The notes below the pieces were generated by a model. It searched no databases. It saw nothing but the letters and a program-made list of their open reading frames with translations, and was not told the origin of the DNA. The position numbers and the translations under genes were made by a program. A stretch of 64,000 nt of DNA from an uncultured Bryobacterales bacterium. GTDB lineage: Bacteria > Acidobacteriota > Terriglobia > Bryobacterales > UBA6623. Positions within the stretch are counted from its first letter, which is position 1. The number at the start of each line of letters is the position of its first letter. Of the stretch, positions 1-64,000 are shown one piece after another. The stretch is taken from NCBI GenBank assembly GCA_958295955.1, contig OY282420.1, positions 4,233,063 to 4,297,062 on the forward strand, in the 5' to 3' direction.

Positions 1-360
1 TTCGCCGTCGGTGACCGGTGAAGAAGAAGCGGGGCCGTGGGTGCGCTGGAACGGCTCGCGACGCGGCCGCGGCGCTTCTCGCCGCCACAGGACTTTACCC
101 GATTCCCGGTCGAGCGCCATCGTCAACAGACTCTCGTTCTCGTACGCCGTGAGGAAGATCGTTGTCTCGCTGAGCGCCGGGGACGAATGGCCGGGGGGCG
201 CGTCGGTTTTCCAGACGAGGTTTTCGTTTACGTCGAAATGCGCCGGCAGCGGGCCGTCCTCGGCGATGCCCATCCCTTGCGGGCCGCGGAATTGCGGCCA
301 TTCGGCGGCTGCCGCCGGCAGCGCGGCCAGGATCGCCGGTAAAAGCAGTCGCAAATCCAT
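1..360 (-). CDS. PQQ-like beta-propeller repeat protein, N-terminal 120 codons (gene runs off the left edge)
   Basis: Absent from the ORF track because it is open at the window edge. The reverse complement of 1-360 reads MDLRLLLPAILAALPAAAAEWPQFRGPQGMG...HSSPALSETTIFLTA...GKVLWRRE...SSSPVTDGE, with the ATG as complement of 358-360. It has a signal peptide and is a clear paralogue of the N-terminus of the 12376-13788 product (EQWSRFRGPNGSG...KSSPVLNERRVFLTS...GKLLWEKS...GSPVTDGE). Confidence 0.7.
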   Translation of the reverse strand, partial: MDLRLLLPAILAALPAAAAEWPQFRGPQGMGIAEDGPLPAHFDVNENLVWKTDAPPGHSSPALSETTIFLTAYENESLLTMALDRESGKVLWRREAPRPRREPFQRTHGPASSSPVTDGE

Positions 361-455
361 GTAAGGAAATCATAGCGCGGACGGCGCATGGGCGTCTCCA
401 AGCGCGCCGGCGCCATGCGGCCGGGCCGCCGGCGGCCCGAACGAGGCGTGATAAA

Positions 456-2477
456 GTGCAGAAGAGCAAACCTTTCGACTCAATGGAACAGATCGGTCGT
501 TACGAGATCGCTTCGGAGCTGGGGCGGGGGGCGATGGGCATTGTTTACCGCGCCCGCGATCCGCGAATCGGCCGCGAAGTGGCGATCAAAACGATCAAGC
601 CGGCCGACCAGGCCGATAGGGACGAGATCGAGGACCTGCGGGAGAGGCTGTTCCGCGAGGCGCAGTCCGCCGGCTGCCTGTCGCACCCCGGCATCGTTAC
701 GATTTTCGATGTCGACGAACAGGACGGGCTTGTTTATATCGCCATGGAACTGGTCGAGGGGCAAACGCTCGACCGTTACGTCTCGACCGCCGGCGATACG
801 GCGCGGAGCCCGGGTTTTGCCGTCGATCTTTTGTTGCAAGTCGGCGATGCGCTTGACTATGCCCACCGCCGGGGGATCGTCCATCGCGACATCAAGCCGT
901 CGAATATCATGATCTCCCCCGACGGCGTGAAGATCATGGATTTCGGGGTCGCCCGCATCGCCTCCTCGCAACTGACCCGCACCGGCGCCGTCATGGGCAC
1001 GCCGAACTATATGTCGCCCGAGCAAGTGAAGGGAGAGGATCTCGACGGCCGGTCGGACCAGTTTTCTCTCGGCGCGATCGGCTACGAGTTGCTGACCGGC
1101 AAGAAACCGTTTCAGGCCTCGAATTTGACGTCGACGATTTTCAAGATCGTCTCGGCGGATCCCGTGCGGCCGCGGCAATTGAATCTGCAAATTTCTGCGC
1201 CCCTCGAGGCGGCCGTGCTGCGGGCTCTGGCCAAAGACCCGGATGGGCGCTTCGCCGTCTGCCGGGAGTTTGCCGAAGCCGCCGCCGCCGCCGTGGAGCG
1301 GATGCGCGCCGGCGGGGAAAACGTCGTTTTGTCCACGGGACTTGCCGGTCTCGGCGAGAGCGACGAAACGATGGGCGCGGCCCCGGCGCAGCAAGACGTT
1401 ACGCAGGCCGACGTCCGGTTGAACGGCGCTCCCGCCGAGCCGCCGCCGGCGAAGCCGCGGACGGCAGAGGAACCCACAGGAAAATCCGCGCCGAAAAAGG
1501 CTGCTCCGATTCTTCCGGAACCCGCCCGAAAAAAGCGCGCCTCGGAACCGCCCCCCGAGCGTGCCGCCGCCGGGACGCTGCGCGGTTTCGAGGAGGAGAA
1601 AAGGCGCCGTTGGCCGTTGGCCATCTTTCTGTTGCTGATTGCGGCGACGGGCGGTTTGGCCTTCGTTCTTTTCAGCAACCCGGCTTTGCTCGACGACCCC
1701 GGCCGATTGCTGCAGGTCGTCCTGGGATCCGCGCCGGATATCGCCGCCGACGAGCCGCCGCCAGCGGCCGGGCCGTTAACGCCGGCGCTTCCGGCGCCGG
1801 CTCCGGAACCGGCGCCGAACGAATCCGCGGCCGCCGATCTCCCCGTACCTGATGCTCTGCCTGCGGTATCTGAAGAAAAATCGTTGCAAAGAAATGACTT
1901 GGCGCAATCCGATTCCGGCGAAGAGCCGACCGCCGAGCCGGACGCGAATGCGGCGGACGCGGCTGCCGAACCCGCTCCCTCCGAGGCCGCCCCTCCTGCT
2001 GCCGAGACGGCGGCGCAGCCGCCCCTCCCGCCTGTTTCTACGCCGCTGCCGGCTTTTGCTCCGGTTACTTTCACGAGCAACGTGGCCGGCGCGGAAATTA
2101 CAGTCGATCACAAAGACGAATGGACCTGTACGGCGCCGTGCGAGCCGATGGATCTGCCCGGGGGCAGGCACACGGCGACAGTCACTCTCGACGGATACCG
2201 CCCGCAGCGGAGGTCTTTCGAGGTAGGCGCGGAACCGCTGGAAATTCCCTTCTCGCTGCAGCCGATACGGGCAACTCTAATGATTACCAGCCGGCCGCCG
2301 GACGGAGATATCTATATCGACGGCCGCAAGACGGGCCGGCAAACTCCCGAGCGGATTGTAGTCCTGCCGGGCCGGCGCGTCGTTCGCGTGGTCAAGGGCG
2401 ATTTATCAGCCGAGCGAACGGTCGAAGCGGCGGGCGACGGCCTGCACGCGCTGAACTTTACGCTGGGGAATCGGTAA
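456..2477 (+). CDS. Hanks-type Ser/Thr protein kinase with Pro/Ala-rich linker, one TM helix and C-terminal PEGA domains
   Basis: Kinase motifs GRGAMGIVY, AIK, HRDIKPSN, DFGVA and SPEQ. TM helix WPLAIFLLLIAATGGLAFVLF. The C-terminal VTFTSNVAGAEITVD... and LMITSRPPDGDIYIDGRKTG segments are PEGA-like. The GTG start at 456 is uncertain; ATG 483 (MEQIGRYEI) is an alternative. Confidence 0.9.
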   Translation: MQKSKPFDSMEQIGRYEIASELGRGAMGIVYRARDPRIGREVAIKTIKPADQADRDEIEDLRERLFREAQSAGCLSHPGIVTIFDVDEQDGLVYIAMELVEGQTLDRYVSTAGDTARSPGFAVDLLLQVGDALDYAHRRGIVHRDIKPSNIMISPDGVKIMDFGVARIASSQLTRTGAVMGTPNYMSPEQVKGEDLDGRSDQFSLGAIGYELLTGKKPFQASNLTSTIFKIVSADPVRPRQLNLQISAPLEAAVLRALAKDPDGRFAVCREFAEAAAAAVERMRAGGENVVLSTGLAGLGESDETMGAAPAQQDVTQADVRLNGAPAEPPPAKPRTAEEPTGKSAPKKAAPILPEPARKKRASEPPPERAAAGTLRGFEEEKRRRWPLAIFLLLIAATGGLAFVLFSNPALLDDPGRLLQVVLGSAPDIAADEPPPAAGPLTPALPAPAPEPAPNESAAADLPVPDALPAVSEEKSLQRNDLAQSDSGEEPTAEPDANAADAAAEPAPSEAAPPAAETAAQPPLPPVSTPLPAFAPVTFTSNVAGAEITVDHKDEWTCTAPCEPMDLPGGRHTATVTLDGYRPQRRSFEVGAEPLEIPFSLQPIRATLMITSRPPDGDIYIDGRKTGRQTPERIVVLPGRRVVRVVKGDLSAERTVEAAGDGLHALNFTLGNR

Positions 2478-2492
2478 CCCGAAACGCAACGG

Positions 2493-5269
<2,777 letters not shown>

Positions 5270-5273
<4 letters not shown>

Positions 5274-6064
5274 ACGAAAAATACGGAGGAGAAAGACCGG
5301 AGAACGCCGGAGCCGCCCCTCTGCCGGCGCTCGAGGCAGGCGCCCGCCCTCACTGGGCGTACCGCGAAATCGCCGTTCTTCCGGTGGTGGCCGCGCTGTC
5401 CCTGCTGGCGGCCGGCCGAACCGCGCTGTATTTCTATATGCGCGCGGCCGGCGACTCGGATTTGCCGTCGGCCGTCGAGGGCATGCAGGGCAACCCCTAC
5501 TGGGCGCTTGCCGTGCAATCGACGGCCTGGATCCCGGTATTGCTCTACATCTACTGGGTCGTCGTGCGCCGCTGCGGACGAAAATTCGCGGCCGGCGTCG
5601 GCTGGCTGCCGCCGGCGCATCCCGCGAAACGCTATCTGGCGGGCGGCGTGTTGCTGGCGGCGAGCGTGATGCTGCTGGCCGCGGTCGTGGGCGTTCCCGA
5701 CGAGTCGTATCCCTTGCTCGAGTTATTCCGGTACCCCGGCGCGCTCTGGTTATTGGCTGCATTCGGCGTGCTGGTTGCGCCGGTTGTCGAGGAAATCGTT
5801 TTCCGCGGATTCTTGTTTGCGGCTCTCGAGCACGTTCACGGCGCCGGCTTTGCCCTGATCGCCACAAGCGCTGCGTTTTCGCTGGTCCACGGCGCGCAAT
5901 ACGGGTGGCAGTGGCAAAATCTGTCGATTCTGTTTTGGGTCGGACTGGCGCTCGGCGCGGTACGCATACGCACGGGATCGACGCAAGCGGCGGCTCTGGC
6001 GCATGCCTCTTATAACGGGCTGCTCTTCGCCGTGCTCCTCGCGGCGCCGGAGCAACTCCGATAG
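5270..6064 (+). CDS. CPBP family intramembrane glutamic endopeptidase (CAAX protease/Abi family)
   Basis: Multi-TM protein with [10 protein letters not shown] and FSLVHG motifs. ATG 5270 overlaps the uvrA TGA (ATGA). Confidence 0.8.
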
Positions 6065-6089
6065 ACTGGAAGCTTGCCTGTTTCCGCTT

Positions 6090-7124
6090 ATGGTGAACAC
6101 AATCGAATGGACCGACGCGGGCGTCGTCATGATCGACCAGACGAAACTGCCCGGCGAAGAAACCTACGTCACTTGCAGGACCTATAACGAGGTCGCGGAC
6201 GCCATCCGCACGATGGTCATTCGAGGCGCTCCGGCCATTGGCTGCGCGGCCGCGATGGGAGTTGCTCTGGGCGTGCAAAAGGCGTCGGACGAAAATATCG
6301 ACGCGCAAGTCGACGACATTTGCGATACGTTGGCGGCGACGCGCCCGACGGCGGTCAATCTGTTCTGGGCCATCGAGCGCATGCGGACGCTGTTCGGCAA
6401 GCTGCGGCGGGAGGGCGCCGCTGCGGCGGCGATTCGGCAGCGTCTGATCGACGAGGCGCAAGAGGTGCTGCGGGACGACATCGCAAGCAACAAGGCGATG
6501 GGACGCAACGGCGCCGCGCTGTTGCCGGCAGGCGGCACGGTGATGACGCACTGCAATGCAGGCGCTCTGGCCACCGGCGGCTACGGCACGGCGCTCGGCG
6601 TGATTCGCGCGGCCGTCGAGAGCGGCAATCGGGTCGCGGTCATGGCCAATGAAACCCGCCCTTTCATGCAGGGCGCCCGGCTCACCGTCTGGGAACTGCA
6701 GCAGGACGATATCCCCGTTACCTTGCTGACCGATAACATGGCCGGCTACGTGATGCGGTGCGGCGAAGTCAATGCCGTCGTGGTCGGGGCGGACCGCATC
6801 GCCGCGAACGGCGACGTGGCGAATAAAATCGGAACCTACTCGATAGCGGTACTGGCCAAAGAGAATGCGATCCCGTTCTATGTCGCCGCGCCGCTCTCGA
6901 CCCTGGACATGAACCTGGAGTCGGGCGACCGCATTCCGATCGAAGAGCGCTCCCCCGACGAGGTCACGGAAATTCGCGGCCGCCGGATCGCGCCCGCGAA
7001 AACGCAGGTAAGAAACCCGGCGTTCGACATCACGCCGAGCGAGTACGTGTCGGCGATTATCACCGAGCGGGGAGTCGCCCGCGCGCCGTATGTCAAGACG
7101 CTGCGCGCGCTGGCCGCGAGATAG
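6090..7124 (+). CDS. mtnA: S-methyl-5-thioribose-1-phosphate isomerase
   Basis: [24 protein letters not shown]...[19 protein letters not shown]...[18 protein letters not shown], typical of the MtnA/eIF-2B family. Start taken at the internal ATG 6090 of ORF 6003-7124. Confidence 0.9.
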
Positions 7125-7149
7125 CCGCCGGCGGGAAGTCTCTTCGAGA

Positions 7150-7386
7150 ATGAAGTTTTCCGGTCTGTTGATCGAAGCGATTCGCAATGCCGAGATTCCC
7201 TTGCGCTTCGAGCCCGGCGCTGAGGAATCCGTCGCCGAGCCGGTGATCGAGCTCTTGAAGGCGTGGGTGGCGATCCATGACCCCGAGCGGCCGTCCGGCG
7301 ACTTCGAATACGGGCAAAAAGCGCTGGTCGTCAAGCTGCTGGAAGAATTGGACGACCGCATCGACTTGCCGGTGACGGACGCGTGA
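7150..7386 (+). CDS. Small acidic hypothetical protein (78 aa)
   Basis: ORF 7090-7386 with ATG at 7150 (MKFSGLLIEAIRNAEIPLRFEPG...). Codon usage is consistent with its neighbours. No motif recognised. Confidence 0.4.
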   Translation: MKFSGLLIEAIRNAEIPLRFEPGAEESVAEPVIELLKAWVAIHDPERPSGDFEYGQKALVVKLLEELDDRIDLPVTDA

Positions 7387-7409
7387 TAACCTGGAAAACC
7401 GGAGTCCCC

Positions 7410-8714
7410 ATGAAACGTAGATCTTTCGTCGCGGCCGCCTCTGCCGCTGCTGCTTCTTCCGCATTGCCGGCGCAAACCGCGGGCGGCAAGAAAATTCGAT
7501 TGGGCGTGATCGGTTGCGGCAGGCGCGGCCGGAGCAACCTGCGCTCCGTGCTCAAGCTGTCCGACGACATCGAGGTCACGGCCTTGAGCGAGGTTTACAA
7601 GCCGAATCTGGAGTTGACCCTCAAGATGGTCCCCGGCGCGAAAATCTATCCGGACTTTCGCGATCTGATCGCCGACAAGGATATCGACGCAGTACTGATC
7701 GCGACCCCGGACCATTGGCACGCCTACATGACGGTCGAGGCGTGCAAGGCGGGCAAGGACGTCTATATCGAGAAGCCGATCTCCGTCACGATCCACGAGG
7801 GGCAGACGATGGTCAAGGCGGCTCGGAAATACGACCGCGTGGTTCAAGTCGGGACGCAGCAACGCTCGGGCAAGCACTTTCAGGAAGCCGCCGCTATCGT
7901 CCAGAGCGGCAAGCTGGGCACGATCAGCTTCGTCCGCACGTGGAATTATGCCAACCTGTACCCGCAGGGCATCGGCAACCCTCCCGACACCGATCCTCCG
8001 GCGGATCTCGACTGGGACATGTGGCTGGGGCCGGCGGCCGAGCGCCCGTTCAACAAGAACCGTTTCGGCGTGAACCCCTACCAGTACGCGCACTTCCGCT
8101 GGTTCTGGGACTACGCCGGCGGCATGATGACCGACTGGGGCATCCACCTGCTCGATATCGTTTTGATGGCGATGGCGGAACCCGGCCCGCGGGCGGTCTC
8201 GACCTTCGGCGGCAAGTACGCGCTCATCGACAACCGCGAGACGCCGGACACGATCATGGCCTCGTACGAGTTTCCGAATTTCGTCTGTACATACGAGAAC
8301 CGCGTCGCCAACGCCTACGCGGGCGGGCTGCCGAACTATGGCATATTGTTCCACGGCACCGAAGGAACGCTCTACGTCAACCGCCAGTACTGGGAGATTT
8401 CGACCGAAGTCCGGCGCTACCGCGAGCCGCAGCCGCGAGTCGAGCCGCGCATGAGCGCGGCGCGGGGGGACGCGCGGAACCCCTCCACGGACGACCACTG
8501 GCGGGATTTCGTGGCTGCCGTCCGCAAGCGCTCGAAGCCGATCTGCGACATCGAAATCGGCCACAAGTCCACGGCGATGGCCTTGCTGGGCAACGTTTCG
8601 CTGCGCAGCCGCCAGCGCATCGATTGGGACCCGATGGAAGAGACTACCGAAAACAAGGAAGCCCAAACCTACTTGCGGAAGCAATACCGCCCGCCCTGGA
8701 AGCTCGAGCTCTAG
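7410..8714 (+). CDS. Gfo/Idh/MocA family oxidoreductase with twin-arginine signal
   Basis: MKRRSFVAAASAAAASSALPAQT (Tat-like) followed by the Rossmann motif IRLGVIGCGRRG, then DAVLIATPDHWH and EKP. GGAG lies 6 nt upstream of ATG 7410. Confidence 0.85.
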   Translation: MKRRSFVAAASAAAASSALPAQTAGGKKIRLGVIGCGRRGRSNLRSVLKLSDDIEVTALSEVYKPNLELTLKMVPGAKIYPDFRDLIADKDIDAVLIATPDHWHAYMTVEACKAGKDVYIEKPISVTIHEGQTMVKAARKYDRVVQVGTQQRSGKHFQEAAAIVQSGKLGTISFVRTWNYANLYPQGIGNPPDTDPPADLDWDMWLGPAAERPFNKNRFGVNPYQYAHFRWFWDYAGGMMTDWGIHLLDIVLMAMAEPGPRAVSTFGGKYALIDNRETPDTIMASYEFPNFVCTYENRVANAYAGGLPNYGILFHGTEGTLYVNRQYWEISTEVRRYREPQPRVEPRMSAARGDARNPSTDDHWRDFVAAVRKRSKPICDIEIGHKSTAMALLGNVSLRSRQRIDWDPMEETTENKEAQTYLRKQYRPPWKLEL

Positions 8715-8786
8715 GCCGCGCCGCGCCGACGCGGCCGGTGGATAGCAAGACCGCCGCCACCGACAGTAAAATCCGGGGTCGGGGGC

Positions 8787-9395
8787 TTATTTCAAAGAGA
8801 AGGCGGCTTCCGCAACCGTTTTCTCCCAGATCAACCAGAGCTTGCCGCTCGTCTTGGTCATGTTCGTGAACGCGATGGTGAATTGCTCGCAGGACACGGG
8901 CAAGCTGCCGACAGCCATCTTGACGCGCAAGACATCCTTGTCGGCGGTGTACTCGTAGGCGCCCCAAAGCCCTTCGCCCGGAGCCCGGAAGCTGTCTTTG
9001 GCGGCGTGAGTCGAGAAGATCAGCGTCCAATTGTCTTCCTTCAGATCGACGAACATGCTGTATTCGCCCGCCGGCAGGAGCTTATCGCCGAACATGAGGT
9101 CCGCTTCGGTCATGAAGCGAGTCGATTGGTTCGCTCCGGCGCGCCAGACCGGCGCTCCGGCGTTGGCCGCCTTGCCGTAGGAGTCGCCCGCGCCGAAAAT
9201 GCCGCTGCGCCCGCGCAAGATGGGCCGGCCGTAGTCCACGGTAATCCAGTGGCCGCCTACGTATCTGCGCCCTTCGTACTCGCCGCCCAGTTGGACGGCG
9301 GCCTCGCCCCGGGGCGACGCGGGCCGCTGCGCTTCGGCCGCGCCGGCGCCGATCAGGAAAGCGGCGGAAAGCGCCAGGAAGTTCAGAGAACGCAT
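8787..9395 (-). CDS. DUF2911 family secreted protein
   Basis: Signal peptide MRSLNFLALSAAFLIGAGAAEAQ. Body WRAGANQSTRF...LPAGEYSMFV...WTLIFS matches my memory of DUF2911. AAGGAGGAA Shine-Dalgarno lies before ATG (complement 9393-9395). Confidence 0.75.
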   Translation of the reverse strand: MRSLNFLALSAAFLIGAGAAEAQRPASPRGEAAVQLGGEYEGRRYVGGHWITVDYGRPILRGRSGIFGAGDSYGKAANAGAPVWRAGANQSTRFMTEADLMFGDKLLPAGEYSMFVDLKEDNWTLIFSTHAAKDSFRAPGEGLWGAYEYTADKDVLRVKMAVGSLPVSCEQFTIAFTNMTKTSGKLWLIWEKTVAEAAFSLK

Positions 9396-9554
9396 GGGAG
9401 TTCCTCCTTGCTTGGCATGATTCCAGTTCAGGCTATCAGATTTGGCCGCCGCCGCGGTCTGTTTTTCGGTCGAACCGGCGCAGACCTCCCGGTTCGCCCT
9501 CAGCCATTCGAGCAAGGCTGCGCAATCCCTTTCGCGAAATTACGAGCGGGTTCG

Positions 9555-11039
9555 TCAGCGGCCTGCGCGCCGGTCAACCCCGAAATACCGCTGCAGCAAG
9601 TCCTCGGGCTCGGGAGAGCCGAGACGGGAGCCGAGCCCGCAGGCGAGCGCACAGATGCCCAGCGACCAGACGAACGGGTCGAAACCGTAAAAGCTGCGCG
9701 TTCCGAACAGCGCGTATTGGAGCAGGAACGAGGAGAATCCGGCGGCAATGCCCGCCAGGCAGCCGGTGCGGTTCATGCCGGGCCAATAGACCCCGAGGAC
9801 GATCGGCATGAGGAACGTCGCCGCCAGCCCGGTTCCCGAGAAGACGACGATGTATTGCAGATAGTCGGGTGGCCGCAAGGCGAATATCACGGCAACCGCG
9901 GCCACGGCGAAGGTCGCCATATGGGTCAGGCGCCGGGTCGCGCTCTCTTGCAACTTCCGATTTATGTTTCGTTGGTAAAGGTCTCGAACCAAAGCGCTTG
10001 ACGAGACCAAAAGAAACGAGCTGACGGTTGACATGATCGCCGCCAGCGGCGCGGCCAGCACGAATCCGGCCAACAGCGGAGGGACCGCCGCCAGGATCGT
10101 CGCCGGCAAGGCGTGATCCGGAGCGGCCAGATTCGGAACCAGCACGCGCCCCGCGATGCCGACGAAAATAACCGCCGGGTACAGCAGCAGGATATAGCAG
10201 CCGATGAGAAAAGAAGCCCGTCTGAGCGCGGCGGTATCGCGGCAGGCCAGAAAGCGCGTGATCAGCGCAGGCTGGCCGGCGACGGCCAGCGGCCATATGA
10301 AGAAAAACGAGATCGCCGCGGGCAGAGGCAAGAAGTTGTCCGGCCCCGGCCCGGAGAGAAGTTCCGGCGACTGCGCGGCCAAGCCGTCGAACACGCCCGC
10401 GAATCCGCCGGCCTTGCGCAAGGCGAATCCCGCCGTGAGCAGCACTCCGGCCAGCATGACGATTGCCTGGAAGCTGTCCGTCCAGGCGACTGCGCGGAAG
10501 CCGCCGTACGCCGTGTACAGGCAGACCGTCAAGGCCAAGCCTGTCGCCCCCCAGACGTAGGGGACGCCGAGCACGACTTCGAGCACCCGCGCGCCGGCGA
10601 TGTACTGGGCGACGATGAAGCTGGTGTGCAGAACGATCAGGGCGATTCCCGAGATCACGCCGATCGCCCGGCTGTCGAAGCGGTCGCGCAGCAGATCGGA
10701 GAAGGTCAAGGCGGAGGATGTTTGGCCGATTTCGGCGATTCTTCGTCCCAACAGGCCGAAGCCCACGGTCGCCACGACGATGTAGCCGGAAATCCACAGC
10801 ATGACCGACCAGCCGTTGGCGTGCCCCAGCGAGGGAGCGCCGATAAAGGTGCCGCCGCTCGCCGACGTGGCGATCCAGGTGAGACCCAGCACCCAGGAGC
10901 CGAGCGTGCGGCCGCCGACGAAGAATTCTTCGAGGAAGTTCCCGCTCCCCGCCCGTCTGTGAGCCAGATGAGCCAAGGCAAACGTGATCGCCAGATACAG
11001 GCAGAAAGCCGCCCAGACGGTCGAATTCGCCGTGTGCAT
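9555..11039 (-). CDS. Sodium:solute symporter family transporter (PanF-like)
   Basis: 494 aa with about 13 TM helices. N-terminal FLEEFFVGGRTLGSWVLGLTWIATSASGGTFIGAPS is typical of SSF/PanF. It sits immediately downstream of a YhdT-like small membrane gene, as panF does in other bacteria. Confidence 0.85.
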   Translation of the reverse strand: MHTANSTVWAAFCLYLAITFALAHLAHRRAGSGNFLEEFFVGGRTLGSWVLGLTWIATSASGGTFIGAPSLGHANGWSVMLWISGYIVVATVGFGLLGRRIAEIGQTSSALTFSDLLRDRFDSRAIGVISGIALIVLHTSFIVAQYIAGARVLEVVLGVPYVWGATGLALTVCLYTAYGGFRAVAWTDSFQAIVMLAGVLLTAGFALRKAGGFAGVFDGLAAQSPELLSGPGPDNFLPLPAAISFFFIWPLAVAGQPALITRFLACRDTAALRRASFLIGCYILLLYPAVIFVGIAGRVLVPNLAAPDHALPATILAAVPPLLAGFVLAAPLAAIMSTVSSFLLVSSSALVRDLYQRNINRKLQESATRRLTHMATFAVAAVAVIFALRPPDYLQYIVVFSGTGLAATFLMPIVLGVYWPGMNRTGCLAGIAAGFSSFLLQYALFGTRSFYGFDPFVWSLGICALACGLGSRLGSPEPEDLLQRYFGVDRRAGR

Positions 11040-11054
11040 TTTTCCCCCGCCGCC

Positions 11055-11294
11055 TTATCCGCGCCGGCGTCCGAAGTACAAGGAAAACCAGACGTGTACG
11101 AAAAAAAAGACGATCCAGGGCGCGAACACGCCGAGCGCGGTCCAGCGGGGAATGCCCCACAGGCTTGCGGTCGCGGATTCGCCGTAGCCGAGCGCGTACG
11201 ACAGGCCGACGGTCGTTGCCAGCGCCGCCGCCCAGATCAGAACCGCGGCAACCGCCTCGCGGCGGGCATGGCGATAATCGGGAGGACTGCCCAA
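11055..11294 (-). CDS. YhdT-like (DUF997) small membrane protein
   Basis: 79 aa, two TM helices (AVAAVLIWAAALATTVG, ALGVFAPWIVFFFVHVWF). Its position directly upstream of the SSF symporter supports the call. TTG start is uncertain. Confidence 0.55.
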   Translation of the reverse strand: MGSPPDYRHARREAVAAVLIWAAALATTVGLSYALGYGESATASLWGIPRWTALGVFAPWIVFFFVHVWFSLYFGRRRG

Positions 11295-11318
11295 GAAGGA
11301 CTCCGGTCGGGGGGGGGC

Positions 11319-12311
11319 TTACTCGTCGAAGGCCGCGTCGAAGGCGCGTCCCGAGGGCGCGAAGTCCACGTCCTTGGTGAACGCGCAGGCTTCCGCGGCG
11401 CCGGCTTCGCGCTCCATGCCGCTGTCTTCCCACTCGATCGAGAGCGGGCCGTGGTAGCCGATGTGGTTCAACGCGCGGATGATTTCTTCGAAGTCCACGC
11501 CGCCGTGTCCGAGGGAGCGGAAGTCCCAGCCGCGATTCTGATGTCCGAAATTGAGATGCGAGGCCAGAATGCCGCTCTTGCCGTCGAGTTGAAGCGCAGC
11601 ATCTTTCATATGAACATGATAGATGCGATCCTTGAACTCGCGGATGAACATCACCGGATCGACCTGTTGCCAGTGCAGGTGGCTGGGGTCGAAGTTGAAG
11701 CCGAAAGCTTCGCGTCCGCCGACGGCGTCGATCGCGCGTTGGGCCGTGTAGATGTCGAAAGCGATTTCCGTCGGATGCACTTCCAGCGCGAAACGCACGC
11801 CGCATTCGTCGTAAACGTCGAGGATCGGGTGGAACATTTCGGCGAAGTAGGCGAAGCCTTCGTCGATCGTCGCGTCCGACACGGGAGGAAAGCTGTAGAG
11901 CAGATGCCAGATCGACGAGCCGGTAAAGCCGGGCGTCACCTCGAGTCCCAGGTTCTTTGCGGCGCGCGCCGTGTTCTTGAGCGCTTCGACGGCCCAGGCG
12001 CGTTTTTTCTCGGCGTCTCCGGCGCACTCGGGCGGCGCGAAGCCGTCGGAGCGGGAGTCGTCGTTGGGGTCGCAGACCAGTTGTCCTGCGAGGTGGTTCG
12101 AGATGGCGAAAAGCTTTAGGCCGTGCCTGTCGAGGATCGCTTTCTGCCGGGCGCAGTAGTTGCTATCTTGCGCCGCCTGGAAAACGTCCATGTGGTCGCC
12201 CCAACAGGCGAGCTCCAGGCCGTCGTAGCCCCACGAGGCCGCTTTCTCGGCCAGGACTTCGAGGGGTAAATCAGCCCATTGGCCGGTGAACAGGGTGACC
12301 GGTCTTGCCAT
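11319..12311 (-). CDS. Sugar phosphate isomerase/epimerase (xylose-isomerase-like TIM barrel)
   Basis: 330 aa. Contains [31 protein letters not shown] and SIEWED, matching my memory of the AP_endonuc_2/TIM-barrel family. AAGGAG precedes the ATG. Confidence 0.85.
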
Positions 12312-12375
12312 GAGTATGCTGCTCCTTGCTGCTTCGAAACGTATAGGTTAGCAGAGCGAATGCCGCCCCGCGGGA

Positions 12376-13788
12376 TCAACGGTCTTGGGATGTTCGTTGC
12401 GCAAAGCAGTAGAGCCACTCGGTCGTGCGCACGAAAATTTTGCCGTCGGACAGCGCCGGCGTGGCGAAGATCCCGCCTTCGAGGGCGTTGACTGCCAGCG
12501 TCTCCCACTCTCCGCCGGCCTTCAGCACGGAGACGTTGCCGGTTTCGCCGGCCGTGAAAATTTTCCCATCGGCGGCTACCGGAGACGCGGAGTAAGGGTC
12601 GATCGCGCCGCGCAGGCGGCCCTGCTTCAGCATCCGCCCGGTCTCGGCATCCATGGCGGTGAAAATGCCGCCGTTCTTTACGAAATACAGAATGCCTTCG
12701 TAGATCAGCGGCGACGGAATGACGCCCTGGAAGCTCCGCTCGTAGCGCCAGAGCTCCTCGGCTTGCACGCTGCCGTTCGCGGCGCCTTTGAGACGTATGG
12801 CCGACAGGCGCGACGGGCCGCCGTAAGTGTTCTTGACGACGTCCCATTCCTCTCTGGCGATGATGCCGTCCCGGTTGCCGCGGAACTTGGCGATTCCGGT
12901 GAAGAACGAATCTTTGTATTCGCCGGCCGCGAGCAGACCGTCGCCGTTTGCGTCGCGGGTGGAGAGCAGTTTGTCGAAGCTGCTGGGAGTGGCGATGTTG
13001 TAGCCGTAGGCGATGAGCAGGTCGTCTTCCAATACGGGGCTGGCGACGATGTACCCGCCCAGCTTGAACTCGTTGAGCGTCCGCTTCCCCGAGCGGATTT
13101 CGTGCGCGCCGAAGAGTCCGTCGCCCACCGTCAGCAGGTGCGGCGTCCGGCCGTCTTGCCGGTAGACGATCGGCGTCGCCCAGCCTTCGTGCTCGCCGCG
13201 GGTCGTCTTCCAGATCGTTTCGCCGTCGGCTGCGTCGAAGGCGGCGATGTACGAGTCCACGGCCTGGTCGATCTGCAGCACGATTCGGCCGTCGAAGAAA
13301 ATCGGCGAGGCGCCGATGCCCTGGTTGTTGCTGAACGGGCCGAGCGGCGTTTTCCAGCGCAGATTGCCCGCGGCGTCGTAGGAGACCAGCCCCCAATCTT
13401 CGAAAAAGGCATAGACGTTTTCACCGTCGGTGACGGGAGACCCCGCCGCGGGCTCGTTGAGCGGGTGGTTGAAGGCTTGCCGCGGGCGGTCGATGGATTT
13501 TTCCCAGAGCAGCTTGCCGTTCTTGCGGTCGTAGCAGTGCGTAAACAGCCTGTCGTCCGTTGCCGACGTGAGGAACACGCGGCGCTCATTGAGCACCGGA
13601 GAGGATTTGCCCTGTGGAACTCTTGTTTTCCACAGCAGATTCCGCGCCGGTCCGAACGCGGTCGGGAAGCCGGCGTCCGCGGAAACGCCGGAGCCGTTGG
13701 GTCCGCGGAATCTGCTCCACTGCTCGGCTTGGACCGGCGTCAGAGACGCCAAGGCGGCTGCCAACAGAAACAGAACGGCGCGCATCAT
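12376..13788 (-). CDS. Secreted PQQ-like beta-propeller repeat protein with an inserted EF-hand-like pair
   Basis: Signal peptide MMRAVLFLLAAALASLTPVQA. Repeated beta-propeller blade motifs (SSPV, GKLLWE, DGETIWK, SPALSDGKIFV). Internal DANGDGLLAAGE matches the 12-residue EF-hand loop. Confidence 0.8.
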   Translation of the reverse strand: MMRAVLFLLAAALASLTPVQAEQWSRFRGPNGSGVSADAGFPTAFGPARNLLWKTRVPQGKSSPVLNERRVFLTSATDDRLFTHCYDRKNGKLLWEKSIDRPRQAFNHPLNEPAAGSPVTDGENVYAFFEDWGLVSYDAAGNLRWKTPLGPFSNNQGIGASPIFFDGRIVLQIDQAVDSYIAAFDAADGETIWKTTRGEHEGWATPIVYRQDGRTPHLLTVGDGLFGAHEIRSGKRTLNEFKLGGYIVASPVLEDDLLIAYGYNIATPSSFDKLLSTRDANGDGLLAAGEYKDSFFTGIAKFRGNRDGIIAREEWDVVKNTYGGPSRLSAIRLKGAANGSVQAEELWRYERSFQGVIPSPLIYEGILYFVKNGGIFTAMDAETGRMLKQGRLRGAIDPYSASPVAADGKIFTAGETGNVSVLKAGGEWETLAVNALEGGIFATPALSDGKIFVRTTEWLYCFAQRTSQDR

Positions 13789-13816
13789 GATGAGACGATT
13801 CTACTCCCTAACCGCT

Positions 13817-14275
13817 CTACGGCAGGTTCTGGAAATGAGTGAAGTTGATCGCGGACTCCTCTCCCTTTGCAAACGCAGCGCTGAAAAGATCGAGATCCAC
13901 GGTGATCAGCGGCCTTTCCGCCGAGACAACCTCTAGCAGCGCGGCGTCGGTTAACCCAAGCCGCAAGAATGAACTGTTGTGCGCCGCGGTCGCACTGGCG
14001 ACGACGATCTCCTCGCTTTGTTCAATGAGGAATCGCAGCCGGTCGCGAAAGCGGGCGTCTCGGGGTTGCTTGAGCAGATTGGATGTTTCGGTAAGCGTAT
14101 TCGGCGTAACGAACACGCGGCTTCCCCGCGCCTCGATCATATCGAGCAGACAGTCGTAATCGTCCGTGGTGAATGTTCGCGTCCGGCGATGTCTCTCAAT
14201 TGACTTTCGATCTTCTGAGCCGACGACAAGCAGAACGAGCAGATTCGTGTCGATGAATGCTCCGCAGGGGCTCAT
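13817..14275 (-). CDS. PIN domain protein (putative toxin ribonuclease)
   Basis: 152 aa with the expected acidic PIN positions: FIDTN (N-terminal Asp), TPNTLTETSNL, LGLTDAAL, ITVDLDL. The start overlaps the upstream small ORF stop by 1 nt. Confidence 0.7.
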   Translation of the reverse strand: MSPCGAFIDTNLLVLLVVGSEDRKSIERHRRTRTFTTDDYDCLLDMIEARGSRVFVTPNTLTETSNLLKQPRDARFRDRLRFLIEQSEEIVVASATAAHNSSFLRLGLTDAALLEVVSAERPLITVDLDLFSAAFAKGEESAINFTHFQNLP

Positions 14276-14553
14276 CAGTTCAACGCGTCGGACAGCGTGC
14301 GATGGGTCATGGATACGACGCGGCCGTTACGGTCGTCGATTTGAACAACCTTGAAAGATCGTCGTCCGACGGTGAAGCCCTGGTTCCATGACCGAGAAAA
14401 GCCGATGGTCACTTTCCAGGCATGTTTCGTATCGTCGAATACGACCTCTTCAAGACCTACGCTGGTGATGCGTTCGTCTTCATTGATAAACAGATCTTCG
14501 ATGTATTGCTTCGCCGTTCGCACGGCTTCTTTCACGTCCATGCGGACCTCCAC
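14275..14553 (-). CDS. Small hypothetical protein upstream of PIN (candidate antitoxin, no recognisable DNA-binding motif)
   Basis: 92 aa, MEVRMDVKEAVRTAKQYIEDLFINEDERITSVGLEEVVFDD.... Shares a 1-nt overlap (TGATG) with the PIN gene. The region is lower in GC than its neighbours. Confidence 0.5.
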   Translation of the reverse strand: MEVRMDVKEAVRTAKQYIEDLFINEDERITSVGLEEVVFDDTKHAWKVTIGFSRSWNQGFTVGRRSFKVVQIDDRNGRVVSMTHRTLSDALN

Positions 14554-14701
14554 CTCCGGGATGCTTGCGACCTGTCCCGGGAATCGATGCGTGAACGGAT
14601 AACGATGTCAAGATCGTTCGTCTCTCGGGTTTGCCGCATGCCTGAGATTGTGGCAAGCGTTCCCATCTCATCCTTCCGGCAATCATTAAAGCATGATTCT
14701 G

Positions 14702-14727
14702 CTTCCGACGCCGCGCGGCGTCGGAAG
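14702..14727 (-). terminator. Perfect 11-bp stem hairpin about 30 nt downstream of the SPFH gene stop
   Basis: CTTCCGACGCC-gcgc-GGCGTCGGAAG read directly. No clean U-tract follows on the minus strand, so terminator function is uncertain. Confidence 0.35.
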
Positions 14728-14757
14728 CGTCTCGGCGGGGCTTGCGGCTTGCCCGCC

Positions 14758-15585
14758 TCAGTTGCCGATCGATTTGAGATCGATGAAGGGCACCGCGCCG
14801 CCGCTGACCTGCGGCAAGACGCCGTTCCATTTTTCGATGGCGCGCAGTTGCAGCAGCGTGTCGGTGATCGTTTCACGCTGCAGTCTCTGCGCCTCGGCTT
14901 CGGCTTGGGCGGAGGTGATCTTCTGTTCCGCCTCGATCTTGATGCGCTCCAGGTCGCGCTGGGCCTTCAGGGCGGCCTGCTCGGCGGTCTGCTTCGATTC
15001 GATGGCCACGTTGAAGACGTCCGAGAAGGTAAAGTCGACGATATTGAACTCGTCCACCAGGATGTTGTGCGCCAGCAGACGATCCGCGAGCGAGCCCTTG
15101 ATTTGCGTTGAAACTTCAGCGCGGCGGGTGATCAATTCCTCGGCTGTGAACTGCGCGGTCGACGCCTTGACGGCTTCCTGCACCGCGGGGTCGATGAGCC
15201 GTTCCTTGAAGCTGAGCCCGACATCCTGATAGATCGCCGAAGCCCGGTCGGGGGTGATGTGGTAGTTGATCGCGATGCGCGAATGAACCGTCTGGAGATC
15301 TTTTGACGATGCCGAGGCGTCCGTCTCCGATTTTTGGATCTTCACGTCCATGGCGATGATGTCTTGAACGAAGGGTATTTTGAACTGCAAGCCCTCCCCG
15401 CGCACGCCCTCTTGAACGCCGCCCAGCTTGGAGAATACGACGCCTCGCTCGCCGGCGCCGACGACTTCGAAGCCGTTCAGCAGCAAAATGACGATGGCGA
15501 GGAGGCCGGCCAGCCGGCCGATGGTCCCGATTCTGAATCCTCCCAAAGCGTCGGATATGTCGGTGAACTGCGAATTTCTTGCCAT
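14758..15585 (-). CDS. SPFH/band-7 (prohibitin-like) membrane protein
   Basis: N-terminal TM helix GRLAGLLAIVILLL followed by GERGVVFSKLGGV...GLQFKIPFVQDI...DLQTV...I.YHI and a coiled-coil AEQAALKAQRDLERIKIEAEQK. AAGGAG precedes ATG (complement 15583-15585). Confidence 0.85.
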   Translation of the reverse strand: MARNSQFTDISDALGGFRIGTIGRLAGLLAIVILLLNGFEVVGAGERGVVFSKLGGVQEGVRGEGLQFKIPFVQDIIAMDVKIQKSETDASASSKDLQTVHSRIAINYHITPDRASAIYQDVGLSFKERLIDPAVQEAVKASTAQFTAEELITRRAEVSTQIKGSLADRLLAHNILVDEFNIVDFTFSDVFNVAIESKQTAEQAALKAQRDLERIKIEAEQKITSAQAEAEAQRLQRETITDTLLQLRAIEKWNGVLPQVSGGAVPFIDLKSIGN

Positions 15586-15705
15586 GATGGCGTTCTCCTT
15601 CTTGGATGTGCGGTCAGGGATGCCGTCTTCTTCCTCAGCGAGCCGGCCGCTCCGCCGCATCGAGCTCTCTCGTACCCATCATGGCACACGGACCGCCGCC
15701 GGCCC

Positions 15706-16398
15706 CTATTCGAGGAATGTCGCAAAAGCGTCGACGGGCTCGCGCTCGGTGCGCAGAGTGTTCTCGATTTTGGCATTGTCGGCGTAGCCCATCGACATGC
15801 CGCAGACGAAAGTTTCGTTTTCCGGCATTTTCAGGTACTCGCGGATGATGCGGTGGAACGGCGTGAAGGCGGCCTGCGGACAGGTGTCCAGCCCGCGGCC
15901 CCTGGCCGCGACCATGATGTTTTGCAGGAACATCCCGTAGTCGAGCCAGCTTCCCTTTTCGAGTACGCGGTCGATGGCGAACATGAGCCCTACCGGGGCG
16001 TCGAAAAACTTGTAGTTGCGCGAGTGCTGGGCATGCATCTTTGCCTTTTCGCCCTTCTGAATGCCCAATAGGCCGTAGAGGTCCCAGCCGATCTTGCGCC
16101 GCCGCTCGATAAAAGGAGAGGTCCATTTGGTCGGGTAGTAGGCGTATTCCTGTTTGTGCTTTGCCGCTTCTTCGGGGTCGTTGTACGCGGCGGAGATGCG
16201 CTGCGAGAGCGCGTCTTTGGCCGCGCCGCGCAGGACGTAAACGCGCCACGGCTGCGTGTTGGTCCCCGACGGCGCGCGGGCCGCCGATTCGAGAATCGCG
16301 CGGATCGTTTCCTCGGGAACCGGCGTCGGCAAGAAGGCGCGCACGGAGCGGCGGGAGCGGATCGCCCGATCGACGGGGTTGAGCTCGTTGGCGTCCAT
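15706..16398 (-). CDS. Nitroreductase family protein
   Basis: RRSVRAFLPTPVPEETIRAILESAARAPSGTNTQPWRVYVL is the classic nitroreductase N-terminal signature. 230 aa. Confidence 0.85.
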   Translation of the reverse strand: MDANELNPVDRAIRSRRSVRAFLPTPVPEETIRAILESAARAPSGTNTQPWRVYVLRGAAKDALSQRISAAYNDPEEAAKHKQEYAYYPTKWTSPFIERRRKIGWDLYGLLGIQKGEKAKMHAQHSRNYKFFDAPVGLMFAIDRVLEKGSWLDYGMFLQNIMVAARGRGLDTCPQAAFTPFHRIIREYLKMPENETFVCGMSMGYADNAKIENTLRTEREPVDAFATFLE

Positions 16399-16438
16399 CG
16401 CACCAATCTAGCAATCCGCGGGGCTTCCACGCGGACTG

Positions 16439-16834
16439 CTACGGCGTCCAATAGCCGGTGTAGAGGCCGGTCAGCAGGCCGGCCAAGGCGCCCGCGGCCG
16501 GAAAAGCGAGAAAAACGAGCAGGATTCGCGAGCGCGTGAGGGGGCCGGGCCAAAAAGTCGGCCCCGCTTGGGCGACGACCACGGCGCCGAACGCCGCGCT
16601 GCCGTAGCGCCCGCGCTCGATGCACCAGGGGCAGTGCGGCGGACTCGCGTTCTTGATGTTGCAATGCTCGGCCGCTCCCGCCCAAAGCGATCGGCAGCCG
16701 CAGTCGAAGATGAAATCGCACCAGTCGATGAAGAAGACGTAGGCAACCCCCGAGGCTGCGGCGAAGACGGCGATCTTGGCCCACGAGATGCGTTTCCCGA
16801 GGGGCGCGGCGGCGTTTGTTTTGTCCGGCGGCAT
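16439..16834 (-). CDS. Small Cys-rich integral membrane protein (3 TM, 6 Cys in first loop)
   Basis: 131 aa. TM helices AKIAVFAAASGVAYVFFI, AAFGAVVVAQ and ILLVFLAFPAAGALAGLLTGLY. Loop sequence WCDFIFDCGCRSLWAGAAEHCNIKNASPPHCPWC. Family not recognised. Confidence 0.5.
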   Translation of the reverse strand: MPPDKTNAAAPLGKRISWAKIAVFAAASGVAYVFFIDWCDFIFDCGCRSLWAGAAEHCNIKNASPPHCPWCIERGRYGSAAFGAVVVAQAGPTFWPGPLTRSRILLVFLAFPAAGALAGLLTGLYTGYWTP

Positions 16835-16869
16835 GTCGATTATTATGAAGTTGCTGCGGCGGGTACGCT

Positions 16870-17793
16870 TTGACGGCGCGCATATTTCTTCTCGGTCTCG
16901 CTTTCTTCGCCGCTTTGCCGGCCCAGCAGACCGTTTCCGGCGGCTACATCGGCAGCGGGACGTGCCGCCTGTGCCATCCCGATACCGCGCAGGGCTTCAA
17001 CCGCAACCCGCATTTCCGGTTACCGGCCTTGACGCCGGAGGCGCCGGGCGGGACCGCTTGCGAGGACTGCCACGGGCCGGGCCGCGAGCACTTCGAAGGC
17101 AAAGGCGACAAGACGAAGATCGTGCGCTTTCCCCTGCAGGCGGCGGCTGACGTGATCGACCGCTGCTTGCGCTGCCACGCCAAGGACATCGGCAAGATGG
17201 AGTTTCGCCGCTCGTCCCATGCAACCGCCGAGATCGGCTGCGTGAGTTGCCACAAGATACACCAGGCGCCGGAGATCGGGCCGCTGTTGCATGCCGCCGA
17301 GCGGGATACCTGCTACGGCTGTCACGCCGCAATTCGGGCGCGCTTCGATCTGCCCTTCAAGCACCGGGTCAATGAAGGGGCGATGCGCTGCAGCGACTGC
17401 CACAACCCGCACGGCGCGCCGCAGGCGACGTGGGGCGGGTCCCCCTCGACGGCGATGGTGCGGCATGCCTTCGGCAACGATACCGTCTGCACGGGCTGTC
17501 ATGCGGACAAGCGCGGACCGTTCGTTTACGAACACGAGCCGGTAAGAGTGGAGGGCTGCGCGAGTTGCCACAATCCGCACGGCTCGACGAACGCGCGGTT
17601 GTTGAACCGTCCGGCGGTTTTCACGATGTGCCTCGAATGCCACAACAACGTCATCGGGTTCGGCCCGCGGGAAACGGGCATCCCCGCTCCCGGAGCGAGC
17701 TTTCATAACCTGCGCGAGCCGCGGTTTCAGAACTGCGTGACCTGCCATGCGCGCATCCACGGCTCGAATGCCGATGCGCTGTTCCGGCGATGA
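16870..17793 (+). CDS. Periplasmic decaheme c-type cytochrome (MtrA/DmsE/PioA-like)
   Basis: 307 aa with signal peptide and exactly ten CXXCH motifs: CRLCH, CEDCH, CLRCH, CVSCH, CYGCH, CSDCH, CTGCH, CASCH, CLECH, CVTCH. TTG start. Confidence 0.9.
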   Translation: MTARIFLLGLAFFAALPAQQTVSGGYIGSGTCRLCHPDTAQGFNRNPHFRLPALTPEAPGGTACEDCHGPGREHFEGKGDKTKIVRFPLQAAADVIDRCLRCHAKDIGKMEFRRSSHATAEIGCVSCHKIHQAPEIGPLLHAAERDTCYGCHAAIRARFDLPFKHRVNEGAMRCSDCHNPHGAPQATWGGSPSTAMVRHAFGNDTVCTGCHADKRGPFVYEHEPVRVEGCASCHNPHGSTNARLLNRPAVFTMCLECHNNVIGFGPRETGIPAPGASFHNLREPRFQNCVTCHARIHGSNADALFRR

Positions 17794-19817
17794 ATGCGTT
17801 GCGGTCGGTTGCGGCGTTTTTGGCGGCGGCGGGAGCCTTGGCGGCCCAGCCGGTCGTGGCGCCGACGCCGGACCGGCCGAGCGATCTGCTCACGCTCGAC
17901 GACTTTACCGTCACCAACTCGTTCGAGGTCGGCTACCGCTTCAGCAGCGTCGGCGGCAACCGCGACGTTTACCGTTCGGCGGTGAACTACGGCAACGGAA
18001 TCCGCTTGCTCGAAGGCGAGTTGCGCATGAACTCGAAGGACGGCCGCGGCGCTTTCTTCGACGAGCTCGCCTGGCGCACGACCGGCGCCGGCGGAGACCC
18101 GTATCAGGCGTCCACGCTGACCGTCGAGAAAAACAGGCTTTGGCGGTACGACATGCGCTTGCGGATCGTCAATTACTTCAACCGCTTGCCGAGTCTCTGG
18201 AACGGCGAGCACGGACTCGATTCCGAACGCATCCTGCAAGCGCATGACCTGACGCTGCTGCCGGGACGCCGGGTCGAGGTCTTCCTGGGCTACGAGCGCA
18301 ACAACCGCAACGGTCCCGGGTTCTCGTCGGAAGCGGCCGGCGACCTGCCCGGCTTGGGCCGCGAGAACTTTTTGCGCTACGAAACGAACCTGCGGCAAGT
18401 CAACAATCGCTATCGGGCGGGCGTCAACTTCAGCGCCGGCGGCATGGCGTTCACCTTCGCGCAGGCGTTCGATAACTACAAGGAAGACACCGAGTACCGC
18501 GATGCTTCGCTGGGGCCGGGCTTGACGGCGGATGCCGGGTTGCGCGACCGGGTTGCGCGGGCGGAGCCGTTTCACGGCAATACGCCGGTTACGTCGATTC
18601 ACGCAAGAACCGAAAACGAGGGGAAGGTCGGTTTTCACGGCCGCTGGGTTTACTCCTCGGGCAACCGCAACGCCATACTCAGCCGGACACTGGCCGCTGC
18701 GTCCGCATTGCCGGCGACCGCGCGGCAGACGTTCGTTTTGGGCGGCGCCTCGCGCAAGCAGGGCACGGGCGATTTCACGGCGCTGTGGATGCCCTCGCCG
18801 CAGCTCACCGTATCCAATACGACTTCGATCGACAATACGCGCATTCACGGAGGCTCGTCGTTCCTTGAGGTCGGCCTGTTCACGAACGAGTTGCTGACCT
18901 TCGAGCATCTGGGGATTCGCCGCATCGCGAACGCGAGCGAGGCGAATTACCGCCTCTCGCGGCGCATCGGCTTCCACGGTGCCTACCGTCTCATGAAGCG
19001 GCGCATCCGTTCCGAACGGGCGTTCGAATTTCCCGGCGGATCGTTCGGCGTGCCGCTGCAAGGGCAGGATAACGCAATCGGCTCAGGCGCGGGTGGAGTG
19101 CGGCTGATGCCGGTTGCGGGTCTGCGCATTTCATTCGACGCCGAAGTCGGCCGCGCGGACCGTCCGCTGACCCCCGTCAGCGACCGCAAGTTCCACAACG
19201 AATCGGCCCGCGTGCAATGGCGCCGGAAAAATCTGTTGCTGAGCGGGCGCTTCAAGAGCCGGGTCAACGCCAACCCCGCGAGCCCGATCGACTATTCTTC
19301 GGCCGGCCGGAGTTGGGGTTTTTCCGGTTCATGGTCGGATGCCGCAGCGCGCCTCACGCTGGATGCCGGCTACATCAAGATCGGCCTGAAGACGACCGCC
19401 GGCATCTATAATTTTTTCGATCTCGGGCGCGGCGCGGCGCCGGCGCGGGCGCTCTACGCGAGCAATCTGCACACGGTGAATTTTGGGGCGCGGATTGCGG
19501 CGCACGAGCGGCTGACGCTGTACGCCGGCTATGCGCTGAGCAAGGACACGGCCGACGGTTCCGCCGCCGCGAGTTTCCCGGACCGGTTTACCCCCGCCTA
19601 TCCGAACTTTCGCTTCGAGCACGGCAAGACGTCGAATTTCTACAACAGCTTCCCCTTGACCTACCACGCGCCGCAGGCGCGGGTTTCGCTGAAAGTGCGC
19701 GGCGGGCTGGAGTGGAACGCCGGCTGGCAATATTACGGCTACGGCGAGCGCTTTACGGCCTTGCAGGGCTACCGCGCGCACGTCGGCTATACGAGCTTGC
19801 GCTTGAGCTTCCGGTAG
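17790..19817 (+). CDS. Large outer-membrane beta-barrel protein (MtrB/PioB-like by context)
   Basis: 675 aa with signal peptide MNALRSVAAFLAAAGALAAQP. Rich in Y/G/N/R/S with alternating-hydrophobic strand patterns (LTLYAGYALSKD, HVGYTSLRLSF). ATG overlaps the cytochrome TGA (ATGA). I did not recognise the family from sequence alone. Confidence 0.65.
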   Translation: MNALRSVAAFLAAAGALAAQPVVAPTPDRPSDLLTLDDFTVTNSFEVGYRFSSVGGNRDVYRSAVNYGNGIRLLEGELRMNSKDGRGAFFDELAWRTTGAGGDPYQASTLTVEKNRLWRYDMRLRIVNYFNRLPSLWNGEHGLDSERILQAHDLTLLPGRRVEVFLGYERNNRNGPGFSSEAAGDLPGLGRENFLRYETNLRQVNNRYRAGVNFSAGGMAFTFAQAFDNYKEDTEYRDASLGPGLTADAGLRDRVARAEPFHGNTPVTSIHARTENEGKVGFHGRWVYSSGNRNAILSRTLAAASALPATARQTFVLGGASRKQGTGDFTALWMPSPQLTVSNTTSIDNTRIHGGSSFLEVGLFTNELLTFEHLGIRRIANASEANYRLSRRIGFHGAYRLMKRRIRSERAFEFPGGSFGVPLQGQDNAIGSGAGGVRLMPVAGLRISFDAEVGRADRPLTPVSDRKFHNESARVQWRRKNLLLSGRFKSRVNANPASPIDYSSAGRSWGFSGSWSDAAARLTLDAGYIKIGLKTTAGIYNFFDLGRGAAPARALYASNLHTVNFGARIAAHERLTLYAGYALSKDTADGSAAASFPDRFTPAYPNFRFEHGKTSNFYNSFPLTYHAPQARVSLKVRGGLEWNAGWQYYGYGERFTALQGYRAHVGYTSLRLSFR

Positions 19818-19927
19818 CTTCCGTTCAGGTTTTGGTCTTCAGGTACAGCCCGACTCAAGTTTTCCCCTGGGCTGGTATCATTGCAAAGGCGCGGCGGTAC
19901 GGAACCGCGAAGTGCGAGGAGGATGAC

Positions 19928-20332
19928 ATGACCGGAATAATGATGACGACTGTCGTCGCACTGCTATCGGCAGCTTGGGTATTCCCTGCGACGGCCCGGG
20001 CATCGGATCATGACCGCTCAGGATGTATGTCTGACAAAGTCGCAGTGATCCGATGCGAGACGGGTTCGGATGGAAGCATCAAGGTGCGCAACTCGAGCGT
20101 GACCGGCGCCACCGGGGTGACGATCCAACGGGGGGACAGGTGCGCCGCGGCGGTGTCGAGCCTGCTCCGAGCGGGCTTGATGTTATCGCACAGCCCAAAA
20201 GTGACGACCGGTTCCTTGATGCCCGATGAAGTGAGTTTCAACTTCGTTTTCCTGCCCTGTTACTACGATGACTACGATGATGGCTACGCCGAAGATGACG
20301 ATGATGACGATGACGACGATGACGACAGTTGA
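19928..20332 (+). CDS. Small secreted protein with 4 Cys and a poly-Asp C-terminal tail
   Basis: 134 aa. GAGGAGGA Shine-Dalgarno lies 4 nt before ATG 19928. Signal peptide MTGIMMTTVVALLSAAWVFPATARA. Ends in YYDDYDDGYAEDDDDDDDDDDDS. Locally lower GC. Confidence 0.55.
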   Translation: MTGIMMTTVVALLSAAWVFPATARASDHDRSGCMSDKVAVIRCETGSDGSIKVRNSSVTGATGVTIQRGDRCAAAVSSLLRAGLMLSHSPKVTTGSLMPDEVSFNFVFLPCYYDDYDDGYAEDDDDDDDDDDDS

Positions 20333-20361
20333 TTTTTGGGGTGGGTTAAAATAGCGGCGTT

Positions 20362-21843
20362 ATGAAGCTCTGGCCGGCGGTTCTCGGGTTTGTTTCCATG
20401 TTCGGCTGCGGGGGGGCGCAAGTCGAGGACGCCGCCTCCGGCGCGCCGCCCAACATTATCGTCATCCTGGCCGACGATCTCGGCTACAACGACATCGGCG
20501 TTTACGGCTCGGAGATCATCGAGACCCCGCATATCGATCGGCTTGCGGCCGACGGAGTGCGTCTGACCGACGGCTACGTCGCGGCGGCAGTGTGCAGCCC
20601 GTCGCGGGCGGGGCTCTACACGGGGCGCTATCAGCCGCGCTTCGGCTATGAGTACAACCCGACCGGACACGACGAGGAACTGGGCCTGCCGACCGATCAG
20701 ACGACGCTCGGAAACATGATGCGGGAGGCCGGCTACGCCACCGGACTGATCGGCAAGTGGCACTTGGGCAAGCGCGAAAAATACCACCCGCTGAACCGCG
20801 GATTCGACGAATACTTCGGCGTGCTCGCCGGGGGAACCAGCTATATTGATGCAAGCAAAGAGGGCGTCGAGTCGTGGCCCGCGCGCAACGGACCCACGAG
20901 ACGCTCCGACTCGAATGCGATTTTCGACGGCTTCGAGAAGGTTGAGGTCGAGGAATACCTGACCGACGTTTTTGCCGCGAAGGCCGTCGATTTTATCGAC
21001 CGTCACAAGGACGAGCGCTTCTTTCTGATGCTGACGCCGAACACGCCGCACACGCCGCTGCAGGCGACGGCGGAATACATCGAGCGCTACGCCCACGTCG
21101 AAGAAGCGGGCAAGCGGGTTTTCGCGGCGATGGTCGCCTCTCTGGACGACTATGTCGGCGATGTCGTCGCCGCGCTGCGGGAGCGCGGGTTGGAAGAGAA
21201 CACGCTGGTCGTGTTCTTCTCCGATAACGGCTGCGTCGGTTATCTCAGCGAGGAGGTGTGCTCCAACGCGCCGCTGAGCGGATCGAAGCGCTTTCATCTG
21301 GAAGGCGGCATTCGCGTGCCGTTCATTTTCAAGTGGCCCGCCGCGCTGCCCGCGGGCAAGGTCTATGCGCAGCCCGTCACGGCGATCGATCTTTTCTCGA
21401 CGTTTGCGGCGGCCGCCGGTGCGGACGCCGCGGCCCAGGACAGCGTGAACCTGCTGCCGTATCTGAGCGGAGAAAACGGCGGGCCGCCGCACGAATTTCT
21501 CTTCTGGCGGTCGAAACCCAACATGGCCGTGCGTTGGGGCAAGTGGAAAATGTGGAAGGTGAACAACACCGACCTCGCGCTCGATGACATGACGATCGGC
21601 GGACGGCGGTTGCCGGAGATAGATTACCCCGGCGATTCGCCGCTGGGGCAAACTACCGTGCTCTACGATTTGTCCGCGGATGTCGGCGAGCAGGCGAATT
21701 TGGCGGCGGAGCATCCGGAAATCGTCGAACGCCTCGATGCGGAATTGCAGGCATGGAATGCAGAACTGGCCGAGCCGATCTGGAAGAGCCGGCGCGCGAC
21801 TCTGCACGATCTTCACGGCCAAATGGTGCAACTGTTTTTCTGA
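20362..21843 (+). CDS. Arylsulfatase (Cys-type, formylglycine-dependent), lipoprotein
   Basis: Lipobox SMFGC, then PNIIVILADDLGYNDIGVYG, the CSPSRAGLYTGRY FGly motif and GKWHLG. Confidence 0.9.
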   Translation: MKLWPAVLGFVSMFGCGGAQVEDAASGAPPNIIVILADDLGYNDIGVYGSEIIETPHIDRLAADGVRLTDGYVAAAVCSPSRAGLYTGRYQPRFGYEYNPTGHDEELGLPTDQTTLGNMMREAGYATGLIGKWHLGKREKYHPLNRGFDEYFGVLAGGTSYIDASKEGVESWPARNGPTRRSDSNAIFDGFEKVEVEEYLTDVFAAKAVDFIDRHKDERFFLMLTPNTPHTPLQATAEYIERYAHVEEAGKRVFAAMVASLDDYVGDVVAALRERGLEENTLVVFFSDNGCVGYLSEEVCSNAPLSGSKRFHLEGGIRVPFIFKWPAALPAGKVYAQPVTAIDLFSTFAAAAGADAAAQDSVNLLPYLSGENGGPPHEFLFWRSKPNMAVRWGKWKMWKVNNTDLALDDMTIGGRRLPEIDYPGDSPLGQTTVLYDLSADVGEQANLAAEHPEIVERLDAELQAWNAELAEPIWKSRRATLHDLHGQMVQLFF

Positions 21844-21887
21844 CGGGCAGCGCAACGTTTTTAGTCCTCGGTAATGAGATCGGGTAG

Positions 21888-22112
21888 GTGCCGCCGACCG
21901 TTGAGATCGTTTTCGTTTGGGCGCCGATCGTTTTGTCGGTCGGCTTCGTGAGTTGGTATCTGCGGCGCCGGGTGCGGGAAGGGATCACGCTTTTCGCAGC
22001 GCTGCTCGACCGCAACTTCATGCTGGTCTTTTTCTACAGCGGCGCGCTGCTGGCGATCTATCTGTCAACCTTCCATTTCTTTTATTTCGGGCTGCTTGAC
22101 GGCGGGCGCTAA
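21888..22112 (+). CDS. Small hypothetical membrane protein (2 TM)
   Basis: 74 aa with GTG start. Hydrophobic segments IVFVWAPIVLSVGFVSWYL and MLVFFYSGALLAIYLSTFHFFYF. No homology recognised. Confidence 0.3.
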   Translation: MPPTVEIVFVWAPIVLSVGFVSWYLRRRVREGITLFAALLDRNFMLVFFYSGALLAIYLSTFHFFYFGLLDGGR

Positions 22113-22633
22113 TTGTAGCGGCGGTGAACCGCCAGCACTCTTCCTTGAATGCGCACCCGCTCGGCCGGGACGACGATCGGCTCCATTGCGTTGTTGGCGG
22201 GCTGCAGCCGAACTTGGCCGCCTTCCCGGTAAAAGCGCTTGAGCGTGGTTTCGCTGCCGTCGATCAGGGCGACCACGATTTCGCCGTTGCGCGCCTGCTC
22301 GGTCTTTTCGACCAGTACGCAATCGCCTTCCAGGATGTGCTCGTCGATCATCGACTCGCCGCGAACCTCGAGCGCATAGACGCCTTCCACGTCGAGGAAC
22401 GGGGCAAAGGAAACGGATTCGCGCCGCTCGTAGGTTTCGAGCGCCCGGCTGCGGTTGAAGCTTTTTTTCAAATATCCCTGTCGTTCGAGCGCTGCGAGGT
22501 GTTTGTGGATCGTTGCGCTGGAAGCCGTGCCCATGCCGCGGGCGATCTCCTGGAAGCTGGGGCCGTAGTGGTTTTCGGCGATAAACTCCGCCATGAAGTC
22601 GAGGACTTCCTTTTGCCTTTTTGTGAGCGCCAT
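22109..22633 (-). CDS. lexA: LexA-like transcriptional repressor (S24 peptidase domain) with shortened linker
   Basis: 174 aa. N-terminal wHTH MALTKRQKEVLDFMAEFIAENHYGPSFQEIARGMGTASSATIHKHLAALERQGYL. C-terminal VRGESMIDEHILEGD...NGEIVVA...TLKRF...LQPAN retains the Ser and Lys of the catalytic dyad. Start is the internal ATG of ORF 22109-23122. Confidence 0.8.
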   Translation of the reverse strand: MALTKRQKEVLDFMAEFIAENHYGPSFQEIARGMGTASSATIHKHLAALERQGYLKKSFNRSRALETYERRESVSFAPFLDVEGVYALEVRGESMIDEHILEGDCVLVEKTEQARNGEIVVALIDGSETTLKRFYREGGQVRLQPANNAMEPIVVPAERVRIQGRVLAVHRRYN

Positions 22634-22707
22634 CGGATTTTCTCTTTTTGTTCGCGGTTCATGTCGGCAAGCGCAATGCAAGGAAGCCTTTGCCGGCGGG
22701 GAGCGGG

Positions 22708-23961
22708 TCAACGCGCGGCGGCCGCGGCGATGACGGCTTCGGCGGCGGCGTAACCGCTGCGCACGGCGCCTTCCATTGTTGCCGGCAGCCCGGTGTCGGT
22801 CCAATCGCCGGCGAGGAACACGTTGGGGTAGCGGGTGCGCGCGGCGGGCCGGGACGCCTCCAGGCCGGGTTTCGCGGAATAGGTCGCGCGAATCTCCTTG
22901 ACCACGCGCGAGCGTTCCAGCGCCGCGCCGGCGGCGTCGGGGAAAAACTCCGCGAGTTCTTTTTGCGCCGTCGCGACGATTTCCGCCTGCGTCATGCCCA
23001 TCATGTCCCGCGAAGCGCTGACCACGGCCAGGTAGTAGGTCTCGCTCTTGCGGAAGAGCCATTGCAGCCGGCGGTCGAGGAGGATCGCATGGTCGAGCTC
23101 GGTGAGCGGACGGTCGAACCACAAGTGAATTCCCGTGATCGGCGAGTGCTCGAAGCTCTCGATGTCCAGAGACAGGCCGGGCAGCAGCCGACCGACGCGC
23201 TCGAACGGAACCGCGCTGATGAAATAGTCCGCTTCGCCGCCGGCGGGATCGATGCGCTCGATGCTCGAGCGGAGATGGATGCGCACGCGCGGCCCGAGGC
23301 GCCGCTCCAGCGCAGCCGAATAAAGTTCGGCGAGAGGAACCGCCGGTATGCCGATTTCATAGCTCGCGCGGCTCCCCAGCAGTCCCTCGTCGAAGACCTG
23401 CAAGGCGGGCAGCGCCGAGCTGCGTTCGGGTTCCTCGTTCAGCGCGCTGACCAGCAGCGGGCGCCAGAACCTCGCGTACGCCCGCGGCGTCGCTTTTTTC
23501 TCGCGCAGCCAGGCGGCCATCGTGATCCGGTCGAGATCGCTCCGCCGGCGCCGCTCGCGCGGGATGGCGCGCAGGCAGCGGATCAATGACAGCTTGTCGG
23601 CCCAGCCGAGCATCTTCATCGACAGCAGCGAGCCGGTGAAATGGAACGGCGGCGGCAAGGGGCCGCGTTCGAGCGTATCGACGCCGCCGCCGGGCCGGAC
23701 GAAGTAGAGGCGGTCGTAGAAGCGGATTTTGTCCTCGACTCCGCAGCGGCGGTAAAAATCGAGCAATGCGTCGAAACAACGCAGCAGCACGTGTTGGCAG
23801 TTGTCGATGCGCGGGGAGTCCGCTTCCGCCGGATTGACCGGGAACGACGTGGCGCGTCCGCCCAGGAACGGCCTTGCCTCGTGCAGGTCGACTTCGAAGC
23901 CCGTTGCTCCCAGCTTGGCGGCCGCGGCAAGCCCGGCCAGGCCGCCGCCGACGATCTTCAC
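22708..23961 (-). CDS. hpnE: Hydroxysqualene dehydroxylase (FAD-dependent amine-oxidase fold)
   Basis: VKIVGGGLAGLAAAAKLGATGFEVDLHEARPFLGGRA dinucleotide-binding motif and C-terminal LAGDWTDTGLPATMEGAVRSG. Sits in the order hpnC-hpnD-hpnE. GTG start overlaps the hpnD stop (GTGA). Confidence 0.8.
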   Translation of the reverse strand: MKIVGGGLAGLAAAAKLGATGFEVDLHEARPFLGGRATSFPVNPAEADSPRIDNCQHVLLRCFDALLDFYRRCGVEDKIRFYDRLYFVRPGGGVDTLERGPLPPPFHFTGSLLSMKMLGWADKLSLIRCLRAIPRERRRRSDLDRITMAAWLREKKATPRAYARFWRPLLVSALNEEPERSSALPALQVFDEGLLGSRASYEIGIPAVPLAELYSAALERRLGPRVRIHLRSSIERIDPAGGEADYFISAVPFERVGRLLPGLSLDIESFEHSPITGIHLWFDRPLTELDHAILLDRRLQWLFRKSETYYLAVVSASRDMMGMTQAEIVATAQKELAEFFPDAAGAALERSRVVKEIRATYSAKPGLEASRPAARTRYPNVFLAGDWTDTGLPATMEGAVRSGYAAAEAVIAAAAAR

Positions 23962-24848
23962 GCTGGGAATGGCGGGGTTCCTCCCAGCAACCGCAGCTTG
24001 AGCGCGCGGAGCACGATCCAGGTCTTTTCCCAATCGCTCAGTCTCACGCGCCGATCGAGCACGTTGTATTTCAGGCTGCGGATGCGCAGCAGGATGCCGT
24101 GGTAGAGAGCCACCATCGCCCACAGAGCCGGTTGGCTGCGCCGCTTGACCATCGCCAGCAAGGGGGCGGCCTCTTGGTAGTAACGCTCGGCGCGCGCCCA
24201 TTGGAACTCCATCAATTGCCGAAATCGCTCGTCCGCCGGCTTGACGGCGCCTTCCAGGATTTCGCCGCGGGAGAGTCCGAAACGTTCGAGGTCTTCCTCC
24301 GGCAGATAGACGCGGCCGAGTCCGGCGTCTTCCGAGACGTCGCGCATGATGTTGGTGAGTTGAAAGGCGACGCCGCATTTCTCGGCCAGTTGCAGCGCCG
24401 CCGGCCTGTCGAATCCAAGTACGTGAATCGTGGTCAGGCCGACCACCGAGGCGGCCTGATAGCAATAGCGGTAAAGTTCGTCGAAGGTGCGGTAAACCGC
24501 CGGACGCAGGTCGCTTTGCATGCCGTCGATCAGCTCGGTGAAGTAGCTGCGGGGAATGTCGTAGCGGTCGATGGCGGCTGCGAACGCCGGCAGCACCGGG
24601 TCGTTGCCGAAGCGCCCCGCCAAGGCGTCGGCGAGCTTGGCCCGCCAAGCGTCGAGACGCTTTTGGCGGTTTTCGAGCGGGGGAGACCCGTCGTCGCTGA
24701 TGTCGTCGGAATAGCGCATGAACGCATAGATGGCGCACATCGCATTCTTTTGCTCCTTGGGAAGCAGCAGAAACGAGTAGTGGAAATTCCGCGCGCGGGC
24801 GCGGGCGACGCGGCGGCAATGCGCGAAAGACTCGTCAACGCTGGGCAT
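23958..24848 (-). CDS. hpnD: Presqualene diphosphate synthase (squalene/phytoene synthase family)
   Basis: NFHYSFLLLPKEQKNAMCAIYAFMRYSDDISD (DxxxD) and QLTNIMRDVSEDAGLGRVYLP. 296 aa. Confidence 0.85.
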   Translation of the reverse strand: MPSVDESFAHCRRVARARARNFHYSFLLLPKEQKNAMCAIYAFMRYSDDISDDGSPPLENRQKRLDAWRAKLADALAGRFGNDPVLPAFAAAIDRYDIPRSYFTELIDGMQSDLRPAVYRTFDELYRYCYQAASVVGLTTIHVLGFDRPAALQLAEKCGVAFQLTNIMRDVSEDAGLGRVYLPEEDLERFGLSRGEILEGAVKPADERFRQLMEFQWARAERYYQEAAPLLAMVKRRSQPALWAMVALYHGILLRIRSLKYNVLDRRVRLSDWEKTWIVLRALKLRLLGGTPPFPA

Positions 24849-25731
24849 GTCGGGAACCCCTGGGCGCGGGGCGCGGCAGGCGGCGCGCCGTCACCCGCAA
24901 CAATAACATGAGGCGGTCGGTTTTGGAGACTTTCGGCCGGGCGCGGATTGTGTCGAAGCGCAGCGCGCGAATCTTGTCGAGGACGGCCATCCCCCCGCGC
25001 GAAAACAATTCGACGTCGATCGCCAGCCGGCGATCGAGCCTGTCGGCCAGAGGCAGACCGTCCGCGAACAGCCGCTCGGCCCGCCCGACCAGGTCGCCAA
25101 TCGCCGCGCGGTAGCCGGCCGACGCGGCGCCGCGGCGGATGTCGTCCGCCAGCGCTTCGTGGGAGTAGCCGTGCGCCGCCATCACGTCCCGGGGAATGTA
25201 AACGCGGCCTTTGCGCCAATCGCGCCGTACGTCTTGCCAATGGTTGGCCAGTTGCAGGGCGGTGCAGGTAGCGTCCGAAAGCTGGAAAAGCGATTCCTCG
25301 CGGTAGCCGCCGAGCATCAAGATCAAGCGGCCTACCGGGTTCGCGGAATAGCGGCAGTAGTCGATCACTTGGTCGTAAGCGTCGTAGCGGGAGATATGCC
25401 GATCTTGCACGAATGCCCGGATCAAGTCGCGGAAAGGCTCGCGGGGCAGATCGTGCCGCCGCACCGTCTCGGCGAGCGCGGCGAAGACCGGATGGCGCGT
25501 TTGCCCCGCGTACATCGCGTCGAGCTCCTCTTTCCACCAGGCCAGCAACTCCAGGCTGCGGCCGCGGTCGCCGATCTCGTCGCTCAGGTCGTCGGCCCAG
25601 CGGCAGTAGGCGTAGAGGTTGAAGAAATCCTGATGCAGCCGCCGCGGCAGCAGGAAGCTGACGACCGAAAAATTCTCGTAGCGCCCGCGGGCCAGCGCCG
25701 CGGTGTAGCGCTTGGCGTCCGCAAGCGGCAT
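24835..25731 (-). CDS. hpnC: Squalene synthase HpnC (squalene/phytoene synthase family)
   Basis: YENFSVVSFLLPRRLHQDFFNLYAYCRWADDLSDE and QLANHWQDVRRDWRKGRVYIP. Overlaps hpnD by 14 nt. Start taken at ATG 25731; GTG 25791 is an alternative. Confidence 0.8.
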   Translation of the reverse strand: MPLADAKRYTAALARGRYENFSVVSFLLPRRLHQDFFNLYAYCRWADDLSDEIGDRGRSLELLAWWKEELDAMYAGQTRHPVFAALAETVRRHDLPREPFRDLIRAFVQDRHISRYDAYDQVIDYCRYSANPVGRLILMLGGYREESLFQLSDATCTALQLANHWQDVRRDWRKGRVYIPRDVMAAHGYSHEALADDIRRGAASAGYRAAIGDLVGRAERLFADGLPLADRLDRRLAIDVELFSRGGMAVLDKIRALRFDTIRARPKVSKTDRLMLLLRVTARRLPRPAPRGSRHAQR

Positions 25732-25823
25732 CGGCGCGGGATCCGTACCGTATTTTTCGAGAAAATCGACGGGCTGGATCGCTTCGCTCACGTTGTCGGC
25801 CGGCGTCTCGACGATCCGCGCGG

Positions 25824-27566
25824 TCAGTAGCCGGCCGCGGTTCCCTCGGACCGGGAATCCGCGGCGCCGGCCAGGTATTCCCCCTCGACCTCGATGGCCA
25901 TGACTTGCCCCATTGCCCGGCCGAAGGAGATCTTGTGGCCCTTGCGCCGCAGCGCGTCGATCGTGTCGGGGGAAAAGCCGTAGGATTCCATGTAGAGCAG
26001 ATCGGGCATCCACTGGTGGTGGAACCGCGGATAGTCAACGGCCTGCTGCGCGTTCATGCCGAAGTCGAGCACGTCGAGGATCGTTTGCAAGACGGAGGAG
26101 ATGATGGTCGGCCCGCCCGGCGTGCCGACCACCAGGCGCAGCTTGCCGTCTTCGCTGACGATCGTCGGGCTCATCGCCGACAGCGGGCGCTTGCCCGGCT
26201 CGATCGCGTTGTTTTCGCTTTGCAGCAGCCCATAGGCGTTCGGACTGCCCGGCTTGGCGGTGAAATCGTCCATCTCGTTGTTCAGCAGAACGCCGGTTCC
26301 TTTGGCGGTGACGCCCGAACCGTAGCCGCCGTTCAGGGTATAGGTCACCGCGACTGCATTGCCTTGCGCATCGACGATCGAATAATGCGTCGTTTCGTCG
26401 CTCTCGCGGCCCGTCGGAGCGCCGCCGCCGACAGCGGCGCTCGGCGTCGCGCGCTCGGGTCGGATGGTCGCGGCGCGGCGCTTGGCGTATTGCTTCGACA
26501 ACATCGCTTCCAGCGGAACCTCGACGAAATCCGTGTCGCCGAAGTATTGCGCCCGGTCCGCGAAGAATCGCCGCATGACTTCGGCGACGCGGTGAATCGC
26601 CGCCGCCGAACCGGCTCCCGCGGCGGCCAGGTTCGAGCCTTCGAGCAGGTTCAGCATTTGAATGACGCCCGCTCCGCCGGAGCTGGGCGGCGGCGCGCCG
26701 AGAATCTCGAACCCGTTGTAGGCGCCGCGCAGGGCTTTGCGCTCCACGGGCCGATAGGCGGCGAGGTCGCCGAGCGAAATCAGGCCGCCGTTGGCCTCCA
26801 TGTCGGCGGCGATAAGCTGCGCGGTGCGCCCGCGGTAGAACTCGTCCGCGCCGTTCTCGGCCAAGCGCTGCAAGGCGTCGGCGAGGTCGCGCTGTTGCAA
26901 CGGCTCTCCGAAGGCGATGGGCCGCCCGTTTTTGCGGAAGATTTTGCGGGACTCGGGGAACCGCGCCAAGCGATCGCTTTCCCGTAAAGACGCGGCCAGG
27001 TCCCAGGTTACGGGAAACCCCTCCCGCGCCAGGCGCTCGGCGGGAGCGACGAGACTGCTCCATGTTTTCGTGCCGTACTTGCGCAGCGCAAGCTCGAACC
27101 CGCGCACGGTGCCGGGCACGGCGACGGCGCGGTAGCCGACGCGGCTGTCCGCGGTCGCCTTGCCGTCTTCGTCGAGGTACATATCGCGGTCTGCCGCGGC
27201 TGGCGCCCGCTCGCGGAAATCGAGGAACGTCGAACGGCCGTCCGCGAAGCGGATCAGCATGAATCCGCCGCCGCCCAGGTTGCCGGCGTTGGGTTCGGTC
27301 ACAGCCAAGGCGAAGCCGACCGCCACCGCCGCATCGACCGCGTTGCCTCCCTTGCGCAGAATCTCGACGCCGGCGGCGGTAGCGTGCGGTTCCGCCGTGA
27401 CGACCATCGCGTTCCGCGCATGGACCGGCGTGAACGTTCCGGCGCGCGCGCCGAGGCAGGCCAATGCCGCAACGGCAAGAAGCGCGTACGGCCGGCGGAA
27501 ACGGCGCGGGCGCCTTCCCGCCGCGCCGCCTGCGCGTTCCATCTTTTTGTTCCTGTTCCGATTCAT
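25824..27566 (-). CDS. ggt: Gamma-glutamyltransferase
   Basis: GGNAVDAAVAVGFALAVTEPNAGNLGGGGFML, catalytic ETTHYSIVD and GSGVTAKGTGVLLNNEMDDF. Start is uncertain (ATG 27566 or 27542). Confidence 0.9.
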   Translation of the reverse strand: MNRNRNKKMERAGGAAGRRPRRFRRPYALLAVAALACLGARAGTFTPVHARNAMVVTAEPHATAAGVEILRKGGNAVDAAVAVGFALAVTEPNAGNLGGGGFMLIRFADGRSTFLDFRERAPAAADRDMYLDEDGKATADSRVGYRAVAVPGTVRGFELALRKYGTKTWSSLVAPAERLAREGFPVTWDLAASLRESDRLARFPESRKIFRKNGRPIAFGEPLQQRDLADALQRLAENGADEFYRGRTAQLIAADMEANGGLISLGDLAAYRPVERKALRGAYNGFEILGAPPPSSGGAGVIQMLNLLEGSNLAAAGAGSAAAIHRVAEVMRRFFADRAQYFGDTDFVEVPLEAMLSKQYAKRRAATIRPERATPSAAVGGGAPTGRESDETTHYSIVDAQGNAVAVTYTLNGGYGSGVTAKGTGVLLNNEMDDFTAKPGSPNAYGLLQSENNAIEPGKRPLSAMSPTIVSEDGKLRLVVGTPGGPTIISSVLQTILDVLDFGMNAQQAVDYPRFHHQWMPDLLYMESYGFSPDTIDALRRKGHKISFGRAMGQVMAIEVEGEYLAGAADSRSEGTAAGY

Positions 27567-27857
27567 GCGCTCTCGCGGCGCTTCGAGGCTTCCGATCGCC
27601 GCCCGGCAATGCCTACGCAGGCAAAAATCGGGCGCTGCGTAATTTTCGAACATAAATCACCGGATACGGAAACATTTTAGAACGTTTTGCATTATGATGC
27701 GTGCGGACTCATTCTCGGCTGCTCGGCCCGTAGGAGAGACGCAGACGAACGAAGAGAGGAGGACGTTGCGAGATGCTCGTACCCTCCGCGGAACCCCTCC
27801 TCTTATGATTGGGCTCGCGCTGCTGCTCGCCGCCGCCGCGCGGCTAAACTGGTTCCA

Positions 27858-28727
27858 GTGCGAAAAATTGCGGTCATCGGCGCGCGCGGTCAATTGGGCA
27901 GCCGCATCGTTCGCGGGTTGATCGCCCGCGGCCAGGCGCCGGGCGCTATCGTTGCCGTCGTGCGGACGCCGGACCGCGCGGCGGAGCTCGCGGCCCTGGG
28001 ATGCGACCTGCGCCGCGGCGACTACGACGATCTCGACTCGATGACCCGCGCCTTCGCCGGATGCCGCACGGTCATGCTCGTGCCCACCTTCGCGCCGGTC
28101 GAGCCGCGCATCCTGCAGCACGCCCGCGCGGTCGAGGCCGCCCGCCGCGCCGGCGCGCGGCGCCTGGTCTTCTCAAGCTTCATCGCGAGCAGCCCCGAGA
28201 GCCCGTTCCTGGTGACGCCGTTCCTGACCTATGCCGAGTCGGCGCTGCGCGTCTCCGGGCTCGAATGGACGATCTTGCGCAACGGCATGTACGCCGACCC
28301 GCTGGTTCCCTACGCTCCCGATTTGGTCGCGTCGGGCCGCATCCCCTATCCCGCAGGCGAGGGGAAAATCAGCTACGTCACCCGCGACGACCTCGCCCGG
28401 GCTTCGGCGGCCGCGCTTTTGGATGGAGCCTGCGCGGGCAAGGCTTACGACCTGACGGGGGCGGAGGCGCTCTCGATAGCCGAATTGGCCGCGCTGATTA
28501 CGAAAATAACCGGCAAGCCCGTGTACTACGAACCGGCGTCGGACGAGGAGTTCGCCGCCATGTGCCGGGAGCCCGGCCTGCCCGACTACCTGCCGCAAGC
28601 GCTGGTTACGATCTACCACGCGGCAGCCCAAGGCTTTCTCGGCAAGGTAACCGGCGACATCGAAACCCTGACCGGCAAACCGCCCGAGAGACTCGAAAGT
28701 TTTCTGGCCGGGCCCCTCGCCTCCTGA
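27858..28727 (+). CDS. NmrA-like/SDR-family NAD(P)-binding protein
   Basis: VRKIAVIGARGQLGSRIV Rossmann motif, with WTILRNGMY and YDLTG typical of NmrA/QOR2-like proteins. GTG start at 27858 within ORF 27687-28727. Confidence 0.8.
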   Translation: MRKIAVIGARGQLGSRIVRGLIARGQAPGAIVAVVRTPDRAAELAALGCDLRRGDYDDLDSMTRAFAGCRTVMLVPTFAPVEPRILQHARAVEAARRAGARRLVFSSFIASSPESPFLVTPFLTYAESALRVSGLEWTILRNGMYADPLVPYAPDLVASGRIPYPAGEGKISYVTRDDLARASAAALLDGACAGKAYDLTGAEALSIAELAALITKITGKPVYYEPASDEEFAAMCREPGLPDYLPQALVTIYHAAAQGFLGKVTGDIETLTGKPPERLESFLAGPLAS

Positions 28728-28842
28728 ATTTTTCGGTTTCTGTAAAAACAGTCAACGATCGGCGCGTTCGATCGGGAGATGTCTTGACGGATTCAATCCG
28801 GCGAATGATATCAATAGGGTTTATATTTAGTACCGTAAGAGA

Positions 28843-29418
28843 TTGGAAGTGATATCTATCAATGGATCGCCGAAGTCCGGCCGGTTCGTCCTGCGCATGC
28901 CGCCGGCGCTGCACGCCGCGCTGCAGGCAGCCGCGCGCGCAAGCGGGCTGTCGCTCAACGCATACTGCGTGCGGCAGCTTGCGCAGGCCGGCCTCGGCGT
29001 TGCCGGCGACGAAGACGCGACCGCGCTCCTCGCGCGCGCCCGCGCCGTGGCCGGCGATGCGCTGTCGGCGGTAGTCCTCCACGGGTCCTGGGCGCGCGGC
29101 GAAGCCACTCCCGCCTCGGACGTTGACGCGCTCATCGTCGTTGAGTCGCGCCTCGCCTTGAGTCGCGCCTTGTACCGCGCCTGGGACGCACAGCCGATTA
29201 TGTGGCGGGGGCGGCGCGTGGACCCGCACTTTGTCCACCCGGCCCCGGAAGGGGAGGTCAGCGGCCTGTGGGCCGAATTGGCGCTCGACGGGATCGTGCT
29301 GTTCGAGCGTGATTGGAAGCTGTCGGCGCATCTGGCGCGCATACGCCGAGCGATTGTCGCCGGACGGCTGGTGCGGCGCGTCGTGCATGGACAGCCCTAC
29401 TGGACGGAGGCCGCGTGA
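28843..29418 (+). CDS. RHH (HicB/Arc-like) - minimal nucleotidyltransferase fusion protein (MntA-like antitoxin candidate)
   Basis: N-terminal GRFVLRMPPALHAALQAAARASGLSLNAYCVRQL is a ribbon-helix-helix signature. It is followed by the MNT motif VVLHGSWARGEATPASDVDALIVV (GSxxRGx(n)DxD). Start is TTG 28843 or GTG 28849. Confidence 0.75.
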   Translation: MEVISINGSPKSGRFVLRMPPALHAALQAAARASGLSLNAYCVRQLAQAGLGVAGDEDATALLARARAVAGDALSAVVLHGSWARGEATPASDVDALIVVESRLALSRALYRAWDAQPIMWRGRRVDPHFVHPAPEGEVSGLWAELALDGIVLFERDWKLSAHLARIRRAIVAGRLVRRVVHGQPYWTEAA

Positions 29419-29840
29419 TGCGCAATCGCACCCTCGCTGCCGATTACGTCCGGCGCGCCGCGGCGCGTCTGCGGGCGATAGACGTCCTGCACGAGGCCGG
29501 AAGTTGGGCCGACGTGGTCAGGGAATCGCAGGAAGTGGTCGAACTCGCCCTGAAGGGTCTGTTGCGCGCCGCCGGCGTCGACCCGCCGCGCGTGCATGAT
29601 GTCGCCGACGTGTTGGAGGCCGAGCGGAGCCGGCTGCCGGCGAGCCTGGCCGGAGAAGTCAACCGGCTTGCCGCGGCCTCCCGCGCTCTGCGGCGCGACC
29701 GCGAACTCGCCTTCTACGGCGCCGAAGACCTGACGCCGTCCGACTTCTACCGCAAGAGCGATGCCGACGAGGCGCGCGACGCCGCCAGGCTCGTGGTGGA
29801 ACGGGTACGTCCGCACGTCCCGGCCGATGCCTCCCACTGA
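29418..29840 (+). CDS. HEPN domain protein (HepT-like toxin candidate)
   Basis: 140 aa, all-helical, with SWADVVRESQEVVELALKGLLRAAGVDPPRVHDV...LRRDRELAFYG resembling my memory of the HEPN family (Pfam PF05168). ATG overlaps the upstream TGA by 1 nt. Confidence 0.75.
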   Translation: MRNRTLAADYVRRAAARLRAIDVLHEAGSWADVVRESQEVVELALKGLLRAAGVDPPRVHDVADVLEAERSRLPASLAGEVNRLAAASRALRRDRELAFYGAEDLTPSDFYRKSDADEARDAARLVVERVRPHVPADASH

Positions 29841-30153
29841 ATCCCGCGCCTGTCGTTCAGTAGCCGCTCGGCAGGCTTCTCGCGCCGTCGCCCGCGTTTC
29901 CGGGCGCGCCTCCCTGGTTGCGCCGCGCGAGCAATGGCAGGAAGCGGTTCGTGCAACGACGCGCGAAAAGTTCGCTTGACCCGCGCGGCGCCGAGACGCC
30001 GGGCATGACCGCATCGGCCGCCCGAATCCACCGCGAAGCGCAATCCGCTTGCGCGCCTTGATCGTTCCGCTTGCCGCCGGTTCGGGCGCGGGAAACCGAG
30101 GCGCCTATGCTAATCTGAGGACTGCGGAGACGGCCTTGTCGGGCCGCCCGAAA

Positions 30154-30229
30154 GCCACGATAGCTCAGTTGGTAGAGCAGCGGTTTCGTAAACCGCAGGT
30201 CGTCGGTTCGAGTCCGACTCGTGGCTCCA
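30154..30229 (+). tRNA. tRNA-Thr (anticodon CGU)
   Basis: Hand-folded cloverleaf. Acceptor GCCACGA/TCGTGGC. D arm GCTC-AGTTGGTA-GAGC. Anticodon arm GCGGT-TTCGTAA-ACCGC (anticodon CGT). Variable loop AGGTC. T arm GTCGG-TTCGAGT-CCGAC. Discriminator T plus encoded CCA, followed by TTTTTT. Confidence 0.9.
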
Positions 30230-30368
30230 TTTTTTCAGCAAAACCGACTCCGTTGCGGCGCTGTCCCGCATCGCCGGCGCGTTGGGCGCTACGGTCGATA
30301 TCTCGATAGCCATGAGCCGGCGGAAGAAAAACCTGCATGAACCGGGCGGTGTTTGCGATGCTATTGCC

Positions 30369-31421
30369 ATGATGCCGAACAGGAACACGCTTCAAGTCTC
30401 GTTTCTTCTCGCCGCGGTCGCCTGGGCCGCCGCGCCCGACCGCGCGCCCGCCCAGCCCTATTCCAATCCGTACCGCATGGTGGAAGGCTGGGCCAAGATG
30501 CCCGAGGGCAGAAAGATGGGCGCCGTGGGAGGCGTCGCCATCGACCCCGACGGCAAGCACGTCTGGGCCGCGGTGCGCTGCGACGCGGGGCCGGAACGCT
30601 TCGGCTACGAGTGCCTCGACTCCGATCTCGACCCCGTTGTGAAGTTCGACATGGAGGGCAACGCGGTCGCCGGCTTCGGCGGCGGCATGTTCATCTGGCC
30701 CCACGGAATCCACGTGGACGCCGGCGGCAACGTATGGCTGACCGACGCGGTCAGCGCCGCGCGCACGCCGCAGGGAAACCGCGGCCATCAAGTCGTGAAG
30801 TTCAGCCCAACCGGAGAGGTGCTGATGACCCTCGGCACGCCCGGCGTCGCCGGCAACGACCGCAGTCATTTCAACGCGCCGGCCGATGTCGTCGTCGGCG
30901 ATAACGGCCATATCTTCGTCGCCGACGGCCACGGGGGCGAAGACAACAACCGTGTCGTGAAGTTCACCGCGAAAGGCGAGTTCGTCAAGGCATGGGGCAA
31001 GACCGGCTACGGCCCCGGCGAGTTTCACACCCTGCACGCTCTGGCGATCGATTCCAGAGGCCGCCTGTTCGTGGCCGACCGCGGCAACAACCGCATCCAG
31101 ATTTTCGACCAGGAGGGCAAGCACTTGGCCACTTGGACGCAGTTCGGCCGGCCCAGCGGCATCTACTTCGCCGGAGGCGACCGCATCTACGTGGCCGATT
31201 CGGAGTCGGACGACGTGGAGAATCCGGGCTGGGAAATGGGCCTGCGCATCGGCGACGCGCACAAGGGCTGGGTTTCCGAGTTCGTCCTCTTCCCTTGGGG
31301 AGACCCGCGCTCGACCCGCGGCTCGGGCGCCGAGTTCGTCGCCGCCGACGCGGACGGCAACCTCTATGCCGGCGAGCCTTTCCGCCGCCGCCTGCAGAAG
31401 TACATCCGCGTCAGGCCGTAG
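30369..31421 (+). CDS. Secreted NHL-repeat six-bladed beta-propeller protein (peptidylglycine-lyase-like)
   Basis: Signal peptide followed by repeated NHL-type blades: PHGIHVDAGGNVWLTD, FNAPADVVVGDNGHIFVADG, LHALAIDSRGRLFVADRGNNRIQIF, PSGIYFAGGDRIYVADS. Confidence 0.8.
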   Translation: MMPNRNTLQVSFLLAAVAWAAAPDRAPAQPYSNPYRMVEGWAKMPEGRKMGAVGGVAIDPDGKHVWAAVRCDAGPERFGYECLDSDLDPVVKFDMEGNAVAGFGGGMFIWPHGIHVDAGGNVWLTDAVSAARTPQGNRGHQVVKFSPTGEVLMTLGTPGVAGNDRSHFNAPADVVVGDNGHIFVADGHGGEDNNRVVKFTAKGEFVKAWGKTGYGPGEFHTLHALAIDSRGRLFVADRGNNRIQIFDQEGKHLATWTQFGRPSGIYFAGGDRIYVADSESDDVENPGWEMGLRIGDAHKGWVSEFVLFPWGDPRSTRGSGAEFVAADADGNLYAGEPFRRRLQKYIRVRP

Positions 31422-31577
31422 GCCGGCTGCGCTGCGGGATCGTCTTTTCCAACACAAGATAGCCTGAAGGAGCGGCGAGTGTAGGGGTAGGGGCAAGCGA
31501 TCTGCCGGTCAAGCCGGCGAACCGGCCATTCTCCGCGCGGCGCCTCGACTGCGTAGCATTCGCGGGCATGCATATAA

Positions 31578-33968
31578 TTGCGCCCAAGGGTTCCGGTGCG
31601 TGTGAGACTCGATCGGTGGGAGCGGCGCCGGCCGCCGGCGCTTGCGGTTGTTGCGGCGCTCTTGCTTGCGCAGGCGTTGACGGCGCAGACGATGGACGGA
31701 CGGCTGCGCGTCAGCGTACGCGATGCGTCAGGCCGGGCGGTCGCCGCGCAGGTCGATCTGGTCGGCCGCAACCCGCAGTTCACGGCCGCCGCGCAAGCGA
31801 ACGCGCAGGGCGAGGCGACGCTGCGCCGCATCCCCCCGGGGGTTTACCGCTTGCATGTCAGCCGGCCGGGTTTTCAGGATTATGCCGGCCGGGTCGAAAT
31901 CCGCTCCGCCGTGCCGCGGACCATCGAGGTCGCATTGAGCATCGAGCCCGTGCGCAGCGAGGTGACGGTTGCAGCCCCCGCGCCGCTGCTCGATGCGCTG
32001 CAGCCCTCGCAAACGATGCGCGCCGGCAGCGATTTCCTCGAGCGCGCTCTCGGCGCCACGCTGGGCCGCAGCACGACCGACGTGGTGACGACCATGCCCG
32101 GCTGGCTGCTCGAAGCCAATGCCGTCTTGCACCCGCGGGGCTCGGAATACGACACGCAGTACGTCATCGACGGCATGCCGCTCTACGACAACCGTTCGAT
32201 CGCTTTTGCGCCGGCCTTCGAGAACAGCGAGTTCGCGGCGGTGAACGTGCTTACCGCCGGCATCCCCGCCGAGTACGGACGCCGCCTGGGCGGCGTGATC
32301 GCGCTCGACACCCGCCGGCAAGGGATGCGCGGAAACCGCTCCGCGCTCGACCTGCAGCGAGGGGCGTACGGCACGGCCATCGGGGCCTTTTCCCACCAAT
32401 ACGCCGCCGACCGCACCGTCTTCTCGGTCGGGCTTCAGGGCGGCCGCACCGACCGCTATCTCGACCCGCCGGCGCTTCAGAATTTCACCAACAAGGGCAG
32501 TTCCTCCGGCTTCAACGCAAGCCTCTCGCAGGACGCGGCGGACCGCGGCCGGGTCACCTTCTACCTGCGCTCCAATCGGACCGGATTTCTCGTTCCGAAC
32601 GACCTGAAGCAACAGCAAGCAGGGCAGCGCCAGGACCGCCGCGCAGCCGAGACAGCGGGCCAGGTCCATTACCAGCACACGTTCTCGGCGCGGTCGCTGG
32701 GCTCGGTCCGCGGCATGGTGCGCGACTTGACCAGCCGGCTTTGGAGCAACGAATTTTCCACGCCGGCGTACGTCTTGCAAGACCGCGGCTTCCGCGAAGG
32801 CGCGGTCATCGCCGCCCTCACCCTGGAAAGCGAACGGCACGCCTTCAAGCTCGGCGGGGATGTGCGCGTCAACGATATCCGCGAGCGATTTCAGTTGGCC
32901 GAGCCGGACGAGCCCACCCATTTCGATATCGACTTTTTCGATGTGCGGCGCAGCGCCGAGACGAGTCTGTTCGTGCAAGACCAGTTCCGCCTGGGCAACT
33001 TCGCCGCCAACATCGGAGTTCGTTTCGACCGCTACAGTCTGTTGGTGGAAGACAATGCAATCAGTCCGCGCATCGCCTTGAGCTACTACTTGCCGGCGGC
33101 GGACTTGCAGTTGAGAGCCTCCTATGACCGGGTTTTTCAACCGCCGCCCATCGAGAACCTGCTGCTCAGCAGCGCCGCCCCCACGCTGGGCCTGGACGCT
33201 GTCGAAGACGCTCTGCCGGTACCGACGGGGCGGGCGAATTTCTTCGAGATCGGGCTGCGCAAGCCGCTTGCGAACGTCTTGCGCCTGGACGTCAGCCGCT
33301 ATTGGCGCGCGTTCCGCAACCCCATTGACGACGATGTCTTTCTGAACACCGGCCTGTCGTTTCCGATCACCTTCGCCTCGGCGCATATCGCGGGAACCGA
33401 GGCGCGGCTGGAGATGCCCCGCCGGCGCGGCTGGTCGGCGGTCGTCAGCTACTCCAACATGACGGGCCGCGCGGCCTCGCCCGTGACCGGCGGGCTATTC
33501 ATCGAGGGCGGCGAAGCCGACGAGCTGCGCGACGCGGCGGTCAGTTTCCCGATCAGCCAAGACCAGCGGAATACGGTTGCCGGGCAAGTCCGTTTCGAGC
33601 CGCACCGCCGCGTTTGGCTCATGGCGGGCGTTCGCTACGGCAGCGGCCTGCCCGTCGAGTTCGAAGACGACGATGACGAAGAAGATGCGGGCGGCGGCGA
33701 AGGCGAAGACGAGGGGGAAGAGCAGCCGATTCCGCAAGATGTCCTGGACAAGATCGATTTCGAGCGGGGCCGCGTGCGGCCGAATCTCAGCATCGATTTT
33801 TCGGCGGGCTTCCGCGTCTGGGAACGGCCCCGGCGGTCGCTTACCATGCAACTCGATCTGCGCAATGCCCTCGACCGGCTCAACGTAATCAATTTCAGCG
33901 GGCTGTTTTCCGGCACGGCGCTGGCCCCGGGGCGGCAGGCGGCGGTACAGATGAAGTTGCGGTTTTGA
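31578..33968 (+). CDS. TonB-dependent receptor with N-terminal carboxypeptidase-regulatory-like domain
   Basis: GRLRVSVRDASGRAVAAQVDLV...PPGVYRLHVSRPGF (CarboxypepD_reg-like). Plug-like HPRGSEYDTQYVIDGMPLYDN. Long beta-barrel ending in MKLRF. TTG start is uncertain (GTG 31596/31602 are alternatives). Confidence 0.85.
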   Translation: MRPRVPVRVRLDRWERRRPPALAVVAALLLAQALTAQTMDGRLRVSVRDASGRAVAAQVDLVGRNPQFTAAAQANAQGEATLRRIPPGVYRLHVSRPGFQDYAGRVEIRSAVPRTIEVALSIEPVRSEVTVAAPAPLLDALQPSQTMRAGSDFLERALGATLGRSTTDVVTTMPGWLLEANAVLHPRGSEYDTQYVIDGMPLYDNRSIAFAPAFENSEFAAVNVLTAGIPAEYGRRLGGVIALDTRRQGMRGNRSALDLQRGAYGTAIGAFSHQYAADRTVFSVGLQGGRTDRYLDPPALQNFTNKGSSSGFNASLSQDAADRGRVTFYLRSNRTGFLVPNDLKQQQAGQRQDRRAAETAGQVHYQHTFSARSLGSVRGMVRDLTSRLWSNEFSTPAYVLQDRGFREGAVIAALTLESERHAFKLGGDVRVNDIRERFQLAEPDEPTHFDIDFFDVRRSAETSLFVQDQFRLGNFAANIGVRFDRYSLLVEDNAISPRIALSYYLPAADLQLRASYDRVFQPPPIENLLLSSAAPTLGLDAVEDALPVPTGRANFFEIGLRKPLANVLRLDVSRYWRAFRNPIDDDVFLNTGLSFPITFASAHIAGTEARLEMPRRRGWSAVVSYSNMTGRAASPVTGGLFIEGGEADELRDAAVSFPISQDQRNTVAGQVRFEPHRRVWLMAGVRYGSGLPVEFEDDDDEEDAGGGEGEDEGEEQPIPQDVLDKIDFERGRVRPNLSIDFSAGFRVWERPRRSLTMQLDLRNALDRLNVINFSGLFSGTALAPGRQAAVQMKLRF

Positions 33969-34006
33969 AGAGCCGCGAATCAGGAAGAACAGGGGGGAGA
34001 AGCGGC

Positions 34007-34837
34007 GTGTCCCGTTCCGACCATTACGAGGTATATGCGATCAAGTATGCGGAGTGCATCGCGCGCACGCGCAGGCAATCGTTCATTTTCGACGACGCGC
34101 ACGACGCGCCCCACGATATGGACTATTTCATCTGGGTCGTGCGCAATGCGCAGCGGACGATCCTGGTCGATACCGGATTCGACGGCGCGGAAGGCGCGCG
34201 GCGCGGGCGGCGGGTCATCCTCGAGCCGGCCGCGGCGGCGGCCCGCATCGGCATCGCGCCCGATGCCGTGGACACGGCGATTATCACCCATCTGCATTAC
34301 GATCACGCGGGCGGGCTGGAGCAGTTTCCGAACGCCCGCTTGCACCTGCAGGAGGCCGAGATGGTTTACGCGACCGGCCCCTGCATGCGCCACGACGTTT
34401 TGCGCAAGCCGTTTACGGCCGAGCACGTCTGCCGCATGGTGCGGCGCGTATATGCCGGCGGCGTGGTTTTTCACGACGGCGATGCGGAGGTCGCGCCCGG
34501 GGTCAGCGTCCACAAGGTCGGCGGACACAGCCGCGGCTTGCAGGTCGTCCGCGTCGAAACGGAGCGGGGGCCGCTGGCGCTGGCGTCGGACGCGGCTCAC
34601 TATTACGAAAACTACGAAGCGCGGAATCCGTTTCCCCTGGTTGTCGATGTCGAAGACATGCTCAAGGGGTACGACGTGTTGACGCGGCTGGCGGGCGATA
34701 GGCGCTTGGTGATTCCCGGCCACGACCCGCTCGTGCGCCGAAGATTTCCCGCGGCTTTCGAGGGCGCGGGCGTGGACGTAAGGCGCCTGGATTTGGGGCC
34801 CGTCCGCCAAGCTGCCGGTCCGCCGGAGGAATCGTGA
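34007..34837 (+). CDS. MBL-fold metallo-hydrolase (N-acyl-homoserine-lactonase-like)
   Basis: ILVDTGF...ITHLHYDHAGG...HKVGGHSRG...IPGHDP are the metallo-beta-lactamase metal ligands. Start chosen at GTG 34007 behind GGGGGGAGAAG; TTG 33965 is possible. Confidence 0.8.
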   Translation: MSRSDHYEVYAIKYAECIARTRRQSFIFDDAHDAPHDMDYFIWVVRNAQRTILVDTGFDGAEGARRGRRVILEPAAAAARIGIAPDAVDTAIITHLHYDHAGGLEQFPNARLHLQEAEMVYATGPCMRHDVLRKPFTAEHVCRMVRRVYAGGVVFHDGDAEVAPGVSVHKVGGHSRGLQVVRVETERGPLALASDAAHYYENYEARNPFPLVVDVEDMLKGYDVLTRLAGDRRLVIPGHDPLVRRRFPAAFEGAGVDVRRLDLGPVRQAAGPPEES

Positions 34838-34891
34838 TACGCTTACAGCCGTAAACAGGCGGGGGGCGGCCGGCCGGCGAGGCGAAATCCA

Positions 34892-36067
34892 ATGCGCATT
34901 TTTTTGACATCCGCGATTTTCTTGCTGCTTGCGGTTCCCGGGGCCGCGGCGGCGGACCATGAACACGTTCTGCTCTGGCCCGACGGCGCGCCCGGCGCGC
35001 AGGGGGACGAAGCCGTCGACCGGCCGGCGCTGACCGTTCATCTCGCCGCGCCGGAGAACAACACGGGCGCGGCGGTCATCGTCAATCCGGGAGGCGGATA
35101 CCGCATTCTCGCCTCCGACCACGAAGGCTTGCAGGTCGCGCGCCGGCTGAATTCCGCCGGCATCAACGCTTTTGTCCTGCGCTACCGCTTGCAGCCGAAG
35201 TACGAACCGTCGTTCGCGCTGCTCGACGCACAGCGCGCCGTGCGTTATGTCCGCTCGCGGGCGCGGGAGCTCGGCGTCGATCCGAACCGTATCGGCATGC
35301 TCGGGTTCTCGGCGGGCGGACACCTGACCACCGCGGCGGGGACGGCGTTCGATGACGGCGATCCCGAGGCGGACGATCCGCTCGAGCGCGTCAGCTCCCG
35401 GCCCGACTTTCTGGCGCCGATCTATGCGGCGGTGTCGGGGAAGCTGCTGCGCGGGAACCCGCGAGCGTATCACGATACGGACGTCAAGGTGACCGCGGCG
35501 ACTCCGCCGGCGTTCCTTGTGCATACCCATACCGACCCGACGGTGACGCCCAAGCACAGCCTCGCTTTTTACCAGGCGCTGCTCGACGCGGGCGTCTCCG
35601 CCGAGATGCATATCTTCGCCTTCGGCCCGCACGGCACGGGACTCGCGCCGGGCGACCCCGACCTCGGACAATGGCCCGCATTGCTGCGCGGCTGGCTGCG
35701 CCGACAGGGATTCCTGACCGCCGCCGAGCGCGCGGAGGTCAGCGGCGCCGTGCTGCTCGACGGGGAACCGCTCTACTGGGGCTGGCTCACGCTGCTGCCG
35801 GAAAACGAGAACAACCCGCCGGCAACGGCCTATATGGGCCGGCGGAACGGGGGGAAGTTCAAGATCGAGGCCGCCGTCGGGCCGAGCGTCGGGCGTCACC
35901 GCGTGGAGGTGCATCGCGTCGCTACGGATTTCTCGGCTCCGGCGAGCGGCTCGTATTCACTGGAAAATGCCGAAAAATTCACCAAAAAATCGCCAGCGGG
36001 AGGCGGTCTCTTCGTGCAAATCGCGCCCGGAGTCAACGAGATAACGATAGAAATTGCCACCGAATAG
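34892..36067 (+). CDS. Secreted alpha/beta hydrolase (esterase) with extra C-terminal beta-sandwich-like domain
   Basis: Signal peptide, VIVNPGGGY, nucleophile elbow GFSAGGH, and a late H in PHGTGL. The last ~110 aa were not recognised. Confidence 0.8.
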   Translation: MRIFLTSAIFLLLAVPGAAAADHEHVLLWPDGAPGAQGDEAVDRPALTVHLAAPENNTGAAVIVNPGGGYRILASDHEGLQVARRLNSAGINAFVLRYRLQPKYEPSFALLDAQRAVRYVRSRARELGVDPNRIGMLGFSAGGHLTTAAGTAFDDGDPEADDPLERVSSRPDFLAPIYAAVSGKLLRGNPRAYHDTDVKVTAATPPAFLVHTHTDPTVTPKHSLAFYQALLDAGVSAEMHIFAFGPHGTGLAPGDPDLGQWPALLRGWLRRQGFLTAAERAEVSGAVLLDGEPLYWGWLTLLPENENNPPATAYMGRRNGGKFKIEAAVGPSVGRHRVEVHRVATDFSAPASGSYSLENAEKFTKKSPAGGGLFVQIAPGVNEITIEIATE

Positions 36068-36791
36068 CGGCTGTATTTTCGCTCCGCGCGGGGGCGGAGC
36101 GTTGCTTCTGGTCGCCGCCGACCGCCGGGAATTCGCGGGCTTCGAGGGTCTCGTTTTTCGCCCGGCGGCCGGCGCGCGCAGCTTGGCCGCCGGAGAGTTG
36201 AACGGCGTCCCGGCGTTGTTTGCCGCGAACGGCGTCGGCCGCCGCGCCGCCGCGGCCGCGGCGCGGGCAATAGCCGGCGCCAACCCGGTCGCCGCTCTCG
36301 TTTCGACGGGCTTCGCCGGCGCGCTGGCGCCGGATTACAAGGTCGGCGACCTGTTCGTCGCGCAGCGGGTTATAGGCGGCGGCGTGGGGTATTCTGGAAG
36401 GTTGCCGGCCTGCCCGAACGGTTCGTGCCGGCGGGGAACTTTGCTGACGGTGGACCGGGTTGTTCAGAGCGCGGAAGAGAAACGGCGCTTGGCCGCTTCT
36501 TCGGGCGCGCAGGCGGTGGACATGGAAGCGGCGGCGGTGGCGGAGGTAGCGGCGGAGCGCTCGTTGCCGTTCTATTGCGTTCGCGCGCTGAGTGACGACG
36601 CGGAAGCTGCGTTCCCCATCGACTTCAACCGAGCGCTGCGCGCAGACGGCTCTTTTTCCATAACGGACATCCTGCGGCAGGTCGGCTTGAGTCGCGCGCG
36701 CCGGCGGCAGTTGGCGCGCCTGAAGCGCGACGGCGAGCGGGCGGCTCGTTCGTTGGCCGCTTTTCTTTCAACCTGCGAGTTTGCCCGCTGA
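36054..36791 (+). CDS. Nucleoside phosphorylase family-1 protein (MTA/SAH-nucleosidase- or HpnG-like)
   Basis: STGFAGAL...AVDMEAAAVAEVA...PFYCVRALSDDA resembles the PNP_UDP_1 fold motifs. Start is uncertain (TTG 36054 or TTG 36102). Confidence 0.65.
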   Translation: MPPNSGCIFAPRGGGALLLVAADRREFAGFEGLVFRPAAGARSLAAGELNGVPALFAANGVGRRAAAAAARAIAGANPVAALVSTGFAGALAPDYKVGDLFVAQRVIGGGVGYSGRLPACPNGSCRRGTLLTVDRVVQSAEEKRRLAASSGAQAVDMEAAAVAEVAAERSLPFYCVRALSDDAEAAFPIDFNRALRADGSFSITDILRQVGLSRARRRQLARLKRDGERAARSLAAFLSTCEFAR

Positions 36792-36813
36792 CATGCGCAT
36801 ATCCGGCGAGACG

Positions 36814-37875
36814 ATGGAAGCCGCCGTTTACCGCGGCGCCGGCGTCGTCGCCACCGAGCGGCTGCCGGTTCCCCGCATCGGCCCCGGAGAGATCCTGGTC
36901 AGGGTCGAAAGCTGCGGCATCTGCCATACTGATCTCAAGAAGATCGAATACGATCTTTTGCCTGCTCCCCGCGTTTACGGCCACGAAACCGCGGGCGTGG
37001 TCGTTGCCGCTGGGGAAGGCGTGCGGAAAGTGGCGGCAGGCGACCGGGTGTGCCTGTTCCATCACATTCCGTGCAAGAGATGTTTCTATTGCCGGCATCG
37101 AGACTACGCCCAATGCGCGACCTACAAGAAGGTGGGAGTCACTGCCGGATTCGAGCCGGCGGGCGGCGGCTTCGCCCAATACGCGCGCGCGATGGATTGG
37201 ATCGTGGAGCGCGGCGTCGAGAAGATACCGGACGGCGTCGGCTTCGAGCGGGCCACGTTCGTCGAGCCGGTCAATACCTGCTTGAAAGGATTGGAAAAGT
37301 GCGCGGTCGGCGCGGACGAGACCGTCCTGGTGATGGGCCAGGGGCCTATCGGCCTGCTCTTTACGGCGCTGCTGCGGCGGCAGGGAGTTGAGAACGTGAT
37401 CGCCACTGACCGGCTGCCCGCGCGGCTGCAGAAAAGCGCGCGGTTCGGCGCGTCCGCAGCGCTGGAGGCTTCGGCGGACGTTGCGCAGGCGGTCAAGGCC
37501 GTTACGGGCGGGCGCGGCGCGGACGCGGTCATCGTAGCCGCTTCGGCGCCGGGCATCGTGGAGCAGGCCGTCGGCTTGTCGCGCAGAGGCGGAAGGGTCA
37601 TGCTGTTTGCGCAGACTTCGGCGCAGGAGCGGTTCACGCTGGACGGCAAGGCAATCTGCGCCGAAGACCGCGCCGTGTTCGGCTCCTACAGCGCTTCGGT
37701 CGATTTGCAGGCCGAATCGGCGCGGATTGTCTGGGACGGAACGTTTCCCGTCGAGGAGTTGATTTCTCACCACCTGACCTTGGACGAATTCGGAAAAGGG
37801 ATGGAACTGGCGCGGAACCCGCTGAACGGTTCGCTGAAAGTGATCGTGCATCCTCAGGGACGGGCAAAGCCGTGA
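36814..37875 (+). CDS. Zn-dependent medium-chain alcohol/polyol dehydrogenase
   Basis: MEAAVYRG...GEILVRVESCGICHTDL...GHETAGVV...CKRCFYCRHRDYAQC (structural Zn Cys cluster)...VLVMGQGPIGL. ATG 36793 is an alternative start. Confidence 0.85.
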   Translation: MEAAVYRGAGVVATERLPVPRIGPGEILVRVESCGICHTDLKKIEYDLLPAPRVYGHETAGVVVAAGEGVRKVAAGDRVCLFHHIPCKRCFYCRHRDYAQCATYKKVGVTAGFEPAGGGFAQYARAMDWIVERGVEKIPDGVGFERATFVEPVNTCLKGLEKCAVGADETVLVMGQGPIGLLFTALLRRQGVENVIATDRLPARLQKSARFGASAALEASADVAQAVKAVTGGRGADAVIVAASAPGIVEQAVGLSRRGGRVMLFAQTSAQERFTLDGKAICAEDRAVFGSYSASVDLQAESARIVWDGTFPVEELISHHLTLDEFGKGMELARNPLNGSLKVIVHPQGRAKP

Positions 37876-38921
37876 AGGAAACGATGCCTGCCGCGGTGCT
37901 TTACGGCAAAGAGGAGTTGCGCATCGAGCGGGTCGCGGTGCCTGCGGTCGGCCCGTCGGACATCCTCGTGCAAGTCAAGGCGGCGTTGACCTGCGGCACC
38001 GATTTGAAGGTGTACCGCCGGGGCCACCACGCCAGGATGATTACGCCGCCGGCGATCCTCGGCCACGAGTTGGCGGGGGATATTGTTGAGGTCGGCTCGG
38101 CGGTCAAGCACTTCCAGGTCGGCAACCGCGTGGTCGCCGCCAATTCGGCGCCTTGCTTCAAATGCTTTTTCTGCCGGCGCGATCAGAAGAATCTCTGCGA
38201 GAATCTGCTGTTCAACAACGGCGCTTACGCGCGCTACGTGAAAATTCCGGGGCCGATCGCCGACTGCAACACGCACCTCATTCCCGACCACGCGGACTAC
38301 CGCGAGGCGGCGTTGACCGAACCGCTGGCTTGCGTCCTGAACGGCCTCGACGAAACCGGAGTGCGGCCGGGCGATACGGTCACGGTCATCGGCCTGGGGC
38401 CGATCGGGCTGATGTTCGTGCGGCTGGCGAAGATCGCGGGCGCGCGGGTGATCGCCGTCGGGCGGCGTCAGATGCAACTCGACCGCGCCGAGCATTTGGG
38501 CGCGGAAGTCACGATCGAGTCGCGCCGCGCTTACGACCCGAGCGACGAGGTGCGCCGCCGCACCGAAGGCGGGCGGGGCTCGGACATCGTCATCGAGGCG
38601 GTCGGCTCGCCGCACGCCTGGCGTCAGGCGGTGGGCATGGTGCGCTCCGGCGGCGTCGTGAACTTCTTCGGCGGCTGCCCCAAAGAGACGGCGATCTGCC
38701 TGGATACCGGGCGCATCCACTACGGTTCGCTCACGCTGCGGGCGACGTTCCACCACACTCCCGGACATATCCGCGAGGCGCTCGACATCATCTGCCGCGG
38801 CGACGTCCATGCCTCGGACTTCATCCTCGACGAAGCCCCGCTGAGCGACCTGATCGCAGTGTTCCAGTCGATGATGAGCCGCAACGGCCGGCTGAAAACG
38901 GCGATCCTGCCCGAAGATTAA
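37872..38921 (+). CDS. Zn-dependent medium-chain alcohol/polyol dehydrogenase (second, tandem)
   Basis: AAVLYGKEELRIE...ALTCGTDLK...GHELAGDIV...CFKCFFCRRDQKNLC...VTVIGLGPIGL. GTG overlaps the upstream TGA (GTGA); ATG 37884 is an alternative. Confidence 0.85.
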   Translation: MKETMPAAVLYGKEELRIERVAVPAVGPSDILVQVKAALTCGTDLKVYRRGHHARMITPPAILGHELAGDIVEVGSAVKHFQVGNRVVAANSAPCFKCFFCRRDQKNLCENLLFNNGAYARYVKIPGPIADCNTHLIPDHADYREAALTEPLACVLNGLDETGVRPGDTVTVIGLGPIGLMFVRLAKIAGARVIAVGRRQMQLDRAEHLGAEVTIESRRAYDPSDEVRRRTEGGRGSDIVIEAVGSPHAWRQAVGMVRSGGVVNFFGGCPKETAICLDTGRIHYGSLTLRATFHHTPGHIREALDIICRGDVHASDFILDEAPLSDLIAVFQSMMSRNGRLKTAILPED

Positions 38922-39179
38922 GCGAAATTTTTCCATGCGAAGTCGGAGATCGTCTGGTCGCGGATAAACTGAACGCCTTATTCAGCCTGAATGACTGTTT
39001 CAATGACAGCCGTTGTCTTCGTGGGCCGGGAGACGCATTGCGGACGGCAGGTTTCCGCGTTCATGCGCGCGCGTACGGTTTCCACTCGGCCGGCGCGCGC
39101 ATCTCGATGCTGTTCCCGTGCTGCGGAGGCATCGAACCGGCGCCGCCCCTGCCCACGCGCATTTGAGGAGATTCCATGA

Positions 39180-40937
39180 ATGCCAATCCTACCCCCCCCC
39201 CCCCCCCCGCACAGCACGGTTGGCGTCTTTGGTTACCTCTGCTTGTGTCTGAACGTATTTTTCTTTAGCGCTCTCCTCGCTGCCGACCCGTGGATATTCA
39301 AGGCGCTGACCAGGGAAGACTACTGGGTGGAGAATCTCACCGCGGTCTGGTTTCTCCTGGCGGGCCTCTTGTTGTTCGTCACGGCCCGGGCGGAGCGGAG
39401 CTTCTTGCGGCGCTGCGTCTATATTCTCGGCGGCATGGCGATGGTCTTTGCCGCCGGCGAAGAAATCAGTTGGGGGCAGCGCATCTTCGGGTTTGCCACG
39501 CCCGATTTCTTGATGCCCTTGAATGCGCAGAAAGAATTCAATGTCCACAATATCAGCTACGGAACGTTTGACAGCATCTACAGGAATGGCGCGCTGATCC
39601 TGTGTATGGTAACCAGCGCGGCTTTCTTCTGTCGGAAAGACAGGCTTTGGGGGATTCCATTGCCGTCAATCCTGCTGATGCTGGGCTTTCTGCTATTACT
39701 TTCCTATGACTCAAGATTTGACCTCAGAGAATTCGTAGGATTTGGGGTTTTTAAGTTCTTGGGATTTATTGTTTTTAAGGAGAAGGGGCTGCTTCTTCTC
39801 TTGCTCATCTTCGCGTTGCTTTCAGGCCAAGTCAAATGGGTCGTTGCTCCCGCTGCAACCTTGGCGCTCGTTTTGGCTCTCTCCTATGTGAACTATCATA
39901 ATGTGTACTTCCATGGCCGCGCCCATCTTGGAAGCCTGTGGGAGGTGCGCGAGTATCTGTTCGGCATGGGCTGTCTTTTCTATTGTTTGGAACTCTTGCC
40001 GCCTCAGGGACGGTTAGCGGCAATCTCACGGACGTCATTCAGCGGCCTGAAGCTGCCGGGCGGACGGATTCCGTTTTGGATGATGACCTGCCGGCTGGTA
40101 ATTGCAGGCAGTATCGGGTTGATGTTTTTTGGGCATTTCAGCGCCATGTCCAGACCTGCCGCCTTCAAGGAGGCATACCGGTCAATCACGGCCAGCGAAC
40201 CGGCGGTCCGCTCCTACTTTGACGTATATCTCAGCGAGAACGAGTTGATCTACGTCAAGGAGCCATGCGCCCGCGCCGACACGGAGCCGGTGTTCTTCCT
40301 GCACCTATACCCGGTTGACGCGAACGACCTTCCCGAGCATCGCCGGCAATACAGCTTCGACAACCTGGACTTCGGTTTCGAAAGCCGCGGCACGATATTC
40401 GACAAGAGATGTATGGCGAGAGTCCCTCTCCCTGAGTATGATATTGCCCGCATCGGCGCCGGCCAGTACGTACACGTGGAAGGCGGTTACAACAACCTCT
40501 GGGAGGTGGAGTTCCGCCTTGATGACGGTGTCGCTCTGATTGTGAACGCCAAAGAGTCCCGCGAAGCGGCGCTCCGTTCTTACTACGAGACGTTAGTATC
40601 CGGCGAACCCGTAATGCGCTCCGACTTTGACGTATATCTCAGCGAAAACACGCTGACCTACGTCAAGGAGCCGTGCGCCTCGGCCGACACGGAGGCGTTG
40701 TTCTTTCTGCATCTGCGCCCGGTTGACGTGAACGACCTTCCCGACGATCGCAAGAAGAACGGCTTCGAAAACCGGGACTTCGATTTCGGCTGGCGCGGCA
40801 TGAGGCTTGGCGGGAGATGTATGGCGAGAATCCCTCTCCCGGAGTATGCTATTGCCCGCATCTCCACCGGCCAGTTCGTGACCGTGGAAGGCGGTTACAA
40901 CCACCTCTGGGAAGCGGAGATACACCTTGAACGGTAA
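39180..40937 (+). CDS. Orphan polytopic membrane protein (~10 TM) with C-terminal tandem-repeat soluble domain
   Basis: 585 aa. GAGGAG lies at 39165-39170. The N-terminal half is hydrophobic helices and includes AAGEEISWGQRIFGF. The C-terminal half is two ~136-aa repeats. Family not recognised. GC is visibly lower than the flanks. Confidence 0.7.
   Translation: MPILPPPPPPHSTVGVFGYLCLCLNVFFFSALLAADPWIFKALTREDYWVENLTAVWFLLAGLLLFVTARAERSFLRRCVYILGGMAMVFAAGEEISWGQRIFGFATPDFLMPLNAQKEFNVHNISYGTFDSIYRNGALILCMVTSAAFFCRKDRLWGIPLPSILLMLGFLLLLSYDSRFDLREFVGFGVFKFLGFIVFKEKGLLLLLLIFALLSGQVKWVVAPAATLALVLALSYVNYHNVYFHGRAHLGSLWEVREYLFGMGCLFYCLELLPPQGRLAAISRTSFSGLKLPGGRIPFWMMTCRLVIAGSIGLMFFGHFSAMSRPAAFKEAYRSITASEPAVRSYFDVYLSENELIYVKEPCARADTEPVFFLHLYPVDANDLPEHRRQYSFDNLDFGFESRGTIFDKRCMARVPLPEYDIARIGAGQYVHVEGGYNNLWEVEFRLDDGVALIVNAKESREAALRSYYETLVSGEPVMRSDFDVYLSENTLTYVKEPCASADTEALFFLHLRPVDVNDLPDDRKKNGFENRDFDFGWRGMRLGGRCMARIPLPEYAIARISTGQFVTVEGGYNHLWEAEIHLER
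39192..39208. repeat. Homopolymeric C17 tract
   Basis: Counted directly: 'a' followed by 9 C (39192-39200) and 8 C (39201-39208), then 'gc'. It lies in codons 5-10 of the 39180 ORF. Confidence 0.95.
40158..40937 (+). repeat. Tandem direct repeat, period 408 nt (two copies), coding
   Basis: TTTGACGTATATCTCAGCGA occurs at 40218 and 40626. Long stretches are identical between the copies (CTACGTCAAGGAGCC, GAGATGTATGGCGAGA, GTGGAAGGCGGTTACAAC), about 80% identity by eye. Confidence 0.85.
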
Positions 40938-41058
40938 CGACCTGCCCGGCCGGTGCAAGCAGCACGGTTTCGACAACCATAACTTCAACTTTTGGACGCA
41001 CGGCGGGAGAGGAGTCGAGACATGCCTGGCGGCAGTCCCTTTCCCTGGAAAACTTCAA
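40931..41058 (+). pseudogene. Decayed partial third copy of the repeat unit, out of frame, after the stop codon
   Basis: Translation of ORF 40927-41259 begins NGNDLPGRCKQHGFDNHNFNFWTHGGRGVETCLAAVPFPG. This aligns with repeat residues VDVNDLPDDRKKNGFENRDFDFGWRGMRLGGRCMARIPLPE. It is in a different frame from the 39180 ORF. Confidence 0.6.
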
Positions 41059-41249
41059 ATAAAATGCAACGAAATTGCACATAAAATGAAACGCCTCGCG
41101 CCCGCGGCGTTGGTTTTTACCTTCCTGGCGGGTCGGCGCCGTCGCCGCGATTTCCACCGGCCTCGGCGCCGGCGGGTGAATCGAATCGGCATGGCTCGGT
41201 TTTCAATAGGTGGAGTCCGTGGAGCGCAGCATCGGCAATCGGCGGTCTT

Positions 41250-42029
41250 TCACTTGTAGGCCAGGTGCAGGGCGCTGATTCCGCCGGTGAGCAAGCGGCG
41301 CTCGACGCGCCTGAATCCGCTTGCGAGCATCAGGTCGGCAAGTTGCTCGGGGGTCAGGAAGCGCTCGACCGAATTTTGGAGGTAGGAGTAGGCGCCGTCC
41401 GCTCCTGAGACGGCGTTGCCGATTTTCGGCAGCACGCGCCGGAAGTACAGTTCGAACAGCGGACCCCATAACCGGTTGGCCGGCTGCGAGAACTCGAGCA
41501 CGGCCAAGCAGCCGCCTCGGTCGAGCAGCCGCGCGAACTCCTCGATGCCGCGGCGGTAGTTGGCCAGGTTTCTGAAGCCGTAGGCGACCGTAATCAGGTC
41601 CAGCGAGCCGTCGGGCAGCGGAAAGGCCGCGGCATCGGCCTCGACCAGCGCGGACGGCAGATTTTCCCGCGCGATCTTGGCTGCGGCCGCGGTCAGCATC
41701 GGCCGGCAGAAGTCGCTGCCGATCATCTGCGTTTGCCCGCCGGCCGGGAAGCGCCGCCGCCTTTCTTTGGCCAGCGCGAGCAAGACATCCGCCGTCCCGC
41801 AGCAGAGGTCGGCCGCGCGCAGCTCGGGCCGCTCCAGGTAGGGGCGGACGGCGCGCGCCAGACGGCGGCGCCAGTAGCGGTCGACGCGGCCGGACAGCAG
41901 CTTGTTCAGCAGATCGTAGCGCGGCGCCACGCGGCCGAACATCTCGCGGATATTCCTGGCGGCGGCGGCTTCGTCGCCCGGGGCGGTTCCCGCCGGCGTG
42001 GCTCCCCGGCTTGCGGCGCCGTCCGCCAT
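41250..42029 (-). CDS. ubiE: Demethylmenaquinone/ubiquinone C-methyltransferase
   Basis: IREMFGRVAPRYDLLNKLLSGRVDRYWRR...DLCCGTAD...ITVAYGFRNLANYRRGIEEFARLLDRGGCLAVLEFS...YSYLQNSVERF is the classic UbiE/MenG signature. Start is the internal ATG 42029 of ORF 41250-42260. Confidence 0.85.
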   Translation of the reverse strand: MADGAASRGATPAGTAPGDEAAAARNIREMFGRVAPRYDLLNKLLSGRVDRYWRRRLARAVRPYLERPELRAADLCCGTADVLLALAKERRRRFPAGGQTQMIGSDFCRPMLTAAAAKIARENLPSALVEADAAAFPLPDGSLDLITVAYGFRNLANYRRGIEEFARLLDRGGCLAVLEFSQPANRLWGPLFELYFRRVLPKIGNAVSGADGAYSYLQNSVERFLTPEQLADLMLASGFRRVERRLLTGGISALHLAYK

Positions 42030-42030
42030 G

Positions 42031-43134
42031 CTATGCCGCCGCCATGCGGCGCGAAACCTGCAGCGCGTGCTCGGCGGCGGCCACGACCAACTCGGCGGGC
42101 GGGTCCAGGTCGTCGCCGACCTTGCCGATGGCGTCGGCCAGCACGAAGCGCGCCTTGCCGCCGACGGCCTTCTTGTCGCCGCCGACGCGCGCGGCGATGC
42201 TGCGCGCCGACAAGTCCGCCAGGCTGGGCATCGCGATGCAGCCGCCGACCGCTGCTTCAATCCGCTCGCGCGAGGCCGCGTCCAGCCGGCCGCGGAGCTC
42301 GGAGAGGCGCCCCGCCGCGATCATCCCGTAGGCGACGGCTTCGCCGTGCAGCAGCCGGCGGTACGCGGTCTCGGCCTCCAGCGCGTGACCGAGCGTGTGG
42401 CCGAAGTTCAAAATGCGCCGCAGTCCGGCTTCGCGCTCGTCTTCGGCAACCACCGCCGCTTTGATGCGCACCGATTCGGCGACGATGTGCTCGACGGCGG
42501 CGGGGTCGCGCGCGAGCACCGCCTCGCGCCGGTCGTTCACGAAGTCGAACAGCGCTGCCGAGCGGATGATGCCGTGCTTGATGACCTCCTGCAGGCCGGC
42601 GCGGTATTCGCGGTCGGGCAGCGTGTCCAGCGTCGCCGGATCGATCAAGACCAGCCGCGGCTGATGGAATGCGCCGGCCAGGTTCTTGCCGCTTGCCAGA
42701 TTGACGCCCGTCTTGCCGCCGACGGACGCATCCACTTGCGCCAACAGCGTGGTCGGGATCTGTACGACGTCGACGCCGCGCATATAGCACGCGGCGACGA
42801 ATCCGGCCACGTCGCCGGCGACGCCGCCGCCGAACGCAACCACGGCGCAGCCGCGGTCCGCGCCCGCCGCGTGCATCGCGGAACAGAGCTCCTCGACCGT
42901 ACTCAGGCGCTTGCGCCGCTCGCCCAAGTCGGTCTTGAGCAGCGTCCACTCGCGGCCCTGAAGCGCCGCGGACAGCCGCCCGCCCAGGAAGCTCCAAACG
43001 GTTGCGTCGGCAATGACGAACAGGCGGCGGCGGCCGACTGCGGCAGCGATCGATTCGCCCGCGCGGGCCAGCGAGCCGGCTTCGATGGCGACATCGTAGC
43101 CGCCCCCCGGAGCGCTCACGCGGATGCGCGTCAT
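42031..43134 (-). CDS. aroB: 3-dehydroquinate synthase
   Basis: VVAFGGGVAGDVAGFVAACYMRGVDVVQIPTTLLAQVDASVGGKTGVNL...GKNLAGAFHQP...LNFGHTLGHALE...LLHGEAVAYG. Start is the internal ATG 43134. The stop lies 1 nt before the ubiE start. Confidence 0.9.
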   Translation of the reverse strand: MTRIRVSAPGGGYDVAIEAGSLARAGESIAAAVGRRRLFVIADATVWSFLGGRLSAALQGREWTLLKTDLGERRKRLSTVEELCSAMHAAGADRGCAVVAFGGGVAGDVAGFVAACYMRGVDVVQIPTTLLAQVDASVGGKTGVNLASGKNLAGAFHQPRLVLIDPATLDTLPDREYRAGLQEVIKHGIIRSAALFDFVNDRREAVLARDPAAVEHIVAESVRIKAAVVAEDEREAGLRRILNFGHTLGHALEAETAYRRLLHGEAVAYGMIAAGRLSELRGRLDAASRERIEAAVGGCIAMPSLADLSARSIAARVGGDKKAVGGKARFVLADAIGKVGDDLDPPAELVVAAAEHALQVSRRMAAA

Positions 43135-43213
43135 GCCTCCATTTGTAACATGCGGCGCCGCGAACTTTTCCCTGCCGGCGATGGTGGACGGGACATCCGT
43201 TAGAATTGAGCCT

Positions 43214-44572
43214 ATGCTGCGAACGGTTGTTCTGCTTGCCGCATTCACGGCTTTTTTGCATGCCCGGCCGAACATTGTCCTGGTCATGGCCGACGATCTC
43301 GGCTACGAGTGCATTTCAGCGAACGGCGGGCGGAGCTACAAGACCCCGACCTTCGAGCGCATCGCGGACGAGGGCATGCGTTTCACCCACTGCTACTCGC
43401 AGCCCGTTTGCACGCCGTCGCGCAACAAGATCATGACCGGCAAGTACAACTGGCGGAACTACAGGCGGTTCGGACGCCTCGAAAAGAATCAGACGACATT
43501 CGCCCATCTGCTGCGGCAGGCCGGCTACGCCACCGGCCTGACGGGCAAGTGGCAGCTTGCGGGCGGGTCGAACGGACCGGGCGAGCACCTGACCGGAATG
43601 ACGCCCGGCGAGGCGGGTTTCGACGAACATGCGTTTTGGGCTTATAACGCCGAGTTGTCGATCGAGGAGCGGGATCGATACGCCGCGGTCGGTCCGCCGG
43701 GCAAAAACAAGACTTCGCGCTTCTGGCATCCGGCGGTCATCGAAAACGGAAAGTACGTGCATACGGGCATGGACGACTACGGCCCGGATTTGTTCTCCGA
43801 GTTTGCGCTCGACTTTATCGAGCGGCACAGGGACGAGCCGTTTTTCCTCTACTACCCCATGGTGTTGACGCATGCTCCGTTTGTCGCGACGCCCCACAGC
43901 AGCGTGATCGACGAGAAGACGAAATTCAAAAGCGACCCGGATGCTTACTTCGGCGACATGGTCGCCTACGCCGACTATTTGATGGGCCGCCTGATCGACC
44001 GCGTCGATGCGCTCGGGCTCGGTGAAAACACGCTCATTCTCTTTACCGGCGACAATGGCACGGCCAGGGGCATTCAATCGAAGCTGGGCAACCGGGTCGT
44101 CACCGGAAAGAAGGCTTACCCTCCCGACGCCGGCACCCACGTACCGTTGTTTGCGCGCCGGCCGGGCACGGTTCCGGGCGGTCTCGTCAACGACGATTTG
44201 ATCGATTTCAGCGATTTTCTCGCGACGTTCGCCGATCTGGCCGGAGCGGCCTTGCCTGCCGACGACCACTTCGACGGCCGCAGTTTCCGGGCGCAACTCG
44301 AAGGCGGCGCGGGCAGTCCGCGTGAGTGGCTGTTCGTTCACTATGACAAAGACCCGTCACTGGAAACGACGCCGTTTCCGCGCATTCGTTTCGCCAGGAC
44401 GAAGCGCTACAAGCTATACGGCGACGGGCGGATGTATGACGTTCCCCACGATTGGGAAGAACGGCGCCCGATCGATGCCGAGGCCGCCGGAGCGGAAGCT
44501 GTCTCGGTCCGCGCGGCATTGCAGCGAGTTCTGCACTCGATGCCCGCCTGGAATCCGCGCCGGTCTCGGTAG
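43214..44572 (+). CDS. Sulfatase (Cys-type, formylglycine-dependent)
   Basis: Signal peptide, PNIVLVMADDLGYECI, the CTPSRNKIMTG FGly motif, GKWQL, and LILFTGDNG. Confidence 0.85.
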   Translation: MLRTVVLLAAFTAFLHARPNIVLVMADDLGYECISANGGRSYKTPTFERIADEGMRFTHCYSQPVCTPSRNKIMTGKYNWRNYRRFGRLEKNQTTFAHLLRQAGYATGLTGKWQLAGGSNGPGEHLTGMTPGEAGFDEHAFWAYNAELSIEERDRYAAVGPPGKNKTSRFWHPAVIENGKYVHTGMDDYGPDLFSEFALDFIERHRDEPFFLYYPMVLTHAPFVATPHSSVIDEKTKFKSDPDAYFGDMVAYADYLMGRLIDRVDALGLGENTLILFTGDNGTARGIQSKLGNRVVTGKKAYPPDAGTHVPLFARRPGTVPGGLVNDDLIDFSDFLATFADLAGAALPADDHFDGRSFRAQLEGGAGSPREWLFVHYDKDPSLETTPFPRIRFARTKRYKLYGDGRMYDVPHDWEERRPIDAEAAGAEAVSVRAALQRVLHSMPAWNPRRSR

Positions 44573-44647
44573 CCGTGCGGCGTCCGCAGCGGAACGGTCG
44601 CCAACCGGCGCGGCGCGCGAAGGGGCGCGGTCCCGGTGGGCCGCCGC

Positions 44648-45757
44648 TCAGTCCAGCGCCCGGTCGAGCGCCTCGACGAAGAAGTATTCGCCCCACATGA
44701 CCGACTCGCCGACTCCCAGCCCCTTGTCGAGGTGGTAAATGCCTTCTTTCAGGATGCCTTCCCAGCCGTCGGTTGCGCTCGCCAGGTACGGCGGCCGGGC
44801 AAGCGTGAGCAGGATGCGCCGGGCCGTCCGATCGTAAAAGGCGCCCTTGGTCGTGTCGGCGCACAGCTTGGCCAGGCGCAAGAGCGCCGCGGCGACAATG
44901 GCGGCGGCCGAAGATTCCTTGCGTTGGCTGACTTCGGGCGGGAAGTCGAAGTCCATCAAAGGCACGCCGTCGGCCGGTGCGTTTTCGATGTAGTAGTCGG
45001 CGCAGAGCTCGGCGGTGTGGAGAAAGCGGGCGTCGCGAGTGCGCTTGTAAGCCGAGGTAAAGCCGTAGATCGCCCAAGCCAGGCCGCGCGACCAACAGGA
45101 ATCGGAACGGTAGCCCTGCTGCGTCGATTGCCGCAGGAATTCGCCGGTGCGCAGGTCGTAAATCCCCTCGTGCGACGAGCTGCCGTCTCCCCGGATGAGC
45201 ACCCGGCGGGTAGTCAGGCAGTGTTGCATGGCGACGTCCATGAGTTGCGCGTCGCCCGTTTCCATGGCGGCGTGAAAGACAATCCCGACATTGGCCATGA
45301 TGTCGATGAAAAGCGACTCGGGACCCATGAACGAGGGCATGTAGCGGCCCTTCTCCCGGAACCGCAGAGCCAAGGTGCGCCCGGCCTGGATGACCACTTC
45401 GTTCAACTCCGGCCTACCGGTCAATGCGTACCAACGGTGATAGGTGGAGAGGAAGATAAAGCCGAGATCGTGAACGCCGCGGTCCATTTTGCGGTGCTCG
45501 AGCGGCGTGGTGTAGCTCTCCGCCCGCGCGGCCCATTCGCCGCCGCAGCGCTTGGCGAAGATCCACATCATGCCGGGCAGGAAGCCGTCGCACCAGTTGG
45601 TCCAGGCTTCCTTGCCGTGCCGCCAGCGGCCGCCCTCGGTGTACATCGGATAGAAGCCGGGGTCGCGCGCGACGATCGCCTTGACCCGGTTTTGGGCGAA
45701 GTCGAATGCGTTCTGCAAGACCTCGCGGGAGCCGACGAGGGAAGGGAACTCGATCAT
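44648..45757 (-). CDS. Glycoside hydrolase family 88-like (unsaturated glucuronyl hydrolase)
   Basis: 369 aa. WTNWCDGFLPGMMW, HDLGF, SRGLAWAIYGF and WGEYFFVEAL match my memory of GH88 (alpha/alpha)6 hydrolases. No signal peptide. Confidence 0.75.
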   Translation of the reverse strand: MIEFPSLVGSREVLQNAFDFAQNRVKAIVARDPGFYPMYTEGGRWRHGKEAWTNWCDGFLPGMMWIFAKRCGGEWAARAESYTTPLEHRKMDRGVHDLGFIFLSTYHRWYALTGRPELNEVVIQAGRTLALRFREKGRYMPSFMGPESLFIDIMANVGIVFHAAMETGDAQLMDVAMQHCLTTRRVLIRGDGSSSHEGIYDLRTGEFLRQSTQQGYRSDSCWSRGLAWAIYGFTSAYKRTRDARFLHTAELCADYYIENAPADGVPLMDFDFPPEVSQRKESSAAAIVAAALLRLAKLCADTTKGAFYDRTARRILLTLARPPYLASATDGWEGILKEGIYHLDKGLGVGESVMWGEYFFVEALDRALD

Positions 45758-45981
45758 GGATTAGACAGTTTATCAGTTCGAATGGCGCTTATTGCCTGCT
45801 TCGCTGCGCCGCCGCATCTCACTCGCGGAAGCGCGGACCCGCGCGAGACCACAGCGGGCGCATCGCTCCGACAGACGGTCCAGGCCGAGAAGTATATACT
45901 TGGGCCGGCGCGCCGGCAGCGCCGCGCGCTTGAAGCCGGATCGCCTGAAGGATCAAGGTATGTCACGAGCATTGTAACGAG

Positions 45982-46992
45982 GTGAAAGGCCATTCCATGA
46001 ACGTTGTTTTGCGATTACGATGGATTGCGGTCTCTGCGCTTGTCGGGTTAGCCGCTCTTGCCCCGGGCTTTGCTCAGGATCGAAGCGTGCGTATCGGCAC
46101 TGTCCTGGATGGCGATAGCCGCGCGGAGCTGGCGTTCCGTACAGCGGTGCAGGAAGAAGCGGGCCGGCTGTTGCGCACGCAGTTCGACGTCTCGTTTCCC
46201 AATGAAAAGCAACTCGTAGGCGACTGGTCCGCTGCACAGGCGCGCCGGAACGTGGATTTCCTGATCGAGGACCCGCAAATCGATGCCGTGCTCGTACTCG
46301 GCATCGTCGGCTCTTCGTATGTGGGGCGGCGGCCCGTCATCGCCAAGCCGGTCGTAGCCGCGATAGTCATCGACCCTGAGACGCAGGGCATTCCAATCGC
46401 GGTCAGAGAGCGCCCGGTTCCGGGACGAGTCGGCGTGGAGCGTGTTCGCGTCAGCGGCGTTCGCAATCTCAGCTATGTTGCCTATAGTCGAGACCTGGTT
46501 CGCGAAGTAGAGACTTTCAGGGAAATTACGGCGTTCTCCAGACTTGCGGTTCTCATGATCGAGGAGATCGAGAACGAGTTTCCGGACGTCCGCGAGACCG
46601 TGGCGCGAGATCTCGAAAAGATCGGGGTGGAAGCTACGGTCGTTCCCGTCGGCCTCTCCATCGAGCAAGCGTTGGCGCGCCTCCCCGACGGCGTCGAGGC
46701 GGTCATGCTGACGGGGATGCCGCAGTTGGGCGATAGAGAATTTCGGAGCCTCATCGGCGCTCTTCATGACAGGAAGCTGCCGACGTATTCACTCGAAGGG
46801 CAGCGGGATGTCCGCCGCGGGGCGATGGCGGGTCTCAAGGTTGACCGCAACGAGCTTTTTCTGGTGCGGCGAATCGTGCTGAACCTGTTCAGCGTTCTGC
46901 GCGGCGAGGAAGCCGCCGAGATTCCTGTCGACTTTCATAGTCGACGAACAACTGACGATCAACATGGCTTCGGCCCGAGCCGTAGGAGTTGA
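45982..46992 (+). CDS. Secreted ABC-type substrate-binding-protein-like domain protein (PF04392-like); 3' end apparently frameshifted
   Basis: Signal peptide VVLRLRWIAVSALVGLAALAPGFAQD, then a periplasmic-binding-fold-like body. The last 17 residues (SRRTTDDQHGFGPSRRS) look like out-of-frame sequence; see the finding at 46921-46995. Confidence 0.6.
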   Translation: MKGHSMNVVLRLRWIAVSALVGLAALAPGFAQDRSVRIGTVLDGDSRAELAFRTAVQEEAGRLLRTQFDVSFPNEKQLVGDWSAAQARRNVDFLIEDPQIDAVLVLGIVGSSYVGRRPVIAKPVVAAIVIDPETQGIPIAVRERPVPGRVGVERVRVSGVRNLSYVAYSRDLVREVETFREITAFSRLAVLMIEEIENEFPDVRETVARDLEKIGVEATVVPVGLSIEQALARLPDGVEAVMLTGMPQLGDREFRSLIGALHDRKLPTYSLEGQRDVRRGAMAGLKVDRNELFLVRRIVLNLFSVLRGEEAAEIPVDFHSRRTTDDQHGFGPSRRS

Positions 46993-48412
46993 CCCAACCT
47001 TCGGGCTGCTGACGGAGGCGGAGCTTGTCGCTGAGACCGGGACGCCGCCGGTCCGCCGGATATCGCTTGCCGATGTCGTGCGGGAGGCCGCGAACGTCAA
47101 TCTCGACCTCGCTTCGGCCGAGCGCCGTGTCGCTGCCGGTATGCAACAGGTGAAGGAGGCGCGTTCGAATCTACTTCCTCAAGCGAACGTCTCGAGCCTG
47201 GGGACGTTCATCGATGGAGACCGCGCAAGCGTCGTCCAAGGCAAGCGGCAGATGCTTGGCGCCGTGGGCGTCCGGCAGGTGGTCTATTCCGAACAGGCGC
47301 GCTCCGGCTACGATATCGAGCGGGAACTCCAGATTTCGCGCGAGGAAGAACGATTCCAAACGCGCCTGGACATCGTTTCGGAGGCCGCTCAGCAGTACCT
47401 CGCAGTGCTTCAGGCCAAGACGATCGAAAACATACAGAAAAAGAATCTGGCGGTGACGCGGTCGAACCTGGGTCTTTCGCGGGCGCGCGTCGACATCGGC
47501 ACGGCCGGGCGCGACGAAGTGCTCCGCTGGAGAAGCCAGATCGCGCAAGATCGGCGCAACGTGATCGCTGCCGCCGCCCAACGCAATCAAGCCGAGATCG
47601 CCGTGAACCGCATCCTCAACCGCGCTCTCGAAGAGCCTTTCGGCACGGTCGAGGCCGGGCTGGACGATCCCCAACTGACGGTGAACTTCGAGGTCTTGAG
47701 GCCATTCGTCGAACGGCCGGCCGCATTTAAGCTTTTCCGCGAGTTCATGACCAGGGAGGCGTTGGAGGCTTCGCCCGAGCTCCGGCAGCTTGACGCATCG
47801 ATTCGCGCCCAGGAGCGCTTCCTGCTCGCCGGCAAGCGGGCCTTCTACGTTCCGACGGTCAACCTCGATGCGCAGTTGCAGACGTTCAAGAACGGCGGCA
47901 GCCCGTCGCTTGCGTCAGAGATGGGCCCGAATGGCGTGAACTGGACGGTGGCGGTCGAGGCGTCGTTACCCATCTTCCAGGGCGGCGCGTTGCGGGCGCG
48001 GAAGACCCGGGCCGAGATTGATCTGGATCGGTTCACGATCGACCGCGAAGCGACTCGCCTGCTGATCGATCAAAGAATCCGTTCCTCCCTGCATCAAGCG
48101 GGCGCGTCGTTCGCCGGCATCGAACTGTCTCTGGAGGCGGCCGAGGCCGCGCGGGAAAACCTCGAACTGGTGCGCGCTTCCTACTCAGCGGGAGTCGTTG
48201 GGATCGTTCGTGTGCTGGACGCCCAAACGCAAGCCTTGTCAGCCGAGTTGGAAGCGGCCAACGCCGTATTCGACCACCTGATCGATCTGATGGAAGTGCA
48301 GCGCGCGGTCGGCCGTTTCGACTACTTCCGATCGCCCGACGAGCGCGGCGAGTTGATTCGCCGACTGGAGGTTTTTTTAGAGGAGAAAGGTTATGGTGCT
48401 CGCGGCAGCTAG
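46964..48412 (+). CDS. TolC-family outer membrane efflux protein (no signal peptide of its own as annotated)
   Basis: ISLADVVREAANVNLDLASAERRVAAGMQQVKEARSNLLPQ plus a second OEP repeat, LELVRASYSAGVVGIVRVLDAQTQALSAELEAANAVFD. The frame is open upstream to 46883. Confidence 0.8.
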   Translation: MASARAVGVDPTFGLLTEAELVAETGTPPVRRISLADVVREAANVNLDLASAERRVAAGMQQVKEARSNLLPQANVSSLGTFIDGDRASVVQGKRQMLGAVGVRQVVYSEQARSGYDIERELQISREEERFQTRLDIVSEAAQQYLAVLQAKTIENIQKKNLAVTRSNLGLSRARVDIGTAGRDEVLRWRSQIAQDRRNVIAAAAQRNQAEIAVNRILNRALEEPFGTVEAGLDDPQLTVNFEVLRPFVERPAAFKLFREFMTREALEASPELRQLDASIRAQERFLLAGKRAFYVPTVNLDAQLQTFKNGGSPSLASEMGPNGVNWTVAVEASLPIFQGGALRARKTRAEIDLDRFTIDREATRLLIDQRIRSSLHQAGASFAGIELSLEAAEAARENLELVRASYSAGVVGIVRVLDAQTQALSAELEAANAVFDHLIDLMEVQRAVGRFDYFRSPDERGELIRRLEVFLEEKGYGARGS

Positions 48413-49526
48413 CTCGAAACGCGCTCTGATGCTGTGCGCGCCGGCGGTCGTGCTTGCGGCGGCGGCATGTACGGACGACGCGCCGCCGCCCGAGGAAGCG
48501 CGGCCGCGGCCCGTCAAGTACGTCGAGGTTGCCGCTCAAAGCGGCGCTCGAACGCGAACGTTTACCGGTTTCGCCAAGGCGGACACTCGCTCCGAAGTCA
48601 GCTTTCGAGTTACGGGAACCATGCAGCGCGTTTACGTCGAGCAAGGGGATTTGATGGAAAAAGGAGATCTGATTGCGGAAGTAGACCCGGTCGATTTCGA
48701 GATTCAGGTCCGTGAGATCGAGGCGTCCCTGGCGGAAGCCAAGGCCCGGTATGTATTAGCGAACTCCGAGTTCCAGCGGATTCAGCGGCTCTACGAAAAG
48801 GACAACGCTTCGCAAGGGGACTTCGATTCCGCCTTGGCCAAGCGGGAGTCGGCCCGCGCCGGCGTGGAGTCGGTCGAGCACCAACTGGAACGCGCGCGGC
48901 GGCAGATCGAATACACCCGGCTCAAAGCGCCGTTCACCGGTGTCGTCGTTGTGGTCAAGATCGAGGAGGGCGAGAGCGTCCAAGCGGGCGCGCCGGTCGT
49001 GGAAGTTGCGACCGGCGAGAAGCCTCAGGTTGAGATCGCCGTGCCGGAAGTCGCGGTCGCCGACATCCGCAAGGGGGACTCCGCAAAGATCCGCTTCTCC
49101 GCTGTCCCCGGAAGAACGTTCATGGGCCGCGTAGCGACGCTGGGCGTGGTTCCGAGCGAAGGCGTAACGACTTACCCCGTCACGATTGAACTGAACCGGT
49201 CGTGGGAACAACTGGACGGGATATCGAGCCCTATACGGCCGGGCATGGCGGTCGAGGCTGAGATGCAGTTCGGCGCCGCCGGCGGATTGACTCACGTGGT
49301 TCCCGCCAACGCCGTCGTTGCGGACCGCGAAGGCAAGTTCGTTTACATCGTCGAAGACGCCGGCGACGGGACCGGCAACGCTTCCAAGCGTTCCGTCGAG
49401 ACCGGCCGACTCGTCCCGGCAGGTCTTGAAGTGGTCTCCGGCCTCAGCGAAGGAGAGAAGGTCATCACGGCGGGTTTGAACCGGATCAAAGACAGGCAGC
49501 CGGTGCGTTTGCTCCCTCAAGACTAG
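48393..49526 (+). CDS. Efflux RND periplasmic adaptor (membrane fusion protein), lipoprotein
   Basis: Lipobox LAAAAC, biotinyl-lipoyl-like VSFRVTGTMQRVYVEQGDLMEKGDLIAEVDP, a coiled-coil hairpin, and beta-barrel PGRTFMGRVATLG. Confidence 0.85.
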   Translation: MVLAAASSKRALMLCAPAVVLAAAACTDDAPPPEEARPRPVKYVEVAAQSGARTRTFTGFAKADTRSEVSFRVTGTMQRVYVEQGDLMEKGDLIAEVDPVDFEIQVREIEASLAEAKARYVLANSEFQRIQRLYEKDNASQGDFDSALAKRESARAGVESVEHQLERARRQIEYTRLKAPFTGVVVVVKIEEGESVQAGAPVVEVATGEKPQVEIAVPEVAVADIRKGDSAKIRFSAVPGRTFMGRVATLGVVPSEGVTTYPVTIELNRSWEQLDGISSPIRPGMAVEAEMQFGAAGGLTHVVPANAVVADREGKFVYIVEDAGDGTGNASKRSVETGRLVPAGLEVVSGLSEGEKVITAGLNRIKDRQPVRLLPQD

Positions 49527-49536
49527 CGAGGCATCC

Positions 49537-52500
49537 GTGGATTTGACGCGCTTCGCCATCGCCAATAACCGCGTTACGGCCGTGCTTCTGGCCGCCGTGC
49601 TGGTCGCCGGCTATAACGCATACGCCACGATGGAACAGGCGATGGATCCGGGCTTCACGATCCGCACCGCCCAAATCGTCACCCGCTTTCCCGGCGCCGG
49701 CCCCGACCGCGTCGAGGAATTGGTCACCGACAAAATCGAGACGGCGATCCAGGAACTGCCCGAACTGGATTTTGTCACCAGTACGTCGAAGACCGGCATT
49801 TCGATCGTTTCCGCGAACGTTCGGAACGAGTTCACCGCAATGCGCCCGATTTGGGACAACCTTCGCCGCAAGGTGAACCAGGCCGCGCGCAACCTGCCCG
49901 AAGGCGCTAACCCGCCCGAGATCAACGATGAGTTCGGCGACGTTTACGGAACGATCGTGGCGATTACCGGCGACGGGTTCAGCTACCGCGAGATGAAGGA
50001 CTTCGCCAAGCAGTTTCGGGATAGCCTGTTGCGGCTCGACAACGTCGGCAAGGTGGAGATCCGGGGCATTCAGGAAGAGCGCGTCTTTATCGAGTACAAC
50101 GACGCCCGTCTGGCTGAGTTGGATCTGTCGGTGAGCCAGGTCGGCCGGATCCTTCAGTCCCGCAACATCCTCATCTCGGGCGGAAGCCTGCTGGCGGGCG
50201 ACGAGCGGCTGGAATTGGAGCCGTCAGGCAGCTTCAACACCGTAGAAGAACTGCGTCGAACCGTCATCAGCGCGCCCAATCGACCCGACTTGCTCTACCT
50301 CGAAGACATCGCCGCGATCACGCGCGGCTACATCGATCCGCCTTCCGCAAAGGTGCGGGCGAACGGCCGGCCCGCGCTTGCGCTGGCGGTATCGTTGCGG
50401 CACGGCGGCAATGTCGTGACGCTGGGCGAAGAGGTCAAATCTCTCCTGGCCCGCGCGCGGAATCAGTACCCGGTCGGTATCGACCTCGAAATCGTTGCCT
50501 TCGAGCCCGAGCGAGTAGCGAAGAAGGTCAACGAATTCGCGGATAACGTGCTGCAGGCAGTGGTGATCGTCCTCGTGTCAATGCTCGTGATGCTCGGCTT
50601 GCGGACAGGGCTCGTGGTCGCCTCTCTCGTGCCGTCCGCCATGCTGATGAGCCTGATGGTCATGCAGTGGATGGGGCTGGGGCTGAACCAGATGAGTCTG
50701 GCCGCATTGATCATTGCTCTCGGCATGCTGGTCGACAACGCGATCGTGATGAGCGAATCGATCATGGTCTCGATGTCCGAGGGCGCGTCCCCGGTGGAGG
50801 CCGCCGTCAACTCGGCGAAAGAACTCCGCATTCCGCTGCTTACCTCGTCGCTGACGACTTCGGCTGCATTCTTGCCGATCTACTTGGCCGAAGGAACGAT
50901 GGGCGAGTACACCGGCGTCCTTTTCGTGGTCGTTACGATCGCCTTGCTGTGCTCGTGGCTGCTCGCGCTGACGGTCGTTCCGCTGCTCTGCGCGCGGTTT
51001 CTGCAAGTGAAGCCGGTTGCGGGCGGGGACGCCTTCGATACGCGGTTCTACCGCATCTACCGCAGCGTGTTGTTCGCGCTGCTGCGGTTCCCGCCGGTCT
51101 CGTGCGCACTGGCGCTTGCAATCTTCTTGCTCGCGATGCAGGGCTTCGGCTCGATCCCCAGTCTCTTCTTTCCGCCCGACGATACGCCGATGATGACCGC
51201 AAAACTCGAAGCGCCGCTTGGGACGTCGATCGAGAAGACCGAGCGGTTGGTCGCCGACCTGGACGAGTTCGTCGCGTCTGAGCTGCTGCGGACGGAAGAC
51301 CGCCCGGACGGGGTAGTCAACTGGTCGTCCTATGTCGGCCAAGGGGCGCCGCGATTCACGCTGTCGTATGCTCCTCCGCCATCGAGTCCGGAGTATGCGT
51401 ACCTGCTCTTCAACTTGACCTCGTCGGACGTCATTCCCGACTTCTCGCGCAGAATCGAGCAGTTTTGCGCTGAACGCTACCCGTCTGTCATTCCAACGGT
51501 CGGGCCGCTCGCTCTGGGTTCCGTCATCGCCAATCCGGTCGAAGTGCGCATCTCCGGCCCCGACCGCGGCCGAGTGTTCTCGTTGGTCGACTCCGTCAAG
51601 GCCCGGATGCAGTCCATCGAGGGAACGAAGAACATCAATGACGACTGGGGCCGCCAAATCAAGAAGTTGACCGTCGTCATCGACGAGCCTCGCGCCCGGC
51701 GAAGCGGGATCACCCATCAAGACGTCGCGATGTCACTGCAATCGGTGCTGAACGGACACCAGGCAACCGAATATCGCGAAGGAACCGAGTTGATCCCCGT
51801 CACGATTCGATCCATAGCGGCTAACCGCCAAGACGTGTCGAAGTTGGAGAGCCTGAACGTGTATTCCCAAAACCAGGGAACTGCCGTGCCGCTCATGCAG
51901 GTGGCGGACCTGGCGATCGAATGGCAGCCGGCGAAGCTCCTGCGGCGCGACCGTTTGACCGCCGTCACTGTCTCCAGCGAGCTCGGCGCCGGCGTGACGG
52001 CGCCGGCGATTACAACTCCACTCGCCGCATGGCTCGAAAAGGAGCAAGCCTCATGGCCGCCCGGATATTTCTACGAGCTGGGCGGCGAATTGGAGGAGTC
52101 CGCGAAGAGTCAGAAAGCGATCTCCGACAAGCTGCCGTACGCCGGATTGTTCATCGTGATCTTGCTGGTCGCGCAGTTCAACTCGGTCAGGAGACCGCTG
52201 ATTATTGTCATGACCATCCCGCTCGCGCTGGTCGGCGTCGTGATCGGCCTCTTGGCCGCGAAGTCCTATTTCGGCTTCATGACGTTACTCGGCTTGATTT
52301 CCCTGGCCGGCATCGTGATTAACAACGCCATCGTGCTGCTCGACCGGATTGCAATCGAGATCAATGACAACGGACGCGAGCCGCCGCACGCAATCATCGA
52401 GGCCGCGCAGCGCCGACTGCGCCCGATTCTGCTGACCACGGTGACGACCGTCGGCGGTTTGCTTCCGCTCTGGCTGGGAGGCGGGCCGATGTGGGAGAGC

Positions 52501-52629
52501 ATGGCGATCGCGATTATCTTCGGGCTGATCTTTGCGACGCTGTTAACGCTCGGCGTCGTTCCCGTGCTCTATGCGCTCTTTTTCCGGGTGAGCTTCAAGG
52601 GTTTCGAATACAGGCCCGAGAGGAGTTGA
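49537..52629 (+). CDS. RND efflux permease (AcrB/HAE family)
   Basis: 1030 aa with the 12-TM AcrB architecture. Motifs include ALGMLVDNAIVMSE and GIVINNAIVLLD. GTG start. Confidence 0.95.
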   Translation: MDLTRFAIANNRVTAVLLAAVLVAGYNAYATMEQAMDPGFTIRTAQIVTRFPGAGPDRVEELVTDKIETAIQELPELDFVTSTSKTGISIVSANVRNEFTAMRPIWDNLRRKVNQAARNLPEGANPPEINDEFGDVYGTIVAITGDGFSYREMKDFAKQFRDSLLRLDNVGKVEIRGIQEERVFIEYNDARLAELDLSVSQVGRILQSRNILISGGSLLAGDERLELEPSGSFNTVEELRRTVISAPNRPDLLYLEDIAAITRGYIDPPSAKVRANGRPALALAVSLRHGGNVVTLGEEVKSLLARARNQYPVGIDLEIVAFEPERVAKKVNEFADNVLQAVVIVLVSMLVMLGLRTGLVVASLVPSAMLMSLMVMQWMGLGLNQMSLAALIIALGMLVDNAIVMSESIMVSMSEGASPVEAAVNSAKELRIPLLTSSLTTSAAFLPIYLAEGTMGEYTGVLFVVVTIALLCSWLLALTVVPLLCARFLQVKPVAGGDAFDTRFYRIYRSVLFALLRFPPVSCALALAIFLLAMQGFGSIPSLFFPPDDTPMMTAKLEAPLGTSIEKTERLVADLDEFVASELLRTEDRPDGVVNWSSYVGQGAPRFTLSYAPPPSSPEYAYLLFNLTSSDVIPDFSRRIEQFCAERYPSVIPTVGPLALGSVIANPVEVRISGPDRGRVFSLVDSVKARMQSIEGTKNINDDWGRQIKKLTVVIDEPRARRSGITHQDVAMSLQSVLNGHQATEYREGTELIPVTIRSIAANRQDVSKLESLNVYSQNQGTAVPLMQVADLAIEWQPAKLLRRDRLTAVTVSSELGAGVTAPAITTPLAAWLEKEQASWPPGYFYELGGELEESAKSQKAISDKLPYAGLFIVILLVAQFNSVRRPLIIVMTIPLALVGVVIGLLAAKSYFGFMTLLGLISLAGIVINNAIVLLDRIAIEINDNGREPPHAIIEAAQRRLRPILLTTVTTVGGLLPLWLGGGPMWESMAIAIIFGLIFATLLTLGVVPVLYALFFRVSFKGFEYRPERS

Positions 52630-52786
52630 GTCCGCAGTTGCCTGAGCGGACGGCCGGATGAGTCTTGCCGTCCGTCCGGGGACGGTCGGCAGCGTCGTTC
52701 CTGGCGGCTTGGCGGCCGCGGTTGTAAACTGGTAGTGATCCGGCTGAAGGCGTCCGCGGGCGTCCCCAACGGCTTGCGAGGGCGGC

Positions 52787-55700
52787 TTGTTGAAACTCAT
52801 AGCGCTGCAACTCACTCTTGCCTCGTTGCTGTTCGGGGCGCCGTCTCGCGACAAGCCCGTCGATTTCCAGAAGGACGTGCGGCCGACCCTGTCGGATCAG
52901 TGCTTCGCCTGTCACGGGCCCGATGAGAAGGCCCGCCAGGCCGGTCTGCGGCTGGACACGCGCGACGGCGCGTTCGCCGACCGCGGCGGCTACCGCGTGA
53001 TCGTTCCCGGCAACGCCGCCGCGAGCAGGCTGTACCGGCGCATCAGCCACGTCGATGAAACGGCGCGCATGCCGCCGCCGACGGCCGACCGCCGCCCCGG
53101 ACCGGAGCAGATCGAGACGATTCGCCGCTGGATCGATCAAGGCGCCGAATGGCGGACCCATTGGGCGTATGAGCCGCTCGACGGCAGCGGCGGCAGTTCC
53201 ATCGACGAGTTCGTCCGCGCCCGGCTTGGCGAAGAAGATCTGGCGCCCTCGCCCGAGGCGGACAAACGCACCCTGCTGCGCCGCCTGAGCTTCGATCTCA
53301 CCGGCCTGCCGCCCGACCCCGAGGATGTCGCCGCCTTTCTCGACGACCGTTCTCCTGAAGCCTATGAAAAGCAGGTCGACCGTCTGTTGCGCTCGCGGCG
53401 CTACGGCGAGCGCATGGCGCTGGAATGGCTCGACCTGGCGCGTTACGCCGATACGCACGGCTACCACATCGACAGCCGCCGCGAGATGTGGCCTTGGCGC
53501 GATTGGGTGATTCGCGCCTTCAACGAAAACAAGCCGTTCGACGAGTTCACCGTCGAGCAGATCGCGGGCGACCTGTTGCCCGATCCGACCCGCGATCAAC
53601 TCATTGCCACGGGCTTCAATCGCAACCACATGATCAACTTCGAGGGCGGCGCGATTCCCGAGGAGTACCACGTCGAGTACGTGATCGACCGCGTCGAGAC
53701 GGTATCGACCGTATGGATGGCGATGACGATGGGCTGCGCCCGCTGCCACGACCATAAATACGACCCCGTCAAGCAGCGGGAATTTTATGAGTTCTATGCG
53801 TTTTTCAACTCCATAGACGAAAAAGGTCTGGACGGCTCCACCGGCAACGCCGCGCCGGTACTGCCTCTTCCGGGGAAGGCGCAGGCGGAGCGGATCGACG
53901 AGCTCAAGGCGGCGATTCGCAGCGTCGAAGCCGACCTCCCGGCCGCGCGGATCGATCGGCAGGTCCGCGACTGGGAGCGCTTCGCGCGGGAGTCAATCCC
54001 GCGGGCCGCGCGGGAAGGTCTGGAAGGCCACTACGAAATGGAGGGCGGCTTTGCCGACTCCTCGGGCGGTTACCGCCACGGCCGCGTCATGCGCGGCGAG
54101 CCTCTCTTTCGAAAAGGCAACGCCGGGCTTGCCGCGAGCTTCGATATCGATACCCACGTCGTTTTCGACGGAACCGCCGCCGTGGACCTGTCGCAGCCGT
54201 TTACCGCCGCCTTCTGGATGCGCCCTGCGGGGCAAGTCGCCAAGCCGATTCTGCACAAAATGGACGATGCGCAGTCGGGGCGCGGCCTCGCCATCGCGCT
54301 GACCCGCCCGCAACCCATCCCCGACGCCCTGCGCAACGACTACGACATGATCGTCCGCCTGGCGTCTTCGCCCGAAGACGCGATTGTCGTCCAAACGAAA
54401 GAACCGCTGCACTCCGGCAAGGCTTACGCCGGCCTCTACCACGTCGCGCTTTCTTACGACGGTTCCGGAAAAGCCGGCGGCATTACGCTGCGCTTCAACG
54501 GCAAGCCGGCCGAGACAACGGTTCGTGAAGACTCGCTGCGCGGCTCGCCGCACGTCGAACGGCCCTTCGAAATCGGCGCCGGGCGCTTCGGCGGCCGCTA
54601 CACGGGCGCGCTGGACGACCTGCGCATCTATTCGCGCATGCTGACTGACCCCGAGATCGAGACGATCCGCGTCCACGAGCCGATTCGCGCGCTGCTGGCC
54701 GAGCCCTACGTCGCTTGCGCGGAGATTCTCGCAAACGCGCCGCCGCCGCCGGAGGACGATGTTTACGGAGCGAAGCCCGACAAGACCGTAAGCGAATGCA
54801 AAGCGAGAAAAGCCCGCCTGAAAGAATACTATCTGACTTATGCCGCGCCTGCATCCGAGCGGGCTCTCTACGCCCGTCTGCAAGCCTTGAACCGCGAGAA
54901 GAAGGCGCTGGAGAAGAAAATCCCCAACCTGATGGTGATGCGCGAGCTCAAGCAGCCGCGCGAGACGTTCATGCTGGGGCGGGGCGACTACCGCAACCGC
55001 GGCCGCAAGGTTGCGGCGAAGACCCCTTCGTGGCTGCCGCCGTTTCCGGACGGCGCTCCGCGCAACCGGCTGGGACTCGCCCGCTGGCTGGTCAGCCCCG
55101 ATCATCCGTTGACCGCGCGCGTGGCCGTCAACCGCTACTGGCAGATGCTGTTCGGTCAGGGCCTGGTGAAAACTTCGGAGGATTTCGGCTCGCAGGGAGA
55201 GACCCCTACCCATCCCGCATTGCTCGATTGGCTGGCGTCCGATTTCGCCGGCAACGGATGGGACATCAAGCGGCTCGTCAAGCAGATCGTCATGTCCGCG
55301 ACCTACCGGCAGGATTCGCGGTTGACGCCGGAGTTGCGCGAGCGCGACCCGGAAAACCGCCTGCTGGCCCGCGGCGCCCGCTACCGGCTTCCGGCCGAGT
55401 TTGTCCGCGACAACGCGCTGGCGGTTTCCGGGCTGTTGAACGACGCAATCGGGGGGCCGAGCGTGTTCCCCTATCAACCGGGCGGCATCTGGAAAGAGTT
55501 GGCCTACGGCGGTATGTTCACGGCTCAGGTTTACCGCCCCGACAGCGGCGCCGATCTCTATCGGCGAAGCCTCTACACCTTTTGGAAGCGCACGGTCCCG
55601 CCGCCGTCGCTGGGCGCTTTCGACGCTCCCGACCGCGAGAAGTGCATCGCGCGCCGCGCGCGGACCAACACGCCGCTCCAGGCGCTGGTGCTGATGAACG

Positions 55701-56017
55701 ACCCGACCTATGTCGAAGCATCCCGGGCGCTTGCCCAGAAGACGATCCTCGAGGGCGGACGCAGCCCGGTCGAGCGCATCCGTTACGCCTACCTGCGCGC
55801 CTTGGCCCGCGAGCCGAGCGCGGAAGAAACGCGCCTGCTCAGCGAGCTGTCCCGAGTCGAACGCGGCAAATTCCGCAAAGACCCCGAGCGGGCCGCGCGG
55901 CTTTTGGCAGTCGGCGATTCGGCTCGCGACCAACGGATCGCGCCCGACGAGCTGGCTGCATGGACCGCCGTCGCCGGCAGCATCCTCAATTTCGACGAAA
56001 CCATCAGCAAGGAGTAG
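52787..56017 (+). CDS. PSCyt1 (planctomycete cytochrome c) - DUF1549 - LamG-like - DUF1553 protein
   Basis: N-terminal FQKDVRPTLSDQCFACHGPDEKARQAGLRLD (single CxxCH). DUF1549-like DLARYADTHGYHIDSRREMWPWRDWVI and CARCHDHKYDP. Central LamG-like FTAAFWMRP...LDDLRIYSRML. The DUF1553-like C-terminus includes NRYWQMLFGQGLV. TTG start. Confidence 0.85.
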   Translation: MLKLIALQLTLASLLFGAPSRDKPVDFQKDVRPTLSDQCFACHGPDEKARQAGLRLDTRDGAFADRGGYRVIVPGNAAASRLYRRISHVDETARMPPPTADRRPGPEQIETIRRWIDQGAEWRTHWAYEPLDGSGGSSIDEFVRARLGEEDLAPSPEADKRTLLRRLSFDLTGLPPDPEDVAAFLDDRSPEAYEKQVDRLLRSRRYGERMALEWLDLARYADTHGYHIDSRREMWPWRDWVIRAFNENKPFDEFTVEQIAGDLLPDPTRDQLIATGFNRNHMINFEGGAIPEEYHVEYVIDRVETVSTVWMAMTMGCARCHDHKYDPVKQREFYEFYAFFNSIDEKGLDGSTGNAAPVLPLPGKAQAERIDELKAAIRSVEADLPAARIDRQVRDWERFARESIPRAAREGLEGHYEMEGGFADSSGGYRHGRVMRGEPLFRKGNAGLAASFDIDTHVVFDGTAAVDLSQPFTAAFWMRPAGQVAKPILHKMDDAQSGRGLAIALTRPQPIPDALRNDYDMIVRLASSPEDAIVVQTKEPLHSGKAYAGLYHVALSYDGSGKAGGITLRFNGKPAETTVREDSLRGSPHVERPFEIGAGRFGGRYTGALDDLRIYSRMLTDPEIETIRVHEPIRALLAEPYVACAEILANAPPPPEDDVYGAKPDKTVSECKARKARLKEYYLTYAAPASERALYARLQALNREKKALEKKIPNLMVMRELKQPRETFMLGRGDYRNRGRKVAAKTPSWLPPFPDGAPRNRLGLARWLVSPDHPLTARVAVNRYWQMLFGQGLVKTSEDFGSQGETPTHPALLDWLASDFAGNGWDIKRLVKQIVMSATYRQDSRLTPELRERDPENRLLARGARYRLPAEFVRDNALAVSGLLNDAIGGPSVFPYQPGGIWKELAYGGMFTAQVYRPDSGADLYRRSLYTFWKRTVPPPSLGAFDAPDREKCIARRARTNTPLQALVLMNDPTYVEASRALAQKTILEGGRSPVERIRYAYLRALAREPSAEETRLLSELSRVERGKFRKDPERAARLLAVGDSARDQRIAPDELAAWTAVAGSILNFDETISKE

Positions 56018-56024
56018 CGGCGCA

Positions 56025-57503
56025 ATGGACCCCCATCTCGAATACGAGCTTGCCGCCACGCGCCGCCAATTTTTCGGGCGGTCCGCAACGGGCATCGGCG
56101 CCGCGGCGCTTGCCTCGCTGCTCCAGCGGGACGGTTACGCCGCGCCCGCCGCGCCCCATGCCGAAACCGGGGGAGCCGAAACCGGCGGCTTGGCCGGCCT
56201 GCCGCACTTCGCGCCGCGGGCCAAGCGAGTCGTCTTTCTGTTCCAGTCCGGCGCGCCGTCGCAGATCGACCTGTTCGATTACAAGCCGCAACTGCGCAAG
56301 TTCCACAAGCAGGAGCTTCCCGACTCGATCCGCAGGGGGCAGCGCATCACCGGCATGACCGCGGGACAGGACAGCTTTCCGGTCGCCGCTTCGATCTTCA
56401 AGTTCCAGCGGCACGGCCGGAGCGGCGCCTGGCTCAGCGAGTTGCTCCCGCACACTGCCAAGATCGTCGACGACATCGCCCTGATCAAGACGATGCAGAC
56501 CGACGCCATCAACCACGACCCGGCGATCACCTTCATCAACAGCGGTTTTCAGCAGCCCGGACGCCCGTCGATGGGCGCCTGGGTGAGTTACGGCCTGGGG
56601 ACCGAGAACCAGGACTTGCCGGCTTTCGTCGTGCTCGTCTCTCAGGGCAGCAATAAAAACGCCGCGCAAGGAATCTTTTCGCGGCTGTGGGGGCCGGGGT
56701 TTCTGCCGTCGCGCTACCAGGGCGTCAAGTTCCGCTCGAGCGGAGATCCGGTGCTCTATCTGTCGAATCCGCCCGGCATGGCGGCCTCGACGCGGCGCAA
56801 CATCATCGACGTGGTGGCGCAGGTCAACCGCATGCGCGCCGAGCGGTTCGGCGACCCCGAAATCGAAACGCGCATCGCGCAGTACGAAATGGCCTACCGC
56901 ATGCAGACGTCGGTGCCCGAGCTGATGGATCTCGCCGGCGAGCCCGAGAGCACGTTCGCGCTCTACGGCGAGGACGCCCGCCGGCCCGGCAGCTACGCGG
57001 CGAACTGCCTGCTGGCGCGCCGCCTCATCGAGCGCGGCGTGCGCTTCGTCCAGCTTTATCACCGCGGCTGGGATCAGCACACCGACCTGCCGCGTGAAAT
57101 CCGCCTGCTGGCCGGCGATACCGACCGCGGCTCGGCGGCGCTCATCCAGGACCTCAAAAAGCGCGGCCTGCTCGAAGATACGCTCGTCGTCTGGGGCGGG
57201 GAATTCGGGCGCACCGTGTATTGCCAAGGCAAGCTCAGCGAGACCAACTACGGCCGCGATCACCACCCGCGCTGTTTCACCATGTGGATGGCCGGCGGCG
57301 GCGTCAAGCCCGGCATCGCCTACGGCGAGACGGACGATTATTCCTACAACGTCGTTGCCGACCCGATGCACGTTTACGACTTGCAGGCCACCATCCTGCA
57401 CTGTCTGGGCATCGATCACAAGAAGCTGACGTTCAAGCACCAAGGGCGGCATTTCCGCCTGACCGACGTTCACGGCAAGGTCGTCGAGCCGCTTCTGGCC
57501 TAG
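56025..57503 (+). CDS. DUF1501 protein (sulfatase-fold, Tat signal)
   Basis: TRRQFFGRSATGIGAAALASLL twin-arginine signal. Contains VVFLFQSGAPSQIDLFDYKP and GGEFGRT...GRDHH typical of DUF1501. Sits immediately downstream of its usual DUF1553 partner. Confidence 0.85.
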   Translation: MDPHLEYELAATRRQFFGRSATGIGAAALASLLQRDGYAAPAAPHAETGGAETGGLAGLPHFAPRAKRVVFLFQSGAPSQIDLFDYKPQLRKFHKQELPDSIRRGQRITGMTAGQDSFPVAASIFKFQRHGRSGAWLSELLPHTAKIVDDIALIKTMQTDAINHDPAITFINSGFQQPGRPSMGAWVSYGLGTENQDLPAFVVLVSQGSNKNAAQGIFSRLWGPGFLPSRYQGVKFRSSGDPVLYLSNPPGMAASTRRNIIDVVAQVNRMRAERFGDPEIETRIAQYEMAYRMQTSVPELMDLAGEPESTFALYGEDARRPGSYAANCLLARRLIERGVRFVQLYHRGWDQHTDLPREIRLLAGDTDRGSAALIQDLKKRGLLEDTLVVWGGEFGRTVYCQGKLSETNYGRDHHPRCFTMWMAGGGVKPGIAYGETDDYSYNVVADPMHVYDLQATILHCLGIDHKKLTFKHQGRHFRLTDVHGKVVEPLLA

Positions 57504-57506
57504 CAG

Positions 57507-57533
57507 GCGCCGGGCAAGGCGCGGAGTCTTTTT
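57507..57533 (+). terminator. Weak hairpin plus T-run after the DUF1501 gene
   Basis: GCGCC-gggcaa-GGCGC followed 6 nt later by TTTTT. The stem is short and the spacer non-ideal. Confidence 0.3.
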
Positions 57534-57550
57534 ATCGAAACGGGGAACCC

Positions 57551-58717
57551 ATGAGCGGCGCTGCAAATATCGAAGACCGCGGGATGACGTTCGGCGTCGA
57601 GGAGGAGTTCTTTCTGATCGACCCGGAGACGCGCGACCTGCTGGCCGATCCCGACCCGCGCATTTTCGAGTCATGCGCCGCGAATTGCGGGCCGCACAAG
57701 GTCGTACACGAGTTCATGCGCTCGCAGATCGAAACGAACACCCGCGTTTGCGATTCGGTGGCCGACGTGCGCGCGGCGCTGGTCGAGACGCGGCGCATCG
57801 TCGCCGACGCGGCGGCCGAGTTCGGCGCGCGCCCGCTGGCTTCCTCCACGCATCCGTTCGCGGCTTGGCGCAGCCAGGTCGTCACGCCGCGCAAACGCTA
57901 CCGGAGCATCGAGATGACCTTGCAGGACGCGGTGCGGCGATTGATCATCGGCGGCATGCATATCCATCTCGGATTCGGCGGCGCCGGTTCCCGCATCCGC
58001 GTCATGACCGCGCTGCGCCGCCATCTTCCCCTGCTGCACGCGCTTTCCGCGTCGTCGCCCTTCAGCGGCGGCCGCGCCACGGGGTTCAAGTCGTACCGCT
58101 TGAACATCTTCGGCGGCCTGCCGCGAACGGGGATGCCCGCCCCGCTGGCGTCGCAGGCCGATTTCGAGCGCGTGGTGGACAACTACCGGCGCATGAATTT
58201 CATAGGCGACAGCAGCGAGTTGTGGTGGGATATCCGCCCGGCCAAGGCGTATCCGACCATCGAGTTGCGCATCTGCGACATCTGCCCCGATCTCGAAGAC
58301 GCGGTGACCATTGCGGCGTTGTACGCCTGTCTCGCGCGGCGTTTGCTGCGCCTCGACCGGCAAGGCGCGCTGCCGCCCGAACCGCCCACGGAGATCATCG
58401 TCGAAAATCGCTGGCTCGCCTCGCGCTACGGGGTTCTCGCCTTCCTGGGCGACGCCGAAAACGGAGGCAGGGTCGATATCGACGACTACGCAAGAAATCT
58501 GGTCGAGGAACTCACCGAGGACGCCCGGGCGCTTCGCTGCGAAACCGAGTTGCGCCGCGTGCTCGACATCGTGCGTCTCGGCTCCGGCGCCGACCGCCAG
58601 ATCGACCACTACCGCCTGCGCCTGCTGGAAGGGGACAGCGAGCAAGAAGCGCTGCGCGCCGTGGTCGATCTTACGGCCGCGGAGACGGTGCAGGCTCTCG
58701 ATGCGCCGCGGCCGTGA
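57551..58717 (+). CDS. Carboxylate-amine ligase, YbdK/GCS2 family
   Basis: MTFGVEEEFFLIDPETRDL...QIETNT...GGMHIHLG...WWDIRP...PTIELRICD is the glutamate-cysteine ligase family 2 pattern. Start is ATG 57551 or 57584. Confidence 0.85.
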   Translation: MSGAANIEDRGMTFGVEEEFFLIDPETRDLLADPDPRIFESCAANCGPHKVVHEFMRSQIETNTRVCDSVADVRAALVETRRIVADAAAEFGARPLASSTHPFAAWRSQVVTPRKRYRSIEMTLQDAVRRLIIGGMHIHLGFGGAGSRIRVMTALRRHLPLLHALSASSPFSGGRATGFKSYRLNIFGGLPRTGMPAPLASQADFERVVDNYRRMNFIGDSSELWWDIRPAKAYPTIELRICDICPDLEDAVTIAALYACLARRLLRLDRQGALPPEPPTEIIVENRWLASRYGVLAFLGDAENGGRVDIDDYARNLVEELTEDARALRCETELRRVLDIVRLGSGADRQIDHYRLRLLEGDSEQEALRAVVDLTAAETVQALDAPRP

Positions 58718-58834
58718 CGCCGCGCTACCGAAGGCGGTTTCCGCGCGGCCCGGCGCGCAAGCCGCGGATCGTTGCTTGCCGGCATCCTTGGAAGTTGCCG
58801 CAACCGCCGGGCGCCGCATGAAAATTTCAAACCG

Positions 58835-60265
58835 ATGATCACTTTCAGAAAGACGAAAATCCTCTGTACGCTGGGGCCGTCCGTTGCGGACGAAGAGACG
58901 TTCCGCAAGCTGGTCGATGCCGGCTTGAACGCAGTGCGCCTGAACTTTTCCCACGGCTCGCGGGAACGGCGCCTTGCGGACATCGAAATGGTGCGCGCCG
59001 TCGCCGCGGAATGCGGCCGGATGATCCCCATCGTCGCCGACTTGCAGGGGCCGAAGATTCGCACCGGCAAGCTCCGCGGGGGCGGGCCGGTCGAGTTGAC
59101 GGCGGGCGCCCCCTTGCGGCTGTGCAAAGCGCCGCGGGTCGGAGACGCGGCCGCGGTTTCGATCGATTATCCGCACTTGGCCGCGGACGTGAAGCCCGGC
59201 GCGAGGGTTTTGCTGGCCGACGGCGCCGTGGAGTTGCGGGTCGCCCGCATCGAGGCCGAGGACGTACACTGCGAAGTCGTCAACGACGGCGTTCTGGGCG
59301 AGCGCAAAGGGGTCAACGTTCCGGGCGCGAAGCTGAAAGTGCAGGCGCTCACCCGGAAAGACCGGGCCGATCTCGAATTCGCCGTCGCCCGGGGCGTGGA
59401 CTACATCGCGTTGTCGTTCGTGCGCGAGGCGAAGGACGTCGAGCTTGCCAAGAATCTGATCGAGTGGGCGGGCGGACATGCGCACGTCATCGCCAAAATC
59501 GAAAGCCCCCAGGCGCTCGACAATCTGGGCGCCATCCTGGACGCCGCCGGCGGCGCGATGGTGGCGCGCGGCGATCTGGGAGTCGAGCTCAGCCCCTGGC
59601 AGGCGCCCATCGCGCAGAAGCGCATCATCGAGGAATGCGCCCGCCTGCGCAAGCCGGTCATCACCGCTACGCAGATGCTGGAGTCGATGATCGCCAGCCC
59701 GCGGCCGACGCGCGCGGAGTCGAGCGACGTGGCCAACGCGGTTTTCGACGGCTCGGACGTGCTGATGCTCTCGGGGGAAACGGCCGTCGGCGCCTATCCG
59801 GTCGAGACCGTGGCGATGATGGCGCGCATCGTTGCCGCCGCGGAGCTGCACGCCGCCGGCCCGCGGCTCGACCTGCCGGCTTTCGCGCGCGACGAGGCCG
59901 ACTATTCGGCGCAAGTCGCGCAGAGCGCAACGCGGCTGGCGCACGATCTCCAGGCCAAGTTCATCGTCGTCTATACGGAAAGCGGTTACTCCGCCCGCCT
60001 CATCTCCAAGCACCGGCCGACTTGTCCGGTGCTGGTTCTCTCGGCGCACGACGAAACTTGCCGCCGAGCGACGCTGCTATGGGGCGTCCGCGCCGGGAAA
60101 ATCGAACCGCAGCGCGACCTCGCCGACCTGCGCAAGGCGATCGATACGCTGGTTACCGGCAACGGCTGGGCGCAGCCGGGAGACCTGCTGTGCATTGTCG
60201 CCGGCGCGCCGTTCGAAATCGCCGGACGCACCAACATGATTCAGCTTCACGCCATCGCAAGCTGA
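58835..60265 (+). CDS. pyk: Pyruvate kinase
   Basis: KTKILCTLGPS...GLNAVRLNFSHG...ADLQGPKIRTG...IAKIESPQALDNL...MVARGDLGVE...ATQMLESM...VLMLSGETAVG. Confidence 0.92.
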   Translation: MITFRKTKILCTLGPSVADEETFRKLVDAGLNAVRLNFSHGSRERRLADIEMVRAVAAECGRMIPIVADLQGPKIRTGKLRGGGPVELTAGAPLRLCKAPRVGDAAAVSIDYPHLAADVKPGARVLLADGAVELRVARIEAEDVHCEVVNDGVLGERKGVNVPGAKLKVQALTRKDRADLEFAVARGVDYIALSFVREAKDVELAKNLIEWAGGHAHVIAKIESPQALDNLGAILDAAGGAMVARGDLGVELSPWQAPIAQKRIIEECARLRKPVITATQMLESMIASPRPTRAESSDVANAVFDGSDVLMLSGETAVGAYPVETVAMMARIVAAAELHAAGPRLDLPAFARDEADYSAQVAQSATRLAHDLQAKFIVVYTESGYSARLISKHRPTCPVLVLSAHDETCRRATLLWGVRAGKIEPQRDLADLRKAIDTLVTGNGWAQPGDLLCIVAGAPFEIAGRTNMIQLHAIAS

Positions 60266-60328
60266 CGGCCCGTTCAGCCTCCGCTGCGCCGGATGGAGCG
60301 GGCAACTCGTACATCGCCGAGCGCCGGC

Positions 60329-61141
60329 TTACGGCCAAGCGTCGGCCAGCAGGTACGCCAAGCGCACGGCCGCCTTCGCAAGCTGTTCCTCGATCGTCTT
60401 TTCGGCCCGCTCGATGTACGCTTCGTTCAGTTGCCGCGATGCGCCCGGATGCAACGAATCGTACGCGTTGCGGACGGCGGCCTGGTGGGTTTCCCAAGTC
60501 CAATCGCGGAGCGAGCCTTGCGCCCACGCGCTTTTGCTCTCGGCGTCGATATGCCGCCGCGCGCGCTCGAGAATCTGTTCTTCCGAGCCCATCCCTGCAA
60601 GCAGAGCCGACTCCCACGCATCGAAAAGCTCCAATCTGCGGCCGCTCAGCATGACCGGTTTTTCCGCGCCTCCGTGCCCCGGCGGGTATCCCGCGCGCAG
60701 CGGCTGGTGCAGATCGCCGGCCAGGCCGACCAGCATCTTGAAGGCGTCGATTTGCTTGCTTTTGGGCTTGATGGCCAGCCGCACGATGCCGACGCAGGCG
60801 CGCAGCTTGACGGGCGCGCAATCGCCGAGCGGGCAGTCGCGTGCGTAGTCCACGCGCCGCGCGTTCGGCGGCACCGTAATCGAACGCCACGCTTCGGTTT
60901 CCGGCCGCTCTTCCGCCGCGGCGTCCGCCCAGGTTGCGAAATCGACCAGCTTCGCTCCCTTGCCGAGAAGCAGTTCCATCCGGCGGACCACGTTGTCGTT
61001 GAGGTTCTCTTGCGCGAGTTGGGCGATGACCCGATGACCGAGTTCGCTCCACGCTTGGGCGCTCGCGCTCCCGCCGAGGAGCAAGGCGGCAACGAGCAAG
61101 CCGCGGACGGCCGTTCGCCGTGCGGTGAATCGAAAAAGCAT
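60329..61141 (-). CDS. Secreted S1/P1 nuclease family protein
   Basis: Signal peptide then mature N-terminus WSELGHRVIAQLA (the Trp-1 Zn ligand pattern of S1/P1), with ATWADA and AGDLHQPLR. Confidence 0.8.
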   Translation of the reverse strand: MLFRFTARRTAVRGLLVAALLLGGSASAQAWSELGHRVIAQLAQENLNDNVVRRMELLLGKGAKLVDFATWADAAAEERPETEAWRSITVPPNARRVDYARDCPLGDCAPVKLRACVGIVRLAIKPKSKQIDAFKMLVGLAGDLHQPLRAGYPPGHGGAEKPVMLSGRRLELFDAWESALLAGMGSEEQILERARRHIDAESKSAWAQGSLRDWTWETHQAAVRNAYDSLHPGASRQLNEAYIERAEKTIEEQLAKAAVRLAYLLADAWP

Positions 61142-61152
61142 CTCTTTGTAAG

Positions 61153-62193
61153 ATGGTAACGCGGACGCGGATGAAGGTTCGGACCATAGCGGAACTGGTC
61201 GGCGGCAAGGCGGAAGGCGACCTCGACCGCGAAATGACTTCCGGCCGTGCGCTCGACCGCGCCGGGCCCGGCGACCTTGCGTTTTGGGAAAGCCGCTCCG
61301 GCGCCGCGGCCTTGCCGGACACCGCGGCGGGATGCGTCATCGTCGGCCCCGACGCCGTTGCGCCCGGCCGCACGCTGATCCGCGCGCGGCGGCCCCGCAA
61401 TGCGTTCGCGCGCGCCTTGCGGGCGCTGCGCCCCGAGCCTCCGACTGCGCCCGGCATTCATGCCGGCGCCGCGGTGAGCCGCGCGGCGAAAATTGCCGAG
61501 GGCGTTGCCGTCGGCCCTCATGCCGTGATCGAAAGCGGGGCTGCGGTTGGGCGCGGCACGGTCATCGGCCCCGGCGCATTCCTGGGGGCGGGGGCGCAGG
61601 TCGGAGAAGACTGCCGCTTGCACGCCGGAGCGCGGGTTTCCGGCGGCTGCCGCATCGGCGACCGCGTCGTCCTGCACGCGGGGGCATGCATCGGCGCCGA
61701 CGGCTTCGGCCTCGTCTTCGAAACCGACCATTACGAAAAATTCCCCCAGATCGGCGCCGTCGTAATCGGCGACGACGTGGAAATCGGCGCCAACTCGTGC
61801 GTCGACCGGGGCGCGCTCGACGACACGCGCATCGGCGCCGGAACGAAGCTCGACAACCTGGTCCATATCGGACACAACTGCCAAATCGGCAAGCATGTCG
61901 TGATGGCCGCGCAGGTGGGACTGTCAGGAGGAGTGACCGTCGAGGATTACGCGGTGCTCGGCGGACAGGCCGGCATCGGCGAGGGAGCGCGTATCGGGGC
62001 GCGGGCGCAACTCGGCGGACAAGGCGGCCTGCTGCCGGATAAAACGCTGGCAAAAGACGGCGTTTATTGGGGGACCCCGGCGCGCCCCTTGCGCGAACGC
62101 CTGGCCGCGCAGGCCCGCGTCAACCGCCTGCCGAAGCTGCAGGAACAGGTGAAACGGCTCCGCTCCCGGCTCGACGCACTGGAAAAAAAATGA
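61153..62193 (+). CDS. lpxD: UDP-3-O-acylglucosamine N-acyltransferase
   Basis: N-terminal IAELVGGKAEGD followed by left-handed beta-helix hexapeptide repeats (IGDRVVLHAGACIGADGFG, IGDDVEIGANSCVDRG, IGHNCQIGKHVVM) and a C-terminal coiled coil. ATG 61171 is an alternative start. Confidence 0.88.
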   Translation: MVTRTRMKVRTIAELVGGKAEGDLDREMTSGRALDRAGPGDLAFWESRSGAAALPDTAAGCVIVGPDAVAPGRTLIRARRPRNAFARALRALRPEPPTAPGIHAGAAVSRAAKIAEGVAVGPHAVIESGAAVGRGTVIGPGAFLGAGAQVGEDCRLHAGARVSGGCRIGDRVVLHAGACIGADGFGLVFETDHYEKFPQIGAVVIGDDVEIGANSCVDRGALDDTRIGAGTKLDNLVHIGHNCQIGKHVVMAAQVGLSGGVTVEDYAVLGGQAGIGEGARIGARAQLGGQGGLLPDKTLAKDGVYWGTPARPLRERLAAQARVNRLPKLQEQVKRLRSRLDALEKK

Positions 62194-62831
62194 AAGCGGA
62201 AGGAATGAAAACGCTCGTTGTCGGCGGCAACAGCCGCAATATCGGCAAGACTTCCCTGGCTTGTGCGTTGATCGCCTCCAGCAGGGAACTCGAATGGACC
62301 GCGGTCAAGGTCACGCAGTTCGGCCACGGCGTCTGTTCGAGTACGGGCGAGCCTTGCGGCTGTGCGCTCGAAGACCCGGAATGTCCGTTCGACATCGCGG
62401 TCGAACGCGGCGAAGACCCCGGCTGCGACACGGCGAGGATGCTGCGCGCCGGAGCGCGGGAGGCGCTTTGGGTGCGCGTCGCGACGGGCGGCCTGAGACG
62501 CGCGATGCCCGATGTGCGCAAGCGTCTCGCCGGCAGGGAGCACGTCCTGCTGGAATCGAACAGCGTTCTGGATTTCATCGTCCCCGACGTCTATCTCGCG
62601 GTTCTCCACTTCGACGAGCGGGATTTCAAGGCCAGCGCGGCACGACTGCACGAGAGAGCCGACGCCTTCGTTCTGCCGGCCGCGGTCAACGCCTCGCCGC
62701 CCTGGCCGGGGTTCGATCTTTCGCTGCTTAAGCGCAAGCCCGCGTTTCAAGTCGAGCCGCCGACCTATTGCAGCGAGGAAATCGCCGCCTTCGTCAAAGC
62801 ATGCCTGGGCCGCTGCGCGGCCGGCGGATGA
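62190..62831 (+). CDS. Hypothetical BioD/CobQ-type P-loop-like protein with Cys cluster
   Basis: MKTLVVGGNSRNIGKTSLACAL resembles the GxxxxxGKT loop of dethiobiotin-synthetase-like ATPases. Also contains CSSTGEPCGCALEDPEC. ATG 62190 overlaps the lpxD TGA (ATGA). Confidence 0.5.
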   Translation: MKAEGMKTLVVGGNSRNIGKTSLACALIASSRELEWTAVKVTQFGHGVCSSTGEPCGCALEDPECPFDIAVERGEDPGCDTARMLRAGAREALWVRVATGGLRRAMPDVRKRLAGREHVLLESNSVLDFIVPDVYLAVLHFDERDFKASAARLHERADAFVLPAAVNASPPWPGFDLSLLKRKPAFQVEPPTYCSEEIAAFVKACLGRCAAGG

Positions 62832-62923
62832 TGTCGGTGCGCGCAAACCGCGTGTAGCACGGCAGCGGGGCCGGACCGCTCTCGCAGAGCCGAAGGCGCG
62901 TTTTTGCGGAACTGTTTTTAAAA

Positions 62924-63979
62924 CTATCCGCCGGCCGCCGGCCTTGCCAGGCGCCAACCGATGCGGGCCGTCATTTCCACGCCCTTGCCGAGTTGCAGCG
63001 CCGTGCGCGAGCTGGCGTTGCCGTCCAGGCCGCGCTTGTAAACCCCCTGGCCGATGCCGGCCGAGCGGAACAGCGAAAAGGCCATGTAGAAGTTCCAGTC
63101 GTCGATGCCCTCCCGCCCGGTATGCCGGCAGTAGGCGTCGAGGTGCTCTTCGAGCTTGGGGATGCCCGATACGGCGGGGTCGTTATCGATCAGCGACGGA
63201 TTGCGGTAGGCGGGCAGGTAATAGGGCATGCAGTTGTAGGCGAGATCCGCCAGCGGATGCCCCAGCGTGGACAACTCCCAATCGAGCAGCGCCACAATGC
63301 GCGGCTCGGACGGGTGCAGGATCATGTTGCCCAAGCGGTAGTCTCCATGGACCAGGCCGCTGCCGCTCTCGGCCGGTATGTTCGCGGGCAGCCAGTCGAT
63401 CAAATTGTCCATTTCGGGAATGGCGCGCGTTTCGGCGGCGCGGTATTGCCGCGTCCAGCGGCTGATTTGGCGGGCATAGTAATTCCCCGGCCTGCCGAAA
63501 TCGCCCAGACCCACCGCCTCCGGGACAACCGTATGCAGGCGCCCGAGGACTTCGACCATGTGCGCGTAAACCGCCGTCCTGTCGCCGGGAGGAAGCTCCG
63601 GCAAAGTCAGGTCGTGGAATACCCGGCCCGCGACGTGCTCCATGACGATGAACGGCGTGCCGATCGGCGCGTCGTCTTCGCAGAGCAGCAACATGCGGCA
63701 AACGGGCACGCTGCTGTGTTCCAGGGCCTTCATCACGCGGTATTCGCGCTCGACCGCGTGCGCCGAAGGCAGCAGCTTGCCCGGCGGTTTTTTGCGCAGG
63801 ACGTAATTGCCGCCGGCGGTTTGCAGCAGAAACGTCGGATTCGACTGCCCGCCCTCGAATTGCCGAATCGCACACGGCGCACGGAACCCGTCGAGATGCC
63901 GCGTCAGATAGCGGATCAGCGACTCTTCGTCGAAGCGGTGAACCTCGCGCACGGGCGTCGTTTCGGGCGTCGCGCTCAT
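62924..63979 (-). CDS. Phosphotransferase (APH/choline-kinase fold; acyl-CoA-dehydrogenase-associated type)
   Basis: QFEGGQSNPTFLL...YVLRKKP...REYRVMKAL...LVHGDYRLGNMILH...LLDWELSTLGHPLADLAY. Confidence 0.8.
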   Translation of the reverse strand: MSATPETTPVREVHRFDEESLIRYLTRHLDGFRAPCAIRQFEGGQSNPTFLLQTAGGNYVLRKKPPGKLLPSAHAVEREYRVMKALEHSSVPVCRMLLLCEDDAPIGTPFIVMEHVAGRVFHDLTLPELPPGDRTAVYAHMVEVLGRLHTVVPEAVGLGDFGRPGNYYARQISRWTRQYRAAETRAIPEMDNLIDWLPANIPAESGSGLVHGDYRLGNMILHPSEPRIVALLDWELSTLGHPLADLAYNCMPYYLPAYRNPSLIDNDPAVSGIPKLEEHLDAYCRHTGREGIDDWNFYMAFSLFRSAGIGQGVYKRGLDGNASSRTALQLGKGVEMTARIGWRLARPAAGG

Positions 63980-64000
63980 CGTTTATGCCGCCCGCGCCGC

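Follow-up and report, generated by a model that had tools for sequence, protein, structure and literature searches.

Textbooks describe homopolymer phase variation in a few host-adapted pathogens. The locus described here lies in a 64-kb window (the whole stretch of DNA that was analysed, from an uncultured Bryobacterales bacterium) and raises the question of whether the same device could operate there: does an uninterrupted run of 17 C's, placed within the first codons of a membrane-protein gene, act as a switch on its translation? The original prediction took the run, together with two ATGs in different frames ahead of it, for a candidate contingency locus. Comparison with related sequences suggests, at a probability of roughly 0.7, that C17 is a slippage-prone tract acting as a translational phase-variation (contingency) switch. 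The features involved are these:

39125 to 39164, plus strand: upstream segment (…GCCGCCCCTGCCCACGCGCATTT), presumably the 5′ UTR or promoter-proximal region; by alignment, kept in six of seven close copies and divergent in L124
39165 to 39170, plus strand: Shine-Dalgarno-like GAGGAG, read directly, 5 nt upstream of the first ATG and 9 nt upstream of the second
39176 to 39178, plus strand: first ATG (ATG1), the canonical family start (MNANP...) according to homologue N-termini; out of frame at C17
39176 to 39268, plus strand: 30-codon dead-end frame opened by ATG1 at C17, translated MNANPTPPPPPAQHGWRLWLPLLVSERIFL and closed by the stop TAG at 39266-39268
39180 to 39182, plus strand: second ATG (ATG2), a lineage-specific second start (alignment, ORF list); in frame at C17
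39180 to 40937, plus strand: 585-codon ORF (ORF list) starting MPILPPPPPPHST, a polytopic membrane protein that carries two beta-sandwich repeats in its C-terminal part
39192 to 39208, plus strand: C17 homopolymer, the hypermutable element, made up of five CCC codons and the CC of a CCG (codons 5-10)
39219 to 40190, plus strand: N-terminal membrane domain, residues ~14-337 (AF2 helices at low pLDDT, hydropathy, conservation)
40191 to 40544, plus strand: C-terminal repeat 1, beta-rich, residues ~338-455 (AF2 pLDDT 83-92, internal repeat, Foldseek)
40587 to 40934, plus strand: C-terminal repeat 2, residues ~470-585 (internal repeat, AF2 model, Foldseek)

The tract and its surroundings hold up on re-examination. 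Direct reading and a script both return an uninterrupted C17 at 39192-39208, every coordinate of GAGGAG (39165-39170), ATG 39176 and ATG 39180 agrees on re-reading, and the ORF list and translation give 585 codons from ATG 39180 and 30 from ATG 39176, all as originally described. The earlier statement that the next-longest homopolymers are 8-9 nt is borne out by a script that finds G9 (11309-11317) and two A8 runs in the window; the second-longest C run in the 64 kb is 6 nt. Base composition predicts 1.5e-4 C runs of at least 17 nt per 64 kb, CCC makes up 24% of the remaining proline codons in the gene (five CCC in succession have P ~8e-4), and bacteria seldom have homopolymers of more than 10 nt (PMC9262707). 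The tract is genuine and lies far above chance expectation. It also exceeds the slippage threshold of about 8 nt for G/C runs and sits within the 5′ end of an ORF, as contingency loci do. Flanks collinear with an orthologue (L041) over 7.8 kb rule out an assembly junction or a chimera here, and the position of the tract downstream of the Shine-Dalgarno sequence and both ATGs, with no promoter-like site spanning it, rules out a promoter-spacer homopolymer. A promoter scan upstream of the 585-codon gene found no sigma-70 consensus. The tract-bearing assemblies are all apparently PacBio HiFi, in which consensus lengths of 10-26 nt may err by one; because HiFi consensus may miscount long homopolymers, ON/OFF calls at single loci, C17 included, are insecure.

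The two ATGs are 4 nt apart, in different frames and both upstream of the tract, and tract length modulo 3 sets which of them, if any, matches the frame of the intact ORF. In the proposed mechanism, slipped-strand mispairing at replication would add or remove C's at high frequency, and cells would cycle among three states set by the tract length L. When L = 1 mod 3 (in the window gene, C13, C16 and C19), ATG 39176 is in frame and the canonical MNANPT... protein would be made. When L = 2 mod 3, as in the current C17, ATG 39180 is in frame and would give a protein beginning MPIL...; expression in this state may be weaker, with ATG1 competing and yielding a 30-residue dead-end peptide. When L = 0 mod 3, both ATGs are out of frame and the gene would be OFF.

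All three phases are found in close relatives. The syntenic orthologue L041 (gene order ADH-ADH-gene-UbiE-DHQS) is 98.8% identical to the window over 7.8 kb, a span that has just 5 indels; among them is the tract itself, C12 in L041 vs C17 in the window; orthologous loci are thus polymorphic in tract length, the outcome expected under the original prediction. At C12 (L = 0 mod 3) neither ATG is in frame, and the gene caller resorted to an upstream GTG in the third frame. The same phase occurs in L123 (C9), an out-of-frame copy that aligns to query residues 8-452. The phase L = 1 mod 3 with an MNANPT start is found in L042b (C13), and L = 2 mod 3 with an MPIL start in the window (C17) and in P0002, which also begins MPIL and whose C14 tract was deduced from the protein, not read from DNA. 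The L042 paralogues start at ATG1, in frame, with tracts of C13, C14 and C17. Across seven close copies (C9, C11, C12, C13, C14, C17 and C17) the alignment keeps the Shine-Dalgarno sequence, ATGAA[C/T]GCCAAT and GCACAGCACGG, with tract length as the sole variable; GAGGAG is kept in six of the seven 5′ regions, and L041 has GGGGAG. The string ATGAATGCC is confined to the window and L041 among the seven aligned copies, the other five having ATGAACGCC. ATG2 arose when codon 2 of the ATG1 frame changed synonymously from AAC to AAT; with it, 2/3 of tract lengths would be ON in this lineage, up from 1/3. The predicted shifting of the ORF between two starts and an OFF state is supported by these three phases, and further by the fact that nothing but the tract varies in length within an otherwise conserved 5′ region and that the tract recurs family-wide.

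That recurrence means that the gene, initially described as an orphan, is nothing of the kind: it has 619 matches at E<=1e-3, and 570 representatives of 50%-identity clusters match at E<=1e-30. The family is multi-copy per genome, occurs in tandem arrays of at least four copies and retains 60-85% amino-acid identity among MAGs whose labels cover about nine or ten bacterial lineages (tract-bearing MAGs are labelled Dehalococcoidia, Gammaproteobacteria, Nitrospirales, Binatia, Vicinamibacterales, Spirochaetia and Pseudomonadales), and it is horizontally spread. Homologue N-termini are canonically MNANP..., with tract-less homologues beginning MSPEKGLD... or MHKGLD..., and judged from these N-termini the ancestral start of the family is ATG 39176 rather than ATG 39180. 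Members from other lineages carry tracts of C9-C26 or G12-G19 at the same position, 19-46 nt ahead of the conserved first helix (FGYLCLCLN, whose onset is 19 nt 3′ of the window tract). In 307 kb of family loci, 18 of the 21 homopolymers of at least 10 nt lie at the 5′ end of a family member, and in L019 a GT2 gene with C17 at its own 5′ end adjoins one. Two further members, L010 and L125, likewise have a pair of start codons ahead of the tract that are out of frame with each other; second starts in another frame have evolved independently at least twice. The arrangement recurs throughout the multi-copy family, with lengths differing between near-identical orthologues and among paralogues. In many phyla the tracts are still pure, uninterrupted and as long as 26 nt, which is what maintenance of mutability itself would predict. 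A scan of JGI metagenomes with the membrane-domain alignment returned distant relatives only (<=52% identity), none with a C/G run of at least 9 nt, and the tract is therefore specific to the close clade. Truncated members also exist (L017, 322-337 codons; L035, 97 codons), and gene calling produced false N-termini for some family genes (P0121, P0023) and truncated starts for others.

The protein itself has no assigned family in Pfam, NCBIfam or PADLOC. The sole database family touched, Pfam DUF7561, was rejected at 15.1-18.7 bits, under its 27-bit gathering threshold, and an Rfam scan of the window found nothing but one tRNA at 30154. The GC content of the ORF is 0.56, vs 0.65 in the remainder of the window. 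Conservation across the family shows an invariant GEEISWGQR motif in the N-terminal membrane domain. The membrane part of the AF2 model has pLDDT <50, and the C-terminal beta-sandwich repeats are confident; a PDB Foldseek search finds that they weakly resemble generic tandem FN3/Ig modules, at low TM-scores. From these models, the product probably displays one to several Ig/FN3-like beta-sandwich domains outside the cytoplasm. A degenerate repeat remnant lies 3′ of the window gene. A functional poly-proline motif at the N-terminus was ruled out by the poly-Gly versions, the tract-less homologues, the out-of-frame tracts and the codon purity. Poly-G variants and tract-less homologues together indicate that the DNA repeat is what is conserved, not a poly-proline peptide.

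Reading frames were then compared with tract length across the family. Tracts of at least 9 nt (n=26) are divided evenly, 13 in frame with the canonical start and 13 out, while all 11 members whose tract does not exceed 8 nt keep the frame (Fisher test of long vs short tracts, using the first 23 long tracts, p = 0.0026). In those first 23, the five longest (C18, G19, C20, C21 and the C17 of L024, the last relative to its Shine-Dalgarno-preceded ATG) are out of frame. Two other very long tracts, C26 and G18, do match the frame. The in-frame fraction of 50% (13/26) is not significantly above the random expectation of 33-40%, so no ON-bias is claimed, and the excess of out-of-frame copies among long tracts could in part reflect HiFi consensus error. 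The downstream frame was measured in 12 of the 13 out-of-frame copies and was open in all 12, over ~430-570 codons. Intact downstream ORFs imply that the frameshifts are recent or reversible and not the product of decay.

These data also bear on what else the tract might be. It could be real without being a switch: C17 would then be a HiFi or polishing miscount of C16, ATG1 would be used constitutively, the prolines would be a harmless tail and the other out-of-frame copies would be consensus errors. ATG1 is after all the usual family start, out-of-frame calls are restricted to long tracts, a related assembly has a hifiasm-style contig name (s410.ptg000484c), the probable source projects use PacBio HiFi and metaMDBG, and homopolymers of at least 10 nt are an acknowledged problem for long-read consensus (PMC9262707). 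Against a miscount, orthologues and paralogues differ by 5-8 nt (C12 vs C17; C9 to C17) and not by one, differences that imply that tract length truly changes in vivo; slippage is expected for tracts of such length regardless of the consensus, the poly-G versions and tract-less homologues speak against a required poly-Pro peptide, and protein function leaves the purity of five successive CCC codons unexplained. This account is unlikely. The out-of-frame copies could instead mark a neutral mutational hazard, in which a redundant, horizontally acquired family is being inactivated by frameshifts and switching is not under selection. Such decay would suit a family in which half of the copies with long tracts are frameshifted, members are redundant and arrayed in tandem, L017 and L035 are truncated and a repeat remnant follows the window gene, but it would leave unexplained why all 12 measured out-of-frame copies keep long ORFs with no second lesion, why tracts stay pure at up to 26 nt in many phyla, why they keep to the very 5′ end of the gene and why a second start in another frame evolved at least twice; it is the least probable of the explanations considered.

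Slippage could also act on RNA. If the polymerase or the ribosome slipped on C17 or on the poly-Pro codons, each allele would yield mixed frames and DNA length would tune the level of product instead of turning it ON or OFF, an effect complementary to slippage on DNA. Tracts of 17-26 nt are very long, transcriptional slippage on long homopolymers rescues frameshifted endosymbiont genes and is used in dnaX and IS elements, and consecutive prolines stall ribosomes and require EF-P. Documented transcriptional slippage, though, works best on A/T runs, and the length polymorphism here is directly observed at the DNA level. As the main explanation, RNA slippage is quite improbable. The reading carried forward is translational phase variation through changes in the length of the DNA tract.

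If this is how the family behaves, stochastic ON/OFF switching of several paralogues would produce population heterogeneity of a surface structure, plausibly directed against host recognition or phage. The setting in which this would occur is probably different from the one first assumed. The description of a soil-type genome is unsupported: close relatives are found in Wellcome Sanger Tree-of-Life MAG sets whose taxon mix is that of high-microbial-abundance sponge microbiomes. The genome is probably host-associated rather than soil-type, and the family-bearing MAGs probably represent sponge symbionts and PacBio HiFi sequencing; the sponge origin is suggested by the mix of taxa and by the Sanger accession block. 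A broader proposal, put forward tentatively although it may well be right, is that a transferable family carries its own G/C tract between genomes, with selection keeping the tract long and pure in about nine or ten symbiont lineages of one host community (probably a sponge), and that together with neighbouring tract genes such as the GT2 gene it makes up a “phasome” that spans the community. On this view uncultured, beneficial symbionts would share phase variation as a transferable means of altering their surface toward host or phages, and it would not be a speciality of pathogens. The locus already offers a probable case of a familiar switch device, with unusually long tracts, that marks an unnamed, multi-copy, tandem-arrayed family in a probable sponge microbiome. 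Should heterogeneity among reads be confirmed, stochastic variation of the surface would also be a trait of mutualistic symbiont communities that cannot be cultivated, the membrane proteins with Ig/FN3-like domains would become a candidate for symbiont-host or symbiont-phage interplay, and long homopolymers in HiFi MAGs would represent biology that is now mis-annotated.

How does this arrangement compare with known systems? The suggestion that such switch logic might be undescribed for a high-GC soil-type genome like this one is not supported: homopolymer switches in high-GC bacteria include the Bordetella fim and bvgS poly-C tracts and the C7 of M. tuberculosis glpK. The promoter tracts of B. 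pertussis fim2/fim3 are a case in which long poly-C in a high-GC genome controls a surface protein; there, as in Neisseria porA/opc, the tract is a promoter spacer that acts on transcription, whereas here it acts on the reading frame. The poly-G contingency genes of C. jejuni, a bacterium that is AT-rich and without mismatch repair, are similar in that each genome has several G/C tracts in surface-structure genes, glycosyltransferases among them (compare the GT2 gene in L019). In Listeria monocytogenes, a 5′ poly-A tract in inlA causes reversible inactivation, and homopolymers show a general bias at gene 5′ ends (Orsi et al. 2010, PMC2831843). The inlA tract likewise lies at the extreme 5′ end of its gene, which encodes a surface protein, but it is a poly-A of ~7 nt present in some strains only, vs family-wide G/C runs of 9-26 nt here.

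The closest parallels are in Neisseria and Haemophilus. In N. meningitidis, G/C tracts of at least 8 nt vary within single colonies, and several ATGs flank 19 of 55 strong repeats and shift the origin of translation (PMC5084427). As in the Neisseria surface genes pilC and lgt and the “phasome” to which they belong (PMC5084427), a G/C homopolymer of at least 8 nt lies in the first codons and frame would determine ON or OFF, length is polymorphic between strains, families are multi-copy and alternative ATGs flank the repeat. The differences are that the present tracts are longer (to 26 nt) and that their hosts are uncultured, mostly high-GC and of many phyla, with the family common to them at 60-85% identity. 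In H. influenzae lic1A and lic2A, the repeat follows initiation codons that differ in frame (Dixon et al. 2007, PMC1797379), so that, as proposed here, two starts in two frames let two of three phases give protein, possibly at unequal levels, and leave one OFF. The repeat unit there is the tetranucleotide CAAT and the product an LOS glycosyltransferase or kinase, where the present repeat is mononucleotide and the product a polytopic membrane protein. By analogy, the window gene fits homopolymer phase variation with alternative starts as it occurs in Neisseria and Haemophilus, and the switch is most likely a known device in an unexpected set of organisms.

The gene that opens at position 39180 carries a long run of C near its start, which by direct reading sits in the context ...TTGAGGAGATTCCATGAATGCCAATCCTA-C17-GCACAGCACGG.... 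The original prediction had placed the run, the GAGGAG motif, both ATGs, the ORF and the 30-codon frame, and all of these coordinates proved correct on re-reading and by script.

Features at the 5′ end of the window gene (plus strand)
39165-39170, GAGGAG, Shine-Dalgarno motif
39176, ATG1, opens a 30-codon peptide with stop TAG at 39266-39268
39180, ATG2, opens the 585-codon ORF 39180-40937
39192-39208, uninterrupted C17 tract

From base composition, 1.5e-4 C runs this long are expected by chance in 64 kb. By script, the second-longest C run in the 64-kb window is 6 nt; counting all bases, the C17 is followed in length by G9 (11309-11317) and two A8. One A8 (11101-11108) and the G9, which directly adjoins the stop of the upstream gene, share an intergenic gap (11040-11318) flanked by two minus-strand ORFs (9555-11039 and 11319-12311); this gap may act as a terminator or a promoter spacer, or have no role. 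A role as promoter spacer is ruled out for the C17 tract because it lies downstream of the Shine-Dalgarno motif and both ATGs.

Slipped-strand mispairing in the C tract would change its length (L) and with it the start codon that is in frame: L = 1 mod 3 would give an ATG1-ON state, L = 2 mod 3 the ATG2-ON state that the window presently has, and L = 0 mod 3 an OFF state. The two-ATG arrangement is like that of H. influenzae lic2A, as outlined by Dixon (2007), and like that of N. meningitidis, where 19 of 55 strong repeats have several flanking ATGs and where G/C tracts of at least 8 nt vary inside single colonies (PMC5084427). The tracts described here are long, pure, at the extreme 5′ end, variable in length, found in all three phases and associated with intact ORFs, which reads as the signature of a simple-sequence contingency locus. 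Given this signature and these parallels, slipped-strand mispairing is the most likely mechanism, by which the window gene would cycle among ATG1-ON, ATG2-ON and OFF.

Close relatives differ in tract length. A 4.48-Mb contig of a different assembly carries the syntenic orthologue L041, which matches the window at 98.8% identity over 7.8 kb. Only five indels separate the two, one of them being the tract, where L041 has C12 and the window C17. A C12 tract leaves both ATGs out of frame, which is the OFF phase that had been foreseen; the gene caller started instead in the third frame, at a GTG further upstream, and produced a 604-residue protein (P0121).

Tracts in other close relatives
L042: C14, C13 and C17 in three tandem paralogues, each in frame with ATG1
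L124: C11; in frame
L123: C9; out of frame, and annotated with a false N-terminal extension (P0023)
Database protein P0002: C14, deduced from the protein MPILPPPPPHST; in frame with ATG2

Conservation in seven aligned DNA copies extends over the Shine-Dalgarno motif, the start, AA[C/T]GCCAAT and the 60 nt that follow the tract; the tract is the sole part that changes length. Homologue N-termini put the usual family start at MNANP..., i.e. ATG 39176 (for example P0008 MNANPTPPPPHST, P0009 MNANPPPPPPHST and P0013 MNANPPPPPHST). Of the seven copies, only the window and L041 have ATG 39180; their codon 2 is AAT and that of the other copies AAC (ATGAATGCC versus ATGAACGCC). The second ATG thus arose as a side effect of a synonymous change in this lineage. 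Two other family loci, L010 and L125, also have paired start codons that precede the tract in different frames.

Other members have long tracts at the corresponding site, which is 19-46 nt upstream of the conserved first helix, FGYLCLCLN.

Tracts in the wider family, by MAG label or contig
Spirochaetia, Pseudomonadales: C9
Vicinamibacterales: C10
Binatia: C10, C10, C13
Gammaproteobacteria: C10, C20, C21
Dehalococcoidia: C13, C13, C18, G12, G15, G19
Unlabelled contig, closest to Dehalococcoidia L010/L016: C26
Nitrospirales: C17
Contig with the 687-residue member P0045: G16, G18

Eighteen of the 21 homopolymers of at least 10 nt in 307 kb of family loci lie at the 5′ end of a member; no C/G run of at least 9 nt was present in 80 JGI metagenome loci of distant relatives (212 kb). 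A conserved poly-proline peptide was considered and rejected. Poly-G versions code for poly-glycine, many homologues have no run, out-of-frame tracts are common, and CCC is used five times in the window tract (versus 24% among the remaining proline codons of the gene), all of which argues that the conserved feature is the DNA repeat.

Half of the tracts of at least 9 nt (13/26) are in frame with a canonical start and 13/26 are not, an in-frame fraction not significantly different from random; members with tracts of up to 8 nt are all in frame (11/11; Fisher test on the first 23 of the 26 long tracts, p = 0.0026). All 12 out-of-frame copies in which the downstream frame was measured keep open ORFs of about 430-570 codons, and L123 aligns with the window protein from residue 8 to residue 452. 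The tract-bearing assemblies all appear to be HiFi-based, and long-read consensus is weak at homopolymers of at least 10 nt: the true window tract could be C16 or C18, and consensus error could lie behind part of the out-of-frame excess, but it cannot account for differences of 5-8 nt between close relatives. RNA-polymerase slippage on the tract may also blur the ON and OFF states set by tract length. Public N-terminal annotation of the family is systematically unreliable. In P0121 and P0023 an out-of-frame tract has led the gene caller to a long wrong-frame N-terminal extension (confirmed in DNA), and six proteins whose sequences start within or beyond the first helix (P0014, P0027, P0080, P0090, P0103 and P0117) may be mis-annotated likewise.

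The gene is not the orphan it had been taken for: of 5.8 billion proteins searched, 619 matched at E<=1e-3, many of them 60-85% identical, and an exhaustive search matched 570 cluster representatives at E<=1e-30 (6553 at E<=1e-3). No Pfam, NCBIfam or PADLOC model matches its product. Species-representative genomes with the family carry the MAG labels Pseudomonadales, Candidatus Entotheonella, Gammaproteobacteria, Nitrospirales, Binatia, Latescibacteria, Spirochaetia, Dehalococcoidia, Gemmatimonadota and Vicinamibacterales, and their full-length members have best-segment identities of 44-71%. Chromosomes hold several paralogues (five on one 4.50-Mb contig, for example). Where the window has a single two-repeat gene (39180-40937), the same site in a related strain or species (L042:1-5900) has at least four tandem one-repeat paralogues (440-451 residues) upstream of ubiE-aroB; copy number and repeat number are thus fluid. 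Family genes have a GC of 0.52-0.60 and host flanks 0.50 to 0.68 (window gene and loci L001-L042; 0.56 versus 0.65 for the window gene). This low GC, for which membrane-protein composition is partly responsible, and the 60-70% identity between phyla suggest that the family spread horizontally, recently and within one community.

In an AlphaFold model built on 61 homologues, the membrane part of the protein is helical and of low confidence, and two C-terminal beta domains, internal repeats of each other, are modelled confidently (pLDDT 83-92). These weakly resemble tandem FN3/Ig modules and are presumably surface-exposed; other members have one to eight repeats, and the C-terminal domain recurs in many domain arrangements, the longest of 1851 residues. 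Just past the stop (40921-41046) lies a degenerate remnant of a further repeat, 40% identical to repeats 1 and 2 and in a different frame; relative to the window, L041 has two indels here, one of 6 nt at the stop and one of 22 nt at 41068.

Tracts also occur in other contexts. In a Dehalococcoidia MAG (OZ244064.1), a GT2 glycosyltransferase gene (PF00535, E=8.5e-18) that is unrelated to the family and adjoins one of its members has C17 at its 5′ end (L019:4734-4750); with a tract of this length its start, ATGATGCTCTCTAG-C17, does not share the GT2 frame. GT2 glycosyltransferases are classically phase-variable in pathogens, and this gene is a second candidate. L123 has a gene for 737 residues (4632-6845) with a different N-terminal part and the family's C-terminal beta-domain; G12 (4708-4719) lies around its codon 26, and a near-duplicate 5′ segment further along has G6AG8 (7198-7212); L124 has another large gene with this domain (4596-7377), and a Candidatus Marinacidobacterium MAG has C21 near a gene carrying it (L037:5222-5242). 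At the opposite gene end, G10 in the 3′ tail of an Entotheonella member (L002:4974-4983, coding ...GAGGGSGSE*) would vary the C-terminal tail and not switch the gene.

The accession block of the relatives is interleaved with Wellcome Sanger Tree-of-Life assemblies, the contig name in the L041 assembly is hifiasm-style, and the taxon mix fits MAG sets of PacBio HiFi-sequenced high-microbial-abundance sponges such as Petrosia ficiformis. The tract-bearing bacteria are therefore probably sponge symbionts, which casts doubt on the earlier description of the genome as soil-type and puts the finding in the context of a host. Full-text literature searches returned no paper that connects sponge symbionts with either phase variation or contingency loci.

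What is new here is the gene family itself, tract lengths of up to 26 nt, and the distribution: across many phyla, uncultured bacteria share, apparently by horizontal transfer, a multi-copy family that retains a hypermutable tract. The mechanism is not new, and among high-GC bacteria it is known from the poly-C tracts of Bordetella fim and bvgS and from M. tuberculosis glpK.

Follow-up and report, generated by a model that had tools for sequence, protein, structure and literature searches.

What kind of protein does a low-GC gene with a long cytosine run at its start encode, does the run switch it, and how did the gene come to its present site? These questions are raised by one locus in the window analysed here, a stretch of 64,000 nt from an uncultured Bryobacterales bacterium. 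An earlier note, made from the sequence by eye, had described a low-GC island with an unrecognisable membrane protein, and suggested a recently acquired, rapidly evolving surface or envelope function. The neighbouring genes in the window encode alcohol dehydrogenases, UbiE and DHQ synthase (the ADH-ADH / UbiE-DHQS site), and none is a glycan gene. The features of the locus are as follows, in window coordinates.

39136..39175, + strand: conserved 5' cassette (leader), which precedes each of the six gene copies arrayed in a related genome (L081)
39165-39170, + strand: Shine-Dalgarno-like GAGGAG inside the 5' cassette
39176..39178, + strand: ATG1, the canonical family start (MNAN...); close homologs begin MNANP...
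39180..39182, + strand: ATG2, the sole start in frame with the 585-aa ORF when the tract has 17 C
39180..40937, + strand: main ORF, 585 aa, with a 9-TM domain and two repeats, predicted to be extracytoplasmic
39192..39208, + strand: poly-C tract of 17 C in codons of the predicted cytoplasmic N-terminal tail; candidate slipped-strand switch
39216..40148, + strand: polytopic membrane domain, aa 13-323, about nine predicted TM helices, N-terminus in and C-terminus out
39315..39332, + strand: invariant E46, D47 and E51 (REDYWVE) in the first outward-facing loop, from 102 sequences of both families
39456..39551, + strand: signature G93-E-E-I-S-W-G-Q-R101 ... N115-x-Q-x-E-x-x-x-H123-N124, at the outer end of TM3 and in the next loop
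39942..39953, + strand: invariant E255-x-x-E258 at the outer end of TM8, from invariant columns and topology
40191..40532, + strand: repeat 1, aa 338-451, a 2-Cys beta-sandwich module (C363, C411), delimited by HMM envelopes
40599..40934, + strand: repeat 2, aa 474-585 (C499, C547), delimited by HMM envelopes
40938..41071, + strand: conserved 3' cassette, found after every array copy
41098..41120, + strand: terminator-like hairpin and T-run 3' of the gene, identified only as a consensus match

The ORF at 39180-40937 has a GC content of 56.0%, compared to 64.7% for the whole window. Only 0.5% of equal-length windows have a GC content as low, and the window-wide minimum lies inside the ORF, which is the lowest-GC stretch, in line with the low-GC island described before. 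The estimate of near 50% GC fits the core of the gene (46-48% in 300-bp windows at 39.45-39.75 kb) but not the gene as a whole. The GC and codon deviation is present, although about half of the deficit reflects the amino-acid composition of a membrane protein: about 5.4 of the 9.5 points are due to amino-acid composition and about 4.1 to atypical synonymous codons (with the codon usage of the window, the residues of the ORF would give 60.2% GC). The synonymous-codon deviation amounts to z = -3.0 when 27 high-GC3 genes are taken as reference, and GC3 is 0.71 in the ORF vs 0.79-0.87 in its neighbours. Even lower GC3 values (0.62-0.69) were observed for several other ORFs of the window, so the gene is not the sole atypical one.

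The proposed recent acquisition does not hold for this genome, as the gene occupies the same ADH-ADH / UbiE-DHQS site in two relatives, a 98%-identical genome and a genome of about 91-96% identity. What differs is the number of copies: the same chromosomal site carries one copy in the window and six tandem copies in a related genome (L081). Homology to the array unit of L081 copies 2-6 starts at window position 39136, and the upstream sequences are near-identical among all six copies. The same 3' cassette follows each L081 copy and also the gene of the 98.2%-identical genome (L001); it contains a frame-shifted repeat remnant, NDLPGRCKQHGFDNHNFNF..., at 40921-41046 (tblastn, E = 5e-6). Terminator-like sites are no more numerous in the region than expected from shuffled sequence. 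The 5' part of the window gene resembles L081 copy 1 (91.4%), while repeat 2 and the 3' flank match the end of copy 6, the last of the array, at 96.5% identity; repeat 2 and its counterpart in copy 1 share only 83%. In line with the repeat instability suspected before, the locus is structurally unstable, with one vs six copies at one site and a chimeric repeat 2.

An AlphaFold model of the membrane domain (pLDDT 78.9, pTM 0.79) together with hydropathy gives about nine TM helices, not the ten or so counted in the earlier note. The charges of the loops are positive-inside, most clearly at aa 273-298 (four K/R, no D/E) before the last TM helix. G93, E94, E95, S97, W98, Q100 and R101 are invariant in the 102 sequences, and the conserved acidic loop AAGEEISWGQRIFGF that had been pointed out is real and represents this family signature. 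Stand-alone homologs of the TM core, about 240 aa long, number more than 3,500 and occur in bacteria and archaea. Searching with the TM domain, no PDB match was obtained by sequence profile, and Foldseek similarity to GT-C or any other solved fold was not detected. In Pfam searches over the 102 members no family recurred, including the GT-C families; Glucos_trans_II was matched by three of the 102 at E = 0.07 or weaker, and weak sub-threshold Caa3_CtaG matches occurred among the members. Pfam and NCBIfam gave only sub-threshold noise for the protein, the paralog and the short homologs, and the PADLOC defence models had no match at E <= 0.1 for the protein, one paralog and three short homologs. 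In terms of curated libraries (Pfam, NCBIfam, PADLOC) and solved structures the protein thus is unrecognisable, as had been stated, but both of its halves belong to large, unannotated families.

Two members of the stand-alone short family bear the automatic UniRef name CPBP/CAAX protease, a family of intramembrane proteases with the motifs EExxxR, FxxxH and HxxxN/D. Like these proteases (PF02517), the domain is small and polytopic and has a Glu-Glu pair and a His; the assignment was rejected on the motif spacing, which is EE-x5-R and not EExxxR, and on the single invariant His, and PF02517 was absent from the Pfam results for the 102 members. The short family has heterogeneous neighbours. It is present on four Roseovarius plasmids, where one copy lies beside a P-type cation ATPase in a transposon-rich metal island.

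The C-terminal part consists of two repeats with a period of 136 aa and two Cys each, just as first described, which share 63-64% amino-acid and about 82% DNA identity. The model of the repeat is all-beta (pLDDT about 90). Compared to the PDB, it weakly resembled monobody/FN3, antibody and LacZ Ig-like domains (E = 0.03-0.3), and nothing matched in BFVD. The repeat was found in at least 2,112 clusters at 50% identity, mostly at the C-terminus of PMT/PMT_2/GtrII-type membrane glycosyltransferases and of GDSL-like proteins; 8 of the 150 top repeat clusters contained the 9-TM domain. Among 50 other repeat proteins, Pfam identified PMT_2 (11), PMT (9), GDSL_2 (2), arylsulfotransferase (1) and GtrII (1). 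A third homolog search, using the repeat profile, returned only 43 short nameless fragments, and there are many orphan repeat-only ORFs of 65-210 aa that resemble pieces of frameshifted copies. Based on the positive-inside loop, the Cys pairs and the occurrence of the same module at the C-terminus of PMT-type glycosyltransferases, the repeats are very probably extracytoplasmic, in line with the earlier view. Among paralogs dN/dS ranged from 0.41 to 0.79, so the proteins are under constraint; it stayed below 1 in every region, and positive selection was not found. The description as rapidly evolving is therefore correct only in relative terms, with about 3.4 times more non-synonymous change in the repeat than in the N-terminal core.

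The C17 tract is the longest homopolymer of the window (chance expectation for runs of at least 17, about 0.0006) and begins 12 nt after ATG2. With 17 C, translation from 39176 is out of frame and yields a 30-aa peptide followed by a stop. ATG2 arises from a change of AAC to AAT (ATGAATG), whereas the L081 copies read ATGAACG and are without ATG2; it lies 9 nt from GAGGAG. As C17 takes ATG1 out of frame and the ORF is open only via ATG2, the window copy probably represents a low or alternative expression state. In L001, the locus of which is 98.2% identical, the tract is C12 and leaves neither ATG in frame with the gene body; outside the tract, the 585-codon frame runs without interruption in both genomes. 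The L081 paralogs have tracts of C11, C12, C14, C13 and C17, and the sixth copy carries a shorter, interrupted run.

All six L081 copies are in frame, which would not be predicted by unbiased random switching.

In 31 of the 51 gene copies, the 120 nt that precede the TM1 codon contain a C or G run of at least 9 nt (9-26 nt), at the 5' end of the gene. Of all 41 tracts of at least 9 nt in 277 kb, 31 lie within the 6.1-kb target space, an enrichment of about 140-fold; tracts at this position are thus commoner than expected by chance, which indicates selection for mutability. The tract consists of C in some lineages and of G in others, so selection appears to act at the DNA level and not for poly-Pro. 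Among 32 tract-bearing copies (the 31 and the window's own), 11 have an upstream ATG in frame, 5 only GTG/TTG and 16 no start, these lengths being read from consensus assemblies of long-read metagenomes, in which long homopolymers are error-prone and single ON/OFF calls therefore uncertain. In the out-of-frame half, the downstream ORFs are still intact over more than 1.2 kb. Many homologs have interrupted, stabilised versions of the tract such as PPAKGLD, and in one locus (L029) the neighbouring GT2 gene has a C34 tract of its own. The tract, already suspected to be switch-like, behaves like a switch in that its length differs between close genomes and between paralogs and its position is enriched; judging from the assemblies, switching probably takes place within populations.

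More than 619 full-length homologs were found, all of them unnamed and without any Pfam domain. In the genome scan, the fusion of TM domain and repeat was restricted to uncultured MAGs, which represent about 12 phyla, with identities of 40-69%. The MAGs are labelled as Gammaproteobacteria, Pseudomonadales, Dehalococcoidia, Nitrospirales, Spirochaetia, Latescibacteria, Gemmatimonadota, Binatia, Vicinamibacterales, Caldilineaceae, Thalassobaculaceae and Paracoccaceae, and the fusion genes often form tandem arrays. The family has a GC content of 50-67% (mostly below 58%) compared to 46-70% in the flanks; of 37 loci, 32 have a family gene of lower GC than its flank, and most of the lowest-GC hosts show the reverse. 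As the GC content of the gene keeps to 50-58% across hosts of 46-70% GC, and as phyla are interleaved in an NJ tree, horizontal transfer at the family level is strongly indicated. No phage or plasmid vector was found for the transfer: phage records and IMG/VR gave no match, and only the short family was met on plasmids, the four of Roseovarius. The pattern of the 5' cassette was absent from JGI metagenomes, where only the short family was present. Record names and the mix of taxa suggest the sponge microbiome as habitat.

Several neighbours of the family point to glycans. Carbamoyltransferases adjoin the gene in two phyla (L002 and L015), GT4 in L008 and GT2 in L029; in both L029 and L030 the gene is flanked by a GT2 (GtrB-like) gene and by a PMT_2-like gene with the same repeats, and SGNH/GDSL-like proteins encoded in genomes with the gene bear these repeats as well. 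Starting from the observed anatomy and distribution of the family, the polymorphism and enrichment of its tracts and the instability of its arrays, we propose, with a probability of roughly 55%, a horizontally exchanged multigene family of slipped-strand phase-variable envelope proteins that probably modify a surface glycan. The 9-TM domain would expose the invariant E46/D47/E51, E94/E95...R101, N115...H123/N124 and E255/E258 at the outer face of the cytoplasmic membrane, and one to four 2-Cys beta-sandwich repeats would reach into the periplasm or extracytoplasmic space. Expression would be gated by the C or G homopolymer in the first codons, where slipped-strand mispairing would alter the tract length and so decide whether the gene body is read in the frame of the start codon. 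On the outer side of the membrane the 9-TM domain would modify, or help to modify, a surface glycoconjugate, and the repeats may bind or position the acceptor. Tandem paralogs with independent tracts could then give a combinatorial and reversible surface variety, useful against phage or host recognition. We infer the catalytic role and the glycan substrate, the former from the conserved polar residues and from guilt by association; modification of a surface glycoconjugate seems the most likely role of the 9-TM domain because the repeat module occurs mainly on PMT/PMT_2/GtrII and GDSL/SGNH-like proteins and on an arylsulfotransferase. The neighbours in the window, none of them a glycan gene, and the mixed surroundings of the short family count against this reading, as does the window copy being out of frame with ATG1.

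The switch might also operate as proposed but serve another function, with the 9-TM domain as transporter, cation or metal binder or anchor, the repeats as adhesin, receptor or phage/host decoy, and no glycan-modifying enzyme. The invariant residues, mostly carboxylates with one His and including the ExxE pair, would suit cation binding too, and one short-family member adjoins a cation-translocating P-type ATPase on a Roseovarius plasmid. The weak Caa3_CtaG matches, the failure to detect a glycosyltransferase fold, the generic Ig/FN3-like sandwich to which the weak fold matches of the repeat point and its faster divergence compared to the core are consistent with such a role as well. However, in the overwhelming majority of cases the repeat is joined to enzymes of the outer face (PMT/PMT_2, GtrII, GDSL, arylsulfotransferase), and it has turned up neither on transporters nor on known adhesins. 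Several loci have GT2, GT4 or carbamoyltransferase genes beside the gene, and the very high conservation of the outward polar residues across bacteria and archaea is more like that of an active site. We therefore regard a function of this kind as unlikely.

Distinctly unlikely, in our view, is a homopolymer that is a passive by-product, a tolerated linker in the cytoplasmic tail that grows by slippage in constitutively expressed genes, the frame differences being mostly errors of long-read assembly. This would fit the location of the tract, since a run of Pro or Gly does no harm in a cytoplasmic tail or loop, and also the six in-frame copies of L081, the interrupted, stabilised versions and the fact that all lengths come from assemblies. 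The positional enrichment argues against it, and so do tracts of up to 26 nt kept in a dozen phyla as C or G, the C34 run in an adjacent glycosyltransferase gene, and the intact reading frames behind the half of the tracts that are out of frame; pure CCC/GGG runs in place of mixed synonymous codons fit selection for mutability and not for poly-Pro or poly-Gly. The window copy, finally, could be a decaying, nonfunctional remnant of a six-gene array collapsed by recombination, its low GC being the foreign composition of the family. ATG1 is out of frame and leads to a 30-codon peptide, the C12 copy of the 98%-identical relative is out of frame with both ATGs, the gene is a chimera of sequences like L081 copies 1 and 6, and a repeat remnant lies downstream. 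Yet both genomes keep a fully open frame outside the tract, ATG2 (9 nt from GAGGAG) restores the frame, a one-step change of the tract brings ATG1 back in frame, and the downstream remnant belongs to the conserved cassette behind every intact copy and is not a sign of local decay, so that decay appears very unlikely.

Phase variation by homopolymers is textbook knowledge for a handful of small-genome pathogens. Contingency genes with homopolymeric tracts encode enzymes modifying surface structures in Campylobacter, Helicobacter, Neisseria and Haemophilus (PMC8437040, PMC8355987). As in these genes, the family has a long G/C homopolymer in the 5' coding region, frame-changing length differences between close strains and between paralogs, several copies per genome and products that likely act at the cell surface. 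The hosts differ, being uncultured bacteria from many phyla, environmental or symbiotic and mostly with large genomes of high GC, in place of animal pathogens with small genomes, and the tract appears to move with a horizontally exchanged family encoding an undescribed protein, its switching being deduced from assemblies.

The gtr clusters of Salmonella and Shigella (GtrA/GtrB/GtrC) glucosylate the O-antigen; their switching is epigenetic (Dam/OxyR), and some clusters are phase-variable. The present family likewise is horizontally mobile and has a polytopic membrane protein predicted at the periplasmic face, a GT2 (GtrB-like) neighbour in L029 and L030 and one repeat protein that matches GtrII. 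It differs in that the 9-TM domain matches neither GtrII (PF14264) nor another GT-C model, in its homopolymer in place of Dam/OxyR, and in the absence of GtrA/GtrB neighbours at the window locus. With the GT-C enzymes PMT, PMT_2 and ArnT (PF02366, PF13231) it shares a polytopic architecture, an extracytoplasmic end domain and a pair of acidic residues in the first loop predicted to face outward (here E46-D47, which alone is not diagnostic), and with many PMT/PMT_2 proteins the same 2-Cys repeat module; unlike them it gives no sequence or Foldseek match, and its stand-alone homologs of about 240 aa are below the size of known GT-C enzymes. O-antigen acetyltransferases of the OafA/OafB type combine a polytopic acyltransferase domain with a periplasmic SGNH domain. 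The order of a putative catalytic membrane domain and a periplasmic domain that may handle the glycan acceptor is similar here, but signatures of Acyl_transf_3 and SGNH are absent from this protein.

The membrane domain, with more than 3,500 homologs, and the 2-Cys repeat, with more than 2,000 clusters, are two sizeable families without a curated model or solved relative. The same homopolymer logic that serves those pathogens appears to be built into a gene family that crosses phyla of uncultured bacteria, seemingly in one habitat. If confirmed, the switched family would make it possible to test how symbionts vary their surfaces to escape recognition by phage or host, could mark gene exchange among the members of a microbiome, and would add two new domains that deserve definition and structure determination. 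More tentatively, the GEEISWGQ 9-TM domain might be a new class of outward-facing membrane enzyme and the repeat a new acceptor-binding module, switched by homopolymers and traded among co-resident symbionts of a dozen phyla that vary their surfaces reversibly. If this were true, contingency-locus biology would be a trait of a whole host-associated community and not of single pathogen lineages.

The gene under study, on the plus strand, comprises the following parts.

39180..40937, + strand: flagged open reading frame, 585 aa
39192-39208: run of 17 C (C17), the longest homopolymer of the window (about 0.0006 such runs expected by chance)
aa 338-451: repeat 1, with two Cys
aa 474-585: repeat 2, with two Cys

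The low-GC island described in the earlier note is real. GC content was 56.0% in the ORF and 64.7% over the whole 64 kb; windows of equal length were as low in only 0.5% of cases, the window-wide minimum lay inside the gene, and 300-bp windows at about 39.45-39.75 kb reached 46-48%. To partition the deficit, 27 high-GC3 genes of the window that are clearly coding (mean 65.6% GC) served as the codon-usage reference. With this usage the amino acids of the protein alone predict 60.2%, while 56.1% was observed; membrane-protein amino-acid composition thus explains about one half of the deficit and atypical synonymous codon choice the other (z = -3.0). GC3 was 0.71 for the gene and 0.79-0.87 for adjacent genes; with even lower values (0.62-0.69) in several further long ORFs, the gene is atypical in the windowed GC and codon profiles but not uniquely so. 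Long ORFs of 1,756, 331, 668, 555, 791, and 643 aa had no Pfam match at E <= 1e-5. They lie in the regions below, all of them except the last (643 aa) with this lower GC3, and may represent other foreign or lineage-specific genes.

3291-8564, - strand: without Pfam match
9006-12119, + strand: without Pfam match
56004-60049, - strand: without Pfam match
33980-35914, - strand: without Pfam match (643 aa)

The second-longest homopolymer of the window, 9 G at 11309-11317, is located inside the 668-aa ORF (10113-12119, GC3 0.63). Of the ORFs at 52877-56017 and 456-2477, one encodes PSCyt1, PSCyt2, and PSD1 (Planctomycete cytochrome-C-type) with Laminin_G_3, the other a Ser/Thr kinase with PEGA; the two ORFs give a hint of the host's lineage.

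The N-terminal domain contains about nine TM helices, rather than the ten or so of the earlier note, and the acidic motif AAGEEISWGQRIFGF is present in the protein. Pfam, NCBIfam, and PADLOC returned only noise for the whole protein, a profile of 102 family members matched no PDB sequence, and for a model of the TM domain (pLDDT 78.9, pTM 0.79) Foldseek found no solved relative (best E = 0.1, TM-scores <= 0.30). The TM core also occurs as a stand-alone protein of about 230-260 aa (short family) with more than 3,500 matches, nearly all named ones being “hypothetical protein”; hosts include Pontibacter, Maribellus, Draconibacterium, Adhaeribacter, Cribrihabitans, Microbulbifer, and MAGs of Woesearchaeota and Methanosarcinales. 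Short and long forms share 15 invariant positions (E46, D47, E51, G93, E94, E95, S97, W98, Q100, R101, N115, H123, N124, E255, and E258). Three stretches follow the positive-inside rule locally: RAERSFLRR before TM3, CRKDR after TM4, and the loop of aa 273-298 before the last helix (4 K/R, 0 D/E). Based on these loops, the predicted topology places all invariant residues at the outer face of the membrane and the C-terminal repeats outside, as their extracytoplasmic look had suggested.

The repeats follow the 136-aa period read from the sequence, with 63-64% amino-acid and about 82% DNA identity. A model of the repeat (pLDDT about 90) gave only weak Ig/FN3-like sandwich matches by Foldseek (E >= 0.03). 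Neither half thus matched anything curated or solved, in agreement with the earlier note, which could assign neither half; both nevertheless belong to large families. In a profile search of 1.84 billion representatives the repeat unit was detected in 2,112 clusters, 1,686 of them at E <= 1e-10, and single proteins contained as many as ten copies. Only 8 of the 150 top repeat clusters contained the 9-TM domain, while most others carried a polytopic N-terminus of about 510-590 aa. Pfam analysis of 50 repeat proteins lacking the 9-TM domain identified PMT_2 (11), PMT (9), GDSL_2 (2), arylsulfotransferase (1), and GtrII (1); no Pfam model covered the repeat itself. Repeat proteins were also encoded beside family genes in loci from other genomes.

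L009, L034: PMT_2 with repeats, above Pfam threshold
L029, L030: PMT_2 with repeats, below Pfam threshold
L003, L005, L023: single-TM GDSL-like protein with repeats

Because of its attachment to PMT/PMT_2, GtrII, GDSL, and arylsulfotransferase domains, the repeat appears to be a shared extracytoplasmic appendage of enzymes working on the outer face of the membrane. Dozens of orphan ORFs of 65-210 aa on long contigs (P0390-P0432) consist of a single repeat unit and are most simply explained as gene-caller fragments of frameshifted family genes.

C/G homopolymers of 9-26 nt were present in 31 of 51 family copies from loci L001-L037, in the 120 nt that precede the first TM codon. Within 277 kb of loci, 31 of the 41 tracts of at least 9 nt fell into 6.1 kb of target space, an enrichment of about 140-fold. 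The tract is poly-C (Pro) in some lineages and poly-G (Gly) in others, so what is conserved is the homopolymer in the DNA and not the peptide. No tracts were found in the short free-living family. Tract lengths, which for every copy were read from the consensus of a long-read assembly, the chief technical caveat here, differed between tandem paralogs (C13/C12/C9 in L011, G19/G15 in L016, G9/G10/G13 in L027, C21/C10 in L020), and the window and its relative L001, 98.2% identical over 6.7 kb, carry C17 and C12, respectively. The tract, called switch-like from the sequence, is thus both polymorphic and enriched family-wide. In the 32 tract-bearing copies (31 from the loci plus the window's own) the downstream ORF was always open; its frame had an upstream ATG in 11, only GTG or TTG in 5, and no start in 16. 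Close homologs begin MNANP..., corresponding to an ATG at 39176 (ATG1) whose frame at C17 ends after 30 codons. The 585-aa ORF owes its existence solely to a second ATG four bases further on (ATGAATG), which arose by a synonymous change of AAC to AAT and is in frame at C17. With the C12 of L001 both ATGs are out of frame, and an upstream GTG in the third frame was used by the gene caller.

In L029 (Thalassobaculaceae MAG) a GT2 gene directly upstream of the family gene (1650-2888; Glycos_transf_2, 66.9 bits) carries its own C34 run in the first codons (1714-1747); putative homopolymer gating is therefore not limited to the studied family in these genomes. Tracts inside family genes were a C16 in L028 (4300-4315), between TM domain and last helix, where the reading frame changes, and an in-frame G21 (seven Gly) after TM2 in L033 (3193-3213), both predicted to lie in cytoplasmic loops.

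A relative from the same ENA analysis as L001 carries six copies at the site where the window and L001 have one.

L081:2062-11353: six tandem family genes (584, 449, 451, 440, 449, and 450 aa)

Two alcohol dehydrogenase genes border the array at one end, and UbiE, DHQ synthase, and sulfatase genes at the other; every copy lies between the same 5' leader and 3' cassette. Five copies contain tracts of C11, C12, C14, C13, and C17, while the run of the third copy is shorter and interrupted; ATG1 is in frame in all six, so that ON states can dominate. The apparent third repeat remnant past the window stop codon (40921-41046) is the conserved 3' cassette of these copies rather than a product of local decay. 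Window 37115-41071, from the 5' flank through the 3' cassette, matched best the L081 flank and copy 1 (91.4%), while repeat 2 and the downstream flank were 96.5% identical to the end of copy 6 compared to 83% to repeat 2 of copy 1. The window gene thus resembles the remainder of an array that recombination between repeats has collapsed; alternatively, the array is an expansion from such a gene. The suspected repeat instability is thereby borne out, and the site is an expansion or collapse hotspot. Since L081 and L001 hold family genes at the same chromosomal site, this genome did not gain the gene recently, contrary to the suggestion in the earlier note. Among the seven paralogs, dN/dS was lowest in aa 14-175 (0.41), followed by the variable loop (0.68), the repeat (0.70), and aa 201-325 (0.79), indicating constraint throughout the protein that is relaxed toward the C-terminus; at this resolution no sign of positive selection was detected. 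Rapid evolution therefore holds in relative terms only, the repeat having 3.4 times the non-synonymous change of the N-terminal core.

Clustering at 90% gave more than 619 members for the fusion of 9-TM domain and repeat, every one unnamed, and the 120 members listed all came from ENA or NCBI long contigs. In a scan of one genome per GTDB species, the only carriers of the fusion were uncultured MAGs whose isolate names are UUIDs (series OY282, OZ24, CATQH, OY729, and others), at 40-69% identity to the window protein. Hosts were labeled Gammaproteobacteria, Pseudomonadales, Dehalococcoidia, Nitrospirales, Spirochaetia, Latescibacteria, Gemmatimonadota, Binatia, Vicinamibacterales, Caldilineaceae, Thalassobaculaceae, and Paracoccaceae. 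This taxon mix matches the community of a high-microbial-abundance sponge with Poribacteria, Latescibacteria, and Binatota described in a genome note (PMC12181767), suggesting that the hosts may be sponge symbionts. In a neighbor-joining tree of TM domains the phyla were fully interleaved, with, for example, one Pseudomonadales and one Nitrospirales copy, or one Binatia and one Vicinamibacterales copy, as sisters; clades tended to track accession batch, not taxonomy. Family GC was 50-58% in most loci vs. 46-70% in flanks. In 32 of 37 loci the gene fell below its flank, whereas in most hosts with the lowest GC it exceeded it. The gene thus belongs to a horizontally exchanged family of two uncharacterised domains. 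The best 80 matches in the JGI metagenome collection were short family only, and the fusion was found on no phage, IMG/VR contig, or plasmid. A short-family “hypothetical protein” is encoded on the conjugative Roseovarius indicus plasmid pRIdsm_01 (L082, 66221-66919), in a transposon-rich region near a cation-translocating P-type ATPase and two L,D-transpeptidases.

Anatomy, family relationships, distribution across phyla, enrichment and polymorphism of the tract, and instability of the array are regarded as shown, the switch and the glycan role as inferred. The tract pattern is that of classical contingency loci (compare PMC8437040, PMC8355987), and slipped-strand mispairing at the tract would switch the gene. 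A search of a paper library found no paper uniting phase variation with sponge symbionts. The protein itself may act on a surface glycoconjugate, as suggested by the outward-facing invariant acidic and His cluster, by the enzymes to which the repeat is attached elsewhere, and by glycan-gene neighbors in several loci (GT2, GT4, and, in two phyla, carbamoyltransferase). Against this role, neither a GT-C fold nor any other known fold was detectable in the TM domain, the gene's neighbors in the window are not glycan-related, and the genomic context of the short family is uninformative. A NodU/CmcH-type carbamoyltransferase (Carbam_trans_N and Carbam_trans_C) adjoins the family gene upstream in a Gammaproteobacteria MAG (L002:924-2942) and a Nitrospirales MAG (L015:919-2850), and the two may form a conserved partnership.

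What the earlier note had observed is real, and its interpretation held in part. Recent arrival did not stand; the gene belongs to a family that is exchanged horizontally, structurally unstable, and putatively gated by a homopolymer. As a type of mechanism, phase variation of envelope functions through simple sequence repeats is already known, unlike the protein family, its sharing across phyla, and its ecological setting.

Follow-up and report, generated by a model that had tools for sequence, protein, structure and literature searches.

The 64,000-nucleotide stretch of DNA analysed here (the window), from a Bryobacterales/Terriglobia-like genome, contains an OMF-MFP-RND efflux operon whose first gene is described below. 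Two open reading frames cover this gene. ORF1 (45982-46992, frame 1) ends in ...EIPVDFHSRRTTDDQHGFGPSRRS* according to its translation, and ORF2 (46964-48412, frame 2) lies in a frame that has no stop as far upstream as 46883 and translates as ...STFIVDEQLTINMASARAVGVDPTFGLLTEAELV. Removal of one base gives a single 804-codon ORF at 45997-48412, and 804 aa, the length of the repaired protein, is also the commonest length among its homologues. The genes called in this region encode products of 301 or 336 aa and of 482 aa, the latter being the ORF2 product on record as P0076. The features of the locus are listed below, all on the forward (+) strand.

45997..46935 (+): 5' part of the fused gene in frame 1, comprising the signal peptide and the SBP-fold residues 1-283 in the numbering of the intact orthologue P0001 (tblastn of P0001)
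45997..46074 (+): predicted Sec signal peptide, MNVVLRLRWIAVSALVGLAALAPGFA/Q, conserved in the homologues of ~804 aa (hydropathy and inspection)
46927..46932 (+): first GTCGAC, the V-D codons of the conserved PVDF motif; native and present in all intact haplotypes
46933..46936 (+): lesion, TTTC against TTC (or TTT) of the intact alleles, moving the reading from frame 1 to frame 2 (spacer comparison of haplotypes; tblastn)
46936..46992 (+): out-of-frame tail of ORF1, HSRRTTDDQHGFGPSRRS, with the stop codon TGA at 46990-46992 (translation of ORF1)
46937..47032 (+): end of the SBP-fold domain in frame 2, namely its last beta-strand (QLTINM) and terminal helices (AF2 model of P0001, Pfam and PDB profile matches)
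46940..46945 (+): second GTCGAC, the V-D codons of VDEQLTIN in frame 2; native sequence that pairs with the first hexamer in a predicted hairpin
46964..46966 (+): ATG from which the 482-aa TolC ORF is annotated; conserved internal Met of LTINMA (family consensus DEQLTINMATARA)
47063..48412 (+): TolC-family outer-membrane-factor part in frame 2 with two OEP repeats (Pfam, PDB profile, Foldseek)
48393..49526 (+): MFP (periplasmic adaptor) gene, its first 20 nt shared with the end of the fused gene (ORF list; Pfam BSH_RND, HH_MFP_RND and YknX_C on orthologues)
49537..52629 (+): RND inner-membrane transporter gene, 1030 aa (ORF list; ACR_tran on orthologues)

A tblastn search with P0001, an intact orthologue with 97% identity, placed its residues 1-283 in frame 1 (46087-46935) and residues 283-774 in frame 2 (46934-48409), and the frame switch falls at residue F283. 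Judged by this alignment, the split of one gene over two frames is far beyond chance. More than 60 homologues of ~800 aa including P0001 were uninterrupted, and most of the 74 homologues were 770-830 aa long and covered 95-100% of the repaired protein. The ORF1 tail HSRRTTDDQHGFGPSRRS had no counterpart in any homologue in these alignments. The full-length protein would be ~85 kDa with a junction region reading ...EIPVDFIVDEQLTINM.... A preliminary description of this DNA had read the locus as a single SBP-like::TolC fusion gene split by a lesion within 46921-46995. That reading is borne out by the frame switch at residue 283 and by the orthologues, which are not two overlapping ORFs, and the underlying sequence facts (the GTCGAC positions, the spacer, the ORF coordinates and the frame open to 46883) were all reproduced on recomputation.

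The ATG at 45997 is the probable start of the gene, as the homologues P0002 and P0006 begin MSVVLRFRR... and MMKILIRLRR... and align to MNVVLRLRW at this position. Gene callers place the start at GTG 46087, leaving out the signal peptide, and ATG 45997 was missed in all strains. The N-terminus of ORF1, MNVVLRLRWIAVSALVGLAALAPGFA/Q, looks like a Sec signal and has an 11-residue Kyte-Doolittle maximum of 2.41, compared with 1.27 for the N-terminus of ORF2. Inspection and hydropathy identified no hydrophobic leader on the 482-aa product, a leader being found only on the repaired full-length gene. These values agree with the earlier suggestion that the upstream ORF has a signal peptide and the TolC ORF has none. 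The further suggestion that ATG 46964 is not a real start is likewise upheld, since this codon is a conserved internal Met in the family consensus.

Domains of the fused protein

The repaired product consists of a predicted Sec signal peptide, a ~290-aa domain with the periplasmic-binding-protein fold and a distant likeness to PF04392, and, after a short linker, a TolC-family OMF. OEP (PF02321) matched the frame-2 product in two stretches (E=5.1e-44, 150.8 bits versus a cut-off of 22) and was matched in 48/48 aligned homologues. The AF2 model of P0001 had a pLDDT of 88.5, and in Foldseek its TolC part matched 1ek9, 2xmn and 7ng9 with TMt 0.82-0.85 (0.73-0.85 with 1wp1 included, E ~1e-19) while its binding-protein part matched 3lft (TMt 0.77-0.78), 3lkv (0.76) and 6hni (0.74).

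The preliminary description had identified the upstream domain as PF04392-type. At the level of the single sequence this did not hold, with no PF04392 match at E<=0.1 in Pfam for ORF1 alone or for the repaired protein. P0001 scored 21.2 bits over residues 139-311 (HMM positions 119-289 of 293), which is below the gathering cut-off of 25.9. The identification does stand for the family, as PF04392 was matched at E<=0.01 in 29 of 48 members (best 2.3e-8) and the family profile matched 3lkv (5.9e-8) and 3lft (2.6e-6) in the PDB, in addition to TolC (E ~1e-32). The homology to PF04392 is thus apparent only via the family profile and the predicted fold.

The end of the binding-protein domain is encoded beyond the frame switch. 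The model of P0001 has a strand at residues 287-292, helices at 293-299 and 305-310 and a further strand at 312-314, and the PDB profile matches extend to chain residues 298/302 of 3lkv and 292/295 of 3lft. These extents and that of the Pfam match place the C-terminal strand and helix of the binding-protein fold in the TolC frame, which had been proposed earlier from a PF04392 C-terminal motif. That motif is matched by the strand-helix motif of PF04392 structures and of the fused family.

The N-terminal domain alone retrieved 1272 cluster representatives, and the best 150 of the 1272 were mostly proteins of ~800 aa with the domain at residues ~30-300. OMFs with an N-terminal binding-protein-fold domain are a large family of hundreds of 50%-identity clusters, and a literature search on the SBP-fold::OMF fusion architecture returned nothing. 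The neighbouring genes were a sulfatase, GH88, the MFP, the RND and PSCyt/DUF1501 genes, and ABC importer genes were absent within ~10 kb of the orthologous loci.

It could be argued that the gene has undergone fission and that the two ORFs now work separately, one encoding a free periplasmic binding protein and the other a free TolC, given that both are long and that gene callers report both (301/336 aa and 482 aa). However, the fold in ORF1 is missing its final strand and helices and runs into 19 nonsense residues, ORF2 lacks a signal peptide and begins inside the binding-protein domain, and none of the homologues was split into two genes with a leader for TolC, which together make fission highly improbable.

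The lesion between the GTCGAC hexamers

The hexamer GTCGAC is located at 46927-46932 and again at 46940-46945, separated in the window by the 7-nt spacer TTTCATA. Intact orthologues keep both hexamers with a 6-nt spacer, CCT GTC GAC TTC ATG/ATA GTC GAC GAA, which encodes PVDF[M/I]VDE. The 4.5-Mb circular contig L002, 98.8% identical to the window, reads GTCGAC-TTCATG-GTCGAC compared with GTCGAC-TTTCATA-GTCGAC in the window, and the peptide PVDFIVDEQ of five of the six intact proteins corresponds exactly to the window sequence minus one base. The family consensus over the junction was LPVDFxxDEQLTINM (48 aligned members), and distant relatives encode the same V/I-D peptide with other codons. 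On these comparisons of sequence the lesion is one extra T and not a 13-nt insertion. Exact-pattern scans for both spacer alleles in genome-contig and metagenome-contig collections gave 0 matches.

The preliminary description had favoured the insertion, with 46933-46945 (the 7-nt spacer and one GTCGAC copy) gained by duplication between direct repeats. GTCGAC is indeed present twice, 13 nt apart, and a single ORF does result when 46933-46945 is deleted, as had been claimed. The same deletion would remove the four residues F-x-V-D, however, and F-x-V/I-D is kept in 48/48 aligned family members; distant relatives use different codons for the same peptide. Intact orthologues carry both hexamers, which leaves one base of the 13 nt as extra and the other 12 as native. 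Direct 6-mer repeats with a spacer of <=10 nt also occur about once per 100 nt in the 64-kb window. The probability left to a 13-nt insertion is close to nil.

Our reading, to which we give a probability of about 0.8, is that 45997-48412 is one gene frameshifted by one base and that the window carries a young loss-of-function allele (pseudogene). By lengthening the codon pair TTC-ATA to TTTC-ATA (46933-46939), the extra base throws translation off frame at Phe283. Initiation at the real start would then yield an exported but truncated binding-protein domain without its last strand and helices and with the 19-residue nonsense tail running to 46992. The TolC part could be made only from the internal ATG 46964 and, being leaderless, would have no access to the outer membrane. 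A truncated domain and a leaderless TolC part would together amount to loss of function and hence to a young pseudogene, which is the best fit among the three options offered in the preliminary description (pseudogene, error or recoding). The base was probably gained through slippage or mis-repair within the 6 nt that separate the palindromic GTCGAC hexamers.

Recoding would keep the gene in use through a ribosomal +1 shift at GAC-UUU-C, where the P-site tRNA-Phe would re-pair from UUU to UUC and AUA-GUC-GAC would be read next, giving full-length protein at a programmed or leaky but useful level. Such a slip would produce the ancestral peptide PVDFIVDEQ exactly, and the junction peptide would be EIPVDFIVDEQLTINMASAR, as in the intact allele, rather than the EIPVDFHSR of the frameshift product. 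A UUU codon followed by a pyrimidine is reportedly prone to +1 shifting in E. coli, and a purifying-like N:S ratio is kept in the carriers of the allele. Compensatory low-level frameshifting on indel alleles is moreover a recognised class (PMC5009743). Against this, the shift is not conserved, the orthologues and >60 homologues all being single-frame, and the A site holds neither a stop nor a rare codon (CAU makes up 9/33 His codons) while the +1-frame codon AUA is the rarest for Ile (6/155). In-frame UUU_C was found 13 times in 3000 ordinary codons, no Shine-Dalgarno-like element lies close upstream, no Rfam element was found, and one carrier (L001) has a second lesion in its leader. Codon rarity, Shine-Dalgarno sequences, Rfam matches and downstream structure at the junction gave nothing convincing as signals of programmed frameshifting, and recoding is very unlikely.

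Haplotypes in the metagenome assembly

All comparison haplotypes came from one HiFi metagenome assembly (ERZ19489113). The gene was intact in 6/15 haplotypes and broken in 9/15, four of the latter being broken elsewhere in the gene. The intact forms comprise L002/L014 and five further 774-aa proteins, relative to which the window lesion is +1 nt. The spacer alleles were TTCATG (L002/L014), TTCATA (L003 and L015), TTTATA (L004) and TTTCATA (the window, L001/L013, L006 and L007), and a fifth frameshifted contig, L005, had the different 7-nt spacer TTCCTAA. The contigs with TTTCATA differed from the window and from one another by 45-64 SNPs over 7 kb. Other lesions in the gene included an independent 1-nt deletion at about 46737-46739 in L003, an independent nonsense change, TCG>TAG, at 47477-47479 in L004, multiple indels in L015 and a 337-aa truncation on a 1.49-Mb contig. 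L001 had an extra 13-nt deletion in the signal-peptide codons (46049-46061), and the remaining carriers of the frameshift had no further disabling mutation. The adaptor (MFP) gene was also broken in two haplotypes and the RND gene was intact in every haplotype examined. The frameshift allele probably segregates naturally beside intact and independently broken alleles.

An error of sequencing or assembly was considered, in which the extra T would be an artefact of the consensus and the true genomic sequence TTCATA. The assembly is strain-rich and the haplotigs L004 and L015 are riddled with 1-nt indels, indicating some assembly noise in these data, and read correction that takes haplotypes into account might in principle transfer an allele from one strain to a near-identical one. 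However, the insertion was present on four contigs with different SNP backgrounds, with a second 7-nt allele on the fifth, and the site is a run of two to three T's and no long homopolymer. Over 17 kb the window and L013 differed by no other frame-disrupting coding indel outside the fused gene, as was also the case for L014, and the nonsense substitution in L004 is not a typical indel-type error. Because the same allele occurs on contigs with distinct SNP backgrounds, the extra base is probably real and not an assembly slip, and we regard an error as unlikely.

Among the variants in the fused gene that were private to carriers, 11 were nonsynonymous and 19 synonymous, a ratio close to that of the intact neighbours, and only D62Y and P528S fell at strongly conserved positions. 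This ratio gives no sign of relaxed selection. It would fit a very young or recombining allele, but also a gene that is still functional. N/S counts, whether grouped by lineage or by carrier status, were not decisive.

In a predicted RNA fold the two hexamers form an 8-bp stem whose loop holds the shift site, and the spacer, with five alleles, varied more than any other 8-nt window in 7.5 kb. Two different +1 spacer alleles (TTTCATA and TTCCTAA) were found together with at least four further independent lesions elsewhere in the gene. Repeated loss of the fused gene together with a mutation-prone hairpin loop is possible. A more extended proposal would have the spacer act as a hairpin-loop hotspot that repeatedly switches the channel gene off in co-existing strains, perhaps under selection for loss of a surface protein (phage or bacteriocin escape), with UUU_C permitting a trickle of wild-type protein by +1 slip; we consider this speculative and rather doubtful. 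The hairpin was not conserved in the other species whose DNA was compared.

Two candidate explanations for the spacer were rejected. Quasi-palindrome template switching fits the L005 allele TTCCTAA, which makes perfect 8-bp arms (GTCGACTT/AAGTCGAC), but not the window allele. The AccI site GTMKAC includes GTCGAC, and a link to an AccI-type restriction-modification island in L015 was dropped as GTMKAC sites were as many in L015 as in the other haplotypes.

The young frameshift allele, an ordinary result in itself, has consequences for annotation, where the gene calls of 301/336 aa and 482 aa are to be merged and flagged as one frameshifted gene starting at ATG 45997. It also exposes a large OMF family with an N-terminal binding-protein-fold domain, on which no literature was found, and a natural population in which the fused gene has been repeatedly broken, along with the adaptor gene in two haplotypes, while the RND transporter has stayed intact.

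Comparison with known systems

The fused protein shares with the TolC/OprM-family OMFs (PF02321) of tripartite RND pumps the two OEP repeats, the predicted TolC-like fold and a gene position directly upstream of MFP and RND. It differs from them by the addition of the ~290-aa binding-protein-fold domain, which follows the signal peptide, precedes the first TolC helix and is absent from every solved OMF among the structure and profile matches, and by the frameshift of its gene in the window. Compared with the PF04392 (ABC_sub_bind) proteins 3LFT, 3LKV and CD0873 (6HNI), the predicted fold is the same over nearly the whole target (~320 aligned columns, TMt 0.74-0.78) and the C-terminal strand-helix motif ...PV(D/E)...L(T/V)IN...A...G(V/I)... 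is common to both, while the profile similarity of the fused family is weak but significant (5.9e-8 and 2.6e-6). Unlike those proteins, the window domain is fused to an OMF, scores below the Pfam gathering cut-off and has MFP and RND genes as neighbours instead of an ABC permease and ATPase.

As in prfB-type or compensatory +1 frameshifting, a +1 shift would be needed here, and re-pairing from UUU to UUC in the P site is sterically possible and would restore the ancestral peptide. The junction differs in having no stop or hungry codon in the A site and no upstream Shine-Dalgarno stimulator, and in a shift that is conserved in no relative. Hairpin and quasi-palindrome mutation hotspots resemble the locus in that the lesion lies at a highly variable spacer in the loop between self-complementary GTCGAC hexamers, although the palindrome gains nothing from the window allele TTTCATA.

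Polymorphic frameshift pseudogenes in bacterial populations have in common with the fused gene uninterrupted orthologues, a lesion in a conserved domain, co-existing intact alleles and additional lesions in some carriers. The difference is that the diversity among carriers here is so far found without relaxed constraint, which suggests that the allele is young, recombining or recurrent.

Nature of the lesion at the GTCGAC pair

Two overlapping open reading frames were regarded in the preliminary description as halves of a single SBP-like::TolC gene, split by a 13-nt insertion bounded by GTCGAC. The features concerned are as follows.

45982-46992, frame 1: ORF1, ending ...AAEIPVDFHSRRTTDDQHGFGPSRRS*
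46964-48412, frame 2: ORF2, in a frame open back to 46883 and reading ...STFIVDEQLTINMASARAVGVDPTFGLLTEAELV
46927-46932 and 46940-46945: GTCGAC hexamers, with TTTCATA between them
Directly downstream, overlapping the fused gene's stop by 20 nt: gene for a periplasmic adaptor (MFP)
Downstream, with the MFP gene: gene for an RND inner-membrane transporter

The split gene and the fusion architecture are both real, the hexamer positions and both translations were confirmed from the window sequence and the ORF list, and a conceptual deletion of 46933-46945 did join the frames. The insertion was not borne out, as both hexamers are native in the intact orthologue and the lesion is one extra base. A tblastn search of the window with P0001, an intact 774-aa orthologue, placed residues 1-283 at 46087-46935 (frame 1) and residues 283-774 at 46934-48409 (frame 2), with the switch exactly at Phe283. 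The intact haplotype L002, a 4.5-Mb circular contig 98.8% identical to the window, reads CCT GTC GAC TTC ATG GTC GAC GAA; the corresponding window sequence is CCTGTCGAC-TTTC-ATA-GTCGAC, and other haplotypes have the spacers TTCATA or TTTATA. Five of the six intact 774-aa proteins contain PVDFIVDEQ, as the window would if one base were removed. The orthologous DNA and proteins and the tblastn switch therefore identify the lesion as one extra base in TTTC (46933-46936).

Homologous proteins have PVDFMVDEQLTIN, PVDFIVDEQLTIN, PVDFIIDEQ or PVDFPIDEQ at the junction, with a consensus of LPVDFxxDEQLTINM in a 48-member family alignment; both hexamers are native because both V-D pairs are present in these homologues. 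In more distant relatives other codons specify this peptide (GTTGAC...ATTGAC, GTCGAT...GTGGAC, ATAGAC...GCGGAC and GTTGAT...TTGGAC), and the GTCGAC pair is an accident of codon choice in this species. The repeat per se is unremarkable, with 6-mer direct repeats at spacers of up to 10 nt occurring about once per 100 nt of this window.

The start chosen by gene callers was GTG 46087 in all strains, giving products of 774 and 301 aa from which a conserved putative signal peptide is missing. The hydrophobic leader (MNVVLRLRWIAVSALVGLAALAPGFA, followed by Q) is conserved among 804-aa homologues, which indicate that the gene start is ATG 45997. Repaired from this start the gene has 804 codons plus a stop, 804 being the commonest homologue length. 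A database entry matches the annotated 482-aa ORF2 product exactly (4,441,625-bp contig, NCBI and ENA).

Haplotype comparison and the origin of the extra base

All comparison contigs came from a single HiFi metagenome assembly, and an assembly artefact was considered as the source of the extra base. Contigs L004 and L015 carry many 1-nt indels, so that some noise is possible; however, L004 also carries a clean TCG>TAG nonsense change (47477-47479), and TTTCATA is common to contigs of differing SNP background, making an artefact unlikely. The three additional carriers, L001/L013 (one haplotype), L006 and L007, differ from the window and pairwise by 45-64 SNPs over 7 kb. Over approximately 17 kb the window and L013 were distinguished only by a 1-nt indel between genes (43187), the loss of 13 nt from L013 (46049-46061) and a 15-nt in-frame indel. 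The differences from the intact L014 were a 6-nt indel, the intergenic base at 43187, the extra T (46933) and, directly upstream of a gene start, a 1-nt indel (57542). Frame-breaking indels in the clean contigs are therefore confined to the fused gene. The 13-nt deletion (TAGCCGCTCTTGC), in signal-peptide codons, is a second lesion on the T-insertion allele of L001/L013.

The A missing from the window at 43187 was present in every other covering haplotype (L002/L014, L004, L013 and L015), and the mechanical ORF is therefore 482 aa in the window against 452 aa called elsewhere. This position, just 5' of the sulfatase start, is probably intergenic.

In a fifth contig, L005, the spacer is also 7 nt long but reads TTCCTAA; its effect on the frame is the same, and an independent event is the simplest explanation. 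Five spacer alleles (TTCATG, TTCATA, TTTATA, TTTCATA and TTCCTAA) occurred among nine haplotype sequences including the window, and across these no other 8-nt stretch in 7.5 kb varied as much as the spacer. As GTCGAC is self-complementary, the two copies can pair into a hairpin, for which RNA folding gave a stem of 8 bp and a loop containing the shift site; with TTCCTAA, the inverted arms in L005 match perfectly over 8 bp (GTCGACTT/AAGTCGAC). A mutational hotspot in the hairpin loop would be a reasonable, though unproven, cause of the spacer changes, and the hexamers may be relevant indirectly through the hairpin rather than as insertion boundaries. L005 also has a 73-nt insertion after 45909, about 90 nt upstream of the gene start, with no other copy in the window. 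The AccI site GTMKAC includes GTCGAC. Between its sulfatase and GH88 genes (5974-8467), L015 has an inserted RE_AccI and N6_Mtase/Eco57I pair that is absent from the window. The second hexamer of L015 is GTTGAC; no link of AccI to the hexamers was found, and overall site counts in L015 were not depleted.

At least 15 haplotypes of the fused gene were present in the protein collection, including six intact, five with a 7-nt spacer and four broken elsewhere.

Fused genes broken outside the spacer
L003: 1-nt deletion, equivalent of ~46737-46739
L004: nonsense mutation and indels, 47477-47479 and 48198-48824
L015: multiple indels, 46450-49160
1.49-Mb contig (P0087): truncated after ...ADVVR

The MFP gene was also broken in L004 and L015 while the RND gene was intact everywhere. 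The lesions hint at repeated loss of the channel, although they come from one sample with partly noisy contigs and may in part be noise from low-quality haplotigs. In another species (L010 3001-5293, Terriglobia MAG OZ244053.1) the homologous gene is frameshifted at residue 185/186, from frame 1 to 2; either the gene was disrupted independently there or the MAG assembly is wrong at this point.

Neighbouring regions also varied. The otherwise intact 4.5-Mb genome of L014 lacks ~4.1 kb of the window (52987-57121 versus L014 16700-17272), fusing the start of a PSCyt1/PSD1 gene to the end of a DUF1501 gene in a 190-aa product. Upstream tandem paralogues of ~450-590 aa with 83-91% mutual identity (window 39129-41175; L014 1-4844; L013 1-3438), for which no Pfam family was found, vary in copy number among haplotypes, with four in L014.

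State of the allele

If tRNA-Phe slipped by +1, from UUU to UUC, the ancestral peptide would be restored exactly, and the UUU-pyrimidine site present here is of a kind said to be shift-prone. Several points count against such recoding. No relative has the shift; CAU, in the A site, is not a rare codon; AUA, in the +1 frame, is used less than any other Ile codon; and UUU_C is found in frame 13 times in 3000 ordinary codons. Neither an SD-like element nearby nor an Rfam match was found. Gene fission was ruled out structurally, as ORF1 lacks the end of the fold and ORF2 has no leader, as previously described, and begins within the binding-protein domain. As inferred in the preliminary description, the fold's end does sit in the TolC frame: the P0001 model has a strand at 287-292 (QLTINM), helices at 293-299 and 305-310 and a strand at 312-314, all of them beyond residue 283, where the frame shifts.

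Within the gene, the variants private to carriers comprised 11 nonsynonymous and 19 synonymous changes, resembling neighbouring genes, and only two affected conserved residues. The allele is therefore young, moved by recombination, or recurrent. Most likely it is a young allele with loss of function, for which the population is still polymorphic, and such a one-base frameshift is an ordinary kind of event.

The fused protein and its family

A search with the repaired protein retrieved 74 homologues, mostly 770-830 aa and covering 95-100% of the query, several with precomputed PF04392 and PF02321 (OEP) assignments; the closest intact one was P0001 (97% identical). The N-domain alone (window 46087-46932) matched 1272 of 1.84 billion cluster representatives (50% identity) at E<=1e-3, and since the best 150 of these were mostly ~800 aa, with the domain at residues ~30-300, the fused architecture is the rule for this subfamily. 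Named relatives included Bryobacterales and Terriglobia MAGs (67-81% identity) and a Myxococcota MAG (35%). Outer-membrane factors that carry a PF04392-like domain at the N-terminus make up a large family (P0001-P0074, P0096-P0243), with members in Acidobacteriota, Planctomycetota-labelled MAGs, Bacteroidota (Lewinella) and Myxococcota. A literature search found no description of this architecture, and the family is uncharacterised but widespread.

The frame-2 product contains two OEP repeats (Pfam, E=5e-44), and the family profile matched TolC structures at ~1e-32 (PDB). The PF04392-type assignment made earlier was supported indirectly, through the family and the predicted fold; the window protein itself had no Pfam match to PF04392 at E<=0.1. 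PF04392 was matched in 29 of 48 family members, and in P0001 the match (residues 139-311; HMM positions 119-289 of 293) scored 21.2 bits, short of the 25.9-bit gathering threshold. The family profile aligned nearly end to end with the PF04392 structures 3lkv (5.9e-8) and 3lft (2.6e-6). On the basis of these family matches, the PDB profile and the AlphaFold2 fold of P0001 (pLDDT 88.5), the N-terminal part is PF04392-like; the model resembles 3lft, 3lkv and CD0873 with TMt of 0.74-0.78 and TolC structures with TMt of 0.82-0.85.
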